Source: a virus
Length of the DNA stretch: 64,000 nucleotides
Reading direction: 5' to 3' (one strand)
Virus record (IMG/VR): IMGVR_UViG_3300028394_000042
The notes under the pieces are model-generated. The model saw only the letters and a list, made by a program, of their open reading frames with translations. It had not been told where the DNA came from and ran no database searches. Made by a program: the position numbers and the translations under genes. This document shows, one piece after another, positions 1 to 64,000 of this stretch (the stretch's first letter is position 1; the number at the start of each line of letters is the position of its first letter).

Positions 1-188
1 GAGTAACCAGCGTCCCGGCCCACGTCGTGCAGCGCCTTCATCACCTTTTTGTATTTGTCAGGGTGCTGTTCGGCTAGTTGAGTGGCCAACGTGCCCATCG
101 TTTTCTTTGTCAGCACGCGCTCGTAGTCACGCATTTCAGGCGGCAAAGCTTCGTTGATCAGAACTTGACCAAGCGTAGTTTTCAGCAT
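1..188 (-). CDS. RNA polymerase beta' C-terminal subunit, N-terminus only (gene continues beyond the left edge)
   Basis: Manual translation from ATG at 188: MLKTTLGQVLINEALPPEMRDYERVLTKKTMGTLATQLAEQHPDKYKKVMKALHDVGRDAGY. This resembles the RpoC segment 'TTVGR.l.n..lP....N..l.KK.l..l.....l...G'. It begins where the 1185-5585 fusion stops. Absent from the ORF track. Confidence 0.75.
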   Translation of the reverse strand, partial: MLKTTLGQVLINEALPPEMRDYERVLTKKTMGTLATQLAEQHPDKYKKVMKALHDVGRDAGY

Positions 189-189
189 G

Positions 190-429
190 TTAAGGCGTCC
201 AAACAAGATTCTGAATTGGTTTTGGCTTGAAGTCTGTAACTACAACTGTCTTATCAACGCCTAACGCGCGTAACACGTTATGGAAATCTTTTTCGCCCGG
301 CGTTGAGTACACAATAGCTTCGTCAACTTGAATAGCCACAAAGATCGGATTGCCCATGTCATCTTCGACAATGATGCTGTGGGCCTTCTGTTCGACTGGC
401 TGCAAGTGATGCTGCGTCTTAACTAGCAT
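190..429 (-). CDS. hypothetical protein, 79 aa, in the RNAP operon
   Basis: ORF is tightly coupled to both neighbours. Confidence 0.7.
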   Translation of the reverse strand: MLVKTQHHLQPVEQKAHSIIVEDDMGNPIFVAIQVDEAIVYSTPGEKDFHNVLRALGVDKTVVVTDFKPKPIQNLVWTP

Positions 430-1162
430 TGCCTGACAGACTCCGGCTAAGCGCCATAACGGCCGCGGCTTTTAACTGCATCTGAGTTGGGCCCGTATAC
501 GACGGGTCTTCAAACTGCACCAAGTCAGCCGGCACCGGTCGGCCGATGTACGACGCAGACTTTGGTTGCTCTGCGGCAAGCCACCACGCGCCCTTAACTG
601 CGCCGGCGTTTGGATCAGCGCCCGGAGGCAGCGGCCCGCCCGGAGGAAGCGGCCCGCCCGGATCCTGCGGGCCAGCCGGGGCATTTGGATCTTGCTGTGC
701 GCCAGCATTGGGGTCTTGCTGGGGCGGCGGCGCCATTGGCCCGCCCGGCAATGCAGACTCAGCTGGCGGGGCGCCGTTGCTGCCGGGAGGAAGTACCAAC
801 GACTCAGGCGGCACTTGTACATTCATGGCGTTCATGATCGCCGTAAGCTGCTGCTGCATGTTGTACAGCCGGAAGTCGATCATCTTCATCATGTCTTCAG
901 GCTTGGGTTTCTGCGCTGCAGGCGCAGCCGCCGGGGCCACTGGCGCAGCAGCGGCTACGGGAGCCTGCGGTTGCATAGCGCTCATTGCGGCGGCATTTGG
1001 GTCCATCGGCGGCGCGCCGCCCATCGACGGATCAGCTGGAGGTGCCGCGCCGGCCATTGCCGGATCCATTGGAGGTGCGCCGCCCATCATAGGGGGGCCG
1101 TCAGCCTGCTTCGCAAAATACGCGCGGGCAATCGAGATCAGTTCTGGATTAACGGTGTGCAT
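419..1162 (-). CDS. Pro/Gly/Ala/Met-rich low-complexity protein with KxA motifs
   Basis: GGAGG RBS before ATG at 1162; MGGAPPMDP and QQDPNA repeats; KQA and KSA motifs. Confidence 0.7.
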   Translation of the reverse strand: MHTVNPELISIARAYFAKQADGPPMMGGAPPMDPAMAGAAPPADPSMGGAPPMDPNAAAMSAMQPQAPVAAAAPVAPAAAPAAQKPKPEDMMKMIDFRLYNMQQQLTAIMNAMNVQVPPESLVLPPGSNGAPPAESALPGGPMAPPPQQDPNAGAQQDPNAPAGPQDPGGPLPPGGPLPPGADPNAGAVKGAWWLAAEQPKSASYIGRPVPADLVQFEDPSYTGPTQMQLKAAAVMALSRSLSGNAS

Positions 1163-1184
1163 AGAAACCTCCATGTTGAGCACG

Positions 1185-4100
1185 TCATGTATTATCTTCC
1201 ACAATATGTACCGGGGTGTCCACTTCTATTTCCCCGCGGTGATAGGCGTGAACAGCGTCTTTCTTTGTGCGATACACCCGCGGTTTAGCTTTGTTGTTGA
1301 TCCGACTAGCCGCCAAATACAGGCCAGTCTGATAATCTTTGTTCGGCACGTAATGCGCTTTGAACGACGAAGCCGAGAATAAATTCTTGCTCGGCAGCAT
1401 TTTCTCGACGGCTTCTTTTGCGGCGTCTTCGGTGCTGGGCACGTGATACTGCATAGCGTCGCCGTCAAAATCTGCGCCGAAACCCTTGGTGATAACCGGG
1501 TTAACTTCCATGACTTTGTTCTTGGTGAGCCGCGGATAGAACGCCATCATGCCATACCGGTGCAACACAGGCGCGCGGTTAATCACAATTGGCCGGCTGT
1601 TCATTTGCGTGTTCAACTCGTCTGCGGCCGCTTTGCTCTTGTCAACAACAGCCTGTAACGCCTGCATTCTTGGTAAGCCGCGGCGCACAAGGCCACGCAC
1701 AACGAATGGCTTGTAGATATCCCACGCTTTTTCTTCTGGCAAGGCTACTTCGTCCATGTCCAAGTCTGGGTTGGGCGTAATGACAGCACGCCCGACAAGA
1801 TCGACTGTGCTGCTGAGAAGTTTACGCTGCATTGTGCCGTACTTGGGGGAGTTGCCAAATACGTGCGACAGGAAACCTTTTACGTTACGCTCGACGTTTT
1901 TGGGCTGCTGCGGATCACCCAACCCAGTCACGGCCTTCAGCGAGTCGTATACGCCCAGACGCTCGTCGCTATATTCAGACAGTGCACCAGATGCTTCTTT
2001 CAGCGCGCCGTTAGCGTCCAGCAGCTCTTTGTACAGATAGTTAGCGTCAGCCACGAGCGGTAGTTTCTTGGGGCCCATCGTAGATACGGGCCTGAAGATT
2101 GGCGGCAGTACGGGGACTTTAGTCAGCATCCAGTCTTTCGGATGCACGCCGGTAGCCTGCGAACTCTTGAGGAAACCCAATCGGCGCACAGCCGCGTCAC
2201 GAAGAGTACTCCGCCCGCTTTTGATATCTTCACGGGCTTGCTCTATGGCGTGCGGGACGTTTACTTTGGCCAAGGCTTTTTGAATTGCCTGCGGGCCAGT
2301 TGAGTCAAACAACGTCGCTTGGCCAGCCAGTACGCCGCGGAACTGCTTCTCTGTCAGACCCAACACGCGCCTAATCGGGTCTTCCATGATTGGGTTGGGC
2401 ATTGGCTCGTGCAGCGTAATCTTCGACCAGCGATTGCCGCCGTGTCCGCCTGTCAGCGCCTCGTCAAACAAGCCGCCCGGAACTGGCTTCATGCGCCCCT
2501 TCCAGTCCACAGTCTCAGAGTTCTGGATTTCGCGCGTACCAGATAGCTGATCGACGTCTTTATCCGTCATCGCCATGATGTTCGTCTTTGTGCCTTGCCG
2601 CGTCACGTTGATTCCAGACGCGCGCAGCTGGCCGACAAACTTCTCGTACACATGCGGGATCTTCGGAAGCGGCGGGGCGTAACCAGCCATAAACTGCGAC
2701 CAGTAATCAGGATTAGCTTGCCCGCGCACCATTTTGGCATCACGGATAACTTTGCCGGCACCGTGAGACAACAGCGCGCCAAGGTCCAGCATGCCGACGC
2801 GCTTTGCACCTTCCGAGCCGCCCTTTGCTGGCGTACCCTCGGCGGTGTAACTTCCCATTGACCGGCCCTGCGCCTTGGATTCGCTGGTGTGGTGCAGCTT
2901 CATGAAGAACCGGCTGCCAGTTAACACACCCGGAATCTTGCGGCCTGTTTCAGGGTCAAACAGGTCTTCTTTGTCAGATAGGCCGTGCTTGTCCAACTCA
3001 CTCTGGGCAAAATCAATCAGACTGTTTTGGTTGTCGAAGTCTTTGATCTTGTACGGCTTACCGGTCTTGTCCGCTACTTTACCCAGCGTAGCCTCAATGA
3101 CCTGCGCTGGATTTACGCGGCTGATTAAACCAAGTGGACTAACCAGCACTTCAAATGGGTTGCCGTCTTTATCATGCGGCATCTGGTGATCTGGCACAAT
3201 TTCGGCAATCACACCCTTGTCGCCAAATCTACCTGTGAGCTTGTCGCCAACTTCCATGACCGACTGGTTTTTTACAACAACGCTCACGCCCTTGTCTGTG
3301 TGCTCTACGTCGGTAACAACCCCGGGCGAATGATGATCCCACGTCACGGTTTCGTCTGTGAAACTACCAGCACGACCGCGATGCACTTTGCCGTACACCG
3401 TGTCTTTTTTCTTCGCGACAAGCACAAGGGGATCGCCGTAGTTAACAGTTGTGCCCTTTTGAATAGCGCCTTTGTCGTCAAAGTTGTCGAGCAGCTTCTT
3501 GTCGTACACAGCGGGAAACAAGCTGGTAAAAGCTTTCTTGCCTACGTGCGTGTTCTCGTCCCATTGCGCTTCATGCTGGTACATGTGCTCGCTGGTCAGA
3601 CGCTTGGCCGCACTCTCTGAGATCACGCTGGCGTCTTCGTAGTTCTTGCCTCTAAACGGCAGATAGGCCACGCGCATGTTCAAGCCAAGTGCTGCGCTAC
3701 CCTTGTCGTCCGTGAAGTTAGACCGCGCAAGAAGCTGGCCGGGTTTTACAACGTCGCCGGGCTGAACCATCGGCGTCTGGTGTAAAAACGTCTTCCGGTT
3801 GTACGGCATGTCGTTGTACAGCTCGATAGTCTTCTTGTTGCCGTCTTTATCGCGCAGCACAATTCCATCAGGAGACACCGACACAACCTGCCCGTGTGCT
3901 TCTGCGCGCGTAGCTCCAAGCCGCGTACCCATCTCGTCTTCGTGCGATGTGGTAGGGTCGTCTGCTGTGGCTGATTGGACATGCGGGGCCTGCGCGCCAA
4001 CGAGCGGCAGTGCTTGGGTGAACATGCGCGAACCCATGATGACGCGGTGGCCTTTCACCATGGTCTTCATCGGCACCATGTTGCTCAAGCTAGACAGCGT

Positions 4101-5585
4101 TGAGTCCATGTGCGGTAAGCTGTATTGCGTCTCTTCACGCGGCACATACTTCAGCCGGCCGTTGACAAGCGCAGCGACCACGGGCAACTTGTTGTGCTCT
4201 TCGCCCGGGAACACAAGCGGCGTGTCGGCCAGCTCTTGCGGCGTTTTGAAGATCTTTTCGCCGGTTTTGTTATCTATAACGGGCGTATAGATCTTGCCGT
4301 CAGCGCCCTTCATGGCACCGCGGGCAAAACGCATGTCTACGCCGACTTTTCCGCTCTCTGGTGTGCGGAGATAATCGATGAACCCAAGGTGGCTGGGCTG
4401 GACGCTACGTGATTCAGCGGGCACAGCATCGAGCGACGATATGCCGCCTTCGCCCATGCGCGTAACGCGGGTCTGGTGGTCGTAAATCTCAGCCGGGTTG
4501 ATTTCTTCCAAGCTCGACCCAAGGCCAGAGCCAATTAAGGCAGCTTGAATAGACTTGTCGAACACGCTGCTGGGAATGTGGTCTACGGACTTCTTGGCCG
4601 TTGCGCGCCACAGAAGCTTATTCAGGCCCATGCGGTCTTTGCCAAAACGCTCCGCAATCAGATCTTCAGGGCCAGCGACAGACTGAAACACCATGTTGTC
4701 ACGGTCGTCTGGGTCTGACTCGCGCCTGTTCACAGCCAACAGCTTTTTGGTGATGGCTAAAATAGTTTCAGGGTTAATAGTCGTGTGCCCTGTGCCGAGC
4801 GTGCGGGTTGTGACTTCGGGATCGAGTTGCGTCTTGGCAAACTCGGCCATGATTGCTTGCTGCTTGGCTACAGAATCAGCGCCCTCGACTTGTTTGTTCA
4901 CAAGCCGCTGATAGAGCTTATCCAGCGTGCCGGCGTCGCCCTTCTCCATATTGACTGCGGTGATGTCGTTACCCCAGTGCTCGCGCAGCTGAGTGTCAGT
5001 GACGCCCATTTGCTTGAGCAGCGGCATAAGCGGAATTTGCGCCTGCCCGATGCTGATCTTGAACACGCCCGTAGCAGGGTCGAGAAAATACCGGTGGGAG
5101 CGGCCTTTACCGGGAAGCGTGTTAACGTGCGCTTCGATTTCGCCGTTGTCTTTTTCGCGGGTAAATACACCGGGGCGCAACCGCATCTGGTGCGCTAGCG
5201 TGTACTCGACGCCGTTGTTGACGAACGTACCGGAGTCTGTGAGATACGGCACATGGGCAATCGTCGTCTTACGCTGGCCAACTGTCTCGCCGGTTTTGTT
5301 ATCTATAAGATTCCACGTGCCCTGCATTCGGCGCGACAACGAACTTTTTGTCAGAACTGCGCGCTTCTGATCAACGCGCGTAAACGTTTCTGGGCCAGCG
5401 TAACTAACGTCGGCAAGGTTCAACGAGTACAGGTCGTTTTGTACCGGTTTGATCGTCTGTGCGCTTTTCAGCGCCTGATCAAAGATATTCTGCCGCATAC
5501 CAGACACGTCCCCAAACGCTCGCATGGCGGGCGCGGGAAGTGGTTGCGGCGGAGTAGTAAGCGGCGGCAGTTCGGGCGCTGGCAT
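1185..5585 (-). CDS. DNA-directed RNA polymerase, fused beta subunit + N-terminal half of beta'
   Basis: beta motifs: GTFVNNG, TPESGKVG, GDKLTGRFGDKGV, PLGLISRVN, KLHH..KAQGRS, GAKRVG. beta' motifs: GGLFD, VPVLPPIFRP, VDLVGRAVI, NRAPVLHR, GADFDGD. Confidence 0.95.
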   Translation of the reverse strand: MPAPELPPLTTPPQPLPAPAMRAFGDVSGMRQNIFDQALKSAQTIKPVQNDLYSLNLADVSYAGPETFTRVDQKRAVLTKSSLSRRMQGTWNLIDNKTGETVGQRKTTIAHVPYLTDSGTFVNNGVEYTLAHQMRLRPGVFTREKDNGEIEAHVNTLPGKGRSHRYFLDPATGVFKISIGQAQIPLMPLLKQMGVTDTQLREHWGNDITAVNMEKGDAGTLDKLYQRLVNKQVEGADSVAKQQAIMAEFAKTQLDPEVTTRTLGTGHTTINPETILAITKKLLAVNRRESDPDDRDNMVFQSVAGPEDLIAERFGKDRMGLNKLLWRATAKKSVDHIPSSVFDKSIQAALIGSGLGSSLEEINPAEIYDHQTRVTRMGEGGISSLDAVPAESRSVQPSHLGFIDYLRTPESGKVGVDMRFARGAMKGADGKIYTPVIDNKTGEKIFKTPQELADTPLVFPGEEHNKLPVVAALVNGRLKYVPREETQYSLPHMDSTLSSLSNMVPMKTMVKGHRVIMGSRMFTQALPLVGAQAPHVQSATADDPTTSHEDEMGTRLGATRAEAHGQVVSVSPDGIVLRDKDGNKKTIELYNDMPYNRKTFLHQTPMVQPGDVVKPGQLLARSNFTDDKGSAALGLNMRVAYLPFRGKNYEDASVISESAAKRLTSEHMYQHEAQWDENTHVGKKAFTSLFPAVYDKKLLDNFDDKGAIQKGTTVNYGDPLVLVAKKKDTVYGKVHRGRAGSFTDETVTWDHHSPGVVTDVEHTDKGVSVVVKNQSVMEVGDKLTGRFGDKGVIAEIVPDHQMPHDKDGNPFEVLVSPLGLISRVNPAQVIEATLGKVADKTGKPYKIKDFDNQNSLIDFAQSELDKHGLSDKEDLFDPETGRKIPGVLTGSRFFMKLHHTSESKAQGRSMGSYTAEGTPAKGGSEGAKRVGMLDLGALLSHGAGKVIRDAKMVRGQANPDYWSQFMAGYAPPLPKIPHVYEKFVGQLRASGINVTRQGTKTNIMAMTDKDVDQLSGTREIQNSETVDWKGRMKPVPGGLFDEALTGGHGGNRWSKITLHEPMPNPIMEDPIRRVLGLTEKQFRGVLAGQATLFDSTGPQAIQKALAKVNVPHAIEQAREDIKSGRSTLRDAAVRRLGFLKSSQATGVHPKDWMLTKVPVLPPIFRPVSTMGPKKLPLVADANYLYKELLDANGALKEASGALSEYSDERLGVYDSLKAVTGLGDPQQPKNVERNVKGFLSHVFGNSPKYGTMQRKLLSSTVDLVGRAVITPNPDLDMDEVALPEEKAWDIYKPFVVRGLVRRGLPRMQALQAVVDKSKAAADELNTQMNSRPIVINRAPVLHRYGMMAFYPRLTKNKVMEVNPVITKGFGADFDGDAMQYHVPSTEDAAKEAVEKMLPSKNLFSASSFKAHYVPNKDYQTGLYLAASRINNKAKPRVYRTKKDAVHAYHRGEIEVDTPVHIVEDNT

Positions 5586-5589
5586 TACG

Positions 5590-6483
5590 TCACCCGATTT
5601 GTGATTGGGCAGCCTGCTGCTTTAACGAGGCAATTTCGTCGGGGTCTACGTATGTTGGCAAAATTCCAGCAATTCTCGCTTTTGACTTAGCAGCGTCTTC
5701 AACAGCCTTGGCGTGCGCCCGTTCTTTTGCGCGGTCGTACATGAGCTTGGCGGCAAGCCCGCCCATACCCAGCCCAGTGGCAACATATGCGCCGCCAACA
5801 GCCCCCGGTACGCGCTTGGCTACATCTGTAATGTCATTCAGCCATTGCGGCCACGCGACTTTCTCTGCGGCAGCTTTCTCGACAGCCGTGTCGTACACGC
5901 CGTCTAAGTTGTTCTTGGCGCTGCGGCCCAGTAACGCGTCGTGATATTCTTTTTCGGCAGCGTCGATTTCAGCTTGCCGGTTTTGCTGCTTTTTACGTTT
6001 GTGCAACATGCTCACAAGCCCAGTCCCGCCGGCCAATCCAAGCGCGCCAGCGCCAAGAGTAGCGCCTGTACCGAAAGACGACCGAATAATGTTTGGGTCG
6101 TACGTACCCGGAGACGTCTGGTCGATAATTGGGGAAAGCGGACGCAGCAGATCGATAATCTTGGACGGCAGCATGCCGCCAATGCCTTCAGTTATGTTGT
6201 CGTAAATTCCGGCAAACTTGGCTGGCTCTTCTTCTTCCTTGCGCTTCGCGCGCTCGCGGGCAGCCTGCGACAGACTTCGAGCAAGATAATACAAGCCAGC
6301 AGCGCCAACGCCAACACCCAGCCCAGTCCCGCCAGCGCGCAGAATACGGTCGCCCCAGAAACGCTTAAGATCGGGCTCTGTAGGCGCGCTAGCGCCGGAT
6401 ACAGCGGGTTTTGCTGCATAGTTGCCTGCTTGTGCGCCGAAAGTGGAGTCCATGCCGCCAATTGCTTGCTTCTCTCGCTGCAT
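5590..6483 (-). CDS. Gly/Ala-rich membrane or virion protein with KxA motifs
   Basis: three glycine-zipper hydrophobic segments; KQA, KFA, KAA and KVA motifs. Confidence 0.7.
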   Translation of the reverse strand: MQREKQAIGGMDSTFGAQAGNYAAKPAVSGASAPTEPDLKRFWGDRILRAGGTGLGVGVGAAGLYYLARSLSQAARERAKRKEEEEPAKFAGIYDNITEGIGGMLPSKIIDLLRPLSPIIDQTSPGTYDPNIIRSSFGTGATLGAGALGLAGGTGLVSMLHKRKKQQNRQAEIDAAEKEYHDALLGRSAKNNLDGVYDTAVEKAAAEKVAWPQWLNDITDVAKRVPGAVGGAYVATGLGMGGLAAKLMYDRAKERAHAKAVEDAAKSKARIAGILPTYVDPDEIASLKQQAAQSQIG

Positions 6484-6495
6484 AAGTGCACCTGC

Positions 6496-6846
6496 TTATT
6501 TTGCGGGCGGTACTAGGCCGTATACCTGATACCACTCCATCCAAATACGGTAGTGTTTTTGTTGTTCGTCCCAGTTATCGGTTCGTTTAACGAGCCGATA
6601 CCAGCCGTTCACTAGTTTATCACTTATGTCGTCAAACATCGCCTTGTCGACAGGATCCCACAGCAAAAACATACGCGACTTAAAATCGCGACGCTCGTCT
6701 AGGTTCTCAACCTCTTCTTGTTTCAGGTCGCGATGCGCAGAGTCGGTCGCCAATACGGGCAGCCCGTCTATTGTGCCGGGCCACTGTAACCGTAAATCGC
6801 CGTGCTGCGCGCCACCAATTTCGCCGTGATATTTACTCAGGCTCAT
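6496..6846 (-). CDS. hypothetical phage protein
   Basis: ORF in operon with globular composition. Confidence 0.7.
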   Translation of the reverse strand: MSLSKYHGEIGGAQHGDLRLQWPGTIDGLPVLATDSAHRDLKQEEVENLDERRDFKSRMFLLWDPVDKAMFDDISDKLVNGWYRLVKRTDNWDEQQKHYRIWMEWYQVYGLVPPAK

Positions 6847-6849
6847 TTG

Positions 6850-7209
6850 TTATCCTGCTGGGCGGTACAACCGTAACTTATGATTTACCTTGGCACGGGC
6901 TGCGTACGCCTTGTACGCTGCGGCTAATTCTCGTGCCTTAATGTCTTCTTCGTCAATGTCAGGTTCTGTAAGCTTAGCGGCAGTGTGCCCGAGCAGACCG
7001 CCGCCTACGGTAGCCAGCGCCAGCGGTGTGTACGCGATATTGCCAAGCGCATTTGTAACTGTTTGCATGTCAGGCAACCCAAACGCGGCTGTTTTGACAT
7101 ACTGATCTGCGCTGGTAATCCGGTGAGTTAACTCGTCGCCAACAAGACCCTCTTCGGCGCAGCGCTGCAGGAAACCGCGCTTGAAAGCTTCTTTTTCAGT
7201 CTCTGCCAT
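6850..7209 (-). CDS. hypothetical virion-type protein
   Basis: AFKRGFLQRCAEEG N-terminus, KTA motif, one TM-like segment. Confidence 0.7.
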   Translation of the reverse strand: MAETEKEAFKRGFLQRCAEEGLVGDELTHRITSADQYVKTAAFGLPDMQTVTNALGNIAYTPLALATVGGGLLGHTAAKLTEPDIDEEDIKARELAAAYKAYAARAKVNHKLRLYRPAG

Positions 7210-7703
7210 CAGTAGTCTCCCGGCAAAATCAGTTTTTTGGGTGGTGCCCCTACTGCGAAATCTGGGGTGGCATACCGGCCTGTGTCTCTCCCCAGTGGTA
7301 GGGCGCCGGGCAGCGCTGACTTGAAATTAGCGCCGCTGGCCATTGATATCTTACTCTTTCGACCCGGGCGGTGTCGCTTGAACCATGCATCTACGGCCGG
7401 ATCATCGCGGTCGCCTTGCTCTTTGGCTTCCCGGGTGCAGGCAATCATGTTATCGATTGCCTGTTGTAACTCCATTCGGTCGGCGCTCAGCCAGACCGCT
7501 GCAGATGGATTATCTGCTGCCATTACACGCATGCGCTGCGCTTCCTCGCCAATGGCTTGGGCGCGCAAAAGAAACTCTTTACGCGTCAACACGTAAAACT
7601 CGCCTGTCTCCTCGTCATGCAAACAGACAAAGCCGTTCTGGGCGTAGAATTTCAGGCCGCGGTACGTGAAGCACTTACCCGTAACCGTCTGCAGATCAGG
7701 CAT
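7209..7703 (-). CDS. hypothetical protein
   Basis: ORF overlaps the next start (TGATG). Confidence 0.7.
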   Translation of the reverse strand: MPDLQTVTGKCFTYRGLKFYAQNGFVCLHDEETGEFYVLTRKEFLLRAQAIGEEAQRMRVMAADNPSAAVWLSADRMELQQAIDNMIACTREAKEQGDRDDPAVDAWFKRHRPGRKSKISMASGANFKSALPGALPLGRDTGRYATPDFAVGAPPKKLILPGDY

Positions 7704-7736
7704 TTAGCACCCGTAAAAAGATAAGATAACCAGCCG

Positions 7737-8090
7737 TTACTTAACGATTGTGCCGGACTTTGTGATTGTTCCGGTGGTAACAACCGGCAGTGGCCGCTCC
7801 TGCAGTTTCATAATCGGCGCGGTGCCAGACGTACTCTTAGGGCGATAATTGGCGCACTTGGTCCAGCCCTGCCCGTCGCCGGACGGCACTTTCCCTGTGC
7901 CGCCGCATGTCAGGCAGTCCTTGTGGTCGACCTCCGGGTTTACTGGCCCGACGGGGGCCAACGGCGAGCCATGAAGTAAAGCAGAGTAAGAAACCTCTGC
8001 AGCGACCAACCCGATAACGTCTTTTTGGGTCGGCTTCGCATCTGGCACCACCGCAACCGGAGTGAAAAACAGCATGAGCCACTCAAACAT
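7737..8090 (-). CDS. exported protein with CxxCxGxG (DnaJ-type Zn-finger half-site)
   Basis: CLTCGGTG motif; hydrophobic N-terminus. Confidence 0.6.
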   Translation of the reverse strand: MFEWLMLFFTPVAVVPDAKPTQKDVIGLVAAEVSYSALLHGSPLAPVGPVNPEVDHKDCLTCGGTGKVPSGDGQGWTKCANYRPKSTSGTAPIMKLQERPLPVVTTGTITKSGTIVK

Positions 8091-8126
8091 GTGTTGTCCT
8101 TTTGCGATTACTGCGACACGTTCCAA

Positions 8127-9155
8127 CTATATGTTGCCGAGAGCGCCATAACTTTTCAACTTCTTTGGCGGCCAGCCGTTAACACCAGACATCGCGATCA
8201 TATACCGATTTTTGATATCCGCCCACCGTACCCAGAATGCGCCAACAGGAATATCAATAATAGTTCCGAAGATACGGCGCCCGCCGGAGTTCCAGTCGCC
8301 CCAGCTCTGCTGCAGCAACACAAGCGGCCCGCCGTAGAGTTTAATGATTTCTGGCCTGTCGTCTACAGCAAGATACGCCATCGCGTGAGCCCAGCCAGCA
8401 CGAGTGCGGGCCGACACGCCATTAATGTCGCGCTCGTCCGAAAAACTTTCACCGCCGCATGAACTTACGCAGTAGCCGTTCGCGAGTAAGTCGCGCAGCA
8501 CTTCGTACGACTCGACTTCGGTGATTGTCTGAACAAGGTGGTCTTTGCCGACAGCCAACCAAGTTTTAGGGGGCTCTTTTGAGCCGTAAATACCAGCGTT
8601 CTTCGAGCTGTACGACGTAAAATCGACGTTGATTTCAGGGTATTCTTTGCGCAGCCACAAGCCGCTCTCGTTCAGCACTACAGCTGCAGCTTCAGGACAC
8701 GACCAGCCGTCGCCGCCGTGCCGGCGCCAATTGTAGATCGCCTCTGTAGACAACACGCCGGAAAGAATACCGGCGGGGCTAACTTCAGGCGCGCTTTCAA
8801 GTTTACCCGTCTTCGGGTCGGGTACGCCGCTGGTAATGTCGCAGCACATGGTGCCAAGACACGCATTACGGGTTGACCAGCTTACACAGTCGCCGCGACC
8901 TTGGGCTCCACCCGGGAGGCAACCCGGGTAGAGCTTCAAGATCTCAAGAACTGGCAGGCTCAACTTGCCCTTGCCAGTTTCTTCCAAGTTATATGCCGAG
9001 CACGCCATTGCGCCGTCGGGAATACCGCCGGCCGCACTGATCTGATCGCGCAGTTTTTCAGCGGCTTCTGGGTTGCTACGCGCCCCCACAAAGCCCTTTT
9101 CGTACGCTGCCTTAACGTCGTAAACGCTTGTAAAAAACTGCTCTTTGTCGTCCAT
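8127..9155 (-). CDS. papain-like (clan CA, C1-like) cysteine peptidase
   Basis: QGRGDCVSW (Gln/Cys), WAHAM (His), QQSWG (variant of NSWG). Confidence 0.8.
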   Translation of the reverse strand: MDDKEQFFTSVYDVKAAYEKGFVGARSNPEAAEKLRDQISAAGGIPDGAMACSAYNLEETGKGKLSLPVLEILKLYPGCLPGGAQGRGDCVSWSTRNACLGTMCCDITSGVPDPKTGKLESAPEVSPAGILSGVLSTEAIYNWRRHGGDGWSCPEAAAVVLNESGLWLRKEYPEINVDFTSYSSKNAGIYGSKEPPKTWLAVGKDHLVQTITEVESYEVLRDLLANGYCVSSCGGESFSDERDINGVSARTRAGWAHAMAYLAVDDRPEIIKLYGGPLVLLQQSWGDWNSGGRRIFGTIIDIPVGAFWVRWADIKNRYMIAMSGVNGWPPKKLKSYGALGNI

Positions 9156-9176
9156 GACATGTCTCCGGCAAAAAGA

Positions 9177-9524
9177 TCAATTGCTCTCGGTCTCGTCGGC
9201 AACAGGTGCATCGGCTACGACATTCTCGCTGACCAGCGTCACGGCAAAACCACCGGGCTGGGCAGGAGCAAGCGTGTCCTCAGCTGTAAACTCAAGCGTG
9301 GCAGGCACAGACTTGTTGCCAACATCGTCCACATCAATCAGCGACAGCACAACCTGCGCACCCTGCGGAACTTCAATCGCACCCAAATTAGTAGCCGTGC
9401 CGGCCAGCACAGTTGCGGGCTGCTCAACGCCATTCACCGTCACGGTCAGAACGCGAGACCCAACGTCTGCATCGACCGGGGGCGCCACAGAAACGTTATA
9501 CGTATACGTCAGAACATTTGCCAT
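9177..9524 (-). CDS. small beta-rich (Ig/Fn3-like) protein
   Basis: AGGAG RBS before ATG at 9524; 'DDVGNKS..DTLAPAQP' Ig/Fn3-like signature. Confidence 0.6.
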   Translation of the reverse strand: MANVLTYTYNVSVAPPVDADVGSRVLTVTVNGVEQPATVLAGTATNLGAIEVPQGAQVVLSLIDVDDVGNKSVPATLEFTAEDTLAPAQPGGFAVTLVSENVVADAPVADETESN

Positions 9525-9681
9525 AGAATCACTCCTTAATTGCACCACTCTCAACCCAAACGGCGCGGACACGCCGCTGTTCGTTTCACACAAAAAAATG
9601 TACGACGCGGTCAGCACAAAAATACAGAACAGTAAAATAACCAGACCTGTCGGCGATAACGCCACCCCAAGCGTCGGCATG

Positions 9682-10179
9682 CTACTTCTTCTCCGCGATA
9701 ATTGGCTTAGCCTGTCGCGCAGAACTGGCAATCGTCTCGCACACGTCGATGATCTTTTTCAGCATGTCTGGCGTAATTGACTGCACTTCTTTTGAGCCAA
9801 TAGCCGCGTCAAACAACTGCTCAATCGCGACATCTAGGCCGGGATACGTGCCCGGCTTCTCAATAGCCAGCTGCAGCGTGTTGGTTTGAATGTCGTGGAG
9901 CTGCTCTGTGGTGTTCACGCGCGCGCTGTTGTCCCGCGTAAGCACGCGCGCTAAGCCTGTGTAAACGCTATCAGTGCGGGCTTTGTCTTCGGGCGTAGCG
10001 TTGGCCAACAAAGTCAAAATACCCGCGTCAGTTGCATGCTCAACAACTGGCGCAACAGGTGCCACGACTGGTTCAGGCTTGGCCATAAACGCGCCGGGGC
10101 CGTTAGGAAACAACAGTGAAATAGCCAGCAAAACGCCAGCTAACAGCACTAATTTGGTACCGCAGTTTTTGCAGTTCAT
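9682..10179 (-). CDS. membrane-anchored hypothetical protein
   Basis: N-terminal TM helix. Confidence 0.65.
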   Translation of the reverse strand: MNCKNCGTKLVLLAGVLLAISLLFPNGPGAFMAKPEPVVAPVAPVVEHATDAGILTLLANATPEDKARTDSVYTGLARVLTRDNSARVNTTEQLHDIQTNTLQLAIEKPGTYPGLDVAIEQLFDAAIGSKEVQSITPDMLKKIIDVCETIASSARQAKPIIAEKK

Positions 10180-10475
10180 ACAACACCCTTAGACGGTTGC
10201 TGAAACTCGACAATCACACGCAAGAGCACAGTACACGCCTCTACGCCATCTTTGCAATCTTCTGCAGAAAGACGGTCGCGAAGATTGGTGACCGCAACAA
10301 TGTCGTTCACCAGATTTACGGCAATGGACGGCTGCACAACAGGCGCAGTAGCTGCGGCTGGAACACCCACATTAGCGCCAAAAAGCTTGCGAATGATAGC
10401 GCCGATCTGTGCGCGATACACAAGAAACACGGCTACGGCAAACAAACCAGCGCAGATAAGTTGGAACTCAGTCAT
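10176..10475 (-). CDS. small membrane protein
   Basis: N-terminal TM; coupled ORF. Confidence 0.65.
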   Translation of the reverse strand: MTEFQLICAGLFAVAVFLVYRAQIGAIIRKLFGANVGVPAAATAPVVQPSIAVNLVNDIVAVTNLRDRLSAEDCKDGVEACTVLLRVIVEFQQPSKGVV

Positions 10476-10509
10476 GGTAACTCCAGTTTAAGACAGGTGC
10501 TGTAGTGTA

Positions 10510-11322
10510 TCAGGTTTGCGGAACAAGGACATATGGCCGCCCGTTAATCAACAACGTGCCGTGAATTTGGGGCGCAGCGTCTTTTGTAATTGGGTAACGT
10601 TCGGTGCGGGGGCCGTACAACTTCACAATTTCTTCAATGTCGCCCGTCTGCGGCTTTGTCATGTTCGGGTCGTAGTAGGGCGCCATGAGATTACCGGAAT
10701 TCAAGTGCGGCAGCCCCAAGGCGTGGCCCAGCTCGTGGCAGATCACAGCCACTGCCATGTTGAAACTCCACGACTCAGCCTCGTCAAACATCTGGTCGAG
10801 CTGGATATTTGGCGCTACGCCGCACGGTAACTCACTCCACGCGAGCGTCCCGCCTTTGTTATCTAAACCGTGTTTCGCACCCATGCCAGACCGCGCATAG
10901 ATGTTAGCCAAGCTCTGGTTGTCGACCCGGACGGGGTCTATGTTGCACACCTCTGCCCACTGCGAAAACGCGATGTCGTAGGCTTGCGCGATCTGTTCTT
11001 TGTTCAGACCGGGCAGATTGATCTCGTGGAAGTAGGCTATCTTCTCCATAGGCCACTTGCAGATCTCGCCACCCGGGGCTGTGATATTGAAATCAGGCAG
11101 CCCGCAGCGTGGCCGGTTAATCCGGTGCGCTGTCTTAGGGCCGACCTTGCCAGTGGGGTCCAGACCGTTGAACTCCTGATAAGCCTTGATGGCTTTCTGG
11201 AGTTCTGGGCCTGAAATCTTTTTCACTGCGGCCATCGACTTGTCGCCAAAGTACCCAAGCCCGTGCAAGCGCTTTAAGATATCTAAGACGGGGATGACGT
11301 GCTCAAACGGTTTGCGTGCCAT
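10510..11322 (-). CDS. matrixin (M10) zinc metallopeptidase with PG-binding domain and cysteine switch
   Basis: AIKAYQEFNGLDPTGKVG (PG_binding_1-like), PRCGLPD, HELGHALGLPH, Met-turn LMAPYY. Confidence 0.9.
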   Translation of the reverse strand: MARKPFEHVIPVLDILKRLHGLGYFGDKSMAAVKKISGPELQKAIKAYQEFNGLDPTGKVGPKTAHRINRPRCGLPDFNITAPGGEICKWPMEKIAYFHEINLPGLNKEQIAQAYDIAFSQWAEVCNIDPVRVDNQSLANIYARSGMGAKHGLDNKGGTLAWSELPCGVAPNIQLDQMFDEAESWSFNMAVAVICHELGHALGLPHLNSGNLMAPYYDPNMTKPQTGDIEEIVKLYGPRTERYPITKDAAPQIHGTLLINGRPYVLVPQT

Positions 11323-11346
11323 GTGTGCGTCCTTGCATAGCGTGGG

Positions 11347-11754
11347 TTATTGCGCTTCTTCCTGCGCTATCGCAATCAGAGCGTCAAGCGCAGCGTCATC
11401 GGCAGATTCGCTGATGTCGTACAACGCCGTCAAAATAGGATTCGGCTTAGTCTTGCTAACCGCATGCCCCGCAAACTTCTCGCTGTACAGAGCGTTCATT
11501 CGCCGCCGCAGCCGGATAAGTTTTCTCGGCGGCAGCGTGCGAATGTCTCGAATGCTCTGCTTCAGGTCTTTGGGCTTGTTGGGATTGCAGTACATAAACA
11601 ACTGCACACAAATCGAAATGATCGTGATGATCGTAATCGGATCGAACTGCGCCGATTGCTCAGACTGAAAATCAAGCTCATCAGCTAGCTTGTTCTTCAG
11701 CGCTTTAAGCTCCGGCGTAGCGTCGATCCTACGTTGCAGTTCGGTAAGCTCCAT
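11347..11754 (-). CDS. hypothetical protein with one hydrophobic segment
   Basis: ORF in operon; FDPITIITIISICVQLF segment. Confidence 0.65.
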   Translation of the reverse strand: MELTELQRRIDATPELKALKNKLADELDFQSEQSAQFDPITIITIISICVQLFMYCNPNKPKDLKQSIRDIRTLPPRKLIRLRRRMNALYSEKFAGHAVSKTKPNPILTALYDISESADDAALDALIAIAQEEAQ

Positions 11755-11757
11755 GGC

Positions 11758-12135
11758 TCAGCCCTGCCGCGCTTGCATACGCTCAACAGCCTGCATACGC
11801 TCAACAGCCACGATTTCCATGAGCTTGTACCGCGACTCAATCAGCTTGAGCTTTACGGCAGTCCGCCCAGAGATGTACTTCCAGATCAGCGCACTATTGA
11901 GCACAAGAATTTGTGTCGCGCCAACAACAGCAGTCACAGCCTTAAGCACAGTGTCAGCGTCAGACTGGTTGATCCAACCCAACATGACGGCCACGGCTAC
12001 CAAGTTGGCCACGGCGCCAGCGGCCATAGTCCAGAACTCAGCCGTCAACCAGCTTCCGCCGGTGTCTTGGGCTGTATCAGCCACAGTGTTGTTCAAAACG
12101 CGCAGCTCTTCACGGGCGGTATCGATAGCTTGCAT
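11758..12135 (-). CDS. holin-like two-TM protein
   Basis: two TM helices, WLTAEFW motif, upstream of peptidase genes. Confidence 0.5.
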   Translation of the reverse strand: MQAIDTAREELRVLNNTVADTAQDTGGSWLTAEFWTMAAGAVANLVAVAVMLGWINQSDADTVLKAVTAVVGATQILVLNSALIWKYISGRTAVKLKLIESRYKLMEIVAVERMQAVERMQARQG

Positions 12136-12166
12136 GGCAATGCTCCTAGAGTTAGTGGGTAACTCT

Positions 12167-12195
12167 ATTGTGCCAAAGCAGGCAAGCTAGCGCAA
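12167..12195 (-). promoter_or_regulatory. possible sigma70-type promoter
   Basis: TTGCGC-N17-CACAAT upstream of the envelope/lysis block. Confidence 0.35.
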
Positions 12196-12204
12196 CACAA
12201 CTAG

Positions 12205-13233
12205 CTATCGCGCGCCAAAAAGCGGCGGAATTATGGCGTGCATCATGCCGCCCCACAAACCCATGTCTTGTAACTTATTCTGGCCCTCGGGTGTTAACCC
12301 GGCCATTGCCGACAGCGCCCGGCCAGCTATGTTAGCTGTGGCTAACCCAACGCCCGCTGACGCAATCCCGTGAATGACGTCAATTGGCCTGATAATAGGC
12401 GACCGCTGGCTGGCGCCGATACCAGACATAAGGCCGGTAGCTGCTGCAGCATATTGCGGCGGCGTATGTGTTTGAAAGCCGTTGGCAAAGCCGCGCTGCA
12501 CATCGTTCCACGCGGCTTGATTGAACTGCGATACGTGCACGTTAGGCTGGTACAGCGGCATTCCCGGGTAAGCGCCAGTGTCGTCATACGACATAGCAGC
12601 TTTTTCTGGTAACTGCTCGTGCGGATATTCAAACGGCGTGTCGTTGCGCGTGACTAACCCCTTAAGCATGCTTGTGCGCATAGCTTTGGCGTTCGAATAC
12701 GCGTTGACGCCGCCAGTTGCCAGCCCGCCAAGCGCGCCAATCATGCCGAGCGTCCGACGTAGTTTACCGCGCTGTATATAACGTTCTGGAAACAGCTGCT
12801 CCGCCAGCGCGCCAGCGCCGTAGCCAAGCCCGCCAGCCAGCAGGCCGGTCATAAGCCCATTGGATAGCGGCGTCGGGCCACCAAGCATGGCAGTTCCAGT
12901 ATTCCACACTGCTGGCAACCCGGGCACTACAGAACCGCGCTTGATAATAATCTCTTTGTCCCAGTCCGGGGTCGTGGCGGCAAACGTCGTCATAACAGGC
13001 GTTTTACCAAGCAGTTCGGCAAGCTTGATCCGGGCGCTATCAGTCGGAAGCGTTGGCCCGTAAACGGTAATTTGATTTGCGCTTGGCGCCCATGTAGCCA
13101 CGCTAGTAGACAGCAAATCAACAGCAACAGCCGCGCGCTCGTAGGCTAGCTTCACGGTAAATGCGTACGGCAGCAGTTCTGCTACGCGCGCAGGCACCAG
13201 TCGCCATTCGTAGAACGTAGCTGTATTTGCCAT
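12205..13233 (-). CDS. Gly/Ala-rich multi-TM putative virion protein
   Basis: glycine-zipper segments; KLA and KAA motifs. Confidence 0.7.
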   Translation of the reverse strand: MANTATFYEWRLVPARVAELLPYAFTVKLAYERAAVAVDLLSTSVATWAPSANQITVYGPTLPTDSARIKLAELLGKTPVMTTFAATTPDWDKEIIIKRGSVVPGLPAVWNTGTAMLGGPTPLSNGLMTGLLAGGLGYGAGALAEQLFPERYIQRGKLRRTLGMIGALGGLATGGVNAYSNAKAMRTSMLKGLVTRNDTPFEYPHEQLPEKAAMSYDDTGAYPGMPLYQPNVHVSQFNQAAWNDVQRGFANGFQTHTPPQYAAAATGLMSGIGASQRSPIIRPIDVIHGIASAGVGLATANIAGRALSAMAGLTPEGQNKLQDMGLWGGMMHAIIPPLFGAR

Positions 13234-13545
13234 TCACTTACCCGACAGCGCCATAAAAAGGTGCAACATGAACCGAACAAACACGACCAGCCACGCCAAT
13301 GCGCCGCTAATAGCTAAAAAAACGACTACGCTCGTGGCCGTGAGCGCCGGAAACAGCTTGTGTACGGGGATAGTCTTGAACAGCTGCCACGCCCGAATGT
13401 AACCCAGTGGGCCGGCTGGCTTAGTTGGCTCTGGCTCTGGTACTGGTGTTGGGCCGGGAGCTGGTTTTGGCTTGGGCTTAAACCAGTCTACAAGTCCGCC
13501 AAGAATAGGCCGCACTGGCTTGCCGTCTTTTTCAGTGTCAACCAT
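13234..13545 (-). CDS. small membrane protein with a Pro-rich linker
   Basis: PKPKPAPGPTP linker, C-terminal TM. Confidence 0.6.
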   Translation of the reverse strand: MVDTEKDGKPVRPILGGLVDWFKPKPKPAPGPTPVPEPEPTKPAGPLGYIRAWQLFKTIPVHKLFPALTATSVVVFLAISGALAWLVVFVRFMLHLFMALSGK

Positions 13546-15073
13546 TTTTGCGCCCACCTAAGTTTTTCAATGAGTCAAAGATATCATTACCGTACATTTG
13601 CGTCGCTTTGTCCAGCGGGTTCATCTGCGGCAGCGTTCCGTGTACAGCAGCCAACGCCATTTGATATCTATACTGCGGGTCGAGCTGCGTGCGGTACATG
13701 TGCATGTTCTGCCGCGAGTTCAAAATGAAATCGCCGCGCTGCTTTGCTTTTGACAAGTGATCCATGACGTTGGCAAACACTGGCTTAGCGTTGTCGTACA
13801 CAAGCGGGTGCTGGAAGTTCATCAGATTTGCAAACTGCTGTGCGTACACGCTGCCGTCTGTGTTGGGCACATTGAAAGCCGCTTTTACGCCGCTTGGAAT
13901 AGTCGTCGGGTCAGTGTGGAACCGGAACTTGGTCGGCATGTGCGTAATGCCCTTGAACTTGGGCGCGTCGTCGTCGATCTGCCAGTCTTGCGGCGACTGC
14001 GACATAAGCTTCCTGAGAATCTGCGCCTTGTGGCCGTAACGCTTGTTGTCAGAGTGATTCTTGGCCGCGAGCAATTCTTCGATGATCTGCGCGCGGGAAA
14101 GCTTCTCTATGAGCTTTTCTTTTGCGTAGTAGGCGGGGTCACTGGACAGGTGATCCTTGGCAATTTCTTTGGCGATTTGATCATTGTCTGTGTGTTCGTG
14201 TTCATCGGCTTGTCCTTCTGCGAGGGCTTTTGAAGAAAAATCCCGGTCGGGAACATTATCAGCTTTTCCACCATGTAACAGGTCTTTTGTTACCGTGCGG
14301 GAAAGTGTGTTAGAGTGCTGTATTTCAGCAGTAGATGCAGCTTTACACCTGCCACAGCCCGTTTTTTTGCATACGCATGTTTCAGGGCACGTGCACGGGC
14401 CAGAACAACCGCACTCGTATGTTGTGTCTGTAGCCGCGGCTGCTTTCAGCTCGCCACGACTGGAACTCTGCATAGGCATACCGTCATCGGTGGCGTTGCC
14501 CTTGCTTATGCCGTTGGGCTGCAGCACGTTTTTACGGCGCGCGGCAATTGTGATGTGAAACTGGTGGTCGCCGTTAGGCATGGGTGACAGGCCGTAGCTC
14601 TTGCGCAGCGCTGTAAGCCCGGGCGCAGTCACGGTCATCACCCAGACTTTGCTGACGTTGCCAGCTTTGGGCGTGAACTCTTCAAGCTTGCCCAGTGAGT
14701 AATGAAACGTGTGGCCGCGCTCGTTGATCTTGTCTGGGCCAATCTTTTCAACTTCTTCGGCAGACATGACAGAGATATGCGCGTTCATTACGTCTGGCTT
14801 GTCGTCGTCGAGGCCCCACACGCCTTTTGTGGGAAGCTCTGCGCCCGGGGCTGTCATGGCGTCAAACAAGCCACGGACAAACGCATTGGGGACAGACAAG
14901 AGCAGCCAATTGGACTTAGACAGATACAGCCGGCCTGAAAACGCGTGGTTTGTGCTGGCCTGCTTGTCGCCCCGGTACAGCCAACCGAAGGCGTTGCCGG
15001 CTACATAGGCCGGATGCTCTCTGAGATATGCCGGATCCCATGCCAAGGGATCGAGGGCTGATAGGCTGTCCAT
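13538..15073 (-). CDS. multidomain protein: 2H-phosphoesterase + Cys-rich segment + DUF5661-like + further domains
   Basis: AHISV and FHITI (two HxS/T motifs); CGCSGPCTCPETCVC; EHEHTD..IAKEIAKDHL..DPAYY. Confidence 0.75.
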   Translation of the reverse strand: MDSLSALDPLAWDPAYLREHPAYVAGNAFGWLYRGDKQASTNHAFSGRLYLSKSNWLLLSVPNAFVRGLFDAMTAPGAELPTKGVWGLDDDKPDVMNAHISVMSAEEVEKIGPDKINERGHTFHYSLGKLEEFTPKAGNVSKVWVMTVTAPGLTALRKSYGLSPMPNGDHQFHITIAARRKNVLQPNGISKGNATDDGMPMQSSSRGELKAAAATDTTYECGCSGPCTCPETCVCKKTGCGRCKAASTAEIQHSNTLSRTVTKDLLHGGKADNVPDRDFSSKALAEGQADEHEHTDNDQIAKEIAKDHLSSDPAYYAKEKLIEKLSRAQIIEELLAAKNHSDNKRYGHKAQILRKLMSQSPQDWQIDDDAPKFKGITHMPTKFRFHTDPTTIPSGVKAAFNVPNTDGSVYAQQFANLMNFQHPLVYDNAKPVFANVMDHLSKAKQRGDFILNSRQNMHMYRTQLDPQYRYQMALAAVHGTLPQMNPLDKATQMYGNDIFDSLKNLGGRKNG

Positions 15074-15242
15074 GTCGTGCTGGCCTGTTGTTAGGGGCGC
15101 CTAGTTTGGCGCGGCGTACGCTGGTTTGGCATTACCGCTTACCTGTGCGTCATGCTGTTTGTGGGCCGCAGCCGCAAACGCTGAAAACAACAGCATGGCG
15201 CAGCAGAACAGGGACGCCACCCACGCCATGACGCTCAATTGC

Positions 15243-15599
15243 TTACGAATCGTGATGCTCATGCTTTGGCTCCTCGATGTGTTCGCGTTCATGGACAATC
15301 GTGACTTTGATGCCTGAGCCAGCCAGTAAAGATATCAATAAGTCAGTCAACGTTGAACCACCCATGCCAGCGAGTACGCAAACGCCAATCAAGCCATATA
15401 CGTTCTCGGCTTTCCTGTAGTTTTGGTACCAAAGCAACGCAATCGCTAACCCCATGAACCCGGCGTTAAGCATGGCGCTGACTACAGCTAGTTTAGAGAG
15501 TTTCTTGGCAAACCGCAAAAGCGTAGCCAGACCCGCAAACGCAGCTGCGCCAAACGCGCTGACGAACACACCCAGCGATGTAGAAAGCTCGTCGCTCAT
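15243..15599 (-). CDS. holin-like three-TM protein
   Basis: three TM helices, charged C-terminus. Confidence 0.55.
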   Translation of the reverse strand: MSDELSTSLGVFVSAFGAAAFAGLATLLRFAKKLSKLAVVSAMLNAGFMGLAIALLWYQNYRKAENVYGLIGVCVLAGMGGSTLTDLLISLLAGSGIKVTIVHEREHIEEPKHEHHDS

Positions 15600-15654
15600 G
15601 GTATTTAACTTCTTTGCTACGCTGTGTTTACGTCAACCAGATTAATTATACAAA

Positions 15655-15874
15655 TGCACCAAAAGCCCTTGCGATCCCCTTCCGCAAGTCCAGTTTCAAC
15701 CGAAGTCGAAAATCCACGGCGACTTACAAAGGCGCTAAGCGCCTCGTGTGGCATTCGCCGTTCCTCCACCCGCGCGCTCGACAAAATCTGACCGCGGAAC
15801 CTGTAAAGCCATTGGCATCCCTGCCGCAGACAATACGCCTAACCAGCCGGCCACCACGACTAACTTTTGGTGCA
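15655..15874. ncRNA. candidate structured non-coding RNA (~220 nt)
   Basis: perfect 11-bp closing inverted repeat (TGCACCAAAAG / CTTTTGGTGCA) with internal hairpins, in an intergenic gap. Confidence 0.4.
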
Positions 15875-15957
15875 CTTCAAGTTTAGCAAATTCATACCCC
15901 ACTACAGAGTACGAACCCAGACCAGCAAATTGTCAAAGAACACTGCGAATTACGCGC

Positions 15958-16416
15958 CTAAATATAGCGTGCCGGCTCATTGCTGCACAGGCCAGCCGGC
16001 TCGTGGTCGAAAAGCCAGTTGCTGTCAGCCATTTCGGGGAACACAGCGATAGAACGCGGGGCTAACTCACGAGGCGGCAGGGTCCAGATAAACTGCGAGC
16101 TGGTCAGGGTCAGCGGCGACTCTGTAGCTAGCACAGCATGCGCGCCAATGTTGCACAGCGCGTCTAGCGTTTCGGCGTTCTGGCACCGGCTCCACACGCG
16201 ATGCTTTGAAAAGAAACTGGGTGGAACTGGTGTAAAACCGCTGGCGTGCGGCAAAAGAAAACCGCCACTCCTGAACACGACGTCCACGCATATGTGCCAG
16301 CCAGCTTTGAGCGCTTCTTGGAGATATTTCAGCGTGTTTTCCTGCTCTGGAATGCGCCCGTTGATGTTGCCCAAGTGTGAGATGATAATCCCGTCAAACC
16401 TCTGATTTTGTGCCAT
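15958..16416 (-). CDS. GDPD/PLC-like phosphodiesterase homolog, probably degenerate
   Basis: IISHLGN..ENT..AL..G..VDV resembles the GDPD N-terminal pattern IAHRG..ENT..E.DV. Confidence 0.55.
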   Translation of the reverse strand: MAQNQRFDGIIISHLGNINGRIPEQENTLKYLQEALKAGWHICVDVVFRSGGFLLPHASGFTPVPPSFFSKHRVWSRCQNAETLDALCNIGAHAVLATESPLTLTSSQFIWTLPPRELAPRSIAVFPEMADSNWLFDHEPAGLCSNEPARYI

Positions 16417-16548
16417 ACAACCGTCCTTGTTGCAAATAAAAACGCCCGGTGGTTCCCTCGCTTTCATCCTTGTCGGAGAGCGCTGGGCCGGGCGATGTAC
16501 TGTGGCTTTGTATGGTACTGAACTGGCCTCAACCTGTCCACAATTTGA

Positions 16549-17559
16549 TCAGAGAATTTTGGCCGCAATCAGACAGCCGCGGACAACAGCGTGCAGCGGG
16601 TCATTGGCGTGCCGAACTTCTTTCACAGCCAATGGAAAACCGTTCTCTTCCAGCTTGACTTTGAACATCTCGACAAAGCCCTTGGCCTGCGTTGTGCCGC
16701 CTGCCAAAGAGATCACAAGGGGCGCCGTGAACTTGGGCAAAGACTTGTGCCCCTTGAGCGCCGCAGCCAGTTGCTTGACCGTGTAGTCAATAAGCCGTTC
16801 GTAGTAGGCGCTCACAGCTGACAGCACCGGATTGTCGTTCTGCTCGCCAATCACAAACGTGCCGTGCTCTTTCTCAGCTTGAACTACCGAATCTGACTCG
16901 GCAGTTGCGACAGCGGTCATGCGGTCGATCCAGTCGCCCGAGCGTGTCGTCGAGAACAGCACTGTGGGCTCGCCGTTGAGCATTACGCACACGTTGACCA
17001 TACCTGCGCCCCACGAGAGCCCAATGCCCGTGTAGTCGTCATTTTCGAGCTCTGAGTAGCACAGCGCTTCAGCCTCGTTGATAGCGCGCGGGCTGTACCC
17101 GACGCCGGTTAAGATAGCTTTAACAGTGTCCTCGTGGTAGCCAACGTCAAAGTCTTCGTCGCCCTTGTCTACAGGCTGCGCTGGAATACAGAACACGATC
17201 TTCTCGTCGGGCTCTGTGGCTTGGCCGGCTACTTCCTGCAGAATGAAAGCCAGCACGCGCTTGGCGTCTTTCTCTTTGGGAGAAACTACGCCGCGGTACA
17301 TCGGGCGCTTGGCCGAGTCATTGCGCTCTACAGCTTTCTCGATAGCGTCTTGGCCCAGCAAAATAAAGCTTCCGTCGCTGTCTTTGACGAAGACTTTACC
17401 AGTCAGGCCCTTTTCGATCATCTTCGTGGCCACAGGCGTCGTGGGTTTGATCACGTAGAAAGCATCGCGGAAGTCTTTGTAGGCGATGTTCGCGTTGTTC
17501 TCAGTGCTGTCTTGGGCCAGCACGATAAAAGAAGTACCGACGTCTAAACCTTTGGCCAT
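16549..17559 (-). CDS. actin-like ATPase (MreB/MamK/FtsA superfamily)
   Basis: GLDVGTS (phosphate 1), INEAEA (connect 1), SWGAGMVN (phosphate 2), LAGGT (adenosine), AVVRGC (connect 2). Confidence 0.85.
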   Translation of the reverse strand: MAKGLDVGTSFIVLAQDSTENNANIAYKDFRDAFYVIKPTTPVATKMIEKGLTGKVFVKDSDGSFILLGQDAIEKAVERNDSAKRPMYRGVVSPKEKDAKRVLAFILQEVAGQATEPDEKIVFCIPAQPVDKGDEDFDVGYHEDTVKAILTGVGYSPRAINEAEALCYSELENDDYTGIGLSWGAGMVNVCVMLNGEPTVLFSTTRSGDWIDRMTAVATAESDSVVQAEKEHGTFVIGEQNDNPVLSAVSAYYERLIDYTVKQLAAALKGHKSLPKFTAPLVISLAGGTTQAKGFVEMFKVKLEENGFPLAVKEVRHANDPLHAVVRGCLIAAKIL

Positions 17560-17560
17560 G

Positions 17561-17896
17561 TCATTTTCCTTTGAGCTGCGCAAGTTTCGAGATCGAAGAA
17601 GTTATATCATCCTGTGTTTCTGTCGTTTTGCCAAGTGAAACAGGCTGGGTTTTTGCCATAGACGCGGTGCTTATCTTCGAGACAAACGTGCGGTCGTCTA
17701 TCGATATCTGGTTAGCTGGCGCTGTAACGACAGGCGCAGTTCGCTCTGGTTCGCGGGCTTTGCCGTCTGTTAGCCAACTTGACGCTGGTTGTACAGGATG
17801 CGAGCAAGCCACGTCGAGCCGGCCGATGACGTAGCCTACAATCCCGCCGACGAGCAACAACAGAAAGCTGGTCGCGTACTGGTTGTACAGCTCCAT
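17561..17896 (-). CDS. single-TM protein coupled to the actin-like gene
   Basis: N-terminal TM; stop is 1 nt before the actin ATG. Confidence 0.65.
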   Translation of the reverse strand: MELYNQYATSFLLLLVGGIVGYVIGRLDVACSHPVQPASSWLTDGKAREPERTAPVVTAPANQISIDDRTFVSKISTASMAKTQPVSLGKTTETQDDITSSISKLAQLKGK

Positions 17897-17904
17897 AGAT
17901 GTGC

Positions 17905-18525
17905 TTAGCCTTTGCGCCAGCCCTTGTGTTGGTGTCGTGTGCCCCGTGTGACGCACCGCATGTTTGCCCTATTTAAGCCGTGTTTCTTGCAGAACTGCCT
18001 CATGTTTACGGCTGTTATGCGCTCACCGGCTGGCGAAATGAGCTTACACACGCTGGCTGTCTGTGCTGCGCGGGTCTTGCCGCCCTTTTTACCGCCAGCA
18101 GAAGAATGTGCGCTGTGCTCTGCTGTTGTCATGCGGCTAAACCCAGAGCCGCCCGCAAGAGACCGCGCATATGCCTGCTTGCGCTGCGCTTCTGTCAGGA
18201 TAAACCGCCCGCGCACGTTGCGGTTCAGGCACAGCTTCAGGCCGTCGTTCATCATGGCGTCTTTGATAAGCGTTTCTTCAGCGCGCCACAAAGCCTGCGC
18301 GTTTCGCTTATTCGCCAGCACGTATCGGCACTTTAACACGACTTTCAACGCATTTCGCTGGTACTCAGGGTGGCCGGGCGTGTTGTACTTCTTGAACGTA
18401 ACCATAGAGCCAAAATACGCATGGTCATCAACCGGGCTGCGCGCCGTAATGCGCGAGCCGTAGTACACACGATGCGCTATGTCAGGGTAGACAATCGCGT
18501 ACGTGTAATGCCACCGCTTTTGCAT
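17905..18525 (-). CDS. putative GIY-YIG-like homing endonuclease
   Basis: YTYAI..YYGS N-terminus; C-terminal NMRQFCKKHGL..HKGW NUMOD-like DNA-binding module. Confidence 0.6.
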   Translation of the reverse strand: MQKRWHYTYAIVYPDIAHRVYYGSRITARSPVDDHAYFGSMVTFKKYNTPGHPEYQRNALKVVLKCRYVLANKRNAQALWRAEETLIKDAMMNDGLKLCLNRNVRGRFILTEAQRKQAYARSLAGGSGFSRMTTAEHSAHSSAGGKKGGKTRAAQTASVCKLISPAGERITAVNMRQFCKKHGLNRANMRCVTRGTRHQHKGWRKG

Positions 18526-18632
18526 ACACTGACTCCATTCAGTGTGGCTCGCAGTGTAACCAGATCCATCTAGTTACTGCCGACTAGTTTACTTTGTCGG
18601 CACCCGGTTGACCTAGTTACAGCAAACAGCGG

Positions 18633-19280
18633 TCATTTCATTGTGACGGTCAGCGGCGCTTTGTATTGCTTCAGGTAGCGCTTGTATACCACAGGGTTTG
18701 GGTTCTCTACCGTAGGTATGCTGCTGGCTTCTTCTGGCGTAGCGATGACTTGGTGTACAGCTTCGCCAGAAAGTGTGTCGCACCAGACTACGTTTTCAAG
18801 CTTAAGCCCGTCAGCGTCGTGGATAACAGCCACGTCTGGGATCTCGCTCGCCCTGCCTGCGTCAAAGATCATTTCTCGTCTCCTGTGTTTTTCTGGCGCG
18901 TCCAACTCAAACATTTTGATAACTAAGTCCAAAGCTACTGCACACATGACTTCCAGCGCTGTATCTGACTGGCACTCTGGGCACGTACGCTTGTGCTCTT
19001 CCAGCTGCTTTTCAAGAGCGGCAATATCCGCGTCTAGTCTAGCTTTTTTATCTTGCTCAAAAGCGGCAAGCACGTGATCTGGAAGCCGGCCGATCAATTT
19101 TGTTTCTCGATCTTTATCGTCCATGGTTTCTTCAGCTTTCATTCTGGCCACACGGGAGGAGATATGCGCGTCTAGTCTAGCTCTAGCGAGTGCGCTGGCG
19201 TCCGGCGCCATAGCCTTCCTAAAAGCAACGAGGGTCTCGCGGGTGAAACCACCGGCAAACTCATCTTGGTTGTCTGGCAT
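18633..19280 (-). CDS. hypothetical protein
   Basis: GGAG RBS; CxxC motif; C-terminus similar in style to 22106-22453 (WC.T.GEA.H). Confidence 0.6.
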   Translation of the reverse strand: MPDNQDEFAGGFTRETLVAFRKAMAPDASALARARLDAHISSRVARMKAEETMDDKDRETKLIGRLPDHVLAAFEQDKKARLDADIAALEKQLEEHKRTCPECQSDTALEVMCAVALDLVIKMFELDAPEKHRRREMIFDAGRASEIPDVAVIHDADGLKLENVVWCDTLSGEAVHQVIATPEEASSIPTVENPNPVVYKRYLKQYKAPLTVTMK

Positions 19281-19289
19281 CTGTGTCTC

Positions 19290-19556
19290 CTACAAAAAAT
19301 CCGCTTCAAGTAACTTACGCCGCGCAACGGGGTCACTTGGAAGCGTCGCCATGGCTAGTGCAGTGGCATCTATTTTACCTTGCGCATATTGCGCAAAAGC
19401 AACACGCACGGAACTAGTATAAAAAAAGTTTACAGGGCCGCTTTCTTTTACGAGTTCACCAAGCCGTTGAGTGCCACTTCTGGCACTTAACTCGTCTTTT
19501 TTGTCGCAAGGTGCCAACTCTGTCACTTTATCGGCCATAGTTTCCTCAGCTTTCAT
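19290..19556 (-). CDS. hypothetical protein
   Basis: ATGA overlap with the upstream gene; shares MKAEETM with 18633-19280. Confidence 0.5.
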   Translation of the reverse strand: MKAEETMADKVTELAPCDKKDELSARSGTQRLGELVKESGPVNFFYTSSVRVAFAQYAQGKIDATALAMATLPSDPVARRKLLEADFL

Positions 19557-20203
19557 TCTGGCCACTCAGGGGGAGATATACGCGCTTCTTCCTCAGTAAA
19601 TAACTGCAGCACCAAAATCTTTTGTTGAATTTCGGGCGGTAGTTTGTTGAGGTATGTGTCAACAAGATCTATACGCGCCCCTTTAGCCAGATGCGTAAAC
19701 ATGTTGGAGACAATGCGCACCCGAATCGACGCGCTATTACGGTGATATATCGACAATGCTGTGAAAGTCATTGGGCTAAGTGCGTCTTGAACAAGCCGTA
19801 ATTCCTTGGTTTGGCCATGTAAGTCATCGACGTACGGCGGCGGGGCTACGGTGTGCGCCGCTGCAACAGGCGTCACGCGGCGGCGGTAGATGATAGACGG
19901 ATACTTATGGCCCCCATGCCTGTGCGTCGGCAGCCTCAACCACTCACGTTGGTTGTCTCGATAAGCCGATTCGTCACCCTCCTGCAAAACATCTTCCGGC
20001 CCAAGCTCGCGCCAACCCTCGCCAACGTCTGGCTTATCGCCGTCGATTTCCACGGGTTTATCGAGCTCTTTGATCGCCGCGTCTGCAATGGCGACTGCCC
20101 GGGCGGCTACGTCAGCGACAAAAGCGGCATCGAGAGTGTTGCCAGTATACGACGCACACAAGCCATTTAACGCTGCCTTAACAAACTCTTCGCGCGGACT
20201 CAT
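19553..20203 (-). CDS. mosaic protein: GWR.L..GD repeat module + BolA-like C-terminal domain
   Basis: GEGWRELGPEDVLQEGD..YRRR; NSASIRVRIVS..F....RIDLV...L..LP..LFTEEE. Confidence 0.6.
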   Translation of the reverse strand: MSPREEFVKAALNGLCASYTGNTLDAAFVADVAARAVAIADAAIKELDKPVEIDGDKPDVGEGWRELGPEDVLQEGDESAYRDNQREWLRLPTHRHGGHKYPSIIYRRRVTPVAAAHTVAPPPYVDDLHGQTKELRLVQDALSPMTFTALSIYHRNSASIRVRIVSNMFTHLAKGARIDLVDTYLNKLPPEIQQKILVLQLFTEEEARISPPEWPE

Positions 20204-20262
20204 GTAATGTTCCTTTGGTTACCTACTACACAAAACATTGCACAAACTTGAATCTTCTGTAG

Positions 20263-20290
20263 ACCATTTCGCTGACGTCAACGAAATGGT
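20263..20290. repeat. 28-bp near-perfect palindrome
   Basis: ACCATTTCG-C-TGACGTCA-A-CGAAATGGT. Confidence 0.8.
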
Positions 20291-20321
20291 GCAGCGGCGG
20301 CGGAGAGAGGATACCGGTTTA

Positions 20322-20705
20322 TCAATTCGGTCCTCGCTCCGCCGCAAGCGCCGCTTTTAGATCTTGTATTGAGTAGTACACAGGCTTACCGGCTTGAATA
20401 AAATACCGCACTTCTGAGTCAGCCCCAGAAGATTCCGCCTGTTGATACGAGTATTCGTTAAACAACGCCACCAGACGCAGGCATATATCACAACGCGACA
20501 CGATTTCCCTGTCGTACGCCAGCCAGTGCTCGTATGGCCGCGGAAACGACAAATGCTGAAAATGCGACCACAACGGTGCAATCGGTACAACCCCAAGAGA
20601 CAGCAGCTCATCGAATACTGCCAATTGAAACCGCACGTTAATTGCTGTGTCGCCCTTTGTGTACGGGCTGGCAATGTAGACCCGCGGTTTTTCATTTACC
20701 GGCAT
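20322..20705 (-). CDS. nucleoside 2-deoxyribosyltransferase-like protein (DUF1937/DUF4406 type)
   Basis: VYIASPYT, W..D...RCD, S.GA..E, GKPV motifs. Confidence 0.75.
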   Translation of the reverse strand: MPVNEKPRVYIASPYTKGDTAINVRFQLAVFDELLSLGVVPIAPLWSHFQHLSFPRPYEHWLAYDREIVSRCDICLRLVALFNEYSYQQAESSGADSEVRYFIQAGKPVYYSIQDLKAALAAERGPN

Positions 20706-20844
20706 ATTTAATCCTTTCATGTGTGGTGCAGCGGCGGCGGGGTGCTTAGGGAGCCAGCCATGCACAGCCAACCCACACCCCGCCGCAAGCGCCGCTACTA
20801 GCTTCTCTGCCACCGAGTTCCCCAGCAGCAAAGAGAACTTTCAT

Positions 20845-21348
20845 CTATGTTGTTGCCGACTTTACGCGGCGGCGGTGAAAACCTCCAACAGCGCCGACGC
20901 ACTTGCCAATAGTGCGGCGTGTCACTAAAACCCAAAGGCCGGCGTCGCTACTCTCGTACTCGTCGCCAGCCGCGATTACCTCGTTAGCTTTCAGCAGCCG
21001 CCACTCTTCGCGCACAACGAGCTGCGCCGGTTTGTCGGGTTCGGCCGCCGTATGCCGCGCAACAATGTCGTTAAGCGTAACAGCCCACGAAGGTGTGTTG
21101 TCGCAAACAGCTGACATAGCAGCATCTGCTATAGCGTCCAGCTCGTGCTGCGTCAGCAACTCGCGCGGAGTCAAACCGGTGTCCATCTGCACGTATACGT
21201 CGCCATCACGTACGGACAACGTGCAGTCTTGCTCTGCATAGCGCCTGATAACTTCTTCCAGCGTCCGCACTTTTTGCAGGGCAGCGTGTAGTTCGTGCCC
21301 CATGCCGACAAGCTCTTTGCAGCACCGGCCCAAAGGATCATCTGTCAT
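20845..21348 (-). CDS. hypothetical protein with C-terminal WR.L..GD repeat module
   Basis: WRLLKANEVIAAGDEY..HRRR. Confidence 0.6.
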   Translation of the reverse strand: MTDDPLGRCCKELVGMGHELHAALQKVRTLEEVIRRYAEQDCTLSVRDGDVYVQMDTGLTPRELLTQHELDAIADAAMSAVCDNTPSWAVTLNDIVARHTAAEPDKPAQLVVREEWRLLKANEVIAAGDEYESSDAGLWVLVTRRTIGKCVGAVGGFHRRRVKSATT

Positions 21349-21401
21349 TACTCACCTACAATAAGTTTTTTTGCATGAAAACTTGACAACTGTTCCGCAG
21401 T

Positions 21402-21686
21402 TTATTTGTTGTCTTTAATTTTTCGCCTGCGTACCCAGTTTTTTGGTAAAGATCCGTTAGGGTAATCAAGCGGCACATAAAACCCGCCAAAAGTCCCGTC
21501 AATGTCTATTTGCCGTTTGACTAGGTTGAACGTGCCGGCATTCCATGAGCCGTCAATCATTAGGTCTGCAATCGGCGGGCAATACACCTCGACTGGCTCC
21601 CCGTGACGATACCGCCAAGCCGGGTCAAATTCAAGGGTAGGTACCGCAATCACGGTGACCAAGAAAGCTCTGCGGGTAAAGCTCAT
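21402..21686 (-). CDS. paralog A with twin-arginine-like N-terminus
   Basis: MSFTRRAFL; similar to the adjacent gene. Confidence 0.65.
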   Translation of the reverse strand: MSFTRRAFLVTVIAVPTLEFDPAWRYRHGEPVEVYCPPIADLMIDGSWNAGTFNLVKRQIDIDGTFGGFYVPLDYPNGSLPKNWVRRRKIKDNK

Positions 21687-21985
21687 TTTTCGGGACTCTT
21701 CTTGCGCACCCAATTTCTCGGCAACGGCATATCAGCGTAATTAAGTGGTATGTGAAAACTGCCGCCGGGCTTAAAAACGTCTATTTGCCGTTTGCGTAAG
21801 TTAAACATACCGTCGCGCCATTTGCCGTTTTTGCCCTCAAGCCAGCCGCTGCCGCTTAGCAAATCAGCTACGTCTGGAATCCACACCTGCACCGGATCGC
21901 CGTCACAATGCGGCCACGCTTGCTCAAATTCAAGCGCCGGGACTGTGATTACAGTTGCCAAGAAGGCTCTGCGGGTGACGCTCAT
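21683..21985 (-). CDS. paralog B with twin-arginine-like N-terminus
   Basis: MSVTRRAFL; shared FNL.KRQID and PL.Y..LP.NWVR. Confidence 0.65.
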   Translation of the reverse strand: MSVTRRAFLATVITVPALEFEQAWPHCDGDPVQVWIPDVADLLSGSGWLEGKNGKWRDGMFNLRKRQIDVFKPGGSFHIPLNYADMPLPRNWVRKKSPEK

Positions 21986-22105
21986 TTATGTCGCGTGGTT
22001 TAGCCGCGGCTCCACCGGCCAGCAAAGAACGCCAGCACAGACATTGCAAGGGCAACCCACGGCCACTGCATAGAAAACGACAGGTACATAAACACAGCTG
22101 CTGCG

Positions 22106-22453
22106 CTATTCATCTGGCATTTCCTTTGTTGTCATTGGTTCCGCGCTACACAAATACTCGGTATGTATTTCTGGGCTATGCAAATACTCGACGCGTAGCG
22201 GTGCCGGATGTTGGCGGCGTTCAACTTTAACTTTTCCTTTGTCAGATTGCCCGAAAAACGATACTGCGTAGCTCCAACAAAGCCGGCCATCTGCGTTAAA
22301 AACGATATGATCAGCTTCGCCTGTATCAGTGTTGCACCACCGCACGTAATGCAACTCCACACCGTTAGCGTCAAATACCTGACAACTTGCGGTACGTAAA
22401 ACAGTGTTGCTACCTTCAGTGTCTAAGATCAGCTGTTTAATGTCTAAAATCAT
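22106..22453 (-). CDS. hypothetical protein
   Basis: coupled ORF. Confidence 0.55.
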   Translation of the reverse strand: MILDIKQLILDTEGSNTVLRTASCQVFDANGVELHYVRWCNTDTGEADHIVFNADGRLCWSYAVSFFGQSDKGKVKVERRQHPAPLRVEYLHSPEIHTEYLCSAEPMTTKEMPDE

Positions 22454-22656
22454 CTGTCTTCTCCTTTGATTACCCACTCGAACTTAGGCTCGCCGTCTTC
22501 GTCACTGACCCACTTCGCCGCGCCGACCTTTATAGCCTCGCGACGCACGTCTCGTTCCCCGATGTCCACACCTCTAAGCACGCTGAGAATAGAAATTGCG
22601 GACAGCATTACCAGCATAAAAACAAGGACTACAGCAATTTCTTTCGTAGATATCAT
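22450..22656 (-). CDS. small TM protein (paralog of 22653-22859)
   Basis: DVRREAIKVGAAKWVSDEDGEPKFEW. Confidence 0.65.
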   Translation of the reverse strand: MISTKEIAVVLVFMLVMLSAISILSVLRGVDIGERDVRREAIKVGAAKWVSDEDGEPKFEWVIKGEDR

Positions 22657-22859
22657 TTGCCTTCTCCTCTGATTATCCACTCAAACTTAGACGCACCATT
22701 TTCGTCACTGACCCACCGCGCCACGCCGGTCTTTATGGCCTCTTGGCGCACGTCTTGCCTACCGCTCACTACGCCTTTAAAAAAGCCCATCATTACACCG
22801 ACTATAAGCAGTGCCGCTGTAAGTAGAAGAACAACTCGCGCCTCGTTATCAGTCGCCAT
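22653..22859 (-). CDS. small TM protein (paralog of 22450-22656)
   Basis: DVRQEAIKTGVARWVSDENGASKFEW. Confidence 0.65.
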   Translation of the reverse strand: MATDNEARVVLLLTAALLIVGVMMGFFKGVVSGRQDVRQEAIKTGVARWVSDENGASKFEWIIRGEGK

Positions 22860-23272
22860 TATTTGTCTTTCTCTACGTGATCGTAATCAAATAGCTTTTT
22901 CATGATGCCCTTTAGCGTCAGTCGCTCTAAAATTGAGTTTAGCGCTGCCGCTACGTCATCGCCTTTATATAGTGCTGGCACTGCGGGATTGTTGTTGAAG
23001 CCGTTGCAGCTGCCACACGCATTCGCAGCTTCTTTTAAGGCCCAGATTTCGACGTCGGTGAGCTGTAATTGCATTGCCTTTTCCCGCAGCCGCTGAATTT
23101 CAGCGTCGGCCACAGCAAATCTTGTATTCGGGGCTGCGCGTAGCTGCGTAATTTCAACTGCTGCCTCAAGCAATAGATCATTAGTGTACTCTTGCGTATA
23201 GGCCGACAGGCTATCTTCAGCAGCTGCCGTAACAGCTCTGGCATTTAAGCGCGGCACGATGTCATAATTCAT
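22859..23272 (-). CDS. hypothetical phage protein
   Basis: DIV.RL..LL.EAA.EI..LR pattern common in small phage proteins. Confidence 0.6.
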   Translation of the reverse strand: MNYDIVPRLNARAVTAAAEDSLSAYTQEYTNDLLLEAAVEITQLRAAPNTRFAVADAEIQRLREKAMQLQLTDVEIWALKEAANACGSCNGFNNNPAVPALYKGDDVAAALNSILERLTLKGIMKKLFDYDHVEKDK

Positions 23273-23625
23273 TTGCCAGCCTCCATCGCCTTCAACAGCC
23301 GTACAGCCTTGAGCAGATCAATGGTGACAGCGCCACCGTTTTCGTCTCGCACCTGAATGCGCGATGTGCCGTCTTTGTCAGCAATGATTGCCCAGCCGTA
23401 GATGCCGTCTTGCGTGCGGGCACCAACGTATGCATCGCCTCGTTCACAAGCCAACGTGACGTGTTGCATTTTGTCGGGGCCGCAAAAGAACGCAAACTTG
23501 TCGTCGTTATGCGTGCTGAATACAAACTGAGTCGGCAACGCAGCTGCAAGGCACAGGGCGCAAAGAGCAGAAAGAACACAAGCAAAAGCAGTCCGCATGA
23601 TAAAACTCCTAGGTAAATGAAACAA
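23269..23625 (-). CDS. exported hypothetical protein
   Basis: signal-peptide-like N-terminus; true start may be the ATG of MRTAFAC. Confidence 0.55.
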   Translation of the reverse strand: MFHLPRSFIMRTAFACVLSALCALCLAAALPTQFVFSTHNDDKFAFFCGPDKMQHVTLACERGDAYVGARTQDGIYGWAIIADKDGTSRIQVRDENGGAVTIDLLKAVRLLKAMEAGK

Positions 23626-23652
23626 AACTCAACTCAGGTTCACCGCGTTAAC

Positions 23653-23919
23653 TTATTCGCTGATATTCGCTTCTGCCTGCCGCTTTGAGCACGGGCAGTC
23701 TGGGTGATGCACGAAGTGGTGTATCGACTCTACCCACAAATGGTTATCGTGCGTGACGGTCTGCATGCCCCACGCCGCTGACGGACTAACGGCAGTTGTT
23801 TCACTATTAAGGGGCTTGGGTATTCGCATCATCAGCTGGAACACCAGCGCAATCAGCACTAAGCTTACGCCTCCAGCCACCATACCGTCAACCAGCGTAA
23901 AACCACTACGTTGATTCAT
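23653..23919 (-). CDS. prepilin-like protein (type IV pilin N-terminal motif variant)
   Basis: MNQRSG/FTLVD followed by a ~20-aa hydrophobic helix; C-terminal HHPDCPC. Confidence 0.55.
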   Translation of the reverse strand: MNQRSGFTLVDGMVAGGVSLVLIALVFQLMMRIPKPLNSETTAVSPSAAWGMQTVTHDNHLWVESIHHFVHHPDCPCSKRQAEANISE

Positions 23920-23926
23920 GTTGCAT

Positions 23927-24304
23927 TTACAACAACCTTTCTATGATTGCCTTTGTGCCGGCATTGAACTTATGCAAAATATCAATTTCTTTGTGGGCTG
24001 CCGCAAGCCGCAGCCGGGCAATCTCCGCGTCGCCCCGTAGCCGCTTGATCTCTTCTACCATGGCCGCTGACAACTCGTCGCAGCGTACACTGCCGGCTCT
24101 CTCTACCACCAGCCCAAGATCCGTGAGCTGCTTCTCTATGGTTGTGTGCTCGTCGCAGGAGCTTGAGATTAGCTCGTCGTTTAGCTGGTTTATGCGGTCA
24201 ATTTCATCAAGCACAAGTTGGTCTTCATCGCTCCAGCTAATCCGGCTGCTGAACTGGCTGTAAACACGCGTACGAAATTTTGCAATGATGTCACTGTCAA
24301 ACAT
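23927..24304 (-). CDS. hypothetical coiled-coil protein
   Basis: ATG lies inside the repeated junction module. Confidence 0.6.
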   Translation of the reverse strand: MFDSDIIAKFRTRVYSQFSSRISWSDEDQLVLDEIDRINQLNDELISSSCDEHTTIEKQLTDLGLVVERAGSVRCDELSAAMVEEIKRLRGDAEIARLRLAAAHKEIDILHKFNAGTKAIIERLL

Positions 24305-24587
24305 CTTTGTCCCCTTCTTTCTGCTTGGATAAGCCGAGAAAACTTTGGCGGGAGCGGTAGTAGTACTTAAAGTCATCGTCTGCAACTCGCGCGTTGAGTT
24401 CGTTTAGCTGCGTCTGCAAATACCCAACAACAGCCAGCAATTCAGAGGCTGTCATCCGCTCAACAGGCTCACCAAAAAACATCAAGTCTCTGGCCGCAAG
24501 CCAGCAGTCAGCGACAAGTTCGGCCCGCCGGCTTTGCTCTTTTGAGTCAAACTCTGCCATGTTCATTGGTACAACACGCTTAGGCAT
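24297..24587 (-). CDS. hypothetical protein
   Basis: ends KQKEGDKDV, overlapping the next start. Confidence 0.6.
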   Translation of the reverse strand: MPKRVVPMNMAEFDSKEQSRRAELVADCWLAARDLMFFGEPVERMTASELLAVVGYLQTQLNELNARVADDDFKYYYRSRQSFLGLSKQKEGDKDV

Positions 24588-24646
24588 CTTTGTCTCCCTC
24601 TTTCTGTTTGTTCAATATCTTTTCCATGATTGTTTTAACGCGTCAC

Positions 24647-24937
24647 TTAATCCTCAAATTCAAATTGGTCAGCGTCAAACACAATGATTGAATGCCCAAA
24701 AATATTGTGCCCGCCGCGCATCGTTGGCGCACCCGGCTTAAAAGCAGCGATTGCAATGTCTAGCGCGACTTCAAAATTACGCGGCAAATACACGTACTTT
24801 GCCCCGCCGCAGTGAGACTCGCCCCACCTTAACGGCTCAGATATACGCTGCATATAGGCAGCAAGACAAGCTTGATACACACTCCAAGCCAACTCTTCTA
24901 CAGTAGAAAAATCATCAGTGGTTACAGGTTCAGGCAT
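24647..24937 (-). CDS. hypothetical protein
   Basis: ORF between two direct repeats. Confidence 0.6.
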   Translation of the reverse strand: MPEPVTTDDFSTVEELAWSVYQACLAAYMQRISEPLRWGESHCGGAKYVYLPRNFEVALDIAIAAFKPGAPTMRGGHNIFGHSIIVFDADQFEFED

Positions 24938-25181
24938 CTTTGTCTCCCTCTTTCTGCTTGTCTAAGATCTTCTTCATGACTTCAGGCGCTACTGGGATCT
25001 GCATCGCGTGCCTGTAGATCGGCCGGATCTTGTTCCCCTCGTACACCTCGTCGATGTCATACCGGTGCAGGCTGTGGCCGTCGATCATCATGATGGTCTC
25101 TTGGTCGGGCGGCACGGCAAGCACAATGCCGTCGAAGGGCCCGCCGTATAGCTCGTGCTTGACTAGTTTTTGTTTAGCCAT
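24930..25181 (-). CDS. hypothetical protein
   Basis: LYGGPFDG motif; GGAGG RBS; ends KQKEGDKDA. Confidence 0.65.
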   Translation of the reverse strand: MAKQKLVKHELYGGPFDGIVLAVPPDQETIMMIDGHSLHRYDIDEVYEGNKIRPIYRHAMQIPVAPEVMKKILDKQKEGDKDA

Positions 25182-25649
25182 AAATAGCGCCTCCGTGCGC
25201 TCCTACTCATCCTTGAAGTATCTGTACTTCTCGCCTTGCTTGAGGAACATGTGCAGGTTGAAAATCAGGCTAATGAGAGCTGCGGCTGTAATCAAGGCGG
25301 CAGCGTACAGCAGGTGTTCAACCACAAGCCATATGTAGATCAGCATGTGCGTAGCTTCCAGACGTAATAAAAAGCAGGTTGAACGTTAGCAACAGAACCG
25401 CTCGTGTCCTGTTTGTGCTCGATATCGGCCGGGGCGAAAGGAAACGGTTGAACTCCGTAAAAAACCCAGCAACCAACGTTCGGCGCCCACGGCTAGCTCA
25501 AGTGGGTGCAAGTTTTGGAGGAAGGAAAACAAAACTCTGCGGTTACACTCCTGCGAGCAACGGGCGTAAAAGTGAGGATTGCTTTTACGTGCGCTCAAGC
25601 TGGCACCTCGCCGCAACTCTCCTGCAAGGACAAAGATATCAAAATCCGG

Positions 25650-26297
25650 TCATTCTGGCGCGTCGAAAACTCCAGCAAAGAACCTACCGTGCAAATGAAC
25701 TTCGTCGTAAGCGTAATCGCCTGTAAGCGTGGCCCGCGGAATCCAGTCGCGCAGCTTGAAATTGTGCAGAATCATGTTGGGTTTAATCGTGTGCAAATGA
25801 CCTTCATAGGGCGGCATGTCAGTCCACTCGAAAATCCTGACGCGCTTGGCTACCTGCATAGCGTTCGCCAAGATAAGCTGCGGGTCTATCACGTGTTGCA
25901 GGCAGTTGTAGATCCAAGCCTCGTCAAACGTGCCCAGTATCTCGCGGGGGCCGGGGAGCGTGATGTCTTCGCCCCGCATGCAAATACGCGTAATGTTCCA
26001 GCCCTGCTCTGCCAGTATCCTATAAGGCTCATCCAGCGACCCGTAGTCCAGCGGGTCGAGACACACAGCGCGCTTGGCCTGAATACTCTGCAGCAGTGAA
26101 AACGGCCCGCAGCCAATGTCCAGTACGCTCTTGTCGCGAATATCAGCTGGCCGGATGCTCATCAGGCCCGCGACGATCTGGCCTTTCTTGATCTCCATGC
26201 CGTGATGCTCAGGATAAGTGTGCCACCACGTGCGTTCCCACTTCTGCGCGTCTTCCCACTGTTTGAGCAGCGGTAGATCGGGGGTTTCTGCCGTCAT
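25650..26297 (-). CDS. class I SAM-dependent methyltransferase
   Basis: VLDIGCGP (motif I), FD..NCLQHV.DP. Confidence 0.85.
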   Translation of the reverse strand: MTAETPDLPLLKQWEDAQKWERTWWHTYPEHHGMEIKKGQIVAGLMSIRPADIRDKSVLDIGCGPFSLLQSIQAKRAVCLDPLDYGSLDEPYRILAEQGWNITRICMRGEDITLPGPREILGTFDEAWIYNCLQHVIDPQLILANAMQVAKRVRIFEWTDMPPYEGHLHTIKPNMILHNFKLRDWIPRATLTGDYAYDEVHLHGRFFAGVFDAPE

Positions 26298-26789
26298 TTG
26301 TTGTTTTCTTTCTTTGCGTCTATTTCTGCTGCTTCTTCTTCCGTGATCTCGCGCTTCGGAAATACGTCACGGATGTCTGGTCGCGTGTCGATAGCCGCCC
26401 ACATTTCGCACCACCGGGCAAACAACGTATCGTGTAAATCCGGGGCTGTCATTCTTTATGCCTGTGGTTCATTTGCGTGTTTTTTCATGCTGTCAAAAAA
26501 CGCCACTTCGTCTGCCGTAAGCATGTCCCGTATTGAGTTAGCCCGCAATACTTCACGCATGTCTACGTGGCTGGTTTTGAACAACTCTATCAACCCAGCA
26601 TCTGTAAGAAATGCGTTCATTATTGTGGCGCATTCTTCTGTTGTTAGCTGCGGTATTTGCTCAGCTGTCATTCGGCACCTTCTGTTTGAGTATCTGGAGT
26701 GGGCCGCGGTATCACACGGAACGGGATTACGTGATCCAGTGCGATAGCCTCTTTGAAGCGCTGGATTATTTCAGCCTGCTGTTCGTCTG

Positions 26790-27401
26790 TCATTCGGCAT
26801 CTTTGGGATTGGGCAACGAGGCGCCATCTTCCAGTACAACCAACTCGCCGGGAAAGTGTTTGGGCATAGTAGGCGTAGTACGTGACACAAAAAGAGAGCC
26901 CGGCACATGTGCATAACCGTGGGCCATAGTCCACAGCTTTCGGGCATCTTCGTAGCTGTCTGCCAGCTGAGCCTCATAGAACAACTTGAGCTGGATTGAC
27001 GCCGGTGTCGGCACCAACGTTTCAAGCGCCCGAATTCGCTGCGCGTATTTCAGCGATACTGCCATTTCCATATTAAAAAGCACATGGGTCCGCAGATCGC
27101 AAAGGGACGTTGAGCCGCCGCGAATCTGAGTGTCAGGGTATGGCGCGGCGATTTCTTGCCCCGGAGTGCCGCCAAGTTTATAGATCATTTCCTGAAACTG
27201 CTGAACGTGTTTGATCTCGCTTTGAATACCCTCTTCCACCACTTTTTTGACGCTGTCGTAGGTGTACGGAACCGGCTCACTGGCGCCGTATAGATACATT
27301 TGCAGGTGCATGCGCTCGTTCTTGAGGTCTTCCTGCAGCCAGTCAAGAATGATGTCTTTGGAGACTTGATAGCCGTAGACTGGGACGCCTGCTTCTGACA
27401 T
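26790..27401 (-). CDS. ferritin-like (bacterioferritin-fold) protein
   Basis: EDLKNE..Y, EIKH..LGG.P, ME..Y spacing of a four-helix di-metal bundle. Confidence 0.6.
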   Translation of the reverse strand: MSEAGVPVYGYQVSKDIILDWLQEDLKNERMHLQMYLYGASEPVPYTYDSVKKVVEEGIQSEIKHVQQFQEMIYKLGGTPGQEIAAPYPDTQIRGGSTSLCDLRTHVLFNMEMAVSLKYAQRIRALETLVPTPASIQLKLFYEAQLADSYEDARKLWTMAHGYAHVPGSLFVSRTTPTMPKHFPGELVVLEDGASLPNPKDAE

Positions 27402-27520
27402 GGGTGTTGCGCCTTTCCGGGTAAAAAACAGCCAGCTGCGCAACACACTGCGCAACTGGCCAAATAGTCTACACGCGGAAAACCAACGCGCAAGTATTTT
27501 GTCTGAGAAATTACCCAGAC

Positions 27521-28243
27521 TTACAGCTGCTTGAGAATAGTCGCCACAAGTGGGTGGCGAACTACGTCGCTGTGGGCAAACTGGACAATGTCTATGCCAG
27601 CTATACCTTTCAGCCGGCTTACCACGTCTCCCAATGGCGGCGGGCTGAACGGCAGGTCGCTCTGTTTCAAGTCGCCAGTCACAATGACCTTGGTGTTCTG
27701 GCCGAATCTACTGAGAAAGAGCTTGAGTTGGGCATACGTGGCGTTCTGGGCCTCGTCAAAGATGCAGATAGCGTCGTTGAACGTCCGGCCGCGCATGTAG
27801 CACAGCGGAGCTAGGACGATGCTTTTGTTGATGTGCTCACGCTTGGCGCCAAACTTACCCAGCAGCGTGTCCATCGTGTCGAACAGCGGCTGCATGTACG
27901 GGTTGACCTTGTCGCCAAACGTACCCGGGAGAAAGCCCAGCTTCTCGCCAGCGTCTACGATGGGCCGGGTCAGCACAATAGACGTGTGCCGGCGGGCTAG
28001 AACCTCGTTGATCGCGTAGGCCATACCCAAGAAAGTCTTGCCCGAACCAGCTGAGCCAAGCAAGAACGTGATGTCGTGCGCATGCAACGACTGCCACGCT
28101 TGCTTCTGCATCTCTGTCCGCCACGTTATGTCAACGGGCTGAAGCGCAGCTGTCTCTTTAGCCTGCTGGTCTTGCTTGCGTTTGGCTTTCTTGTCAGCAA
28201 CGCGGGAAACATTGGGCTTATCGCCAGTGGCTTTTTTGCGCAT
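27521..28243 (-). CDS. phoH: PhoH family ATPase
   Basis: GSAGSGKT, EKLGFLPG, YMRGRTF, DEAQN, TGD..QSD, DVVRH. Confidence 0.95.
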   Translation of the reverse strand: MRKKATGDKPNVSRVADKKAKRKQDQQAKETAALQPVDITWRTEMQKQAWQSLHAHDITFLLGSAGSGKTFLGMAYAINEVLARRHTSIVLTRPIVDAGEKLGFLPGTFGDKVNPYMQPLFDTMDTLLGKFGAKREHINKSIVLAPLCYMRGRTFNDAICIFDEAQNATYAQLKLFLSRFGQNTKVIVTGDLKQSDLPFSPPPLGDVVSRLKGIAGIDIVQFAHSDVVRHPLVATILKQL

Positions 28244-28309
28244 ACGTGAAGTACCTTCCTTGGTGTGAAAAACGCGCAGACAGCAGTGAGCGGGATTATG
28301 TTATCTAAG

Positions 28310-30352
28310 TCAGAGGATTTGCTGCCTCCGTGCGTTCTGCATTTCGCCTTGCTGGAATTCACCAGTGGCTGGGCCAGCACCGGGGCCAACAGCGTTTTCT
28401 ATCTGCTGGCCTTGTTGCCGCACAGCGTCACGCCGCCGAATACGAGACTGCTGCGCTGCCGCCCACGCATTACCAGCGCTATTTTGATTTTGTGCCGGCG
28501 CAGGTGCAGGCGCTGGAGCCGGGGCAGGTGCAGGAGCTGCTGCGGGAGCGCGACCCTGATCCCACGTTAATGGCGACCGCACATTTGGAACGTATGTTCG
28601 AGCTGTCTGCGCGGCACCGCGCGCTGCGTTACCGACACCAGCCACGGCGTTGCCAATAGCCCGGCCAGTTCCGGTTACAGCGTTGCCCACAGCTTGCCCG
28701 GCGCCCGTGACAGCACCAGTGACATTGTTTACAGCGTTTGTGGCGTCGCTGTGCAGCTGGTTGCCGACTGATTGCCCAAACTGCCCGGCGAGATTGGCGT
28801 ATGGCTGCGTGATAGGCTGTGTAAGTTTATGCGCGCCATAACCAATCGCTGCTGCAGCCGGTAATGCTGTCGCAACACGATTAGCGGCACCTGTAGCCGC
28901 GCTACCAAGCAGGTTTGCGCCTTGGCCAGCTACGTTTGCCACGCCGCCAAGCGCAGCCTGCGCTCCGCCACCAACAGCGCGCGCTGCGCCGCCCCAGCCG
29001 CCTGTAGCAGCGCCAGCACTGGCTCTGGCCGCGCCATTCGTCATTGCATCGGTGCCACGCGTTACAAGACCTTTACCGACACTTGAGGCCGCAGAGCCAA
29101 ATCTTCCCGCAATGCTTTTAGCCGCGTTGCCAATTCCGGGTAACACAGTTTTTGCCACAAGGGAACCCAAGCCAGCAGCTTCTTTGTAGTTACCGGCAAA
29201 CTTAACGCCCGCAGAAAAAGCGGCACTGGCTTTCATAGACCCGCTGCTTGTGCTGCTGTTGGCTAACTGCGGCATCATGCGACCCATTGCCTGCGTGTGC
29301 TGCTGCTGGTAGGGATTAGCGCCCTGCACAAATTGCATGTTGGGGTCGCCGCCCAAACCGCCACCTTGCTGCCCAAACAAAGCATTCGCGCCGTTGCGCA
29401 CAAACTGCTGTGCGCCTTGGCCAAACATGCCCGCATGCGCTGCGCCTAATCCGGCCGCGCCAACACCCAGCGCGCCAAGACCCATGCCCAGCCCGCTGCC
29501 GCGTTCGCTGTTTCCGTGCATATACGCGCCCAGCAAAGCAGCGGGCACGCCGGCCCCAATAGCGTAGCGTGCTTCCATCGGTAGGCTGTTCCACATACCC
29601 ATCAAACCGTCACCGCCACCGTTTTGATTGGGCAGGTTTAATCCACCGTTCGGCTGTCCTGTGTACTGCGCAAGTGTTGATGGCGACTTATCGCCGCCAC
29701 CGGTAAGTGCGCTATAACCGCCGTAAGTTGCTGCGCCGCCAGCGCCCAGTACGCCAGCGCCAGTAGCAAGATTCAACGGATTGCGCGGATCTACAGTCGA
29801 CCGCAGCCCGCCAGAAAACGGCAGATTGCGAGACTTAAGCTGCGCCGCCCCAATTGTGCGATTGCCGAGCAGCGCGCGCTGCGTGGCAGGAGTGCGGACA
29901 AAAGAGTCAGCAGCTGTAGACGCATTCACGCCAGACAGCCCTGTACGCACCTCGTCGTCAAGGTAGTTGAGCCCTTTCCGCGTTGTGTTCAACGTTTTTT
30001 GGCCGAGGCCGCCGACAGCGTCTAACGCCTGCCCGGGCAGCGCTTTAACTTTGTCCCACGCCGCGCCGGGGTTATCGATTACGTTTTGGCCCGCCTGCAT
30101 GGCTTGATTACCCCAATGGGCGCCCTGCGCTTTAGCAGCGCGGCCGGCAGCCTGTAACGTAGTAGCGCCTTGAGCTTGCGCGCGACTAAAGCCCTTAGCA
30201 GCCTGCGGCATCGCTCTTGTCGCTGCCTGCTGCGCTGCCGGAATAGCTTTGCGCGCCATTGACACGCCGCCTTGAAGCAATTTGGCCAACGGGCCGGCTG
30301 TTTTCTCGGAATACTGCTGGTCAAGAACGGCAATGAATTCTTGCGGTGTCAT
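28310..30352 (-). CDS. Gly/Ala-rich putative virion polyprotein with glycine zippers
   Basis: EKTA, KFA and KEA motifs; several GxxxG hydrophobic segments; (AP)n tract. Confidence 0.7.
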   Translation of the reverse strand: MTPQEFIAVLDQQYSEKTAGPLAKLLQGGVSMARKAIPAAQQAATRAMPQAAKGFSRAQAQGATTLQAAGRAAKAQGAHWGNQAMQAGQNVIDNPGAAWDKVKALPGQALDAVGGLGQKTLNTTRKGLNYLDDEVRTGLSGVNASTAADSFVRTPATQRALLGNRTIGAAQLKSRNLPFSGGLRSTVDPRNPLNLATGAGVLGAGGAATYGGYSALTGGGDKSPSTLAQYTGQPNGGLNLPNQNGGGDGLMGMWNSLPMEARYAIGAGVPAALLGAYMHGNSERGSGLGMGLGALGVGAAGLGAAHAGMFGQGAQQFVRNGANALFGQQGGGLGGDPNMQFVQGANPYQQQHTQAMGRMMPQLANSSTSSGSMKASAAFSAGVKFAGNYKEAAGLGSLVAKTVLPGIGNAAKSIAGRFGSAASSVGKGLVTRGTDAMTNGAARASAGAATGGWGGAARAVGGGAQAALGGVANVAGQGANLLGSAATGAANRVATALPAAAAIGYGAHKLTQPITQPYANLAGQFGQSVGNQLHSDATNAVNNVTGAVTGAGQAVGNAVTGTGRAIGNAVAGVGNAARGAAQTARTYVPNVRSPLTWDQGRAPAAAPAPAPAPAPAPAPAQNQNSAGNAWAAAQQSRIRRRDAVRQQGQQIENAVGPGAGPATGEFQQGEMQNARRQQIL

Positions 30353-30379
30353 AGTGCGCGAGTCCTTACGTCACTGGGT

Positions 30380-30547
30380 TTAGTTATCTTTGTCTGTGTT
30401 TCGAGCTTCTGGCGCCGGCTTAGCGTATTCGCACCGGCCGCCTTCGCAGCATGTCTCAAGGATAATGTGGCAAAACGGGCACACAAGTTTGCCGCGAATC
30501 TCAATTGGCCGGCTTTCACATACCGGGCATGTAGTTCCGCCGGTCAT
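30380..30547 (-). CDS. small zinc-finger protein, 55 aa
   Basis: manual translation MTGGTTCPVCESRPIEIRGKLVCPFCHIILETCCEGG..; TAATG overlap. Confidence 0.6.
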   Translation of the reverse strand: MTGGTTCPVCESRPIEIRGKLVCPFCHIILETCCEGGRCEYAKPAPEARNTDKDN

Positions 30548-31182
30548 TACCAACCGCCTCCGTACGGGTCTGACCCGGAGGACGCCGACGAACTAGCCGC
30601 AGAAGATGACGAATTTGGCCAGTTTACCTCTACAGGCGGGCGCAATTTGACGCCAAAGTTAACGTCAAGCGGGTTACGCATACTGACACTGGGCAGCGGC
30701 AATTTTGGCGCAATGTTAGCGCCAGCAGCAAGTAAGCCGCCAGCTGCAAGTGTCGGAATGCCCATCGACGCTTCTGACAAGCCGCTCACACCTTTACCCA
30801 CTTCGTCAATACCTTGGCCTAACCAAGACACACCGCGACCCACGCCGCGTGTGAGCTTGCCGCCTAACCGCGCGCTGTGCCCAGTAGCCCCTACGACGTC
30901 GCGCAACGCGCCGCTGTACGCGCCTTTGTTTACTGGGCGAATGGCGCGGGCGCCGGCCGACATTCCAGCGCGCCCAATTGAGCGAATGCCTTCTCCAACA
31001 GCGTCTACGCCGCCACCAAGGCCGCTAATTGCGCCGCCCACGCCTTGCACAATGTTCTTTGAGCCCGCGTTTAGCTTGCTCAAAGCCCGCGCGCCAGTCA
31101 TGCCAGCGCGAGCAAGCCCTTGGAAGAGCCCGGCTGCTTTTTCAGGCGCGCCAGCCATACGGCCAAATTCATACGGTGTCAT
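30547..31182 (-). CDS. Gly/Ala-rich putative virion protein
   Basis: MTPYEFG..EKAA N-terminus. Confidence 0.7.
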   Translation of the reverse strand: MTPYEFGRMAGAPEKAAGLFQGLARAGMTGARALSKLNAGSKNIVQGVGGAISGLGGGVDAVGEGIRSIGRAGMSAGARAIRPVNKGAYSGALRDVVGATGHSARLGGKLTRGVGRGVSWLGQGIDEVGKGVSGLSEASMGIPTLAAGGLLAAGANIAPKLPLPSVSMRNPLDVNFGVKLRPPVEVNWPNSSSSAASSSASSGSDPYGGGW

Positions 31183-31206
31183 CGTGTGATCCTTGGAGTG
31201 GGTAAA

Positions 31207-32031
31207 TTAGTACTTATATACAATTGGTTTGCCAGTGTTGGAAAAACCTTGAACCGGCCTGTTTTGCATTGGCTGCTGGCCCATTTGTGGCTGGCCCATT
31301 GGCTGTTGCATCGGCATGTTGTTATCCATGGGCGGCTGCGCGGGCTGTGACTCACCCGGAGCAGCAAACATGCTGGCTGTGAGTATTGGATTACGCCCCG
31401 CTGCTCCGCCAAGATAGTTCATGCCGCGGCTTACAACATTCTGGCCGGGCACGGTTGGCATCACGCTTGTTAAATTCTTGGCAAGGTTCGTGTTCATCTT
31501 GCCCACTTGGGTTACACCGCGCTGTGTGAGACTACCAAGCGCCTGCACACCTTTGCCAGCCGTGCTTGCAATCCCACTACCAAACACGCCCTTGGTTGCC
31601 TGTCGCGCGCCCCAGCTAGCAAGCCCCTTACCAGCAGCTGTCAGACCCTTTGCGTACGCGCCGCCGCCCGGAATGACTAAGCTACCGGCGGCGCCAAGCG
31701 CGTGACCAGCTGCGTCGCCCCAATTACCGGCCATCGCGGAGCTACCGGCGTCTACAAGCGACGGAATAGCGCCGACGCCGGGAAGCCACTTAGCCCCTTC
31801 CCACGCAACTGTGCCGGGATTGTTGTAAACGTAACTAGCTGCGTCGCCAAGCATGCCGGCTTCTTTGTCTTGATGCTTTTTACCTTGAATCACTTCCTTC
31901 TTGGTCTTCTTGCTACCTACGGGTCGGCATGAGCCCTCTGTATATGACTTTGTGCCCGGAACTGGTTCGTAGCCAGCCCAGCAACGCGCTGTCTTTTCGC
32001 CAATCACGTAGCCAAATTCGTATGGATTCAT
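31207..32031 (-). CDS. Gly/Ala-rich putative virion polyprotein
   Basis: MNPYEFG..EKTA, RCWAGYEPVPG..GSC mini-domain, KEA, Gln-rich tail. Confidence 0.7.
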   Translation of the reverse strand: MNPYEFGYVIGEKTARCWAGYEPVPGTKSYTEGSCRPVGSKKTKKEVIQGKKHQDKEAGMLGDAASYVYNNPGTVAWEGAKWLPGVGAIPSLVDAGSSAMAGNWGDAAGHALGAAGSLVIPGGGAYAKGLTAAGKGLASWGARQATKGVFGSGIASTAGKGVQALGSLTQRGVTQVGKMNTNLAKNLTSVMPTVPGQNVVSRGMNYLGGAAGRNPILTASMFAAPGESQPAQPPMDNNMPMQQPMGQPQMGQQPMQNRPVQGFSNTGKPIVYKY

Positions 32032-32399
32032 GTTTTCAAGCACCTTCTACTAAGCACAGCCTTGCGGTACTCAGCCACCATTTTGCGCACGTCTTTATTG
32101 TAGCAATGAAACGACCCTAAATGCCCAAACACAATATGGCAACGAGAGCACAAAGTCATAAGGTTCGAGGGGTCGAGTTCTTTAGAAGGGTCAAAGCTTA
32201 CCGGAATTACATGGTGCACAGCAAGCTCGACAGCGCGCATGCAGGCTTCACACTCTGAACACTTAACAAGCTGCGCGGCTCTGATTACGCGCCAGTGTCC
32301 AGCCCGTGCCCGCATGTCCAAGATATAGCGTGGGCGTAACCAATACGGCAGCCGATTGAAGAACGCACGGTACAGCGCGTATACGAAATCGGGCCACAT
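32028..32399 (-). CDS. HNH endonuclease
   Basis: CEAC..VHHVIP..NLMTLC..CH. Confidence 0.85.
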   Translation of the reverse strand: MWPDFVYALYRAFFNRLPYWLRPRYILDMRARAGHWRVIRAAQLVKCSECEACMRAVELAVHHVIPVSFDPSKELDPSNLMTLCSRCHIVFGHLGSFHCYNKDVRKMVAEYRKAVLSRRCLKT

Positions 32400-32402
32400 G
32401 GG

Positions 32403-32579
32403 TTACTCGCATTCTGGAGTACGACTTGCGGAGTGCTTACTGGGTACTTGCGGGGTGTGTTCTGCTATCTGTCTGGCTCCGGGTTGATACTTAGGCGCAT
32501 AGGGGCAGTTCTGGCACTTGTTGCCGCAACACATGCCATACCCCAAGAGCTTCTCGCGTGAGAGGGGTTTTGCTGGCAT
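32403..32579 (-). CDS. small Cys-rich protein (DUF5522-like)
   Basis: manual translation contains GMCCGNKCQNCPY. Confidence 0.55.
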   Translation of the reverse strand: MPAKPLSREKLLGYGMCCGNKCQNCPYAPKYQPGARQIAEHTPQVPSKHSASRTPECE

Positions 32580-32609
32580 GGCGCAGACTCAGGCTGGTTT
32601 ACTACACTA

Positions 32610-32963
32610 TCAGCGCGTAATGGCTATTGTAGTAAAGTGCGCCTCAAACGCTGAGTATATTTCAGCGTACGCCACGCCCCATGTAGCGTCGTGGGCCAGC
32701 TTGTTGAACGCCTCGTCGTCTGCGGCGTTGTCCATGCGGTGGTTCCAAGCCCGAGCATGCGCCCACTCATGCACAAGAACTTCCATGGCTAGGTGCTCGT
32801 GCAGGCTCTTGTCCAGCTGGATAATGAACTTCTTGCCGTGCTTCCAGCAGCGCCCGTTGTAATTAGATAACTTAACCCGCCGCACGCTTACTGGAAAAGC
32901 CGCCGGGAAGTCTTGCTTGAGTAGCTTTAAGAGGGCTCGGTAGCTGGAAAAGCGAGCAGCCAT
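32610..32963 (-). CDS. zincin-like (SprT/IrrE-like) metalloprotein
   Basis: VLVHEWAH..HDATWG; GGAGG RBS. Confidence 0.75.
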   Translation of the reverse strand: MAARFSSYRALLKLLKQDFPAAFPVSVRRVKLSNYNGRCWKHGKKFIIQLDKSLHEHLAMEVLVHEWAHARAWNHRMDNAADDEAFNKLAHDATWGVAYAEIYSAFEAHFTTIAITR

Positions 32964-33021
32964 GCTTGACCTCCGTGTCAAAACAAACCAAGCCTGCCGC
33001 ACGTCATGTGGGGCAGGCTTG

Positions 33022-33050
33022 ATTATACAGCCAGCGCTGCGATCTGTCAG
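33022..33050 (-). promoter_or_regulatory. sigma70-type promoter
   Basis: CTGACA-N17-TATAAT upstream of the zincin gene. Confidence 0.6.
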
Positions 33051-33056
33051 ATTCTG

Positions 33057-34658
33057 CTACTGGCCCAAGCGTCCTTGCAGGGCCAGCGCAGCCTTTTTGA
33101 TAGCCGCAGCTTCCTTGGCTTCTTCTTCTTTGTCTTCTTTGTCTTTCTTAGGCGCAGTTTTCTTCTTCTGCGGCCCAAGTAAAGCTTTCGCACCTACGTG
33201 GCCCATGTAACCGCCGCCCAAAGCGCCCACGCCAGCCCCTAAGCCAGCCCCAAGGCCAGCCCCGGCACGCGTGTTGCCCGCTAATCTACCCAGTAACGCG
33301 CCTAAGCCAGCGCCGCCCAATGCGCCCAAGCCCGCGCCACCCATAGCGCCCATATGTGTTCCGCCGCCGATGACAGCGCCCCGGCCAATACCTTCAGCTC
33401 TGTGGCCCGGCTCGCTAGTCAGGGCGCCTAAGCCAGCGCCGAGTGTAGCGCCGGCCAAGAAAGACTCTTTGCCCATCGCAGAACTAGGCTGACTGGGCGC
33501 AGACGATTTTTGCCACGACGGCTTGCCAAGCGCAGCACTTGTGGCTGCATAACCACCGGCGCCGCCAACCACACCACCCACAGGTGCGCCTATACCAACT
33601 GACATCAAAGCGTTTGCTAAATTATGCCCGTTTACATCATTTTGCGTTACTTTACGCGCCGCAGAGCGTGCAGCGTTAGTCATGCCTTTGTGCATAAACG
33701 GCAGCCGCCGACCTTTGAGCATCATTGCCGCGGCCAAAACACCCAACGGCATCCCGGCCAACGCGCCCAGTCCTGTGCCGGTGCCTTTAACAGCTCCCCG
33801 CGCAGCGCCTTCCATGCGGTGACCTTCAGGAGAAGTCATAGCGCCTAAACCGCCGCCGACAAAAGACGCCATAAGCGCGCTTTTTACCTGATTGAGTGAA
33901 GAAGCTTTTGCCAGCATTGTCCGTTGCGCTGGCGCTACTGGTTGCGGCTCACGCATTTGGCGCGTTGGAACCGGGGCTGCGTCTGATGCAGCACCCAATT
34001 GGCTCAACTGCCGCAGCATACGAGGAGCCTGCGCTACCTCGCCGCCGGCTGAACTACGCATGCTGTTCAGTCGCTGCCGCACCACATCAGCTTGGTCGCG
34101 AGGATGCGCGCTACTTGGGTTGGGTTTATACCCCGGAGCATTGCGCATTTTGTTGCTTTGGCTAAACAGCTTATCGGCCTGCTGCGCCATTGCGCGATCT
34201 TCGCCAGCGGAGAGAGACCCGCGCCCGAACGCAGCATCGCGCCGGCGCTGGTTAAGCTGCGCCAAAATAGCCTTGGCTTGGTCAGACGGATGTAACTCAG
34301 CAGGTTGTTGCGGGGCAGCTGGCTTAGGCGCTGGCGCGGGGCGCGACTTGGGGAAAGACTTAGGATTGGCTGCGACAACACCAGCGCCAGTCGAGGCCAT
34401 GCCGCCCATGCCGCCAGCAGCGTAGGGGATAGTCGGCTTAGGCAGCATTTTGCCAACTGAATCAATTGCTTGCTGCCCGCCTTGGCTAAACAAATCCAAA
34501 CCAGCTTGGGCGGGGCTGCGCCCGGCTTCAGGAGAAACAACGGCCGGCATTGAAGGCGTACTACCCGGTGGCGTCCAAGCTGTTTTTGCCATACGCGCCT
34601 GCGCTTGCGCCAGTAAATTACGGTTAATTGAATTACCGACACTGTTAAGCTGCGACAT
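33057..34658 (-). CDS. Gly/Ala-rich putative virion polyprotein with duplicated modules
   Basis: two HP.DQA..LN..R repeats; two GAxTS..GHR.EG..RGAV glycine-zipper repeats; KTA, KSA and KAA motifs. Confidence 0.7.
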   Translation of the reverse strand: MSQLNSVGNSINRNLLAQAQARMAKTAWTPPGSTPSMPAVVSPEAGRSPAQAGLDLFSQGGQQAIDSVGKMLPKPTIPYAAGGMGGMASTGAGVVAANPKSFPKSRPAPAPKPAAPQQPAELHPSDQAKAILAQLNQRRRDAAFGRGSLSAGEDRAMAQQADKLFSQSNKMRNAPGYKPNPSSAHPRDQADVVRQRLNSMRSSAGGEVAQAPRMLRQLSQLGAASDAAPVPTRQMREPQPVAPAQRTMLAKASSLNQVKSALMASFVGGGLGAMTSPEGHRMEGAARGAVKGTGTGLGALAGMPLGVLAAAMMLKGRRLPFMHKGMTNAARSAARKVTQNDVNGHNLANALMSVGIGAPVGGVVGGAGGYAATSAALGKPSWQKSSAPSQPSSAMGKESFLAGATLGAGLGALTSEPGHRAEGIGRGAVIGGGTHMGAMGGAGLGALGGAGLGALLGRLAGNTRAGAGLGAGLGAGVGALGGGYMGHVGAKALLGPQKKKTAPKKDKEDKEEEAKEAAAIKKAALALQGRLGQ

Positions 34659-34702
34659 GGAGTAACTCCGTAAACGGCGTTAGGGGTATGTGTATAACTA
34701 GT

Positions 34703-37069
34703 TTAAGCTCTAGTCGTCTGTGCTGCCAAACGAGCTTTATCGCGTTCTTGCTGCTTTCGGCTGCCTTCTTCGCGCAGGATCTTCCGAAACTGCTCGTTAA
34801 GTTGCTCTTTCTCGCCTGTAAGTCTCTCCAGCATCTCGTCGCCTGTTCTGTGGCGCTTGTACCCCATGAGCTTGCCGATAAAGCTAGGGTCTTCGGAGCT
34901 ACTTAGATATCTTTGAACTGCAACGTTCTTGAGTTCTTCCGGCAACCCTACGTGCGAGTCAAACCGCAGGCCACGACCCTGAGCTTGCTGGGAGCGCGCC
35001 TCGTTCCAGTGCGGGTCCAGAAGCTGAATCAAGCTAGTCCCGCGCGTGCTTATTCCCTCGGCACCAGCAGGCCCGATAAGCAGCGCCCTGAGCTTGCCGG
35101 CGTTGTAAGCGTCTACAGCAGCTTGGCGGGCCTTGGGTGAAACTCCGCCGTGGAAGAATCCATGCGGAATCTTGGCTTTGTCCAGCGCAGCAGCATACGG
35201 CGACAGGCCAGAGTCTACGAAGTTCGAGTAGATGATGGCTTTCTTGCGCTTGTCGCTCTGCAGTGTTTCTTGCAGGTTCTTGAAAGCTGCCTGTAACTTA
35301 GACGACTGGCCGAAAGCTTTCCCGGGGTCTTTGTCTACCCGAAACGGCTGCGTGGAAAGACTCACTTGGCGCAGACCCGACATGAACGAATTGAGCTTGG
35401 CTAACTCTGCACGAGACAACGGGAACTCATGGTCCATCTTCCACAAGAATCCGGGCGGAACTTGCGTCCGAATAGCTTTCTGGATCTTCTGCTGCTCGGC
35501 TGACAAGGGCACCCGAATAGTCTGGGCGTTCACATTCACGCCTTCCGGTGTCTTGCTTGCTTGGTAGTCGACGTGGCCGCGCAGCAACCCACGCAACTCA
35601 TTCTCATGGGCAACAACTGGCTTAACCCCAGCTTGAGCGCCACTGAGCCAGCCCCTGAAGCCCGGCCAGACTTTCTTCTGCCCCACGTATCTTTTCTCGA
35701 AGTCCTCTGGCGTGATCTGTTTTTCGTGTACCAATGAAAGCAAGTTAGCCAAATCACTGGGGTTGTTTGTGATGGGCGAGCCACTGAGCAAGAGAAGGCG
35801 CTTGGCGTTACGCGCTACTTCTGCGGCAGCTTGGGAACTAGCTGCGTTGGGATTACGAAGCCTGTGTGCCTCGTCCATGATGACAGTATCGGGCTGTTCT
35901 GTAAATTTTTTGCCCATACCCAAGCCTGTATACGACATCACTTCAGGATGTGAGTCTGTGAACTTGGCTATTTCCTTGTCGAAGTTGCCCTTGAGGCTAG
36001 CCGGAGCAACAACGCCATACGTGCCGCCGAACTGCTTCTTGGCAGCTTCAGCAGCAGCAAGGGCAGAAAGAGACTTGCCGGAGCCCAAGCCGTGATAGAC
36101 CAGCATCTTGGGTTGGTCTTCTGTGACCTCGTCGGCTACGCGCTGCTGGTGTTCTTGCAGCTGGATGCCGGGGAGGAGGTCGGCCTGCTTCCCCAGCCCC
36201 TGCACGTACTTCTGCATGGCTTTACGTTGGTACTGGTCGAGCATCTCAGTAGTGTCTCCCACTTGCTCTGGCGCAACAAGCTTGCTGGGGTCGATTCCCC
36301 AGTTACGCAAAGCCCAGCCTCTACGTGGCGTGGGGTTCTTGCTGAAAGAGCTACCGTGGCGCGCTTTGAAGCTAGCCCAGCGCTTGATCTGGCGGTCGTC
36401 TTCTTCTGGAATTCTACGGCCACCTGAGTAGCGCTTGTACCACTGCGCCCAGCCCTTCGGGTCATGCTCTGAGACCCACTCAGGCTTCCACTCACCCAAG
36501 CTAGCTAAACGTGGGCCTTGACCCCTGTACAGCGCGTCGTACACACCCAAGCTCTCAAGCTGCTCTGGGGTGTAGTCTGGGGTGAAGTCTGCGGCGAGCT
36601 TGGCCCACGCTTTGCCAGCTAGCTCAGCAAACCGCTTACGCAACGCGGCCTTGTCATCAAACTGCTCGATGTTACGCATGTGGTCTGTGAGTTTTACTTT
36701 ATGCGTCTTTGTGGGCGTCACGTCGTTTGGCACAGCCCAGCCCAGATTCGGGTCGCTTTCAGGCGGTGGCGAATACTGCTCGGAGTCGTACTCATACACG
36801 TTGCCCTCTGGAAGCAGCGCGTTGTCTTTGTGGATAAGCAGCTTTGGATTTGCGCCGCCAAGCACAGCCATGCCTCTGCGGTCTTTGGCTAATGCGTACA
36901 ACGCCGCCCAGTCAATATTGTCAGCGCCGTAGACCCCAGCCGCGCCCATATTTGGCTGCGTGGCTTTTAGCGTAGCCAAGTCAGGCGTTGTCGAGCCGTG
37001 ATAGAACGTCTTGGCGCTTTTTATCCACGCTTTGCCAGCTGCCTGCGCTATGTGTGAAGAGTGTGGCAT
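34703..37069 (-). CDS. polyprotein: ART-like domain + DPxGW..W..Y..GRR domain + SNF2-family helicase
   Basis: FYHGS..GVY; DPKGWAQWYKRYSGGRR..DDRQIKRW; HGLGSGKS, DEAH, SGSP, AGAEGI, QAQGRG.R. Confidence 0.85.
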   Translation of the reverse strand: MPHSSHIAQAAGKAWIKSAKTFYHGSTTPDLATLKATQPNMGAAGVYGADNIDWAALYALAKDRRGMAVLGGANPKLLIHKDNALLPEGNVYEYDSEQYSPPPESDPNLGWAVPNDVTPTKTHKVKLTDHMRNIEQFDDKAALRKRFAELAGKAWAKLAADFTPDYTPEQLESLGVYDALYRGQGPRLASLGEWKPEWVSEHDPKGWAQWYKRYSGGRRIPEEDDRQIKRWASFKARHGSSFSKNPTPRRGWALRNWGIDPSKLVAPEQVGDTTEMLDQYQRKAMQKYVQGLGKQADLLPGIQLQEHQQRVADEVTEDQPKMLVYHGLGSGKSLSALAAAEAAKKQFGGTYGVVAPASLKGNFDKEIAKFTDSHPEVMSYTGLGMGKKFTEQPDTVIMDEAHRLRNPNAASSQAAAEVARNAKRLLLLSGSPITNNPSDLANLLSLVHEKQITPEDFEKRYVGQKKVWPGFRGWLSGAQAGVKPVVAHENELRGLLRGHVDYQASKTPEGVNVNAQTIRVPLSAEQQKIQKAIRTQVPPGFLWKMDHEFPLSRAELAKLNSFMSGLRQVSLSTQPFRVDKDPGKAFGQSSKLQAAFKNLQETLQSDKRKKAIIYSNFVDSGLSPYAAALDKAKIPHGFFHGGVSPKARQAAVDAYNAGKLRALLIGPAGAEGISTRGTSLIQLLDPHWNEARSQQAQGRGLRFDSHVGLPEELKNVAVQRYLSSSEDPSFIGKLMGYKRHRTGDEMLERLTGEKEQLNEQFRKILREEGSRKQQERDKARLAAQTTRA

Positions 37070-37226
37070 TGTGAAACTACGCGTTGTTAGCCCTGTGCTA
37101 GTCCAGATTCTACAGTAGCTTTACGCGCTGGCATAACTCGCTACGGCTATGAACACAAGCACCCGCAGGAGGCTACGGGCAAAGCTGGCTAGGCGGGAGC
37201 GGGGTTTAGTTATCATAAGGCTGCGC

Positions 37227-39068
37227 TCAGGCCGGTGCTGGTTCGAGTTCTTCTTCGGGTCTGGGCTTTTTTCGGCCCATGCGCCCAGCTGCGTACATGC
37301 CCCCAAGGGCCAAGCCAGTTCCAGCAAGCGCGGCAGCTGGCATAGCATATTGCCCAAGCTGCATTGCGCCCGGCTTTGGCATAGCTGGCGGGGTAAGTTT
37401 TGGCAAAGCTTGTGGCGGCGGAGCAACAGGCGCCGGCCCACGTACCGCATTTTGCGCCAAACCAGTGGCGCCATAGCCAACAGCGCCCATCAATCCCATG
37501 GCGCCCAGTCCAAATGCGCCGCGATATTTTGACATGCGCGCCAGATCTTTAAGCATCTTTGCTTTTTCAAGCACAGCTACAGGCGCCATGCCTTTTTCTA
37601 ACGCCAAGAAATTTGGGAGATACCATCCAGACCGCGTGCCTGAACCGCGCATACCCATACGACGCAGAGTCTCAGCTGGTAATGACCCGCAGTGATGCGC
37701 GTTGGGCCCAGAGCACATTTGCGCAATTGCTTTGTCCGGGCCGACTTTAGACGCTAAGTCGAAGTAGCTTGGACCCTGCTGCCCGCCCATGTTGATTTTG
37801 GGCGCGAATACGTTTTTGACGCCAGCAAAAACAGCATTTAAAAAAGCATACGGGCCCTGTTCGTGCGGCAGCATTTTGCCAAGTCCCTGCTGATACTGCG
37901 CAGCCGTAACACCCTTCGGCAATTGAGGGCGCATCACCAGCAGCGGGCGATTGTCTTTCTTCAACAACCCGTCAGCTACGTCGTCCATCATGTTGTGGGC
38001 TTTTTGCTGCCACTTGTCTGACCCACGCGCTTTCAAGATGAGATTTGTCTTCTCAATGTCGTGTTTGTATACGTCACGTGCGTTCTGCGGTAAATTACGC
38101 AGATGCTCGGCAGCTTCGTTGAAATTGCCCGATACAGCTGAAGATAAAGCTTTGCGCACAGCATCGCCGGCGTCTACAGCCATACCAACAGGGCGCATCG
38201 TAGGCCCCATGACGCTCGTTGCTTCAGGGCCGTACTCACGAATAACCTCCCGCAAACTGGGCGATATCGTGCCTTTGGGCGCTGCTTTAACAGAGTCTGT
38301 GATAATTTTATGCGTTGCTGGGCTCCAACCGCCGTGATGCACAGTTGGAATAGTTACGCGTTCTGTGAACCCCTGCGACAATGCCTTGTTGCCAAAGTCG
38401 GCTAAGTCCCAAGAATGCTGCTGCGTGGCTTTTGATGCACGCGCCAGTTGGTTGTAAGCGGCGCGTAAGTCTGGGTCTTTGTTGGTGCGCGCCAGTTGCT
38501 TGACAAATTTTTTGAAGGTTAGTGGATCTGTTGGCGCGTCTTTACCTGTGAGTCTTTTGACGTGCGCTTCCATTGCAGACTGGGCATTCAGTCTTAACTT
38601 TTCAAGTTTGGCGGCGCGTTCCTGCATTGCCCGCGTAGCGCCACCGCCGTAATACTGCCCGTCGGAAGCTTCGAACAATTCGCCTGTGCTGGGGTGCCTG
38701 AGAAACTGTATTGGCCGATTCAACGAGTCAACCATGGGCGCGCCGTAAATCTGCCCGTGCGCGCCCGGGCCGCCCGCGGTAGCCGCGGACGCGTTTACCA
38801 GAAACCGGGTTATTGCATCGTTGGCTGGTTGCAGTCCGCCAATGGCCACGTCGCCCGGCTGCAGGCGTTTGAGCAGATCCCGAATGACTTTTTGCGGATC
38901 ACCGTGGGTGGTGTCAATTTCGTGAGCCTGCTCCACCATGCGCCGATATGTTGGCAGCTCGTGCAGGTAGTATTGCGCCAGACTTGCGCCCGGTACCGCA
39001 GCGCCGGCAGCAGCGCCAGCTGGTCTGTAGTCAATCGGGCCCCGATTTTCTTGAGCTGGAACTGGCAT
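37227..39068 (-). CDS. membrane protein with a possible permuted NlpC/P60 (papain-like) domain
   Basis: LQPGDV..HGQIY..PY..HCGSL order (His before Cys); two C-terminal TM segments. Confidence 0.5.
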   Translation of the reverse strand: MPVPAQENRGPIDYRPAGAAAGAAVPGASLAQYYLHELPTYRRMVEQAHEIDTTHGDPQKVIRDLLKRLQPGDVAIGGLQPANDAITRFLVNASAATAGGPGAHGQIYGAPMVDSLNRPIQFLRHPSTGELFEASDGQYYGGGATRAMQERAAKLEKLRLNAQSAMEAHVKRLTGKDAPTDPLTFKKFVKQLARTNKDPDLRAAYNQLARASKATQQHSWDLADFGNKALSQGFTERVTIPTVHHGGWSPATHKIITDSVKAAPKGTISPSLREVIREYGPEATSVMGPTMRPVGMAVDAGDAVRKALSSAVSGNFNEAAEHLRNLPQNARDVYKHDIEKTNLILKARGSDKWQQKAHNMMDDVADGLLKKDNRPLLVMRPQLPKGVTAAQYQQGLGKMLPHEQGPYAFLNAVFAGVKNVFAPKINMGGQQGPSYFDLASKVGPDKAIAQMCSGPNAHHCGSLPAETLRRMGMRGSGTRSGWYLPNFLALEKGMAPVAVLEKAKMLKDLARMSKYRGAFGLGAMGLMGAVGYGATGLAQNAVRGPAPVAPPPQALPKLTPPAMPKPGAMQLGQYAMPAAALAGTGLALGGMYAAGRMGRKKPRPEEELEPAPA

Positions 39069-39150
39069 AGCGACTGCCTTTTGATAACAAAATAAGGGTG
39101 AATTATTTGGCCGTTTTATTCTAATACAAACCAACAAACCTGTAATAGCT

Positions 39151-39217
39151 AAAAAAAACCCGCGCAGGCTGTATACGCCATGCCCGCAAAGGCACGACGT
39201 ATACAGCACTGCACGGG
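39151..39217 (-). terminator. long-stem intrinsic terminator
   Basis: CCCGTGCAG..GCTGTATACG / CGTATACAGC..CTGCGCGGG stem followed by T8. Confidence 0.75.
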
Positions 39218-39224
39218 CAGTCGG

Positions 39225-39833
39225 CTAGGCGCTTGCGCCAGCCATCACAGCCGCCGCGCCGTCGCGGTGGATTTCCGCCGTGCGGAGCAAGCTCCGCACG
39301 ATGGGGGCGGCGAAGACAATCCCAGCCGCCGCCATGGCGAGCCGGGAGATCGTCATCGCAGCCGCAGGGGCGCTGGCGGCGAGGCACGCCACAGCAGCCA
39401 CCACCAAGACGGCAGCAGCGTCGTCGCTGTGCCGTTCACACCAGCCGAGCGCCCGCTGGAGCATCCCAGCGGTGGTCTCAGCCACCCGGGCGCCAGCGGC
39501 GTAGACACGCCCACTGAACGCCTTAACCGTCGCCACGCACTGCGCCAGCAGCTGCTGGCACAACGCCACGAACTGTTTAGCCAGCGCCACGAAAAACTCG
39601 TAGGCGTTGGCGATCCAATTCGCAACAGCCGTAACGCAGCTGGTTGCCGCGTCATAGACTGTCGTGGCCATGTCGCTGGCTTTGCGCTTGAAAGACTGCT
39701 TTTCGGTGTGCTCATCGAGCACACTCTGCAGCGCCTCTTTCACCGCGGCCAGCAGCTTGCGATTGCTGCTGGTCACGCCACCAACTACAGTACGGGCCCG
39801 AACCGCCGATGCCTTCATGTTCTTCACGGCCAT
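39225..39833 (-). CDS. Ala-rich amphipathic/TM protein in a stand-alone cassette
   Basis: AGGAG RBS; has its own promoter and terminator. Confidence 0.7.
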   Translation of the reverse strand: MAVKNMKASAVRARTVVGGVTSSNRKLLAAVKEALQSVLDEHTEKQSFKRKASDMATTVYDAATSCVTAVANWIANAYEFFVALAKQFVALCQQLLAQCVATVKAFSGRVYAAGARVAETTAGMLQRALGWCERHSDDAAAVLVVAAVACLAASAPAAAMTISRLAMAAAGIVFAAPIVRSLLRTAEIHRDGAAAVMAGASA

Positions 39834-39901
39834 AACTAATCTCCTTGAAAAGAAAAGAAACCACTACACCACCAGATAGGACAGCTATCTGGGAATCATT
39901 G

Positions 39902-39930
39902 AATATGCCGCGTTTTGCGCTTTTATTTAG
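39902..39930 (-). promoter_or_regulatory. phage-type promoter P1
   Basis: CTAAAT-N17-CATATT. Confidence 0.65.
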
Positions 39931-39933
39931 CTA

Positions 39934-40968
39934 TCAGCGCCTTACGCGGACAACACACCCACCCGTTGCCGGGCAAAACACCATTTGTTGCATGGTGCTT
40001 TCGTGCGTAACGGGCCGGCTCCGTAGATTGGCCAGCACGTCATCTTCGTTCTTAGGGGACTTTTGCAGGCGCTTCTTTAACGCCCTGAAGCGTGGATATG
40101 TATCCCACTCCTGCCCCCTCTCGTTCACGGGATTGTGCGCAACCAAGTCGTCATGCAAATAATGATTCGTTTGCACAAGCTTGTCTGCCTTCGGTTGGCG
40201 AAATCTGTATTCGCTTCCCGTACCCACCACAACCGTCTGGTCACTTGGCTCCGTACCCACACAATGGGCAAAGAAAGGAACCATCGTCGTAGCTGCAGTA
40301 AAGTTATCCAACAAGTCTGTATAACTTACCGACGAGTCACACACACGCCGGACGTACTGCAACGTTGGCCACTGGAAGAAGTTGTTCTTACCAATGTTTG
40401 GGGCTTGATTCACCACCATAGCCCAGTTGGCTGACATGGCAGAAACAACCCCGACGAACCCCGGCACTCCAACCGCAAGATACATATGTTTCTTGCCGTG
40501 GAATTTGAACAACCGCGTATGCCGACCAGTGGATGTGGGAACAACCCAATCCATGTTTCTGGCTAACACAGGTGCGCCGTCAACAACACAGCTGTAGCTA
40601 GAACAGCCACAACCGTATAGTTCAGACGCGCTTGTCAGGTCATATAGCAAGTTGCCCATCATGACCCGCCAAGGCTCAACTTCGGCATATCGGCTGATTG
40701 CCGCAATTTCAGTGGCATAATCCTGCCCTATGAACTGCGCAGCTGACTGCACCAGATTACCCATGCTCCAACCACCGACTCGACACAGCGCGCGGAAGAA
40801 CATGCTTTTTTGCGCTAGCCGGTCTTCCATCTGTTCTTCTGTGTCATTTAGAAGAGCATGGATTATATTCCCCTCTGACCGGGCCAGCTCACGCCATCGA
40901 ATCTCAGGCGGCGCCGTGAGGTCAATGTCATGGATCTTGCCGTTGTAGAGCTTCAGAGCAGATGTCAT
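39934..40968 (-). CDS. Ntn-hydrolase, acid ceramidase/NAAA-like (C45/C89-like)
   Basis: IDL..PP..RW N-terminus, GCSS autocleavage Cys, ARNMDW, QTNH. Confidence 0.8.
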   Translation of the reverse strand: MTSALKLYNGKIHDIDLTAPPEIRWRELARSEGNIIHALLNDTEEQMEDRLAQKSMFFRALCRVGGWSMGNLVQSAAQFIGQDYATEIAAISRYAEVEPWRVMMGNLLYDLTSASELYGCGCSSYSCVVDGAPVLARNMDWVVPTSTGRHTRLFKFHGKKHMYLAVGVPGFVGVVSAMSANWAMVVNQAPNIGKNNFFQWPTLQYVRRVCDSSVSYTDLLDNFTAATTMVPFFAHCVGTEPSDQTVVVGTGSEYRFRQPKADKLVQTNHYLHDDLVAHNPVNERGQEWDTYPRFRALKKRLQKSPKNEDDVLANLRSRPVTHESTMQQMVFCPATGGCVVRVRR

Positions 40969-41216
40969 TTACGCACCTGTTCTTTCAGTTCAGCCAGCTG
41001 CCCGCGAAGATCACGCAGCTCTTCAAACAGCTGTGTGATGTATTGCCTGTCCGTCTCGACCCGGTCGATCAGCCGCTCAATGGCGCTGGCTTGCGTCATC
41101 GCGGTTGAGACGTTGTGCCCCGTCACCGGGTCGCGGCCTAACCAATGGGCCATGGGCGGGTGCGACTTGTCGTCAGCCACGTCGCCCAGCCATTCAATTC
41201 CGTAAACCGTAGCCAT
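40965..41216 (-). CDS. hypothetical protein
   Basis: GGAGG RBS; downstream of promoter P2. Confidence 0.6.
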   Translation of the reverse strand: MATVYGIEWLGDVADDKSHPPMAHWLGRDPVTGHNVSTAMTQASAIERLIDRVETDRQYITQLFEELRDLRGQLAELKEQVRK

Positions 41217-41277
41217 AGCTACCTCCGCAAGAAAAGAGTCCAGAGCAACCCAATACACCATATATTGGGTATCAAGT

Positions 41278-41306
41278 AATATGCCCGGAACTGGCGGAGT
41301 ATTTAG
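41278..41306 (-). promoter_or_regulatory. phage-type promoter P2
   Basis: CTAAAT-N17-CATATT. Confidence 0.65.
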
Positions 41307-41331
41307 ATAGCTTTACCGGCTGGCCCAGAGA

Positions 41332-42291
41332 TTAGGCGCTTGCGGCGCCCACACTGGCCCCAAACGCCATAGCAGCACTCTTGGAGCTATCAGGGGAGTT
41401 CTTGGCCCCAAAAGCTGCGTTGCCGTTGATGTTGCCGTCTACAGAGATACCCCCAAACGCGTTGATGGGGTTGAACATCGGGTTAGAGCCGCCACCGCCA
41501 CCGAATGGCTGAATAGGCTTGATGCCGCCCTTCACAGCTGGTTTCTTCTTCTTGTGCCTAGCCTTTGGGTCACGTGGCGCAATCGTACCCAGTGGCAGCA
41601 TCCCGGCGGCAGCGGCTGTCTTGGGCTGCTGTGGCTGTTGGGCTTGGACAGGCTGCTGTGGCTGCATAGCCTGCTGGGCTTGTGCTGCGGGCGCTGGTTG
41701 CTGCTGCGCCCCTATCGGCAACGGGTTTGCCGGGGCAGCCGCAGCAGCGGGATAAGTCTTTAATCCAGCGTTCGCCGGGGCTTGAGCGGCTTGTTGCTGG
41801 CCCTGAGCTTGCGCCTGTTCGTCCATAACAGCCTGCTGAACAGCCTGAGACAACACGACGGAAAGCTTTTTTAACAAAGGATTTACGTCCCCATCCTCCG
41901 CGAAACCAGCAAGTTCTTGAGTACTCTGGTTATAGGCACCCGGCGCGCTTTTCTGGTCTTGGTTCTCGCCGGCCTGAATATGTTCTTCGCCTGCGTATGT
42001 GGGTTTGTCGCTATGGGGGATCTGCACCTTTGTTAACTCTGAGTCTGCTTTCTTATGGTACTCGACGTAAAGTGAGTCCAGTACTGGTTTTACATCGATG
42101 AGTGCGCATTTTGTCATTAAGTTAACTAAACCAACAAGGGCATTTGCGCGCTTTTCAGCCTTTGTTTTCTTGTCTTTGTGGGCGTACGTTGGGAGATTCT
42201 TCTGGTTCGGGTACTCATCTGCCCAGCGCTTGGCTATATCGGGATGCTGTGACCACAAGAACCTGCGTTGCTTTTCTGATTGGAATGGCAT
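41332..42291 (-). CDS. low-complexity putative virion protein with KxA motifs
   Basis: MPFQSEKQRRFLWSQHPDIAKRW mini-domain; KRA, KKA, KTA and KSA motifs; Gln/Ala-rich. Confidence 0.7.
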   Translation of the reverse strand: MPFQSEKQRRFLWSQHPDIAKRWADEYPNQKNLPTYAHKDKKTKAEKRANALVGLVNLMTKCALIDVKPVLDSLYVEYHKKADSELTKVQIPHSDKPTYAGEEHIQAGENQDQKSAPGAYNQSTQELAGFAEDGDVNPLLKKLSVVLSQAVQQAVMDEQAQAQGQQQAAQAPANAGLKTYPAAAAAPANPLPIGAQQQPAPAAQAQQAMQPQQPVQAQQPQQPKTAAAAGMLPLGTIAPRDPKARHKKKKPAVKGGIKPIQPFGGGGGSNPMFNPINAFGGISVDGNINGNAAFGAKNSPDSSKSAAMAFGASVGAASA

Positions 42292-42406
42292 GGTACGAGC
42301 TGCCTCCAGATGTAGATACGAGCGCGTTAGCGAGTAAGCAGTATTTTGGCAGATACTTGGTGAAAAGCAAAGGACACAGGCATTTAGCTGTATAGCGCTG
42401 ATAGCT

Positions 42407-42439
42407 AAAAAAACCGCAGGCCCCGAAGGGTGTGCGGTT
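42407..42439 (-). terminator. intrinsic terminator
   Basis: CCGCA..CCCTTCGGGG..TGCGG followed by T7 on the minus strand. Confidence 0.7.
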
Positions 42440-42476
42440 ATTGGTTGCTGTTGGGAAGCAACCGTGTGTGGCTAGA

Positions 42477-42581
42477 CTAGAACAGCAGGTACGCGAGTAC
42501 CGGCTGCAGGAAAAAGGCGCCAACGCGTACGATGATTTCGTACGCGGCCAAAAACGCTACGCAAGCAATAACAAATCGCAT
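42477..42581 (-). CDS. 34-aa hydrophobic peptide
   Basis: manual translation MRFVIACVAFLAAYEIIVRVGAFFLQPVLAYLLF; AAGGA RBS; lies between promoter P3 and a terminator. Confidence 0.55.
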   Translation of the reverse strand: MRFVIACVAFLAAYEIIVRVGAFFLQPVLAYLLF

Positions 42582-42654
42582 TTTCTTGTTCCTTGTAGAC
42601 CTACTGGAAACCGCGCCACCTACACAGGTGAACAACAGCTATAGGTCATCAATG

Positions 42655-42683
42655 TATATACCCGGTTTTTGCCGTTTATTTAG
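42655..42683 (-). promoter_or_regulatory. phage-type promoter P3
   Basis: CTAAAT-N17-TATATA. Confidence 0.6.
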
Positions 42684-42709
42684 CTATCAATACCCGGGCG
42701 CTGATAGCT

Positions 42710-42746
42710 AAAAAAACGCGCAGACCCCGAAGGGCGTGCGCGTTTT
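42710..42746 (-). terminator. intrinsic terminator (paralog of 42407-42439)
   Basis: AAAACGCGCA..CCCTTCGGGG..TGCGCG followed by T7. Confidence 0.75.
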
Positions 42747-42771
42747 CTGCTGGCTCCTATGAGCCAACTAC

Positions 42772-43140
42772 CTATTTATCAAAGACCTTGACCAAGCCAC
42801 CGAGAGCCGTCAGCTCAGCAGCGGCGTATTTAACCGCCGCGTGTGAGCCGCGGACGATATGCGAGCGCCCGGCCATTCCATCTTCAACAATATTTCTTGC
42901 TGACGACAGAGAAATTTTGCTATCGTCGTCGTCATCAATGTAGATGCCTCTGATTAACTGGATCGCGCGGATCTTGTCCGTGATTTCCGGCAAGCTTATC
43001 AGTTGCAAATACAACGGCGCCTCGTCACACCGTAGCGCAAGCTGATGCGCGACGGTTTCGTGCAAGTCGGCGTTCACACCGCCGCCTGTAAGTTCAAGCA
43101 GTTCAAGCATCTGCTTGAACGTGAGCTTAACGTCGAACAT
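42772..43140 (-). CDS. protein with a ribosomal bL12 (L7/L12) C-terminal-like domain
   Basis: KIRAIQLIR..SLSSARNIVE..AAELTALGGLVKV resembles KI.vIK.vR..gLkeAk.lVE..Le.aGa.v.v. Confidence 0.5.
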   Translation of the reverse strand: MFDVKLTFKQMLELLELTGGGVNADLHETVAHQLALRCDEAPLYLQLISLPEITDKIRAIQLIRGIYIDDDDDSKISLSSARNIVEDGMAGRSHIVRGSHAAVKYAAAELTALGGLVKVFDK

Positions 43141-43376
43141 TATGCACCTCCTCTCAGATGGGCAAGATCGCGCTTGGCGTACAACGCAAGCGCCTCCTCG
43201 CGGGTCAGACCTACGAACTCCTCCGACGAGAATTCAAGCTCGTCGGGGAAGTAGTTGAACAGAACACTCTCGCGGTCGTCACCCGCGAACTTGACCCGCA
43301 CCTCTGGCGGCGGGTCACCCAGCATGTTGGGCATACCCGAAATCCGGCATTCAACGATCTTCGGGGGAACGAGCAT
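43140..43376 (-). CDS. hypothetical phage protein
   Basis: LFNYFPDELEF..EFVGLT motif. Confidence 0.7.
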   Translation of the reverse strand: MLVPPKIVECRISGMPNMLGDPPPEVRVKFAGDDRESVLFNYFPDELEFSSEEFVGLTREEALALYAKRDLAHLRGGA

Positions 43377-43432
43377 AACAACTCCCTTTTGTTATCTAAA
43401 CCACACCAAACCAACACCTAGCCCTACAAGGA

Positions 43433-44326
43433 CTAGGAGTTTTTCAACCGCCGATATGTATGGACGCGGGCGTCAACCACCAACCCCACACATTCCGCGT
43501 TGCGCCAATCTATATACTGGTCGCCCTGCTGTACTGTTTCACCTGTTTCTAACAACCGCCACCCTCTGCCGGGATTCGGCTTCGGGTCACACTGGCGGCG
43601 GTATTTGCCGACGTCGCGCCCGGGCAGTCGCTCGCCAAGCGACAAGTAAGCCGGCACCCAGTTGTCTTCTGAGTACTCAAACTCATCGCCTTCCACGATG
43701 ATTTCCCCTTCGCGCATAAACCGCCAATTCGCATTGTCGTCTGCCGGCGCTGGTGTTGTGCGGCGCCTATATCTAAGCTCGGGGTTAATTATTGTTGTCC
43801 CCGCCATTTTTGTCGGCACCCATCTGGAACTGAAGGCGTGGACTTGGTCGCCTTCTTCTAGCGTGTCACCTAACGCCAACAACTTCCAACCTTCTCCGGG
43901 GTCAACCCTCGGCTTAACCGCTGCCGGTGTTTCCACAGGTAGCGGTTCTGTAACCCGGCGGCGGAAGCGGCAGCCATGCGCAATCTGCTCCGCCGTAACT
44001 TTTGCGCCGATGCTGATATCGCAAGGCACCCACCAAGCGGGGTCAAACGGATTAGAGTTGCGATAATCCCCGTCTTGAATTGTCTCCCCTACTTCCAGCA
44101 GCCGCCACCCGTCGCCGGGGTCAACCGGCGGAACGGCGGAAACCGCTGCCGGCGGCTCTGGCGCAAGCTTAGGCTTTGCCGGCGCAGCCACAAGCTCTTC
44201 ACGAAGCTTTTCCGCCTGCTGCTTGAGCACATTGTTTTCTTTCGCTAATGCAACAATTTTTTTCCAGAGCTTAATGCCCATGGTAGCGGCATCTGTCAAC
44301 AGCTCCGAATCATCTTTTTCGTCCAT
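43433..44326 (-). CDS. protein with four tandem (DPG)xGWRLL..GE.I..GD..W..YRR repeats
   Basis: four internal ~45-aa repeats. Confidence 0.8.
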   Translation of the reverse strand: MDEKDDSELLTDAATMGIKLWKKIVALAKENNVLKQQAEKLREELVAAPAKPKLAPEPPAAVSAVPPVDPGDGWRLLEVGETIQDGDYRNSNPFDPAWWVPCDISIGAKVTAEQIAHGCRFRRRVTEPLPVETPAAVKPRVDPGEGWKLLALGDTLEEGDQVHAFSSRWVPTKMAGTTIINPELRYRRRTTPAPADDNANWRFMREGEIIVEGDEFEYSEDNWVPAYLSLGERLPGRDVGKYRRQCDPKPNPGRGWRLLETGETVQQGDQYIDWRNAECVGLVVDARVHTYRRLKNS

Positions 44327-44341
44327 TTTGCCCTTCTTTCT

Positions 44342-44773
44342 TTAGATGCTCCGCGTGAACCGTTCCAGCAGACTGTCTGGCACAGAGTCGCCTTCGGCCA
44401 GCTCCAGCAGCTGGATTAGGCGAGATATACTTTCCATAACGTCACTATCCGAATAATCGTCGTCATAGCGTCTGCTTGGCTCTGGTCCAAGCGCGGCAAT
44501 CTGTTCCACGCTAAGGCCGACAATAATCGATACATGCAAACATGTACCGTTAACGGCGCAATGAAGCGCCGAGTTTTTGTTTTCTTTCAATTTTTTATAC
44601 AAAATTTCTTGCGCAAGCTTTTGCGTCTTCTGGTGGTACACATCGAAGGCTTTTTCAACAGCTACTTTGTTCCTCTCCTGTTCTTGCTTTCTGTACTGCA
44701 ATTGCAGGAGTCGCTGTTCCAGCGCCGTTAGCGCTTTCGCCTTATTGATCACAAGCGGCAGTTTCTTAGCCAT
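44342..44773 (-). CDS. hypothetical coiled-coil protein
   Basis: coupled ORF. Confidence 0.6.
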   Translation of the reverse strand: MAKKLPLVINKAKALTALEQRLLQLQYRKQEQERNKVAVEKAFDVYHQKTQKLAQEILYKKLKENKNSALHCAVNGTCLHVSIIVGLSVEQIAALGPEPSRRYDDDYSDSDVMESISRLIQLLELAEGDSVPDSLLERFTRSI

Positions 44774-44777
44774 TTTT

Positions 44778-45341
44778 CTAGTCCCAGAATTCCTCGAAAT
44801 ATTTACCGAAAAGCGCAAAGCCACGAGCCTTGCGCTCCTGCCACGCGGTATACCCGACGACATCAAACCTGTCTCCGTCAAAGAACATGAAGTCGTCATT
44901 GATGAGCTTCTGTTCAAACGCCCACATTATCTCCTGCAGCACCCACTCCCAGCGGGCTTCTGCAGAGCTGTCGCATCCAGTCAAATGCTGCTCTTCCGTT
45001 GCCGGACAAGCAACAGTGCTACGTAACTCTTCCGGTACGTCAACATCGTAAACGTACGGAATCCCCGGCTTTTTCTGTTTGAGCCGCTGTAACAAGGGCA
45101 GCGTTATCAGCGCCAGCGTGTGGGCCATACTCCACACGTCGTAATCGTGCACTTCGATGCGCACTTTACGCTCAAACCTGTTGTTCGCCCAGCTTTCGAT
45201 CTTCCAGAGCTGGGTGTCCAACCAACTTTCCTCTTCATCTTCAAGCGGGTTGCGTTTTTTCCCGCTGCACCACAACCGGAAGTTGGCATACCATGTGGCT
45301 GGCCGAAACCACTGTTCCCACGGGCCGATGTATACTTTCAT
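44778..45341 (-). CDS. conserved hypothetical phage protein
   Basis: WS..TLA.I.LP.L..G.P, RW.WVL.E..WAFE, GF.LFGKY..WD pattern recalled from myovirus proteins. Confidence 0.7.
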   Translation of the reverse strand: MKVYIGPWEQWFRPATWYANFRLWCSGKKRNPLEDEEESWLDTQLWKIESWANNRFERKVRIEVHDYDVWSMAHTLALITLPLLQRLKQKKPGIPYVYDVDVPEELRSTVACPATEEQHLTGCDSSAEARWEWVLQEIMWAFEQKLINDDFMFFDGDRFDVVGYTAWQERKARGFALFGKYFEEFWD

Positions 45342-45685
45342 CCGCCCCTCCGAATCCGGTCGTGGACCTGCTTGCGAAACTCCATCATTTCTTCGCGAGT
45401 GGCATCACTGACAAGGTTTACCAGATACTTGCCGTCAACCTTGTCACGCATACTGCCACAGGTGTCGTGTAGCAGCCCGGACATGAATACACTGTCTGGC
45501 TTTCCGGTGGCTGTAACGCGGAAGTTCCAGCAGCCACCGCAAGACAGCCACTCCCATACTTCCTGCAACGATATATTCGTTGCATTTTGCCCGACAGTGT
45601 ATTCGTCCCCGCGCCTATATGGGTCGGAGATTAAGATATCAAAGCCCGATATCTTTTCGCATTCCTCGTAGTAGACAACGTCCAT
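45338..45685 (-). CDS. hypothetical protein
   Basis: coupled ORF. Confidence 0.55.
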   Translation of the reverse strand: MDVVYYEECEKISGFDILISDPYRRGDEYTVGQNATNISLQEVWEWLSCGGCWNFRVTATGKPDSVFMSGLLHDTCGSMRDKVDGKYLVNLVSDATREEMMEFRKQVHDRIRRGG

Positions 45686-46170
45686 CAGCGTGTCTCCTTT
45701 GGGCTTAATTCAAACAACGCGTCAGGCGGCCGATAGGCGCCCGGCAGTTCTGTTTTTGCCATATACCCCGGCTCGTGTAGACACCGGTCGAGAATAAAGT
45801 CGGCCTCTGCGCGGAGGTGCTCTTTACTCACATCCGCCAGCATGCTTCTGGTGTACTCAACGCCCTTGAACTCAAACGTTTTCTGTTCAGGGATTGTGAA
45901 CTCCAAGGTACCGAGCGACGAATCATCTGACTCGTGCACATGACATGTCTGCACAGTCACGCCAACCAAGTTCTCGTACTTGGCGTGCTCTGGAAGCCAC
46001 GGCCATTGGTGCGCCTGCGGTATAAGCAGGGTGACAGGCACCAGACAAGTTAAGCCCTTGATAGTCGCCCAGTCTTGCTCTAACTGGGCATACTCGGCAC
46101 GCGTCAATATCGCGTACCACTCCTTGTAGCCGAACTCCTCTGAGATCAAGAGGAGAACTTTGTCTTCCAT
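45685..46170 (-). CDS. hypothetical protein
   Basis: AGGAGG RBS. Confidence 0.65.
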   Translation of the reverse strand: MEDKVLLLISEEFGYKEWYAILTRAEYAQLEQDWATIKGLTCLVPVTLLIPQAHQWPWLPEHAKYENLVGVTVQTCHVHESDDSSLGTLEFTIPEQKTFEFKGVEYTRSMLADVSKEHLRAEADFILDRCLHEPGYMAKTELPGAYRPPDALFELSPKETR

Positions 46171-46336
46171 GCGAGCTACCTCCTGAGAAAGAAAACCGGG
46201 TGGGCCTTTTACGCCCCAGCCCTTATCTGAGACTATCTGCAGATCTTCTCAGTGCTCCTCCACGCATTCGCACGCCACCGAGTTCCCCGGCAGTCGGCGA
46301 ATGAAACAAAGTAGCGCCCGGTTATTTCCACCACAT

Positions 46337-46410
<74 letters not shown>

Positions 46411-46599
46411 CTAGAGACCCCGTTGCAATTTAACCCTGCGCACACGGGATAACATGCGCGGGGCGATGGTGTTACACATAATCTCGTATGCCGGCGACTA
46501 CCCCTGACTGGCATACAATATCCGAACTTTTGCACATCATCAACTAGCTGGCAATACCGGCTAGTTGGGTATGCACTGGCGTTGGACGACCAGATGGAA

Positions 46600-46911
46600 G
46601 CCTGCCGTACCTAGCGCAGCCTTACCCTGCCGGGCCTAACCGTGCCTGCCTGTCCACGGCTGGCCGAGCCCTGCCTTGCCACTACCACGCCTGCCAAGCC
46701 CGACCCAGTCATGCCTGTCCTGACCGAGCCGTGCCTAGCCGAGCCTGCCGTGCCCTGCCGCCCGTTCCCAGACTAGCCGGGGCATGCCCGCTCCGTGCCT
46801 GCCGTGCCTTACCCTGCCGGACCAAACCTTGCCACGCCTAGCCGAGCCTGCCGTGTCTAACCGCGCCCGTCCAAGCCACACCCTGCCGAGCCTAACCGCG
46901 CCTGCCGTGTC
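46600..46911 (-). ncRNA. GGY-NN pentamer guide-like array: 6 units delimited by 7 GGCAGGC motifs (VIPR-like vrRNA array)
   Basis: GCCTGCC on + at 46600, 46644, 46689, 46743, 46797, 46846 and 46900; spacing 44, 45, 54, 54, 49, 54 (4+5n except one); starts right after the partner gene stop. Confidence 0.85.
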
Positions 46912-46914
46912 TTA

Positions 46915-47376
46915 TCAGGCCCGCGCAGCTTGCCGGTTAGTACGGCGAGCCACGCGGTCAATCGCGGTAAACACAGGAGTTAACTCCTGCAAGGTCTGAT
47001 ACTTTCGCCGAACCCGCTGAAACTCTTCCAGACCCTGCTCTAGTAACTGTGCCCGCATGTCCTCGTCACTCATCACGTCTTCCAGCGTGCGATAACCGCC
47101 GCCGGTGTGACGATCAGATTTGAGAGAGACATACATCGGCACCGTTACATCGCCGCCCGCGGTGGGCAGCACATTGATATTTAAACGGATCACACGTCGG
47201 GCCTGCTCCAGTCGGTACTGATGCGCCGCTTTCGTGTTATTCCATTCGAACTCGCCGTGCAGCGCCGTGTTGCGGTTGCGGGCAAACTCAACGATAGCTT
47301 CAGGCAGTAGCTGCCCGTCGTTGTCGTTGCGGATCTGTTCAAGTTCCGCCCGAATCCTATCTTTGTTCTTTGACAT
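46915..47376 (-). CDS. accessory protein of the RAMP/array locus
   Basis: helical protein with LH..FEW....AA..YRL.QAR..IR; lies between the RAMP gene and the array. Confidence 0.8.
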   Translation of the reverse strand: MSKNKDRIRAELEQIRNDNDGQLLPEAIVEFARNRNTALHGEFEWNNTKAAHQYRLEQARRVIRLNINVLPTAGGDVTVPMYVSLKSDRHTGGGYRTLEDVMSDEDMRAQLLEQGLEEFQRVRRKYQTLQELTPVFTAIDRVARRTNRQAARA

Positions 47377-47393
47377 CACGTTTCCTTTTGGTG

Positions 47394-48149
47394 TCAATTA
47401 CGCACGCACTCAAAGTGCCCCCAACCCATACCGCACGAGTTAGGCGAATCAGCCCGACCTTCGCCAACGCCTACCTGCATGCCGGCACGCAGCATGAGAT
47501 TGGCAATGTCCGCAGGAGTGAACATATCCGCGTCAAAGCGGATACGAACCTTGGCTTCCCACGTGTCATACATAGCTCGAACCCTGATGTCGGCAACACC
47601 CGTGGCATTGCGCACCGTATGTTCAACGTGCCTTGGGACTGCATCCACCAGCTTACCGCGAGAATTCCGAGATTGAAGCCGGATTAGCGGCGTACCCTCA
47701 AACCTGTCAAACCCGTCCGCCTCCACAAAAACAGCCTTCTTGGCCTTGGTTTTGTGGAACCCGACCACCACGCAGGAGTCGACCAGCGCGTTGCGGAGCG
47801 CGCCTGCCGGGATACCGCACCACCCCTGCTTCGACTTGTGCTGAGCCTCTTCGAAGTTGGCGTCGAAGTCCTTAGCTTCGCGCTTCTTTCCCTTGCCGGC
47901 CGTGGAGCCAGCGGCCTGTTTTTCGCGCATTATGTTCCGAGCCTTGGCGCCGAACGCCAGCTGAACATATGGCGCCGTGCCGCGGATAAGGATCTCCACG
48001 GTCTTGAAGTTCGGCGCCGTGATAGTGACGCCAAGCCGATCAGATACAACTGCGTCGCTCTTATCGTCCTTTGGGCTGAGATGCTTTTCAACCTCGACCT
48101 TGACCTTGGTCTTCGTCGTCTTCTTTGCGCCCTTCAAAAGAGATGCCAT
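47394..48149 (-). CDS. stand-alone RAMP/Cas7-like RNA-binding protein (Vipr-like)
   Basis: beta1 IRGTAPY, GIPAGALRNAL (IPxxxLK/R helix motif), terminal glycine loop GMQVGVGEGR..GMGWGHF. Confidence 0.75.
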   Translation of the reverse strand: MASLLKGAKKTTKTKVKVEVEKHLSPKDDKSDAVVSDRLGVTITAPNFKTVEILIRGTAPYVQLAFGAKARNIMREKQAAGSTAGKGKKREAKDFDANFEEAQHKSKQGWCGIPAGALRNALVDSCVVVGFHKTKAKKAVFVEADGFDRFEGTPLIRLQSRNSRGKLVDAVPRHVEHTVRNATGVADIRVRAMYDTWEAKVRIRFDADMFTPADIANLMLRAGMQVGVGEGRADSPNSCGMGWGHFECVRN

Positions 48150-48389
48150 ACAATTCCTTTAGAGTTAGAGACAAAAACCCGCGCAGCAACAAGCTGGCAG
48201 GCACACCGCATCAAAAGTCTCGCCGCAGGGCTGTGGTCCTAGCGAGCATATTGATATCTATATCCGACCGGGCCGCATGCAGCGAACCGGCCATAGATAG
48301 CAATACTTCTACTACTCTCCCACTGTTTAAGGAGGCTGACTTCCCCCTGCATTTCGCAGCGCTGTTACACACGCTGCCGAGACAAGAAA

Positions 48390-48788
48390 CTATCGCGAGT
48401 ATCGCTTGCAGGCGTAATACCGGCCGTTCCGGTAAGTTACGCCTTGATCGACGACCGAGCCGCCGTTACGCGGTCGGCAGCAATTGTTAAGCGCAGCCGA
48501 TGGAGATGATCCCATGCCTACGCCCTCAAAACTGCTGTTGCCGCCGAAATGCTGGCACAACCCCGAGTTTGCCATCAGCTCACTAACTCCTTGTGCCGTG
48601 GAGTTGTTTGCTGCTGCGCTGCGGCGCCCAGTATGCCTGCTGCGGCACTTGCTGCAGTCGCACTGGTTCGCCACCGTGTATTCCTCATACACGGGGGCCT
48701 GCCCAAATACCGTGGTCACACCCACGGCAAAGAACACGCCCAGAATCAGAGCAACCAACAGAATCCGCATATCCGACTTTTTCATCAT
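48390..48788 (-). CDS. secreted Cys-rich protein
   Basis: signal peptide; H.GG..FEGVG..A.NNCC..YAC (CAP-like). Confidence 0.65.
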   Translation of the reverse strand: MMKKSDMRILLVALILGVFFAVGVTTVFGQAPVYEEYTVANQCDCSKCRSRHTGRRSAAANNSTAQGVSELMANSGLCQHFGGNSSFEGVGMGSSPSAALNNCCRPRNGGSVVDQGVTYRNGRYYACKRYSR

Positions 48789-48890
48789 TTTCCTCCGTGA
48801 AACCAAATACCGCGGGTGTGCACGGTACTCAAGAAAAACGCCCCACACCGGGCAAGACGGTATACCAAAGCCTAGGCGCGTTTGCCTAGG

Positions 48891-49238
48891 CTACTGTTGC
48901 GTTTCACGCCGCAGCGTTTGCATCGTGCGGTACCAGTCCCGGCTAATCCGGTCTCTGATGCGCAACACACGTTGCCTGAGCCAGCGCCGTACCATAAGGT
49001 ATGGCGTATTCAGGCCCGTCTCGTTCAAGTACTTGTTATACGACCACATGATTGCTTCGTCAGACCCTCCGTCTGTAATGGCGATATCGCAGGCCGTGCA
49101 GTACGAACAAGGCACAGACCACAACGGGACTTGATGCAGCACGCCATCAACCCGCATGGCCCACGTGTCGTTGAAGCTGCTGGCAATCATCGGCTCGCCG
49201 CAGACATAGCACTTAGTGTGCTTGTACTTTGCCGTCAT
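48891..49238 (-). CDS. YgiT/MqsA-type zinc-finger protein
   Basis: CYVCGE..VPCSYCTACD; AGGAGG RBS. Confidence 0.6.
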   Translation of the reverse strand: MTAKYKHTKCYVCGEPMIASSFNDTWAMRVDGVLHQVPLWSVPCSYCTACDIAITDGGSDEAIMWSYNKYLNETGLNTPYLMVRRWLRQRVLRIRDRISRDWYRTMQTLRRETQQ

Positions 49239-49527
49239 GTTGCACCTCCTTGAACCGCGGGAACCGGGCATTGCAGTCTGGGCACGCATACTCCCAGACT
49301 CCGTCATACCGCCCTTGGATCTCAATGCCGATGAGGCGGCTGAAACTGTAAGGCGGACTGTAGTTTTCTACAATCCACGCTTTCAGCTCCTCAGCCGATT
49401 TATCCGCGCACCATTTTTGGGGCCTTAAGCCATCAAAAATGCGACCAGCGCACCAGTTGGTGCCGCACTCGGGGCATGACCCAAAGTGGTTTAAGTGGTC
49501 TAAGTTGTCTAACTCTGTCGCGCTCAT
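49213..49527 (-). CDS. zinc-ribbon phage protein
   Basis: CPECG..FSRLIGIE..YDGV..CPDC. Confidence 0.65.
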   Translation of the reverse strand: MSATELDNLDHLNHFGSCPECGTNWCAGRIFDGLRPQKWCADKSAEELKAWIVENYSPPYSFSRLIGIEIQGRYDGVWEYACPDCNARFPRFKEVQHDGKVQAH

Positions 49528-49545
49528 AGACTACCTTCCTTCCAA

Positions 49546-49629
49546 TAGCCGGGGCGGGGTATGATCCCGCACGGGATTGCTCCCCCGGGATTTTAAATCC
49601 CGTGCGTCTGCCAATTTCGCCACCCGGCC
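49546..49629 (-). tRNA. tRNA-Leu(TAA)
   Basis: cloverleaf with long variable arm, anticodon loop TTTAAAA, atypical T-loop ATCATAC. Confidence 0.85.
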
Positions 49630-49667
49630 GGGGTTCCCACATTTAACGCCTGCGGGGCGGCGAGACA

Positions 49668-49994
49668 TCACTTACCTGACAACCCCACCCACGCCTCAAA
49701 GGCTGCAATTGAGCCGTGGCAACCCGCCGGTGCTCGGTTATAAAACCAGCGCACGTATAGCGGAATTAACGGCAGGTTATCTGCGTCTGCGTGCCCTACG
49801 GCGTTGCGCAGATCATTACAGATTACCGACGTCAGAAAGTCCACGTAGTGCAACCGCGGAGGATTGCCAGTTATTCCGCCGGGATACGGCGGCTGTCGAT
49901 CTATCACATACCGCCTGATTGTTTCCTGCATATGCGCAGGAATGACGGCATACTCCCCGGTAAACCACTCGGCTACCGGATATTCGAAGTCCAT
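49668..49994 (-). CDS. conserved hypothetical phage protein
   Basis: FL..V..NDL..AV..AD..N..Y..APA.C.GS motif. Confidence 0.7.
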   Translation of the reverse strand: MDFEYPVAEWFTGEYAVIPAHMQETIRRYVIDRQPPYPGGITGNPPRLHYVDFLTSVICNDLRNAVGHADADNLPLIPLYVRWFYNRAPAGCHGSIAAFEAWVGLSGK

Positions 49995-50281
49995 GCAACA
50001 TTCTCCCTTTCTTGGGTGTTAACCCATATGTACTGCTGTTCTCCAACTTGGCAATACCAGTGTTTCCCATCGTTCCAATAGATGGGCGTAACGGCCTGCT
50101 GCTCCGGCGGCATCACTGGCTTCTGGGCGGTGTGCGCCACAGGAGACGATACAGGATGTTCCTTCCTGTAGTCCTCATAGCCCTGCCAAAGAACCACGAG
50201 CGCCGTCAACAAAGCCGTCACGAACCCCACTGCATTCCCCTTCATGATCATCCACTCCTTGGTATACGTGTTTTCATCCAT
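49973..50281 (-). CDS. small membrane protein
   Basis: one TM; start probably at MIMKG after AAGGAG. Confidence 0.55.
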   Translation of the reverse strand: MDENTYTKEWMIMKGNAVGFVTALLTALVVLWQGYEDYRKEHPVSSPVAHTAQKPVMPPEQQAVTPIYWNDGKHWYCQVGEQQYIWVNTQERENVAWTSNIR

Positions 50282-50294
50282 GAAAACAGAACAT

Positions 50295-50368
50295 TGGAGC
50301 CTCTGGGGATCGAACCCAGAACCCTCGGATTAAAAGTCCGATGCTCTAACCAGTTGAGCTAAGGCTCC
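50295..50368 (-). tRNA. tRNA-Lys(TTT)
   Basis: GGAGCCTTAGCTCAACTGGTTAGAGCATCGGACT-TTT-AATCCGAGGGTTCTGGGTTCGATCCCCAGAGGCTCCA. Confidence 0.93.
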
Positions 50369-50404
50369 GCGCTATTTACCACTTTCCAGAAAGTGGTAAA
50401 TACG

Positions 50405-51016
50405 CTATTTCACACGGACAAACGGCCAGTTGCACCGCCCGTCTGGGCAGTCATTCTTGACCTCTGCGGGCGCGCCGTCAAGGACGCCGGCAAGACTGTC
50501 GTCATCCTCGCTACGCTCTGCCATGAACGGCAGGGTTCCTGCGACGGGCTCCGGTTTCGTGATAACCAGATGCACCCGCCACTTGCCGCCCTCGTACCAG
50601 AATTTCTGCTGGTACTCCACCTCTTGCCACTCGGGCAAGAGAGCCGAATGGTGCCTGAAGTTCAAGCCCGGCTTTTTGGGCTTGTGGTCTTCCTCGTTGT
50701 TCGGCCGGGTTGATTGCCGGACGAGGAAGGTCGCTTCTGGCGGGCTGAAGTTCAACAATTCAAACTTCTCCAGCTTCATCAGCACACTGGTCTCGTCGAA
50801 CATCTTCTGGGCCTCCCCAGCGAACTCCAATCCTTGGGCGCGGGTGCCTACCCGCTTGGAGATCGTACTCATAAGAGCGCGAAGATCTTTGTCTTCGCAT
50901 GCTTTGAAGTTTTTCTCCAAAACCGACCGGCACTCGTCTTTGACGGTGCCGAACTTTTGCGCCTCTGCCACGCCGGCGCAGCACAACACCAACACAACAG
51001 CCAAGAAATTCTTCAT
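50405..51016 (-). CDS. secreted NTF2/SnoaL-like protein
   Basis: signal peptide (AEA/Q), NTF2-like alpha-beta pattern, C-terminal CPDGRC. Confidence 0.6.
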   Translation of the reverse strand: MKNFLAVVLVLCCAGVAEAQKFGTVKDECRSVLEKNFKACEDKDLRALMSTISKRVGTRAQGLEFAGEAQKMFDETSVLMKLEKFELLNFSPPEATFLVRQSTRPNNEEDHKPKKPGLNFRHHSALLPEWQEVEYQQKFWYEGGKWRVHLVITKPEPVAGTLPFMAERSEDDDSLAGVLDGAPAEVKNDCPDGRCNWPFVRVK

Positions 51017-51074
51017 CTTACTCTCCCCAAAAAGTTACCGAAGCCCAGCAAATACACATTTGCATGGTGCAATA

Positions 51075-51103
51075 AATATGCCCGCTTATTTCTAGAAATT
51101 TAG
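51075..51103 (-). promoter_or_regulatory. phage-type promoter P4
   Basis: CTAAAT-N17-CATATT. Confidence 0.65.
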
Positions 51104-51119
51104 CGCGGCAGATTTTTGT

Positions 51120-52235
51120 TTATTGCGCAGCTTCAACAGCTTTTTCGGGGAGCGTATACCAGCCTTTGTCGTACAGCTGGTGGATTTTCTGGAAGGCGTC
51201 GTCGTATCGGGCACCGCAAGCTTCTAGGCTGTATGTCTCGCGGGCTTCTTTTGCGATTATGCGCCGGTCTAAGCTCGGGACTTTTTCCAGCGCTGTTAAC
51301 CAGTCAGACAGAGTCTTGCACCTGTAACCGTTCACGCCATGCTTAACAGTCTCCGCGAAAGCACCGTAATCGACTGAGACCAACGGGGTGCCACACAACA
51401 ACCCCTCTACGCCAGAACCGCCAAAGGGCTCAATGAAGTTCGTGGGCATAAGTGAGCAGATGGCGTTGCGCATGAACTCACTGCGGGCTGTACCTGAGAT
51501 TGGCCCCCTGTATTCGATGTTCGGGTGCGCCCAGTGCGTGTGATCTCCTTGGCCGTGCAGGATGATCTTAGGGCTGCCGGGTGGAAGGAACTTAGCCAGT
51601 TCATAGATAGTGTGCAGACCCTTACACTCGGCTATGCGCCCCAGAAACGCGTAATACTGCCCCGGCTCAAACTTGGGGCGCCAGTCGTTGATCTCGAAGT
51701 AGTTGGGAATAACCCACTCGTAGTTCCCGGCTTGGCGATTGTCTTTGCCTGAGTGAAAGTGGCGCCACGCATAGCTTTCGAAGATCTTGACCATTCTGGG
51801 TACAGTCGTCGGGTACCCAATGCCAGTTTCGACGTGGATATGATTCGGGAACACGTCGAGCAGGATAGAGTGCGCGTGACCAAAGGGGTGGCAAATGATG
51901 TCCTTTGGCTGGACACGCGCTTTCATGGCTGCAATAAGCCGGCGCTCGAATTCACCGTGTTGGGGCGAGCCTAAGTTAGCTGAATCTCCGTAGAAGTCCT
52001 TTTCGCTTTTACGGGCGACCATCTCTTCCAGTTCAGCCTTGGTCAGCATCACGAACTTTTCTTGAGCTTCACTTTCGCTACCCTCGTTGGCGTACTCCAC
52101 TACAGGATAGCCATACATCTGCAGCATCTTGGAGAACCGCAGCGCTTTGCCAGTAAAAGCACAGTGCGAGTAAGCCTGCGAATGGATCGTGTGGAAGATA
52201 CCAACGAGATGCAGCGTGGGCTTTGTTACAGACAC
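51120..52235 (-). CDS. GT-B glycosyltransferase (GT4-like)
   Basis: FLGRI..KG, EPFG..VE...GTP, E...G.NGY. Confidence 0.9.
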   Translation of the reverse strand: MSVTKPTLHLVGIFHTIHSQAYSHCAFTGKALRFSKMLQMYGYPVVEYANEGSESEAQEKFVMLTKAELEEMVARKSEKDFYGDSANLGSPQHGEFERRLIAAMKARVQPKDIICHPFGHAHSILLDVFPNHIHVETGIGYPTTVPRMVKIFESYAWRHFHSGKDNRQAGNYEWVIPNYFEINDWRPKFEPGQYYAFLGRIAECKGLHTIYELAKFLPPGSPKIILHGQGDHTHWAHPNIEYRGPISGTARSEFMRNAICSLMPTNFIEPFGGSGVEGLLCGTPLVSVDYGAFAETVKHGVNGYRCKTLSDWLTALEKVPSLDRRIIAKEARETYSLEACGARYDDAFQKIHQLYDKGWYTLPEKAVEAAQ

Positions 52236-52260
52236 AGAGCACTCCTTTGCCAGATATAGC

Positions 52261-52704
52261 TCAAGACTTAGCAGCGAACGGAAATACAGTCTGGGCGCTG
52301 TTTTGCGCTTGTTCGGCCTCTAGTTTATCGGCAGCAGCACGAAGTTGCGCGGCTAATTTCTTGCGGGCAGACTCAGACGGAGCTGGGACGCTGAGGGTGT
52401 ACGAGTCTTTGGGGCCGAACCTAACTGTAATGCCGTCGATGTTTGTCTGGACGCCAAGTGGTGAGAAGATACCTACAAACCGGCGCAGCGCTGTGTTCTC
52501 GGCAAGAATAGACGTGATGGCGTTGGCCAGTTCGGCAATACGGGGATCTTCAAACACAGGCCGGGCAACAGAGTTAGTGAGGTGAAACAAGCTGCGCAAG
52601 CTGGATACGATGCTGTCTACAGGAGGCAACGTGAAAGCTTCTACACGGGGGAAAGCTGCTTCTGTCTTTGGGTGTTTGCAGCACGCGCCGGGTTTGTTGC
52701 ACAT
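52261..52704 (-). CDS. hypothetical protein
   Basis: AGGAG RBS. Confidence 0.6.
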   Translation of the reverse strand: MCNKPGACCKHPKTEAAFPRVEAFTLPPVDSIVSSLRSLFHLTNSVARPVFEDPRIAELANAITSILAENTALRRFVGIFSPLGVQTNIDGITVRFGPKDSYTLSVPAPSESARKKLAAQLRAAADKLEAEQAQNSAQTVFPFAAKS

Positions 52705-52712
52705 GAGGGCTC

Positions 52713-53330
52713 CTAGGGTAAAGATAACTTAACGCGCTTCACGGCGTTGTGCTCGGCTAAGTAACAACTGGCGCATACGGGCACGTACTTTTCTTCAAAA
52801 CCAAGTTCTATAGCGGGGCCGTCTAGCGTGGGCTGACCATTGCGTAGCTTAAGGTTGAACACAGCTTTTTGCAAGCAATACATGCACACTGTTTTGACCT
52901 CTTCCAGCACGTCGGCCAGTTCAAGTAAGCGCGCTGAAGCTGGGAACGCCCGCCGCCTGAAGTCAGTGCGCAGGCCATAGCATATTACAGGCACGCCCTC
53001 GCGGTTATAGGGCTGATACGTGCAAGCATGGGCAACGCAGTGCAGCTGGTCTATGGCTTCAACAGAAAGAAACTGGGCCTCGTCTACAAGCACGCACACG
53101 ACGCCGGCCATATCTGGAAGTTTCATTGGCCCCGTGGCTGGGACCAGCAAGTCAGCTGTAGCTTCAAGGCCAGCCCGCGTCTTAATGATATCTTTACCGT
53201 ACCGCGTGTCTATTTCTGGCTTGAGCAAAAGGACTTTCTTGCCCTGTTGCCTGTAGTTATGCGCTACTGCCAGTAAGTTCAAGGTCTTTGCGCTGCCGAC
53301 AGCCCCATACCGAAAGTACAGCTTAGCCAT
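52713..53330 (-). CDS. tdk: thymidine kinase
   Basis: YGAVGSAKT, VDEAQF, YGLRTDF, Zn lasso CxxC..C..C. Confidence 0.95.
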   Translation of the reverse strand: MAKLYFRYGAVGSAKTLNLLAVAHNYRQQGKKVLLLKPEIDTRYGKDIIKTRAGLEATADLLVPATGPMKLPDMAGVVCVLVDEAQFLSVEAIDQLHCVAHACTYQPYNREGVPVICYGLRTDFRRRAFPASARLLELADVLEEVKTVCMYCLQKAVFNLKLRNGQPTLDGPAIELGFEEKYVPVCASCYLAEHNAVKRVKLSLP

Positions 53331-56136
53331 TGCGCTTGGCTTCTACCTTTCTTGCTCGACGGATAGCCAGCAACACAATTTGCTTGGCTGCGAACTCCAC
53401 GAAAGGCAGACTACGCCTTTCTGACTCCTCGCGCAACCAGCCAAGAATCTCAGGCACTCGCTTTGCGCACTCGTCGCAGCCCCAGATGTCCATTTGGCGC
53501 GCACGGCCATTGCAGGAGCACGTAGGGGACGCCGTGATGCCAATGAGCTTGAGCATCTTCTTGAGTTCTGTGCCGGGGCCAAAGTCAGGCATGACAGGCG
53601 GCGCGGTGCTTGGCGCAGTGGGCAAGTCAGTGTCGGGTCGGGCTGTGAAGGGCATGCCAGCTACCGGGCCACAAATTGGTTTGCCGTGGTCTATTTTTGG
53701 CAACGAATTAGCCAACACAAAACCGTTGCACGTAGCGTTATTCACTGTTGAAATCAATTTTTTACCAAGTGAGTCAAACACATATGGAATGTTGTTTAAA
53801 TCCGCGCCCTGTATTGTTTCGTCTGCGCGATTAGGGATCTGAAACTTGATTGACGTAATAATTTTGTCTGTGACGTTTTTATATGTATTTGTATCGCAGT
53901 CAATTACGTACAACTGCACGCTTTCTGTGCCAAATGGAATATCTGCCGGATTAAGTCTGGTTTTACGTGCGTATACGCCCACAAGCGCGCAGTTATTAGC
54001 GCGAATTTTTTGAAGGTACGCGTCAGTAGTGCTGACAACAACGCTAGAGCCGGGGTTTTGGCTGACTGTGTAACACGGGCCAAAGTTGGAAGCTACAGTG
54101 ACGTATAATTTGCCCTCAAATAAGTCAGTAATAGCGTCCCGCACGCTTGCTTCTGTTTTGCCTCTTACGTCTATCTCCCTACTAAAATTTTCGTAATTGT
54201 TTTCAACAGTGCCGGACGACCGTGTATCGCCGCCGCCCAGCGGGCCAACAGGTGGGCAGGTAGGGCAAGGCCCGCACAGCTCCGGGTCTTTTGCGCACTT
54301 ACCGTCGGCGCCGCACTTCATGTCTTCCATGCACGGGAAAGCGCCGCCCGCATCAGTGCACGTTGGCGCACTACAAGGCGGACTGTCTTTGTTTTGACAC
54401 CTGATTGTGTAATGCCATTTGTCGGCGTTGGCGTTGTTGCAAGACTCAAGCACACGCACCTGAAATGTAGTGAGCCCCTTGGGCTTCGTGAAAATCATGA
54501 AACCTTCGGGCGCATCTAGCGCGCCTACGTTAGCCGGGCAAGTGCTTTTATCTATGCCGCGCCACTGGCTGTCTATTACCGGCGAGATGTATACGCCGGG
54601 GTTTGTAATTACGCAAGTAGTTACGTCTATTTGCTCTCTGTAAACTTGAAATCTGTTTGGTATTTTGTACGCGTTGTAGCTGAGGCAAAATTTCATCTCT
54701 GCCGAGCCAACCGTAAATATTTTTATAGGCTCGCCCGTAATTTTTACGCCGGATTCAGGTATTGCGCAGTCGCCGGCTGCAACTTGTTGGCAACCAGCAG
54801 CTATGCATTCAGCTTGTGTTGTGTATTGCCCCGTCGTAAGCGGCGCAATGTTTACACACGCGCCAACACCGCAACCGTTGATAACGCAGTTCCAAGTTTT
54901 AGCGGGCGGATTATTGGGATCGACGGGATCGACGGGGTCTGTGCAGCCGATACAGACATTCGCGTTACATGAATCGTTACAGGCTTGATCTGTTTCGTAC
55001 GGCCCGGCAACAGAACCGGCCGGCGGCGTTGTACCTGACTGGCAGTAGTGTGTAGTCGGGCTGCCATCTGGCGGCGGCGGGTTAGCCATGCAATACCAAA
55101 GCGGTTTGCTGCCACAGTCGCCGTTACAGTCTGGCGTGCTGTACTGGCCGCCACCTGTTGAGGCTTGTCGACATGTGTACGCGCCGCCGTTGTATACGCA
55201 GTCATAACGCGGTTCTGTGCAATTACTTGTACCGTCGCTGTTTTGGCAACCCGAATTGTTATACGGCCCAGATGTAGCGCCGTCACCACACTGAGACTCC
55301 AAGCAAGTGCCGCCGTAGCAATAATATTTTTTAGAGCCGTTTTCAGCGCTATCGCACGGATTTTGCCCGGCGTTACCTGACGAATTTGAATCAGAGCAAT
55401 CTGGCGTTGTGTACGTGACGCCGACAATCATGTCATCTGTTACTGGTACACATTCGGAATAGCCATCCATCGGCCCCGGATTGGGATAACCCAGCGGATT
55501 CGTCCCTTGCCCTACGCCGCCATCTAGCCCGTATTTCTCGTCAATGGTTATGCAACCACCAGCCGTTGGGGCATAACTTGCAGGCTGGCACGTATACAGC
55601 TTTTTGCAACAACATTTATCTACAGTTGCGCCGTCGGCTACTTGCACAAAACCCGCATCCGAGAGCCGCGCGGTTACTCCCAGCGATTCCCCAAGCGGAT
55701 TTCTGCCGTACCGCCCCACGCCACCGTCTAGCCCTGATTTTTGGTCGGTGGTTCTGTATGTTGCCGTTGAACTATATAACAGCTTGTTGTCTTTGAGCAC
55801 CAGTTTTGAGCTTATTGCCGTAACAGTCATCTCCTGACTCATTACAGAAGCAGCCGGCCCGCTTGCTGTAATGAAGCAGCGATACTTATCACCGACATTT
55901 GCCTGCTGCAAATTGGTGATTGTGTAATAGGAGCTATACGGCCCGGACGTACCCGACACCTGCGTGAAAGAAGCTGCGTCTTTGGCTTTTTTTTGCCATT
56001 GGAAACCTAGCGTTGGCGGCACATCTGTCGCCTCTAGATTTTCAATTGTGACCGTTACGCTGATAAGTCGCGTAGAGCCAATTGGGCCAGATATATCACT
56101 AGATTGCGACGTAATGCGAACGACTGGAATAGGCAT
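53323..56136 (-). CDS. large Cys-rich Ig-domain structural protein
   Basis: N-terminal Ig (FQWQ..YRC), many C..G.Y...C...C repeats, C-terminal GPGTELKK..CSC..MD.WG domain. Confidence 0.75.
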   Translation of the reverse strand: MPIPVVRITSQSSDISGPIGSTRLISVTVTIENLEATDVPPTLGFQWQKKAKDAASFTQVSGTSGPYSSYYTITNLQQANVGDKYRCFITASGPAASVMSQEMTVTAISSKLVLKDNKLLYSSTATYRTTDQKSGLDGGVGRYGRNPLGESLGVTARLSDAGFVQVADGATVDKCCCKKLYTCQPASYAPTAGGCITIDEKYGLDGGVGQGTNPLGYPNPGPMDGYSECVPVTDDMIVGVTYTTPDCSDSNSSGNAGQNPCDSAENGSKKYYCYGGTCLESQCGDGATSGPYNNSGCQNSDGTSNCTEPRYDCVYNGGAYTCRQASTGGGQYSTPDCNGDCGSKPLWYCMANPPPPDGSPTTHYCQSGTTPPAGSVAGPYETDQACNDSCNANVCIGCTDPVDPVDPNNPPAKTWNCVINGCGVGACVNIAPLTTGQYTTQAECIAAGCQQVAAGDCAIPESGVKITGEPIKIFTVGSAEMKFCLSYNAYKIPNRFQVYREQIDVTTCVITNPGVYISPVIDSQWRGIDKSTCPANVGALDAPEGFMIFTKPKGLTTFQVRVLESCNNANADKWHYTIRCQNKDSPPCSAPTCTDAGGAFPCMEDMKCGADGKCAKDPELCGPCPTCPPVGPLGGGDTRSSGTVENNYENFSREIDVRGKTEASVRDAITDLFEGKLYVTVASNFGPCYTVSQNPGSSVVVSTTDAYLQKIRANNCALVGVYARKTRLNPADIPFGTESVQLYVIDCDTNTYKNVTDKIITSIKFQIPNRADETIQGADLNNIPYVFDSLGKKLISTVNNATCNGFVLANSLPKIDHGKPICGPVAGMPFTARPDTDLPTAPSTAPPVMPDFGPGTELKKMLKLIGITASPTCSCNGRARQMDIWGCDECAKRVPEILGWLREESERRSLPFVEFAAKQIVLLAIRRARKVEAKRNG

Positions 56137-56156
56137 GATTTTTCAAAAAGTTGTAT

Positions 56157-57227
56157 TTACGTTGCGGTCCAGTAAATAGCAAATTTGCTGATATAGGTGT
56201 CTTCGCTGGGGTACCCAAGCCGAACAACGTCGCCAGCATTTACAGAAAAAGTGCCGCTGTAGGCTGTGCCGTAAATAGACTCACCTGCCATTTCGTAAAT
56301 AGCGGTAGTTACACCGCCGCGTGTGCGGTAAATGCCAAATGTGGTGTCTGATGCCCATACAGTGCCAGCAGGTACGCCAAAACTTGGGGTAATTGGCGCT
56401 ACGTACGACCACGCGTAATGCACAACGCCTGTTGTAGCCACTGTAAATGTGGGTCGCGCAGCGCTATACGACGTAAATATGCCAGTAGCCGATAGCGCTG
56501 TGCCGCTAGATGTGCCGTCACCAGTGAATGGCGAAACAGGCGCACCAAGCGGATAAGCCGACGTCACTGTAAGTGTTGCAGACGAGCTGGTTACGCTCGA
56601 CGCGTTAGTAGCCGACACAACGCACCTGTACGTGTCGTCGCTGTTAGACGCGTTCGACAGCCCAGTCAAAGCCAAGCTTGCGCTCGTGGCGCCAGATATG
56701 TTGGCAAACGAACCGGTTCCGAGTGGATTGCGCTGCCATTGGTACGTCACAGATCCTTCGGTGACACTGGCCGTGATAGAGAACGTGGCTGTCGTGCCCG
56801 AAGTCGTCTGGTTCGACGGCTGGCTGGAAATTGTGATAACTGGGGCGGCGACTGTCAATGTGGCGGCAGAGCTAGTTACTGGCGTAGCGTTGTCTGTGGC
56901 GCTGACTACACACCTATACGTGTCTGCGCTGTTTGTGGCGTACGTTAGGCCCGTAAGAGCCAAGCTGGCGCTAGTTGCGCCAGAAACGTTGGCAAACGAC
57001 CCTGTGCCGTGAGGGTTACGCTGCCATTGATAACTTAATGTGGCGCTAAGCGTAACACTGGCTGTGACAGAGAACGTAGCGGCCCCAGCAGAAGCTGTCT
57101 GGTTTGAGGGCTGACTGGAGATCGTGATAACCGGGCCTAAAACTTCCGTAGTGGCGACGTACGCTACCCCGCTCACGTACTTGATCGTGAGGCGGTCGTC
57201 TACGCGGGCGATTTTATGCTGATACAT
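56157..57227 (-). CDS. tandem Ig-like domain structural protein
   Basis: two near-identical PVITISSQP..YQWQ..YRCVVS..ATLTV domains. Confidence 0.85.
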   Translation of the reverse strand: MYQHKIARVDDRLTIKYVSGVAYVATTEVLGPVITISSQPSNQTASAGAATFSVTASVTLSATLSYQWQRNPHGTGSFANVSGATSASLALTGLTYATNSADTYRCVVSATDNATPVTSSAATLTVAAPVITISSQPSNQTTSGTTATFSITASVTEGSVTYQWQRNPLGTGSFANISGATSASLALTGLSNASNSDDTYRCVVSATNASSVTSSSATLTVTSAYPLGAPVSPFTGDGTSSGTALSATGIFTSYSAARPTFTVATTGVVHYAWSYVAPITPSFGVPAGTVWASDTTFGIYRTRGGVTTAIYEMAGESIYGTAYSGTFSVNAGDVVRLGYPSEDTYISKFAIYWTAT

Positions 57228-57229
57228 GA

Positions 57230-58024
57230 TTAAGCCCCGAGCAACAGAACATCTTGGCTATACAGATACGTGTCGCCTGTCCAGTATGGCGTGGTGCTAC
57301 TTGCAACATACGCGCCTCTAATGCGTATAACAGCGCGGTAAATTGTGTTTACGTTAGCGCTTGTGAGCCCGGTTAAACTCAAGTTCGACGAGTACGGACT
57401 TGTGCGAACACCAGCTGTTATAGCGGTAGACGCCGTGTTTGTCACGACAGAAAAATTGCTGGCTCCCGGTGCGCGGGCATACCAGATCACAGCGTTTGAA
57501 AGACTGTACCCGTAGCCTGTAGAGGGCGCTGTCACAGTGTACACCACGGAAAACGTTGCTGCGCCGCTTGAAATTGTGCGATTGGCCAGTTGCGTCGTAA
57601 ACGTTGCTCTGGGCCGAAGCGAGTTGCAGGTGACGATGCTGCTGGTTACGGGTGTCGTGTTGGCTAATGCGCTAGCGACTTGGCAACGGAATTGCGTGCC
57701 GTTTTGAATATCTTCTGTCAGTGACCCAGTGTCCGCGCCGGGGCTCACGTTTAATTTCAAGTTTGAGTAAGTCTGAATAGGCAGATTTACCCAGCGATCA
57801 GTACCGCCAGAGTTGCGCTGCCATTGATACGTTAATGGCGAACCAGCGAAAAGACTTGGCGTAACTGTTGCCGTTACGCCGAGCAGCGGGCCATACGCGA
57901 TAGCTGTAGACCCGATTAACTGGTTATCTGAGAATTGCGCATCACCCACAATAGCATATGGCTGCTTGGTGATAGCCAGCACAGGAATCTGCCGCGGTGA
58001 ACGTACGCCAAATTTTCCGCGCAT
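57230..58024 (-). CDS. Ig-like domain structural protein
   Basis: ITKQP..YQWQ..FRC; second Ig domain. Confidence 0.75.
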   Translation of the reverse strand: MRGKFGVRSPRQIPVLAITKQPYAIVGDAQFSDNQLIGSTAIAYGPLLGVTATVTPSLFAGSPLTYQWQRNSGGTDRWVNLPIQTYSNLKLNVSPGADTGSLTEDIQNGTQFRCQVASALANTTPVTSSIVTCNSLRPRATFTTQLANRTISSGAATFSVVYTVTAPSTGYGYSLSNAVIWYARAPGASNFSVVTNTASTAITAGVRTSPYSSNLSLTGLTSANVNTIYRAVIRIRGAYVASSTTPYWTGDTYLYSQDVLLLGA

Positions 58025-58042
58025 ATGGCTTACTCGCGTAAA

Positions 58043-59881
<1,839 letters not shown>

Positions 59882-59942
59882 TTAGATAACTAAATCGCGG
59901 GGCAATCACCAATGTACTTGAACGCTATTCTGCCGTCTAGGT

Positions 59943-60299
59943 TTACAGCGTAGAAGCCTCTATGAACGCTGCATCAATTGCCGCGCTGTCCATGCCAAAA
60001 GAGGCGGCTAATTGCGCAAGCATGCTACTTGCCCGGCTGATCGTTGGCTCGTATTCCCACTCATCTAGTGTGTCTTCGCGGACGCCGGGTGGCAGGGCGG
60101 CTATCGCGTCTAGAACTTGCTGCACCGTAATGTCGTGCCTGCGCAGCCATTTGCGGATCTGGGCGGCTGTAATTGTGTCTGGAACAACTGGCGCGGTGTC
60201 TAGCGTAGCTTGGTTGTATCCGCAGTATTTGCCGTCGTCGTCATAGACATGCCATGTTTTAAGCCCGCCCACAATGCCAATATATTCTGTTCTGCTCAT
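59943..60299 (-). CDS. tail-fibre-associated small protein
   Basis: VP..IT..Q..WEY..I.R..L..ID..F..A pattern; lies between fibre genes. Confidence 0.65.
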
Positions 60300-63200
60300 G
60301 GCAACAATCTCGCATATGGTCGCAGTGTGTACCCCACAACAGATGTAGTTGGTGTTGGAAGGTCGCTTTGACCGGTCAAATAACCGGATAGTTTTGGATT
60401 TTGCTGCGACGCAGTTACTGGGCCAAGCACAGAACTGACAAGCGTGCTTGCCGTTGTGCCAACTTGTATAACGGCCACGCCGTAGCGTGTGCCAGCGTTT
60501 AATGTGTAAGAGGTTGGGTAACCTCCAGTCGCAGACAACACTCGGTTGTATGCGGTGTTGGCAAGCGCAAAATTTCCAGTGTTGCTATCAGTGCGCGCAA
60601 CTAGTGTTGCTGTTGTTTCGTCGTATGTATATATGCCAAAACGACACAGCGTTAAACCGCTTGCTGCCGATGAGCCACTCCAAAAAGTAATAGACGTAAC
60701 TGTCGTCGTGACGAGCGGCGTAAAAAACGTCCAATGGACAACTCCAGACCCATAACCTTGAGAGGCGTTTTGGAGCATAGGTGCGCCCGCGTCTACGCCA
60801 GAAAGCGACATACCAAGCCACTGGTTCAGCAGCGTTTTTAAGGCAACGTTTGTGCTAAGCTGGGCGTCCGGCAACGTACCAGTTATTAACGTAGACGCGT
60901 TGGTAACCGCAGGGCCTGTTGCGCCTGTTTGACCGGTAGCTCCGGTAGCTCCTGTGCCGTACGAAATCAACTGCGCTGACGCCCAAGTGCCGTTTGTAGC
61001 CTGCAGCGTCACCGACGCGCCGGTACCGTTGTATACCGTAAAGTCGAGATAGTCCGTTGTACCGTTTAAATAGACTACGCGCGTGCCGCCCATAGATACG
61101 CCGCTGTTTGCTGACGACGCTGTGGCCAACTCTTGTGCGATAAAAAACGTGCTTCCATTTTTTCGCGCCTGTGCGTTGTACTGATTATTTGACGCGCTGG
61201 CTGACCCGAACCAAGCAAAAAATGAAACTTCGTAGTAGCCAGCAATATTTGGCGTGATTCTATAAGTACTCGTGTTTAGCCAGCTCTGCGGATCAAAATC
61301 AGACGTATTAAATTGCACAATGTTATCTGAGGCGGACGTAATTGTCTGATCAGCGCTTCTCTTGGCTTGCACAACATAATTACTGGCCGCCACGCCAAAA
61401 CTTGCGCCAGTCGCGCCAGTTACACCTATCGCGCCAGTAGCTCCCGTAACACCCACTACACCTATAGCCCCTGTAGCGCCGGTTACGCCCACGGCTCCCG
61501 TTACGCCAGTAATTCCGGTTACACCTGTAACGCCAATAAGCCCCGTCGCCCCGACTACACCTGTAGCACCAGTTACGCCGGTTACTCCGCTGGTGCCCGT
61601 AGCGCCTGTAACTCCAGTTACACCTACCAGCCCAGTAGCGCCGCTAACTCCAACAACGCCGGTAGCGCCTGTAACGCCTATTGCGCCAGTTACACCAGCT
61701 ACACCAGTAGCGCCTGTAGCGCCAACTGCGCCAGTTACTCCTGTAACACCCACCACCCCAGTTGCGCCAGTTACCCCTGCTACACCAGTAGCACCCGTTG
61801 CGCCAACACTACCAGCACCGCCTGATCCAGAACTAGAGATCGTTAACGTGTCGGCTACAGAGTCGTAGTTAAAGGTAACGTTTGTACCAGCTGCTAACGT
61901 TGTTGTGCTTACGCTAGACGTACCAGTTGCGCCAACCGGGCCAGTAGCGCCTGTAACACCCGCGCCCGTAGCGCCTGTTACGCCAGTGACGCCTACTACC
62001 CCTGTAGCGCCAGTTACGCCTATCAATCCAGTAGCGCCGGTTACACCAACTGTTCCGGTTAATCCTGTAGCTCCGCTAACTCCAACAGCGCCCGTTACTC
62101 CTGTAACGCCAGTGACTCCTACTACCCCCGTAGCGCCGGTCACACCAACAGCGCCCGTTACGCCTGTAACACCTGTAACGCCAGTGACCCCTACTGAACC
62201 AGTAGCGCCTGTAGCCCCGCTAACGCCGATAGCGCCAGCTGCACCCGTGGCGCCGGTTACGCCTACTAATCCGGTAGCGCCGGTAACTCCAACAACACCA
62301 GTAGCCCCAGTTACGCCTACAACGCCGGTGGCGCCTGTAACGCCTATTGCACCAGTAGCTCCACTAACGCCAACTACACCTGTGGCGCCTGTAACACCAC
62401 GCGGCCCAGTAGCGCCTGTAACATCACCGCCAGCACCCCCGCCACCAGTGCCCGCGCTAGCAATATATAGTGTGTCAGTTTCTTCATCATAACTAAACGT
62501 TACGTTCGAACCGGGCGCCAAGGTTGTTGTGCTTATACTTGCCGCACCAGTAGCGCCCGTAACTCCGTCTAAGCCGCTGGGTCCAGTCACACCTGTGGCG
62601 CCAGCAGCAAGAAACAAAGACCAGTCGGCGCCGCCGGGAGGATAACCGGGGTTACCGGGGTTGCTAATTTTTTGATACTGGCTCCCGTCGCTGTAAGTGA
62701 CTACGTCGCCTATGGCGTAAGTCCCTAATCCGTTGTTATAAACACCGCGGTAAATGTATGGTTGCGCCCCAGTAGCTCCTGTTGCGCCAGTTGGGCCGTC
62801 AGGGCCTGTAGCTCCATCTTCTCCGGGCGGGCCGTCAGCGCCGTCAGAGCCTGCAAACCCCTGATCGCCCTGCGGGCCTGTAGGCCCAGTAGCGCCAGAC
62901 ACACCGCTTACGCCGAAACCAGTTGCACCTGTCACGCCCTTTGTGCCTGTGGCGCCCATAACACCAGTTGCGCCAGTCGGGCCAGTTACGCCGGCATCGC
63001 CAGTAGTGCCTATTGGCCCAGTTACGCCAGTTACGCCCGGTGAACCTGTGTCGCCTTTGAAACCAGTCGCGCCTGTTGCGCCAACTGGGCCTGTCGGCCC
63101 CGTTACGCCGCTATCGCCTTGCACGCCAGTGGGGCCTGTAACGCCAACAACGCCAGTAGCCCCAAGCGGGCCAGTTACGCCCGTAACGCCGACCATTCCG

Positions 63201-64000
63201 GTGGCGCCAGAAGGGCCCATCAAGCCACTTACGCCAGTGATTCCAGTTGCGCCTGTGACGCCAGTTAAGCCCGTTAAACCTTGCGCGCCAGTAACGCCAG
63301 CCACACCTGTTGCGCCAACAAAGTTACCGATGTAACGCCAGCTTGCGCCTAACCACAGGTAACCAGCGCCCAGCCCCGCGTACGGCGGCAAAGAACCAGA
63401 CGACAACGCAGCCGCGCCTAGAAACCATATATCGCCAATCGCAGTCGTGCCTGCTGGCGGCCACTCTGTTGCAGTGCCGCGAACTGTGAGCCCTATGCCA
63501 GTAGCGCCAGTTACGCCTGCAACACCTGTGGGGCCGGTAACGCCCACAGCGCCAGTTACGCCAACAGCGCCAGTTGCGCCAGTGACGCCTGCGCCGGTAG
63601 CGCCAGTTACGCCGGTAATGCCAGTAACGCCAGATGCGCTACTCGTGCTATTAATCTGCAGCGTGTCTGTTACGGCGTTGTACGAGAAGGTGATATTTGT
63701 GCCCGGCGACAGAGTTGTCGTACTGACGCTGCTTGAGCCTGTTGGGCCGACAGCGCCTGTTGCACCAGACACGCCTATAGGCCCAGTTGCACCCGTAGTG
63801 CCGACACCTGTAGCTCCTGTGACACCAGTCACGCCAGTGACGCCTGTGTTGCCTGTTGCGCCGGCTGCGCCAGCAGTCCCGGGTAAGCCAGTGGGGCCAG
63901 TTAACCCAGTGGCGCCGGCTAATCCGCGCGGGCCTGTCTCGCCAACAGGGCCAGTCGCGCCAGAGACGCCTGCTGCCCCGGCAAGCCCTGTGGCGCCAGT
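60296..64000 (-). CDS. collagen-like fibre protein, 5'-partial, with a C1q/BclA-like beta domain
   Basis: GXT frame stays open to the window end; [18 protein letters not shown]1q-like head. Confidence 0.9.

Follow-up and report, generated by a model that had tools for sequence, protein, structure and literature searches.

The first 5,585 positions of the window, by which we mean the whole 64,000-nucleotide stretch of virus record IMGVR_UViG_3300028394_000042 that was analysed, carry a polymerase locus read from the minus strand. Its genes and internal features, with one further gene considered below, are as follows.

1–188, minus strand: first 62 codons of the β′-C gene, with its ATG at 188, cut by the window edge
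190–429, minus strand: inserted gene 2, 79 amino acids, with its stop one base before the β′-C start
419–1162, minus strand: inserted gene 1, 247 amino acids, Pro/Ala-rich, low-complexity and cysteine-free, with no Pfam or PHROG match
1185–5585, minus strand: fused-chain gene, one reading frame open for 1,466 amino acids (ORF call and translation)
1188–2588, minus strand: β′-N module of the fused chain, residues 1000–1466, holding clamp and dock regions and the catalytic barrel
1458–1478, minus strand: catalytic Mg-binding motif GADFDGD, residues 1370–1376, aligned to RpoC NADFDGD 458–464
2412–2453, minus strand: site of the deleted β′ zinc-binding domain, residues 1045–1058, TGGHGGNRWSKITL
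2568–2615, minus strand: fusion junction, residues 991–1006, GINVTRQG running into TKTNIMAM
2589–5585, minus strand: β module of the fused chain, residues 1 to about 999, from BLASTP against Salmonella RpoB
34703–37069, minus strand: SNF2-family ATPase, 788 amino acids, cysteine-free, with Pfam SNF2-rel_dom and Helicase_C

The 1,466-residue chain consists of a complete bacterial-type β (to about residue 999) followed by β′ from about residue 18 to 555 in E. coli numbering, the catalytic GADFDGD included. Pfam places Rpb2_3 at residues 359–416, Rpb2_6 at 563–914 (E = 8e-53), Rpb1_2 at 1328–1394 (E = 2.7e-24) and, as a weak match, Rpb1_1 at 1144–1198. The motif GDKLTGRFGDKGV of the β double-psi barrel (GDK...GDKG) occupies residues 780–792, MKLHHTSESK residues 895–904 (KLHH at 896–899) and VPNKDYQTGLYL residues 1413–1424, and the best solved relatives of the chain are bacterial β (E = 1e-70) and bacterial β′ (E = 1e-49). 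With both the β barrel and the β′ barrel present, this is, as judged from the sequence, the core of a bacterial-type multisubunit (double-psi β-barrel) RNA polymerase.

An earlier note on this DNA, made without database searches, had proposed that β is fused here to the N-terminal part of β′, with the C-terminal part encoded separately after two inserted genes, and had called for alignment to RpoB and RpoC. Reading frames, Pfam matches and those alignments agree on this arrangement, and residue-level maps of β and β′-N were obtained. BLASTP pairs phage residues 98–200, 266–721 and 750–994 with Salmonella RpoB 113–220, 416–884 and 1040–1337, respectively, and cyanobacterial β 72–1063 aligns to phage residues 80–1001. 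The β module lacks the E. coli lineage-specific inserts, carrying 65 amino acids in place of RpoB 221–415 and 28 in place of RpoB 885–1039; the β described earlier as condensed is indeed shorter, but mostly just through the absence of these inserts.

RpoB 1337 aligns to phage residue 994, and β ends at about residue 999. At the junction (about 997–1001) the last strand of β passes through a two-residue turn into the first strand of β′ without a linker, and the first 17 or so residues of β′ are missing. For reference, RpoB ends in ...LGINIELEDE and RpoC residues 20–34 read IKIALASPDMIRSWS; hhalign equates phage residue 1009 with β′ residue 28. In the AlphaFold model, strands 992–997 and 1000–1005 form a hairpin, within a block of pLDDT 75–85. 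Beyond it, hhalign of β′-N against Salmonella RpoC 1–600 spans 28–554 (probability 100%, E = 4e-49), with phage residue 1465 matching β′ 554 and the stop falling at about E. coli β′ 555. The top Foldseek matches of the predicted β′-N are plastid RpoC1, cyanobacterial gamma and bacterial β′, at E of about 1e-28. Salmonella β′ from about 64 to 100, the zinc ribbon with C70, C72, C85 and C88, aligns to a gap, and GGLFD...TGGHGGNRWSKITL stands there instead, bearing out the loss of this domain that had been proposed. The fused chain, free of inteins in this genome, contains no cysteine at all, nor do the β′-C extein and the SNF2 protein, against 1.37% cysteine across the window's proteins. With the ribbon gapped and both mature chains cysteine-free, neither zinc site of bacterial β′ is present, on the evidence of the alignments.

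The remainder of β′ begins at the window edge, and the DNA beyond it was recovered from a public contig and from complete relatives. An exact look-up of the 79-residue protein led to this contig (L072, Logan assembly, SRR5211163), which is 100% identical to window positions 1–3408 (3,408 nucleotides); the same look-up of the fused chain returned no record, and the phage DNA collection gave no near-identical match to the window. L072 supplies the adjacent DNA that the earlier note wished to see, with the whole β′-C gene at 3221–6262 encoding 1,013 amino acids, a 632-residue cysteine-free extein and a 381-residue LAGLIDADG intein. Pfam finds Rpb1_5 (E = 5e-16), LAGLIDADG_3 and Hom_end_hint in it, and residue 1 of a β′-C homologue (P0005) pairs with mycobacterial β′ 663, in an alignment that covers both the bridge helix and the trigger loop (mycobacterial β′ 664–1183). 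The frame starting at 188 is thus homologous to RpoC, as had been supposed, and both the bridge helix and the trigger loop lie in β′-C. The protein opens with MLKTTLGQVLINE (MLKTTLGQ...), directly at the TTxG motif. Its intein, at residues 328–708, sits in the trigger loop between AAQAL and SEPVTQ and would have to splice out before the chain works in the window's phage. Inteins tend to be maintained where an essential protein is conserved, which fits a translated, functional polymerase chain.

In 29 IMG/VR viral contigs, at 74–85% identity, both the frame and the order of the four genes are as in the window. At least 150 clusters at 50% identity carry the fused chain, and the best 150 cluster representatives (all E < 1e-213) all end at the same C-terminal motif. 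Among cultured phages the layout is present in Salmonella phage Arash and in Vibrio phages D69, D148 and D181, and the junction and break of Arash gp206/gp216 and of D69 0261/0264 are the same as in the window. The glycine that opens the catalytic motif, singled out in the earlier note, holds for the window's chain but is no rule of the family, since the 150 representatives include 30 with GADFDGD and 22 with NADFDGD. It is barely conceivable that faulty assembly, a frameshift or a pseudogene lies behind the fusion or the split, and nothing was found in favour of this. The fusion recurs in hundreds of independent assemblies, frame, junction and stop are shared by the 29 contigs, the divergent representatives and the four cultured phages, and the independent Logan assembly matches the window letter for letter over its 3,408 nucleotides. 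On these comparisons the fused-and-split layout is real and very widespread. Genomes of the group measure about 180–205 kb; the window's phage is uncultured, at about 200 kb. In a quick-search, unrooted tree that included four bacteria and two unsplit phage sequences, a branch with SH-aLRT 99 separated the fused-and-split proteins from bacteria and the unsplit phage β′.

Arash (OQ632216) encodes gp206 (1,525 amino acids) and gp216 (606 amino acids), with the same fusion and the same break ahead of TTxG (its β′-C begins MMTQIITPGA...). Arash-type phages further resemble the window's phage in encoding an SNF2 ATPase and a sigma-like factor, and their chains, too, contain cysteine rarely or not at all. 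By fusion and break, the window's sequence belongs to this Arash-type fused-and-split group, and the SNF2 partner is encoded in the window and the sigma-like partner in its complete or nearly complete relatives. It nonetheless represents a very distant lineage, about 32% identical to Arash over 97% of the fused chain and 24–26% identical in β′-C, with GADFDGD where Arash has AADYDGD. The Arash paper annotates the chains plainly as β and β′ and leaves the fusion unmentioned (PMC10585845), and we found no description of the layout in the literature on Arash, on fused rpoB/rpoC or on phage multisubunit polymerases, reviews from 2020, 2021 and 2026 included.

The genes between the two polymerase genes differ across the group: Arash has nine there, on both strands, and D69 has two small genes unrelated to those of the window. 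In the window, inserted gene 1 starts at the ATG at 1162, with GGAGG 6 nucleotides before it, and not at the TTG at 1204; its position is kept in all close relatives (gene order at 27 loci). The 79-residue product of inserted gene 2 has an AlphaFold model of five strands and one helix (pLDDT 79), with no PDB fold match at E ≤ 0.001 and no Pfam or PHROG match, and an Atlas search gave no lead. An omega-like role for this protein was considered and rejected: the model is mostly β strand and matches nothing in the PDB, and inspection by eye of the small proteins encoded beside the Arash and D69 polymerase genes revealed no evident homologue.

In Helicobacter and Wolbachia, the C terminus of β is joined in frame to a whole β′ (about 2,900 amino acids), and these bacteria retain the zinc sites, alpha and omega. 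The window has an in-frame join of this type but not a complete β′ in the same chain, which stops at about β′ 555. Cyanobacteria and plastids (gamma/RpoC1 plus RpoC2; PDB 8gzg, 8syi and 8h3v) also split β′ after the catalytic barrel, but the phage break lies 12–18 residues upstream of the cyanobacterial gamma/β′ break, before TTxG and not after it, as the earlier note had placed it. Residue 557 of 8gzg_D aligns to phage residue 1460, and gamma, at 626 amino acids, runs about 63 residues past the phage stop; RpoC2 residues 5–12 align to positions 22–23 of the phage β′-C profile, placing the start of RpoC2 at about profile position 12–18. Cyanobacterial gamma has about 45 further residues with no phage counterpart. 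Cyanobacterial β is also a separate protein, the zinc sites are present and a large SI3 insert lies in the trigger loop, whereas phage β is fused to β′-N.

Phages phiKZ and AR9, like the window's phage, encode a β/β′-type enzyme without alpha or omega and, at the level of domains, with β′ split after the barrel, and one version of it is packaged in the virion (PMC7598289). Their β, however, comes in two or three pieces and is never fused to β′, whereas that of the window is entire and fused; they also carry two sets, virion and non-virion, with no sigma homologue at the sequence level (PMC7598289), whereas relatives of the window have one set. The β′-C profile of the window's family matches bacterial β′ at 1e-66, AR9 gp154 at 1e-15 and phiKZ gp74 at 1e-4. 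For AR9 gp154 the alignment begins as late as residue 188, at profile position 123, and for phiKZ gp74 it spans only 57 columns, both too divergent for a residue-level placement of the break; Pfam Rpb1_2 had no match in phiKZ. The enzyme may have been independently remodelled, as had been proposed: its tree branch is separate and its break is offset from the cyanobacterial one, but phiKZ and AR9 also divide β′ in this region (PMC7598289).

Alignable bacterial-like β and β′ also occur in other tailed phages of about 130–200 kb, the mReC phages (PMC7481178) and Kleczkowskaviridae-type phages such as Rhizobium phage RHph_Y65 and Vibrio phage Va2. In RHph_Y65 (1,127 amino acids) and Va2 (1,192 amino acids) β′ is single, unsplit and unfused, and in the tree neither groups with the fused-and-split proteins. 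The screen that defined the mReC phages required a β′ of at least 800 amino acids with NADxDGD (Weinheimer & Aylward 2020; PMC7481178); the window's chain, having GADFDGD, would fail this motif filter.

Gene content was assessed in five relatives, four estimated to be 100% complete and one 95%. Each has one Rpb2_6 and one Rpb1_5 locus. Neither PF01000 nor PF01192, sought for alpha and omega, matched at E ≤ 1 in any of the five, with controls positive in 14 of 14 genomes, and the phage genes of these relatives accordingly include no recognizable alpha dimer or omega. Together with solved relatives that are bacterial β and β′, this upholds the description of the enzyme as bacterial-like and minimal. 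All five encode a sigma-like protein of 270–306 amino acids, homologous to Arash gp10, which was matched by Sigma70_r3 and by protein search; Sigma70_r2 had no match in the relatives. Neither Arash gp10 nor the sigma-like protein of the relatives gave a tblastn match in the window. The window's SNF2 ATPase is a homologue of Arash gp217 (tblastn, 31.6% identity over 478 amino acids, E = 2e-60), whose gene abuts the β′-C gene, and is likely a polymerase-associated motor. Enrichment of k-mers over 28 intergenic gaps yielded no convincing common promoter motif, PHROGs assigned no family to ten neighbouring proteins and Pfam had no match for most neighbours.

We consider it likely that the phage has a single DNA-dependent RNA polymerase of its own, this two-polypeptide bacterial-type core, and carries it in the virion as described below. 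The first chain leads from a whole β through the turn into the β′ clamp and dock and the GADFDGD barrel, so that a single protein contains the two halves of the active site, and the second, starting at TTxG, brings the bridge helix and trigger loop together with the C-terminal jaw and clamp parts. The covalent β–β′ link may do part of the assembly job of bacterial alpha2 and omega, and the phage sigma-like protein, encoded outside the window, would read promoters. The enzyme would enter the capsid along with the sigma-like factor and the SNF2 ATPase, and after injection it would start early transcription.

Packaging and injection are probable by analogy with Arash, whose virions are rich in both chains, sigma and the SNF2 ATPase. 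By spectra, gp206 is the most abundant protein there (3,516 spectra; 100% coverage), above the major capsid protein, and the virions also yielded gp216, sigma gp10 and helicase gp217 (PMC10585845). The virion proteome at hand is that of Arash only, a relative about 32% identical to the window in the fused chain.

The gene might alternatively be transcribed by host RNA polymerase, its product taking over middle and late transcription in the manner of T7 RNA polymerase or the phiKZ non-virion enzyme, a possibility that we regard as real yet doubtful. It gains from the polymerase gene lying within a long run of co-directional genes and lacking any hallmark of an early gene, from the remark of the Arash authors that abundant enzymes could contaminate purified particles (PMC10585845) and from the presence here of a single polymerase, where phiKZ-like injectors also keep a second, non-virion set (PMC7598289). 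Simple carry-over, however, sits poorly with a fused chain whose spectra exceed those of the major capsid protein and with the co-detection of sigma and the SNF2 ATPase, and exactly these proteins are cysteine-free across relatives.

We think it unlikely that the phage chains assemble on host alpha2 and omega, perhaps with host sigma, as a hybrid enzyme. The window's chains are far closer to bacterial β and β′ than are the phiKZ and AR9 subunits, and the five relatives yielded no alpha or omega of their own. Against this, the cores of phiKZ and AR9 need neither alpha nor omega (PMC7598289), and the phage has its own sigma-like factor. A packaged enzyme would, moreover, have to act before meeting host subunits.

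Less probable still is a precursor role for the fused chain, in which cleavage in or close to the β/β′ junction, for instance by a prohead protease, would yield a working enzyme of three chains with a conventional β. Processing is common among phage head proteins and packaged proteins, and the sequence contains nothing against cleavage. However, the linker-free junction is predicted to be a tight hairpin of the last β and first β′ strands, it is conserved from the window's lineage to Arash and D69, and peptides cover the whole of Arash gp206. The full β–β′ fusions of Helicobacter work uncut.

The two-polypeptide phage polymerase can also be read more boldly. We advance only tentatively the view that the two chains and the sigma-like protein form a self-sufficient, zinc-free and cysteine-free RNA polymerase in which the covalent link replaces alpha2 and omega, and which is packaged, delivered through the tail and serves as the sole transcriptase throughout infection. 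If so, this would be a host-independent mode of transcription distinct from those of N4, T7, phiKZ and crAss-like phages, and it would belong to a very large, mostly uncultured phage lineage.

Few partitions of multisubunit RNA polymerase are known, and here the active-site halves share one chain while the bridge helix and trigger loop lie in another. The layout is thus a natural experiment in assembly without alpha or omega and in which covalent connections are dispensable. Screens that expect separate full-length β and β′ with NADxDGD partly miss the fused-and-split group, which is large and includes cultured Salmonella and Vibrio phages, so that these proposals can be tested at the bench. 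A small enzyme so near to bacterial β and β′ could serve as a minimal and tractable model for the bacterial polymerase and, if it is injected, would provide a new case of host-independent early transcription.

A single 1466-aa chain, encoded by an uninterrupted reading frame, carries Pfam domains of both large subunits of a bacterial-type RNA polymerase. Every gene in the window (64 kb) is on the minus strand, and the G+C content is 50–61%. The fused-chain gene and the Pfam domains of its product are:

1185–5585, minus strand: fused-chain gene, open for 1466 codons
Residues 359–416 of the chain: Rpb2_3 (beta)
Residues 563–914: Rpb2_6 (beta), E 8e-53
Residues 1144–1198: Rpb1_1 (beta'), weak match
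Residues 1328–1394: Rpb1_2 (beta'), E 2.7e-24

The closest solved structures are bacterial: beta chains matched with E between 4.5e-70 and 1e-65 (cyanobacterial beta 72–1063 aligned with residues 80–1001), and beta' chains matched residues 1069–1462 at E about 1e-49. The Mg motif reads GADFDGD (residues 1370–1376).

We aligned the chain to the Salmonella RpoB/RpoC pair by BLASTP and profile comparison (profile: probability 100%, E 4e-49). Residue 994 is equivalent to RpoB 1337, placing the end of beta at about 999 (...GINVTRQG), and residue 1009 to beta' 28, so that beta' starts at about its residue 18; it continues to the equivalent of 554–555 at the C-terminal end. The fusion proposed in the earlier note is therefore direct, with no linker between beta and beta'-N. 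In an AlphaFold model of residues 880–1466 (mean pLDDT 76.7), the junction forms one hairpin (strands 992–997 and 1000–1005), and the top structural matches of the model were plastid RpoC1, cyanobacterial gamma and bacterial beta' (E ~1e-28). The beta' zinc-binding domain is missing, as had been claimed: the zinc ribbon (~64–100, four cysteines) falls opposite a gap in the profile alignment, where TGGHGGNRWSKITL stands. The description of beta as condensed held in part; by BLASTP against E. coli-type beta, 65 aa replace 221–415 and 28 aa replace 885–1039, but this is mainly the absence of lineage-specific inserts.

The remainder of beta' follows after two further genes:

419–1162, minus strand: Pro/Ala-rich gene downstream of the fused-chain gene; its real start is the ATG after GGAGG
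190–429, minus strand: 79-aa gene between the Pro/Ala-rich gene and beta'-C
188, minus strand: ATG of beta'-C, one base beyond the stop of the 79-aa gene; the product opens MLKTTLGQVLINE
L072:3221–6262: complete beta'-C gene, 1013 aa; Pfam Rpb1_5 (E 5e-16), Hom_end_hint and LAGLIDADG_3

The window edge cuts beta'-C after 62 codons. Searching for the exact sequence of the 79-aa protein led to L072, a 56-kb Logan contig that supplies the adjoining DNA, as it is 100% identical to window 1–3408. The Rpb1_5 match in the complete product establishes that the frame starting at 188 is RpoC-homologous. The product holds a 381-aa LAGLIDADG intein (residues 328–708; Cys at position 1, ...VVSN at the end, then Ser) where the trigger loop begins (AAQAL↓SEPVTQ; ↓, insertion point). 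All eight cysteines of the 1013-aa product lie inside the intein, leaving a 632-aa extein with none. P0005, a 626-aa homologue in a relative, lacks the intein and is 80% identical; its residues 1–3 correspond to mycobacterial beta' 663–664, the alignment extends across bridge helix and trigger loop, and the cysteine positions of the second beta' zinc site are occupied by other residues.

Position 23 of the beta'-C profile corresponds to E. coli beta' 593, which puts beta'-C residue 1 at about 569–571; TTVGR begins at 572. Only a short surface segment (beta' about 556–568) is thus missing between the two chains. The break lies just before TTxG(R), whereas the cyanobacterial one lies just after it, because cyanobacterial RpoC2 starts at profile position ~12–18 (its residues 5–12 match positions 22–23) and gamma runs ~63 residues beyond the phage stop (8gzg_D 557 = fused chain 1460; gamma 626 aa), upholding the earlier placement. 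According to a review (PMC7598289), phiKZ and AR9 divide beta' 'following the DPBB domain', where the cyanobacterial break also lies. In our alignments to the beta'-C profile, AR9 gp154 begins only at its residue 188 (profile position 123) and phiKZ gp74 covers 57 columns only; Pfam Rpb1_2 had no match in phiKZ and a marginal one in AR9 (E 5.5e-4).

The same reading frame recurs in 29 IMG/VR loci (74–85% identity), whose contigs reach 205 kb and in some cases have terminal repeats. Each of the 27 loci examined starts with the fused gene, followed by the Pro-rich gene; listings include the 79-aa gene at 20 loci, and beta'-C and an ~800-aa gene at 25 each. Where one of these is absent, the locus is mostly truncated or an upstream start was called instead of the 79-aa gene. 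A full HMMER scan of residues 700–1466 against 1.84 billion cluster representatives listed at least 150 matching representatives, all at E < 1e-213, with 44–61% identity and lengths of 667–3350 aa, the shortest being fragments. Of 150 listed, 129 align full-length, to within 26 residues of the fused-chain end, and all eight representatives checked end in a common C-terminal motif. Four cultured phages, Salmonella phage Arash (gp206, 1525 aa; gp216, 606 aa) and Vibrio D69, D148 and D181, share both fusion and break at ~32% identity. Recurrence in all three sets excludes an artefact: the repartition of this bacterial-type RNA polymerase is real, conserved and widespread. In contrast, Rhizobium RHph_Y65 and Vibrio Va2, phages with bacterial-like polymerases, have ordinary, unsplit and unfused beta'. 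In a quick maximum-likelihood tree built from 28 rows of the beta'-N region, one branch (SH-aLRT 99) sets 22 fused-and-split sequences apart from four bacteria, RHph_Y65 and Va2, a topology that, in a small and unrooted tree, is consistent with a single origin of the layout. We found no description of a beta/beta'-N fusion in the Arash paper (PMC10585845), the mReC paper, two jumbo-phage reviews or a 2020 polymerase review; literature term searches gave the same result, which is provisional, as most subscription journals lay outside the search. To pass the mReC screen, a beta' had to span 800 aa or more and contain NADxDGD (mReC paper).

The fused polymerase gene is also an intein hot spot. 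Insertions of at least 120 aa occur in 124 of the 150 listed representatives (P0006–P0155), 240 in total at ~20 sites, with 1–5 per protein, mostly in conserved, catalytic or invariant motifs:

TPE↓SG: 33 representatives
GDKL↓TGR: 26 representatives
HHTSE↓SK: 9 representatives
Where the zinc ribbon is deleted: 5 representatives
Around DFDGD: 56 representatives

Pfam identified Intein_splicing, LAGLIDADG and Hint domains. Junctions inspected (up to four per site) were mostly canonical: the intein starts with Cys or Ser and ends in ...N, and the residue behind it is Ser or Thr; Cys never followed the intein in these, so the exteins stay cysteine-free. The window's fused gene has no intein, and its beta'-C gene, complete in L072, has one; the close relatives L014/L024 and L016–L018 carry one such intein behind TPE. 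At least 19 representatives (18 such as P0030, P0042, P0045 and P0056, plus P0040) have a Mg-motif insert of the form ...GADFDGN↓C ... GL(I/V)(I/V)(W/Y)D↓T.... Should this be a canonical intein, with Cys at its start, Asp at its C-terminus and Thr behind it, splicing is predicted to yield DFDGN, replacing the third catalytic Asp with Asn; an alternative register that restores DFDGD lacks canonical nucleophiles. In Vibrio D181 (L051 4489–5437) and D148, ~950 nt with a homing-endonuclease gene, probably an intron, interrupt the fused gene, which is annotated as two pieces; D69 has no interruption.

Other genes of the window include:

10510–11322, minus strand: 270-aa protein with peptidoglycan-binding and matrixin-type (M10) metallopeptidase domains
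13538–15073, minus strand: 511-aa protein carrying a 'Swiss Army Knife'-type 2H phosphoesterase domain
16549–17583, minus strand: 344-aa protein matching Volactin (Pfam, E 1.5e-62, full length)
46337–46410, 49546–49629 and 50295–50368, minus strand: tRNA genes Met-CAT, Leu-TAA and Lys-TTT, two of three confirmed by Rfam
51120–52235, minus strand: group-1 glycosyltransferase
58043–59848, minus strand: 601-aa protein containing numerous collagen triple-helix repeats (Pfam Collagen, E 5e-46)
60296–63832, minus strand: 1178-aa protein, likewise (E 4e-72)

Volactin is an actin-family protein described in haloarchaea, and an actin homologue in a phage may hint at a cytoskeletal role while it infects. 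The collagen-repeat products are probably fibre or decoration proteins, and the 270-aa protein, an enzyme of unusual type, may act in lysis or entry.

Five relatives, four estimated 100% complete (204–205 kb, two with terminal repeats) and one 95% (194 kb), each have one Rpb2_6 and one Rpb1_5 locus. Alpha (PF01000) and omega (PF01192) had no match in these five, and controls were positive in 14 of 14 genomes. Each also encodes one homologue of the Arash sigma factor gp10 (270–306 aa, with Sigma70_r3), ~36 kb downstream and absent from the 64-kb window. The window does encode a homologue of the Arash SNF2 ATPase gp217 (34703–37069, minus strand, E 2e-60). In Arash virions, gp206 had the highest number of spectra (3516, 100% coverage), gp216 was among those that followed (1210), and gp10 and gp217 were detected; the authors suggested early transcription and also raised carry-over (PMC10585845). 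The window's fused chain, beta'-C extein and SNF2 protein contain no cysteine, against 1.37% overall, a frequency at which none in 1466 residues has a chance of ~2e-9. Large Cys-free proteins of the window are:

5590–6483, minus strand: 297 aa
12205–13233, minus strand: 342 aa
28310–30352, minus strand: 680 aa
33057–34658, minus strand: 533 aa
34703–37069, minus strand: 788 aa (the SNF2 protein)

At the opposite extreme, a 937-aa protein (53323–56136, minus strand) has 52 cysteines. The Cys-free set may mark packaged or ejected proteins. Taken together, the single loci, the lack of alpha and omega, the sigma-like gene, the Arash proteome and the absent cysteines lead us to read the enzyme as the phage's putative sole, probably packaged transcriptase. 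It would comprise a two-chain core plus a sigma-like specificity factor and act independently of host alpha and omega, with the fusion perhaps playing a role in its assembly, a plausible biology for an enzyme that would be packaged and injected.

What the first reader, a model, noticed from the sequence alone, without database searches (positions are those of the whole stretch)
46600..48149. Compact RNA-guided system: stand-alone RAMP/Cas7-like gene + partner gene + GGY-NN pentamer guide array (VIPR-like)
Seen: a 251-aa protein with RAMP hallmarks (IRGTAPY strand, GIPAGALRNAL, terminal glycine loop GVGEGR..GMGWGHF), then a ~153-aa gene, then a ~310-nt non-coding array on the same strand. The array has seven GGCAGGC delimiters. 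Between them the minus strand reads conserved GGY triplets alternating with variable dinucleotides, e.g. TC GGC TA GGC GT GGC AA GGT TT GGT CC GGC AG GGT AA GGC AC. No cas1, cas2, nuclease or classical CRISPR repeat is in the window. Known: RAMP/Cas7 proteins polymerise along guide RNA with a fixed nucleotide periodicity. From memory, this layout matches the recently reported phage VIPR systems, in which GGY/NN guides specify gapped dsDNA targets; that match needs verifying. Inference: each unit is one guide, each pentamer binds one RAMP subunit, and the NNs encode a non-contiguous target, probably a rival phage or a promoter.
Basis: partly seen in the sequence, partly recalled or inferred. 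Interest (0 to 1): 0.97.

Follow-up and report, generated by a model that had tools for sequence, protein, structure and literature searches.

The report
VIPR guide-RNA system in a freshwater phage
This is a real three-part VIPR locus (a small Cas7-like protein, an accessory gene and an array of GGY/NN pentamer guides) in an uncultured large phage; VIPR systems were described in 2026 preprints, so it is a new member of a known kind rather than a new system.

Summary

- **Locus.** On the minus strand lie a 251-aa gene (48149-47394), a 153-aa gene (47376-46915) and a non-coding array (46911-46602). The array has six head-to-tail units of GGY/NN pentamers.
- **Protein.** The predicted fold matches CRISPR RAMP backbone subunits (Csm3, Cmr4, Cas7), with Z up to 10.1. 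It aligns weakly but co-linearly with the tested SUSP1 Vipr, and conserved positions align with three of SUSP1's RNA-contact residues (two identical, one Asp to Glu).
- **Array.** It has 33 GGY-to-GGY steps of exactly 5 nt, against 3.3 in shuffles. It is the only such call in the 64-kb window.
- **Relatives.** 117 of 133 homologous loci carry same-strand arrays. Register breaks are almost always -1, at a GGCAG|GC junction. This fits the published "staggered" array form.
- **Turnover.** Against a relative with 89% protein identity, the genes stay 83-86% identical but most guide units are replaced.
- **Not found.** No natural target was found. Expression was not testable. The VIPR type (I-VII) could not be assigned.

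VIPR is described in 2026 bioRxiv preprints, so novelty is modest. The scan had noted this array and the partner gene before, on this same window.

The parts
47394..48149 (-). vipr: 251-aa stand-alone RAMP (Cas7/Csm3-like) protein
   Evidence: ORF. AF2 model has pLDDT 78.5. VIA-align top rows are Csm3, Cmr4, gRAMP and Cas7 with Z 10.1-7.3 over residues 44-251. Foldseek gives 38 matches at E<=1e-3; all those listed are CRISPR effector complexes. BLASTP against SUSP1 Vipr gives E 2e-4; hhalign gives E 1.5e-5 over 110 columns. PHROG 4652, unknown function.
46915..47376 (-). vap-like accessory gene, 153 aa: possible winged-helix N-terminal domain plus C-terminal helical hairpin
   Evidence: ORF. 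Same gene call in identical loci L083 and L084. PHROG 15946, unknown function. A homologue follows vipr in about 70 of 80 viral loci. Model pLDDT 82.8. Residues 1-100 give only weak matches (Z 4.5-5.9), mostly to winged-helix domains. No similarity to SUSP1 vap1.
46602..46911 (-). Staggered vrRNA array. A short leader remnant (46911-46902) is followed by six guide units: U1 46902-46848, U2 46848-46799, U3 46799-46745, U4 46745-46691, U5 46691-46646, U6 46646-46602. Each unit shares one G with the next.
   Evidence: Unit starts are 54, 49, 54, 54, 45 and 44 nt apart (9-11 pentamers). U3 and U5 have slips. The junction GGCAG|GC matches the family-wide junction.
46411..46601 (-). Conserved non-coding stretch after the last guide, with hairpins
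   Evidence: 74% identical to relative L085, with arm changes in two hairpins that keep pairing. RNA fold -68.9 kcal/mol, z -2.0. No Rfam family. Its role is not established.
46337..46410 (-). tRNA-Met (CAT) directly downstream on the same strand; a neighbour and probably not part of the system
   Evidence: Relative L085 has a T-run and the next gene at this point instead.

Best explanation
This is a VIPR (Viral Interference Programmable Repeat) locus of the 'staggered array' form, carried by an uncultured large freshwater phage.

The operon on the minus strand encodes Vipr, an accessory protein, and a precursor RNA holding six guides.

Proposed mechanism, by analogy with the tested SUSP1 and P. 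fulva systems:
1. One Vipr protomer binds each pentamer.
2. The G-loop and thumb hold the GGY bases away from pairing and expose each NN dinucleotide.
3. The string of NNs pairs with double-stranded DNA while skipping every third target base.
4. The bound filament blocks transcription of a competing mobile element.
5. The small, possibly winged-helix accessory protein assists at the DNA.

Guides here are set apart not by a structured tail or a ribozyme but by a -1 register break at GGCAG|GC. I infer that this break ends one filament and starts the next.

What is shown here: the fold, the residue conservation, the array anatomy, its conservation next to homologues, and the fast turnover of guide content.

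What is inferred from the papers: RNA binding, the one-base skip rule, silencing, and the kind of target.
For: - Fold: RAMP fold with a glycine loop between the last helix and last strand.
- Residues: invariant family positions R191, E230 and R232 align with SUSP1 R138, D177 and R179. The structure paper describes those residues as GGY contacts, and alanine substitution of R138 or D177 abolished silencing.
- Array statistics.
- Conservation of the array: 75 of 80 viral loci and 42 of 53 genome loci with a homologue carry same-strand arrays, against 5 opposite-strand calls in all.
- Junctions: among the 80 viral loci, Cy-LDV1 and the window, 160 register breaks are -1, against one of +1 and one of +2. 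The junction reads GGC-A-G|GC and the spacings are 5k-1 nt.
- Scaffold versus guide: 3648 distinct units have Y = C 89% or T 11%, and NN entropy is 3.84 of 4 bits.
- Turnover: against the 89%-identical relative, vipr and vap are 83% and 86% identical in DNA. Array units 1-5 fall to 41-63%, while the last unit is 92%.
- Transcription: relatives end their arrays with hairpin-plus-T-run terminators on the same strand, by my reading of the sequence.
- Literature: the published description of staggered arrays with 1-nt overlaps matches this layout.
Against: - No natural target was found. The best matches in the window and in 1.6 Mb of related loci (both strands) equal the shuffled-guide null.
- Exact one-base-skip patterns for units 1, 2 and 4 gave 0 hits in IMG/VR and, for units 1 and 4, 0 hits in JGI metagenomes.
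- Five related phage records have no match to units 2 or 4 within 3 mismatches.
- Similarity to the tested Vipr is weak: hhalign probability is 79%, and W178 aligns with a glycine.
- The accessory protein is unrelated in sequence to vap1, and its fold matches are weak.
- Staggered arrays were, per the paper, not among the forms confirmed by small-RNA sequencing.
- No promoter was identified.
Confidence: 0.88

Rival explanations
1. It is a VIPR-type ribonucleoprotein, but it regulates the phage's own genes (timing control) instead of attacking competitors.
For: No external target was found. The last guide unit is 92% conserved between relatives and unit 3 also recurs in the relative by eye, as would suit a fixed internal target. 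Only 64 kb of a genome that may reach about 165-200 kb could be scanned.
Against: Best in-window matches are 15-16 of 20-22 informative positions, the same as shuffled guides. The published surveys report no self-targeting at 80% or more NN match. Most guides turn over between close relatives, which suits an arms race.
Confidence: 0.07
2. The pentamer tract acts at the DNA level, as an iteron-like array bound by the winged-helix-like partner protein, or as a G-rich structural element. It is not a guide RNA.
For: The partner protein's N-terminal domain weakly resembles DNA-binding winged helices. No expression data exist for this locus.
Against: The array is on the gene strand in 117 of 133 loci, with almost none on the other strand. 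Relatives place intrinsic terminators right after the array. The variable NN with fixed GGY, and the RAMP partner, match a system shown experimentally to be RNA-based.
Confidence: 0.03
3. The tract is protein-coding or a chance low-complexity G-rich repeat.
For: Short ORFs of 44-71 aa overlap it. In Mycobacterium phage BobaPhett an equivalent tract is annotated as a CDS, gp51.
Against: A 5-nt period with -1 breaks is incompatible with a reading frame. The periodicity far exceeds shuffles. The tract is conserved as an architecture, not as a peptide.
Confidence: 0.02

Closest known systems
VIPR systems, staggered-array form (bioRxiv 10.64898/2026.04.26.720920, text and legend of fig. S18)
   Same: Stand-alone Vipr RAMP, a vap gene and GGY/NN pentamer guides. 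Guides abut, with a 1-nt overlap, so the end of one is the start of the next. Viral host genome. No cas genes.
   Different: Which of the seven published types this belongs to could not be determined, because the type tables and trees were not available. This member sits in an uncultured phage of about 165 kb or more, whose nearest genome-binned relatives are Planctomycetota MAGs. It carries a recurring degenerate unit and a conserved structured stretch after the array.
Type II VIPR of Escherichia phage SUSP1 (NC_028808.2; vipr at 28474-29061)
   Same: Same fold class. The co-linear motifs I-x-G-T-x-P, a basic K-K-R...D-F/Y patch, helix-1 with an invariant Cys, and the G-loop G-V-G-[DE]-x-R are shared. 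Residues aligning with R138, D177 and R179 are conserved. The locus order vipr-vap-array is the same.
   Different: Only about 21-24% identity over the aligned part. Each SUSP1 vrRNA stands alone with a roughly 40-nt pseudoknotted 3' tail, whereas here the units are head-to-tail with no tail per guide. The accessory proteins show no sequence similarity. W178 of SUSP1 aligns with Gly; the family instead has an 8-residue insertion with a nearly invariant Trp.
Class 1 CRISPR backbone subunits (Csm3, Cmr4, Cas7)
   Same: RRM core, glycine-rich loop, and a long beta-hairpin whose invariant R191 aligns with a SUSP1 thumb residue. Best structural matches have Z 10.1-7.3.
   Different: No CRISPR repeats, no cas1, cas2, large or small subunits or nuclease nearby. 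The guide period is 5 nt rather than 6, and the published VIPR target is gapped double-stranded DNA.

Membership tests
VIPR | Vipr protein: minimal single-RRM RAMP with G-loop and thumb | tested here: met
   AF2 model. VIA-align Z 10.1 (rmsd 3.8, 149 aligned) to Csm3 and 9.8 to Cmr4, and 34 of the first 35 rows are CRISPR RAMPs. Foldseek gives 38 matches at E<=1e-3; all those listed are CRISPR effector complexes. The G-loop lies between helix 212-226 and strand 246-248.
VIPR | Sequence relationship to an experimentally characterised Vipr | tested here: met
   BLASTP against SUSP1 Vipr gives E 2e-4. hhalign gives E 1.5e-5, probability 79%, over 110 columns. R191, E230 and R232 align with R138, D177 and R179 and are invariant in the family. 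The match is weak, so this places it in the superfamily, not in type II.
VIPR | Adjacent same-strand tract of at least 4 YNNGG/GGYNN units | tested here: met
   About 60 pentamers in six units. 33 in-phase steps against 3.3 in shuffles.
VIPR | GGY conserved while NN is hypervariable among relatives | tested here: met
   Y = C 89% or T 11% and NN entropy 3.84 of 4 bits over 3648 units. Guide units are replaced between relatives with 89% protein identity.
VIPR | Array conserved next to homologues of the protein | tested here: met
   75 of 80 IMG/VR loci and 42 of 53 genome loci. Also Cy-LDV1 and BobaPhett.
VIPR | Minimal two-gene locus without cas genes or a CRISPR array; mostly viral | tested here: met
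   for the locus. Phage structural genes are in the window and the relatives are IMG/VR contigs.
VIPR | vrRNAs expressed and co-purifying with Vipr | not testable with these tools
   Needs small-RNA sequencing and a pull-down.
VIPR | Targets obey the one-base-skip rule; natural targets lie in competing elements | tested here: inconclusive
   No match above the null locally. No exact match in IMG/VR or JGI metagenomes. A test with a Bradyrhizobium prophage guide gave 4 hits at 2 mismatches in 301 genomes, about what I estimate for chance.
VIPR type II (SUSP1-like) | Each vrRNA capped by a conserved structured 3' tail of about 40 nt | tested here: not met
   Units abut at GGCAG|GC with no tail per guide. 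Only one conserved stretch follows the whole array.
Class 1 CRISPR-Cas | CRISPR repeat-spacer array plus cas gene set | tested here: not met
   No such repeats in 40000-54000. No cas domains in the two genes or in ten neighbours.

The most novel reading that the evidence does not exclude
In this staggered subtype the -1 register slip at GGCAG|GC may itself be the signal that delimits guides. A Vipr filament would stop where the pentamer register breaks, a new one would nucleate on the shared G, and the exposed junction would be cut by host RNases. That would be guide biogenesis with no repeat hairpin, ribozyme, tail or Cas6-like enzyme. The recurring degenerate unit 3, with its GGGCATGCCC palindrome, could be a regulatory element and not a guide.
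Probability: 0.3. Interest if true: 0.6.

Novelty: new member of a known kind. Interest (0 to 1): 0.36.

Why it matters
It confirms that a tool-free reading of raw sequence correctly picked out a VIPR locus.

It also adds a well-documented example of the staggered array form. The source paper states that only the ribozyme-interspersed and single-guide forms were confirmed by small-RNA sequencing. The example comes with a family-wide junction rule (GGCAG|GC, always -1, units of 5k-1 nt) drawn from more than 130 loci, which makes guide boundaries predictable.

The family is very large: 3415 clusters at 50% identity. It spans many phyla, including Mycobacterium phages (genus Cheoctovirus) in which the array is annotated as a protein gene.

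For programmable DNA-binding tools, tail-less head-to-tail guides would be a compact way to multiplex.

Tried and rejected
- Family libraries: Pfam, NCBIfam and PADLOC gave nothing for either protein. PHROGs gave only unknown-function families.
- PDB sequence search: only a chance hit at E 0.29.
- Rfam: only the tRNA.
- Promoter scan: none. Two terminator-like sites were found, both on the wrong strand.
- Target search: the local scan against shuffled guides, four IMG/VR pattern scans, two metagenome scans and two scans of five related phage records were all negative.
- Test of the skip rule with a Bradyrhizobium prophage guide: about what chance would give.
- Accessory protein fold: Foldseek best E 0.4. 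The wide search was dominated by generic helical hairpins.
- A GCCTGCC motif upstream of vipr, the reverse complement of the junction motif, is absent from 11 relatives, so I rejected it as chance.
- Host: no whole genome is held for the window, and a structural gene had no match among cultured phages.

Full report
**What is there**

On the minus strand the window holds three features:
- a 251-aa ORF at 48149-47394, with a good ribosome-binding site;
- 17 nt later, a 153-aa ORF at 47376-46915;
- starting 4 nt after its stop codon, a G-rich non-coding tract that runs to about 46602.

A tRNA-Met lies at 46410-46337 on the same strand. Identical copies of both genes and the tract occur in two other samples. 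One is a JGI metagenome and one is an SRA run. The same two genes are called there.

**The array**

Seven GGCAGGC motifs lie at 46906, 46852, 46803, 46749, 46695, 46650 and 46606. Between them the sequence reads as GGY followed by two variable bases. Units 1, 2, 4 and 6 are clean. Units 3 and 5 have small compensating slips.

The motif is a register junction, not a separate delimiter. Each unit ends GGC-AG, and the next unit starts on that last G, so the pentamer register moves by -1. The start-to-start spacings are therefore 54, 49, 54, 54, 45 and 44 nt.

The periodicity is far beyond chance. There are 33 GGY-to-GGY steps of exactly 5 nt, against 3.3 (sd 1.8, maximum 10) in 1000 dinucleotide-preserving shuffles. 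A simple caller that requires 6 of 8 in-register GGY finds only this tract in the whole window on either strand. As a positive control, the same caller recovers the one upstream and three downstream vrRNAs published for phage SUSP1.

**The protein**

No family library names it; the only hit is PHROG 4652, of unknown function.

An AlphaFold2 model built on 25 homologues has mean pLDDT 78.5. Its structural matches are overwhelmingly CRISPR RAMP subunits:
- VIA-align gives Z 10.1 to Csm3 and 9.8 to Cmr4.
- These are followed by gRAMP and Cas7-11 domains, then type IV, type I and type VII Cas7.
- All of these cover residues 44-251.
- Foldseek gives 38 matches at E<=1e-3, and all those listed are CRISPR effector complexes.

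The glycine-rich loop sits where a RAMP G-loop should, between the last helix and the last strand.

I fetched the experimentally studied SUSP1 locus, using the accession and deletion coordinates given in the third VIPR paper. BLASTP of the two proteins gives E 2e-4 over the G-loop region. A profile comparison gives E 1.5e-5 and probability 79% over 110 columns.

In that alignment, R191, E230 and R232 of the window protein pair with SUSP1 R138, D177 and R179. All three are invariant in my 25-sequence alignment. The structure paper describes those SUSP1 residues as GGY contacts, and alanine substitution of R138 or D177 abolished silencing. SUSP1 W178 pairs with a glycine here. The family instead has an insertion with a nearly invariant tryptophan.

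The relation is therefore real but distant.

**Is VIPR real, and does this fit?**

Its published features are:
- a stand-alone RAMP (Vipr), usually with one accessory gene (vap);
- RNAs made of 9-16 GGY/NN pentamers;
- a mostly viral location;
- recognition of double-stranded DNA by the NN positions, with one target base skipped per unit;
- transcriptional silencing of competing phages and satellites.

The first paper names several array forms. One is "staggered arrays with overlapping vrRNAs", in which guides derive from positions that overlap by 1 nt. That is the layout seen here. By the paper's own wording, the forms confirmed by small-RNA sequencing were the ribozyme-interspersed and single-guide ones, not the staggered one.

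**Comparative evidence**

The protein family is large. It has 1821 hits in the 90%-identity collection, and 3415 clusters at 50% identity with E<=0.001.

Same-strand pentamer arrays lie next to the gene in most homologous loci:
- 75 of the 80 IMG/VR loci I fetched have one within 1.5 kb upstream or 2.5 kb downstream. The opposite strand gave five calls in all. About 70 of the 80 also have a homologue of the 153-aa gene.
- 42 of 53 loci from reference genomes have one, with none on the other strand. Several of the loci without an array are cut short by contig ends.

Across the 80 viral loci, Cy-LDV1 and the window, register breaks inside arrays were -1 in 160 cases, against one of +1 and one of +2. 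The junction reads GGC-A-G|GC, with A at 93% and C at 95-98%. Spacings cluster at 44, 49, 54, 59, 64 and 69 nt, which is 9-14 pentamers.

Over 3648 distinct units, the third base is C in 89% and T in 11%. All sixteen NN dinucleotides occur, with entropy 3.84 of 4 bits.

I compared the window with a relative whose Vipr is 89% identical:

| Segment | DNA identity |
|---|---|
| vipr | 83% |
| vap | 86% |
| Array units 1-2 | 63% |
| Unit 3 | 41% |
| Units 4-5 | 46% |
| Last unit (6) | 92% |
| Stretch after the array | 74% |

Most of what remains shared in units 1-5 is the GGY scaffold. The automatic alignment does not pair unit 3 with its counterpart. By eye the degenerate unit 3, including a palindrome, recurs further along the relative's array. 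Other relatives carry 12-14 units and end with clear hairpin-plus-T-run terminators on the gene strand. That supports transcription in this direction.

**The partner gene**

It has only a PHROG of unknown function and shows no similarity to SUSP1 vap1.

Its model (pLDDT 82.8) has an N-terminal helix-helix-helix-helix-hairpin domain and a C-terminal long helical hairpin. Foldseek finds nothing better than E 0.4. Re-aligning Foldseek's own list gives Z 4.5-5.9 for residues 1-100, mostly to winged-helix domains such as PadR, MecI/BlaI, MarR, ArsR, Fur and Fox.

This is suggestive only. It agrees with the paper's remark that several vap proteins are predicted DNA binders.

**Targets**

I turned units 1, 2, 4, 5 and 6 into NN-x-NN patterns, as in the published method.
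- In the window and 1.6 Mb of related loci (both strands), the best scores were 14-16 of 18-22 informative positions. Shuffled guides score the same. So there is no self-target in the 64 kb seen.
- Exact patterns found nothing in IMG/VR (units 1, 2, 4) or JGI metagenomes (units 1, 4).
- Five related phage records, one of them a complete 198-kb genome, have no match to units 2 or 4 within three mismatches.
- A side test used a guide from a Bradyrhizobium prophage of the same family. It gave four hits at two mismatches in 301 genomes, about what I estimate for chance.

This negative result is therefore weak.

**Setting**

The window is phage DNA. It carries a collagen-like tail fibre, head proteins, a glycosyltransferase and an SNF2-type helicase, plus three tRNAs.

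The protein's own contig is listed at 165 kb. Related contigs are 73-198 kb, and one of them is complete with terminal repeats. A structural gene had no match among cultured phages.

The nearest genome-binned homologues are Planctomycetaceae and Planctomycetota MAGs from lakes, at 64% and 56% identity. This hints at the host but does not show it.

**Verdict**

The locus is a VIPR system of the staggered form. It is not type II, because its guides lack individual tails. I could not assign one of the seven types, because the type tables and trees were not available.

The kind has been published and surveyed at scale, so this is a new member of a known kind. The most useful additions are the family-wide junction rule and the evidence of guide turnover. 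The earlier scan notes on the decoded dinucleotide strings and on the partner gene describe the same features on this window, and my parsing agrees with them.

Noticed in passing
L091:2155-2366 (Mycobacterium phage BobaPhett, NC_051636.1, about 37873-38084): A GGY/NN array lies directly upstream of the Vipr homologue gp52 and overlaps the annotated 'hypothetical protein' gp51. That CDS call is probably an artefact. About 27 Mycobacterium phage records carry the homologue at about 30% identity. In BobaPhett it sits next to repressor and excisionase genes.
   Followed up: partly
L001:4028-5620 (Cyanophage Cy-LDV1, BK059895.1): The order is vipr, array, vap-like gene, second array, and it uses the same GGCAGGC junctions. 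It sits between cI-like repressor and excisionase genes of a lambdoid-looking element.
   Followed up: partly
window 46745-46799 (-): Guide unit 3 is degenerate, with +1 and -1 slips, and holds the palindrome GGGCATGCCC. It recurs in the 89% relative as GGTCATGGCC, a change that keeps pairing through a G-U. GGCATGCC-like palindromes also occur inside the arrays of L004, L005 and L092. Its role is unknown.
   Followed up: partly
window 48249-48305: An 18-nt inverted repeat (83% complementary, 21-nt spacer) with a central GCATGC palindrome lies about 100-150 nt upstream of the vipr start. It could be an operator or an RNA hairpin. It is not conserved in sequence in the relative.
   Followed up: partly
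window 46411-46601 (-): The non-coding stretch after the array is 74% identical to the relative's. Two of its hairpins have arms that change together, for example CAACTAGC...GCTAGTTG against CAACGC...GCGTTG. There is no Rfam match. In the window a tRNA-Met replaces the relative's T-run.
   Followed up: partly
window 49546-49629 and 50295-50368 (-): Two further tRNA genes, Leu-TAA and Lys-TTT, lie upstream of the locus on the same strand.
   Followed up: no
window 58043-59848 (-), 34703-37069 (-), 51120-52235 (-): A collagen-like tail fibre protein, an SNF2-type helicase domain and a glycosyltransferase. A structural-looking gene at 39934-40968 has no match in cultured phages, so the phage lineage is poorly sampled.
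   Followed up: no

Follow-up and report, generated by a model that had tools for sequence, protein, structure and literature searches.

A five-nucleotide repeat array in a large uncultured phage as a very probable guide-RNA array of a staggered VIPR system

What is the function of a run of five-nucleotide words, in which two changing letters alternate with an almost fixed triplet, in the genome of an uncultured phage? The run lies on the minus strand at positions 46600-46912 of a stretch of 64,000 nucleotides, the whole of which was analysed and is called the window here. It consists of about 55 NN-GGY pentamers in approximately 310 nt, and lies between the end of a small gene (stop codon at 46915) and a tRNA-Met gene (46337-46410), both on the minus strand. 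From the letters alone, the original prediction had divided the run into six units and proposed that their NN letters carry information. We conclude that the run is very probably the guide-RNA (vrRNA) array of a phage VIPR system with the architecture called "staggered", and the locus is thus a new example of an already published kind.

VIPR (Viral Interference Programmable Repeat) is described in the available text of three preprints (bioRxiv 10.64898/2026.04.26.720920, 10.64898/2026.04.26.720927 and 2026.10.15.759431) as a stand-alone RAMP protein (Vipr) that is accompanied by an accessory gene (vap) and by vrRNAs made up of 9-16 YNNGG repeats. According to the same text, Vipr holds the GGY, and the NN pairs read double-stranded DNA as NN-x-NN-x, the "1-nt skip rule", in rival phages, prophages and satellites. 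The survey in the first of these preprints counts 667 systems of seven types.

Anatomy of the array

To describe the period of the run, the autocorrelation of the sequence was calculated. It was 0.48-0.51 at lags 5, 10 and 15, as compared with 0.15-0.19 at lags 2, 3, 7 and 8, and secondary peaks were found at lags 49 and 54. The value at lag 5 corresponded to z = 7.5 against shuffled sequences, and the array was the sole period-5 outlier of the 64-kb window, about 9 standard deviations from the mean. The array contained 23 instances of three successive GGY at 5-nt spacing, as against 5 in the rest of the window, both strands taken together. Tandem Repeats Finder recovered only fragments of the array because the NN positions vary. 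Consensus scans detected no promoter or terminator for the array, no CRISPR-type direct repeats (24-40 nt) with unique spacers were present at it, and a search of Rfam over 45500-48000 returned the tRNA as the sole match.

The array was then cut into words of 4-6 nt. A 4-mer, AGGC, following GGC slips the register back by one base, and this happens seven times, which gives six units of 44-54 nt, each composed of an opening AGGC and then NN-GGY pentamers. In a GGY-NN reading, consecutive units overlap by one base: the G that closes the last word of one unit, GGC-AG, also begins the first GGC of the following one. From the gene-proximal end, a leader (46904-46914) runs from the vap stop codon to the first delimiter and ends in ACGGC. 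It is followed by U1 (46850-46903, AGGC and 10 pentamers, 54 nt), U2 (46801-46849, AGGC and 9 pentamers with every triplet GGY, 49 nt), U3 (46747-46800), U4 (46693-46746, AGGC and 10 pentamers, 54 nt), U5 (46648-46692, AGGC and 8 words, 45 nt) and U6 (46604-46647, AGGC and 8 pentamers, 44 nt). A closing AGGC delimiter was placed by the word cutting at 46600-46603, and a trailer follows at 46564-46599, all on the minus strand. The trailer is possibly a 3' end element of the array transcript; the region from the array down to the tRNA folds modestly better than its shuffles (z -2.0).

The NN strings that had been listed beforehand for U1, U2, U4, U5 and U6 agreed exactly with the sequence. The same reading had taken U3 and U5 as irregular, and the word cutting bears this out: U3 contains one 6-mer and one 4-mer (register slips of +1 and -1) together with several spoiled triplets, and one of the words of U5 is a 6-mer. 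The remaining four are regular units, in which GGY makes up about 86% of the triplets. The triplets that depart from GGY in the array include GAC, GCC, GTC and CGC. TA is indeed the second pair in four units (U1, U2, U4 and U6), and AC is the last pair in four (U1, U2, U3 and U6).

The tRNA-Met gene follows the array on the minus strand at a distance of about 190 nt, and the two may be transcribed together. It is one of three tRNA genes on the minus strand of the window, Met-CAT at 46337-46410, Leu-TAA at 49546-49629 and Lys-TTT at 50295-50368. Elsewhere in the window, two large collagen-like tail-fibre proteins are encoded on the minus strand at 58043-59848 and 60296-63832, with matches to PHROG tail-fibre families at E values down to 1e-113. 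The PHROGs matched by the large genes of the window are only tail-fibre, head and glycosyltransferase families.

The partner proteins and the family of loci

Two intact genes precede the array on the same strand. The first, vipr (47394-48149), encodes a single-domain, Cas7-like RAMP of 251 aa, and the second, vap (46915-47376), lies between vipr and the array and encodes a protein of 153 aa with a mixed helix/strand fold. Pfam and PDB sequence searches with the two proteins gave nothing useful. An AlphaFold model of the 251-aa protein built from 32 homologues had a pLDDT of 80. The top Foldseek matches of this model in the PDB were all Csm3, Cmr4 or type VII Cas7 (E from 1.6e-5), and in a VIA-align search the first 36 rows were all CRISPR RAMPs, the best being Csm3 with Z 10.7. 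A total of 1821 homologues was found. Alignment of the family profile with the 195-aa Vipr of Escherichia phage SUSP1 by hhalign gave a probability of 85% and an E value of 5.8e-6 over 112 columns.

In the SUSP1 protein, R138, D177 and R179 contact G1, G2 and Y3 of the repeat (bioRxiv 10.64898/2026.04.26.720927). These residues align to R191, E230 and R232 of the window protein, all of which are invariant in the 32-sequence alignment, as are G227, G231, G240 and G244 of the C-terminal glycine loop to which E230 and R232 belong. The tryptophan W178 of SUSP1, which stacks on G2, aligns to G231 and is thus not kept in the window protein; the actinophage homologues retain a tryptophan at this position. 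The 251-aa protein is a RAMP homologous to SUSP1 Vipr. The vap protein matched phrog_15946, and its model was of high confidence (pLDDT 90.6), with weak fold matches, mostly to winged-helix regulators. It showed no similarity to SUSP1 vap1.

A search at the DNA level in distant mode with the array itself matched stretches annotated as "hypothetical protein" in Mycobacterium phage Donkeykong and Gordonia phage UmaThurman. These stretches are arrays of the same kind, with GGCAGGC punctuation. The 251-aa protein is 30% identical to Donkeykong gp49 (E 8e-24), and the window vap is 34% identical to Donkeykong gp50 and 32% identical to UmaThurman gp41. The cyanophage Cy-LDV1 also has vipr and vap, with a Vipr 50% identical to that of the window, and two arrays; vap homologues are part of the module of vipr and array in all three phages. 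In several actinophage records, CDS calls lie wholly on pentamer arrays, at L001:1371-1757 (Donkeykong gp48), L002:2518-2841 (UmaThurman gp40), L140:893-1081, L141:933-1091, L142:932-1096 and L143:963-1127, all of them "hypothetical protein" entries of GenBank. Because of the period of 5 and the register slips, these actinophage calls are probably false, and very probably do not represent genes. In Mycobacterium phage Gorge, a single CDS (gp54, L142:1133-2350) covers what sister phages have as two genes, vipr and vap. It was matched in two pieces by tblastn, and either a fusion or frameshift or an error of sequencing or annotation would account for it.

A relative of the 251-aa protein is encoded in 492 IMG/VR stretches. 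Eighty of these loci were fetched, and a pentamer array was found beside the vipr relative on the same strand in 78 and on the other strand in 3. Of the 287 distinct units in 83 loci, 234 had a length of 4 mod 5, and the lengths peaked at 44, 49, 54 and 59 nt; regular units contained 7-13 pentamers, most often 9 or 10. The triplets of the family were GGC in 81%, GGT in 7% and GGA in 6%, so that 88% were GGY, while the NN were spread nearly evenly, none of the dinucleotides exceeding 14%. The contrast between near-constant triplets and variable NN, first seen in the window, therefore extends to the whole family.

It had also been proposed that the edge positions of the units are semi-conserved. 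This was sustained for one edge. Throughout the family, A-rich pairs predominate immediately before the delimiter (AA 24%, AC 18% and AT 16%; together 58%), so that the AC at the last position belongs to the context of the delimiter. On the other hand, the TA at the second position is limited to the window and its near relatives: it occurs in 10 of 30 regular units in the window and six such loci (L004-L008 and L010), but TA makes up only about 3% of interior pairs family-wide, and no family-wide enrichment was detected at the second pair.

Among the VIPR systems described so far, the window array is closest to those termed "staggered", in which each guide directly joins the next, offset by one base, with neither spacer nor tail between them (bioRxiv 10.64898/2026.04.26.720920, legend of fig. 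S18); as far as the available text of that preprint goes, this architecture stands there without RNA-seq confirmation. The array fits it because it has no per-guide tails and its unit lengths are 4 mod 5. The locus resembles the described systems in having a single RAMP gene with its accessory gene and, on the same strand, abutting GGY/NN repeats; its roughly 55 pentamers exceed the four tandem YNNGG repeats required as a minimum beside vipr. The GGC-AGGC delimiter, the lengths of 5k+4, the A-rich last pair and the turnover of units as cassettes come from the present analysis.

The comparison with type II VIPR of SUSP1 (KT454805; Vipr of 195 aa, vap1 and four vrRNAs) shows both likeness and difference. 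In KT454805, the genes of 195 aa and 146 aa are flanked by GGT-type repeat RNAs with tails. The Vipr proteins are homologous, with the thumb arginine and the acidic and arginine residues of the G-loop conserved in the window protein, and in both cases GGY/NN repeats lie beside the genes. Guides of the staggered family also appear to share the 1-nt-skip, wobble-phased reading of SUSP1, as described below. The SUSP1 guides, however, are about 100 nt long, of GGT type, spaced apart and each provided with a 3' pseudoknot tail according to the available text, whereas those of the window measure 44-54 nt, have mostly GGC triplets and lack tails, each running straight into the next through nothing but the 4-nt AGGC. 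In addition, the window vap is unrelated to vap1, and the window Vipr is 56 aa longer and has a glycine in place of the G2-stacking tryptophan. Assignment of the locus to type II was rejected from the lack of structured 3' tails and of vap1.

More distant comparisons are useful for the fold and for the repeat. The backbone proteins of Class 1 CRISPR (Csm3, Cmr4 and the Cas7 of types I, IV and VII) have their fold in common with Vipr (Z up to 10.7), and in both systems the protein forms a filament on the guide RNA and interrupts its pairing at regular intervals. The period is 5 on the guide with three of five bases hidden in VIPR, and 6 with one base flipped in Class 1 CRISPR. The window locus is without CRISPR repeats, other cas genes or adaptation genes; no Cas family was found among the neighbouring genes in Pfam or PHROGs. 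CRISPR-Cas was rejected on these grounds, namely no direct repeats with spacers and no cas genes nearby. The trp RNA-binding attenuation protein (TRAP) binds (G/U)AG triplets that are 2-3 nt apart. It resembles the present case in a constant triplet every 5 nt on RNA and in one subunit per repeat, and differs in being an unrelated ring protein for which the spacer bases carry no address. TRAP-like ring binding, a G-quadruplex array and DNA iterons were all dropped as identities of the run, its partner being a RAMP homologous to SUSP1 Vipr.

Turnover of the units and their targets

If the NN letters carry information, they should differ among relatives, and comparison of the arrays showed that they do. 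In L004, the Vipr of which is 89% identical to that of the window, the leader, U3, U6 and the trailer (nearly identical) are conserved, and four of the six window units have no counterpart: U1, U2, U4 and U5 gave nothing above the background of unit-against-unit identity (mean 0.61, 95th percentile 0.71). U5 had no clear orthologue in relatives. U6 is the orthologue of the last unit of L004 (identity 0.91, with 2 NN letters changed). Eight cluster F mycobacteriophages share the first two units and the last one, and between these whole units have been gained or lost; the units therefore behave as cassettes. A polarity of gain at the leader end, which the comparison of the window with L004 had suggested, was discarded since in cluster F both ends are conserved and the middle varies. 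The turnover of units that had been anticipated was thus found, and the NN are not invariant.

U3 deserves separate consideration. It is the orthologue of unit 4 of L004 (identity 0.83), and the two share the register slips and 17 of 18 NN letters. Four of the five differences between them fall in triplets, and the spoiled triplets GGG, GCC and GTC of the window correspond to GGT, GGC and GGC in L004. Because L004 carries the slips too, they are old, ancestral features. In U3 the NN letters were kept while the window copy lost some of its protein-binding triplets, a pattern that an old guide in slow decay would show, and so would an irregular guide that is tolerated. The suggestion that U3 is a decaying guide consequently has to be modified: the larger number of spoiled triplets in the window copy agrees with it, but the conserved slips show that U3 is not a fresh wreck.

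To find DNA read by the guides of the window, several collections were searched. No self-target in the window rose above shuffles at skips 0-3; the available text of the 2026 VIPR preprints likewise reports no self-targets. The scans of large collections covered exact 1-nt-skip matches only, whereas the VIPR papers accept an 80% NN match. In these scans, U1 (18-20 specified bases) and U4 (20) had zero exact matches in the IMG/VR, metagenome and genome collections. Their 16-base cores had 1 and 2 matches, respectively, which extended only to 16/20 and 17/20. U2, with 16 specified bases, had 11 exact matches. Its best outside match was a family of three contigs with 17/18, and this match is chance-like because the frame is open for 24 codons only; no other window guide converged on the contigs matched by U2. 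U6, also with 16 specified bases, had 35 exact matches in IMG/VR, mostly on AT-rich contigs with in-phase stops, and these look like chance matches. The matches of U2 and U6 mostly carry in-phase stops, and the counts for U2, U6 and the cores vary with the AT-richness of the pattern, which is what chance would produce. Against the contigs of five relatives, including one complete 198-kb genome, the window guides had nothing within 3 mismatches (2 for U6). An excess of gapped matches over shuffled controls, which had been expected from the prediction, is therefore absent for the six guides of the window, with exact matches only counted in the large collections.

The same approach was extended to the family. 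In an all-against-all test, 142 regular guides were compared with 590 kb of fetched loci with the arrays masked. When no more than one mismatch was allowed, there were 6, 14, 2 and 7 matches at skips of 0, 1, 2 and 3, respectively, and five order-shuffles at skip 1 gave 3-8. The excess at skip 1 is modest (14 versus about 6) and rests on a few loci, two of which are instructive. A guide of L039 (4385-4440) matches L043 (2611-2640) at 20 of 20 NN letters with a 1-nt skip, for which we estimate a chance expectation of about 1e-4. The matched DNA encodes, in frame, the Walker A codons of an ATPase gene located just downstream of the VIPR locus of L043, and the skipped base falls at the wobble position. 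The ATPase orthologue of L039 itself differs from the guide at 3 letters at least. In this match, the final AC pairs with the target and the overlapping AG does not, which suggests that the last pair of a unit remains available for pairing with target DNA. The other guide belongs to L067 (3620-3670). At 15 of 16 letters it agrees with the DNA for the conserved arginine-methionine-tryptophan motif of Vipr in six other loci (near L084:3418, L049:3418 and L041:3490, among others), while the vipr of L067 itself differs there. It is a candidate anti-VIPR guide within the staggered-array clade; guides directed at vipr genes are reported for the SUSP1 family in the available text of the 2026 VIPR preprints. 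From these matches, the published 1-nt-skip rule appears to hold in the staggered-array clade too. As a whole, the view that the NN carry information is upheld at the level of the family, by the turnover of units and by two guides of relatives that read genes of rival phages, but the six guides of the window add no excess of matches to it.

Mechanism, alternative readings and significance

Since no target was found for its six units, the guide function of the window array is one that we infer, and its transcription, processing at the delimiter, loading with Vipr and silencing are described here by analogy. The mechanism is that of SUSP1, and the fold, the conserved residues, the synteny and the target matches within the family speak for it here. 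As judged from their arrangement, vipr, vap and the array would probably be transcribed together from the minus strand. By analogy with SUSP1, one Vipr protomer would occupy each pentamer, with G-G-Y buried and the two N bases presented; the filament would pair with double-stranded DNA by reading NN-x-NN-x, every third base being skipped, and the paired filament would silence a gene in a rival phage, prophage or satellite. The one-base shift caused by AGGC after GGC would end the unit and limit the filament to 8-10 dinucleotides. A more specific idea is that the GGC-AGGC break itself punctuates the filament length or the guide ends, with no need of a structured handle, and that conserved irregular units such as U3 are working guides with a locally different gap. 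We regard this idea as unlikely.

The alternatives accept different parts of the evidence. A real VIPR locus could carry an array that is a relic, the guides having lost their targets or being no longer loaded and the units drifting. The lack of a target for any of the six guides, the register slips of U3 and U5 and the triplets GAC, GCC, GTC and CGC would all agree with a relic, and disturbance of the GGY abolishes silencing according to the available text of the 2026 VIPR preprints. However, vipr and vap are intact and the family-invariant residues are kept, four of the six units are regular with a GGY content close to that of the family (about 86% versus 88%), and the leader, the trailer, U3 and U6 are conserved in the diverged relative L004. 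Moreover, as far as the available text of these preprints goes, internal degeneracy is "frequently observed" in working families, and findable targets exist for only 20 of 41 guides of the SUSP1 clade. We consider a relic to be quite improbable. It is still less likely that the array is a scaffold or decoy RNA, in which a RAMP coats the GGY repeats and the NN have no addressing role. GGY at a period of 5 would be enough by itself for protein binding, and the window array is without targets found, but the L039 guide matches a rival gene at 20/20 in codon phase, the L067 guide reads vipr genes, the NN are nearly evenly spread and replaced as whole units, and in SUSP1 reprogramming of the NN redirects silencing (2026 VIPR preprints, available text).

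Two further readings can be given hardly any credence. Short tandem repeats beside genes for small, possibly DNA-binding proteins are typical of double-stranded DNA sites such as origin iterons, a centromere or a packaging site, and the weak winged-helix-like fold matches of vap point in the same direction. With a 5-bp period, however, neighbouring sites would look out from opposite sides of the helix; in 78 of 80 loci the array keeps to one strand with respect to the genes; and the partner protein is an RNA-binding RAMP, the type member of whose family binds RNA of this kind. We give a set of DNA sites next to no chance. A protein-coding function, as annotated in several actinophage records including those of Donkeykong gp48 and UmaThurman gp40, seems to us just as remote, since the period is 5 and not 3, the longest ORF on the array strand of the window is 48 aa, and one-base register slips recur every 44-54 nt. 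The guide-RNA array of a staggered VIPR system therefore stands as the very probable identity of the run.

The origin of the window gives this assignment its context. Its 251-aa protein is encoded on a contig of at least 165 kb, and the contig of L006 (G003), the Vipr of which is 81% identical to that of the window, is a complete genome of 198,312 bp with direct terminal repeats. From this genome and from the length of the contig, the window is a member of an uncultured phage lineage with genomes of about 200 kb; the phage collection contained no close isolate of the lineage. VIPR is only months old as a described system, and bench study of it has so far been limited to the SUSP1/P. fulva type according to the available text of its preprints. 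The present locus leaves the picture of what VIPR is unchanged. If irregular units of the U3 type are working guides, the published 1-nt-skip code would be extended. The locus adds to VIPR a representative of this uncultured lineage of phages of roughly 200 kb, and the comparisons made from it give a concrete description of the staggered architecture, with a GGC-AGGC delimiter, units of 5k+4 nt, an A-rich last pair and the turnover of units as cassettes.
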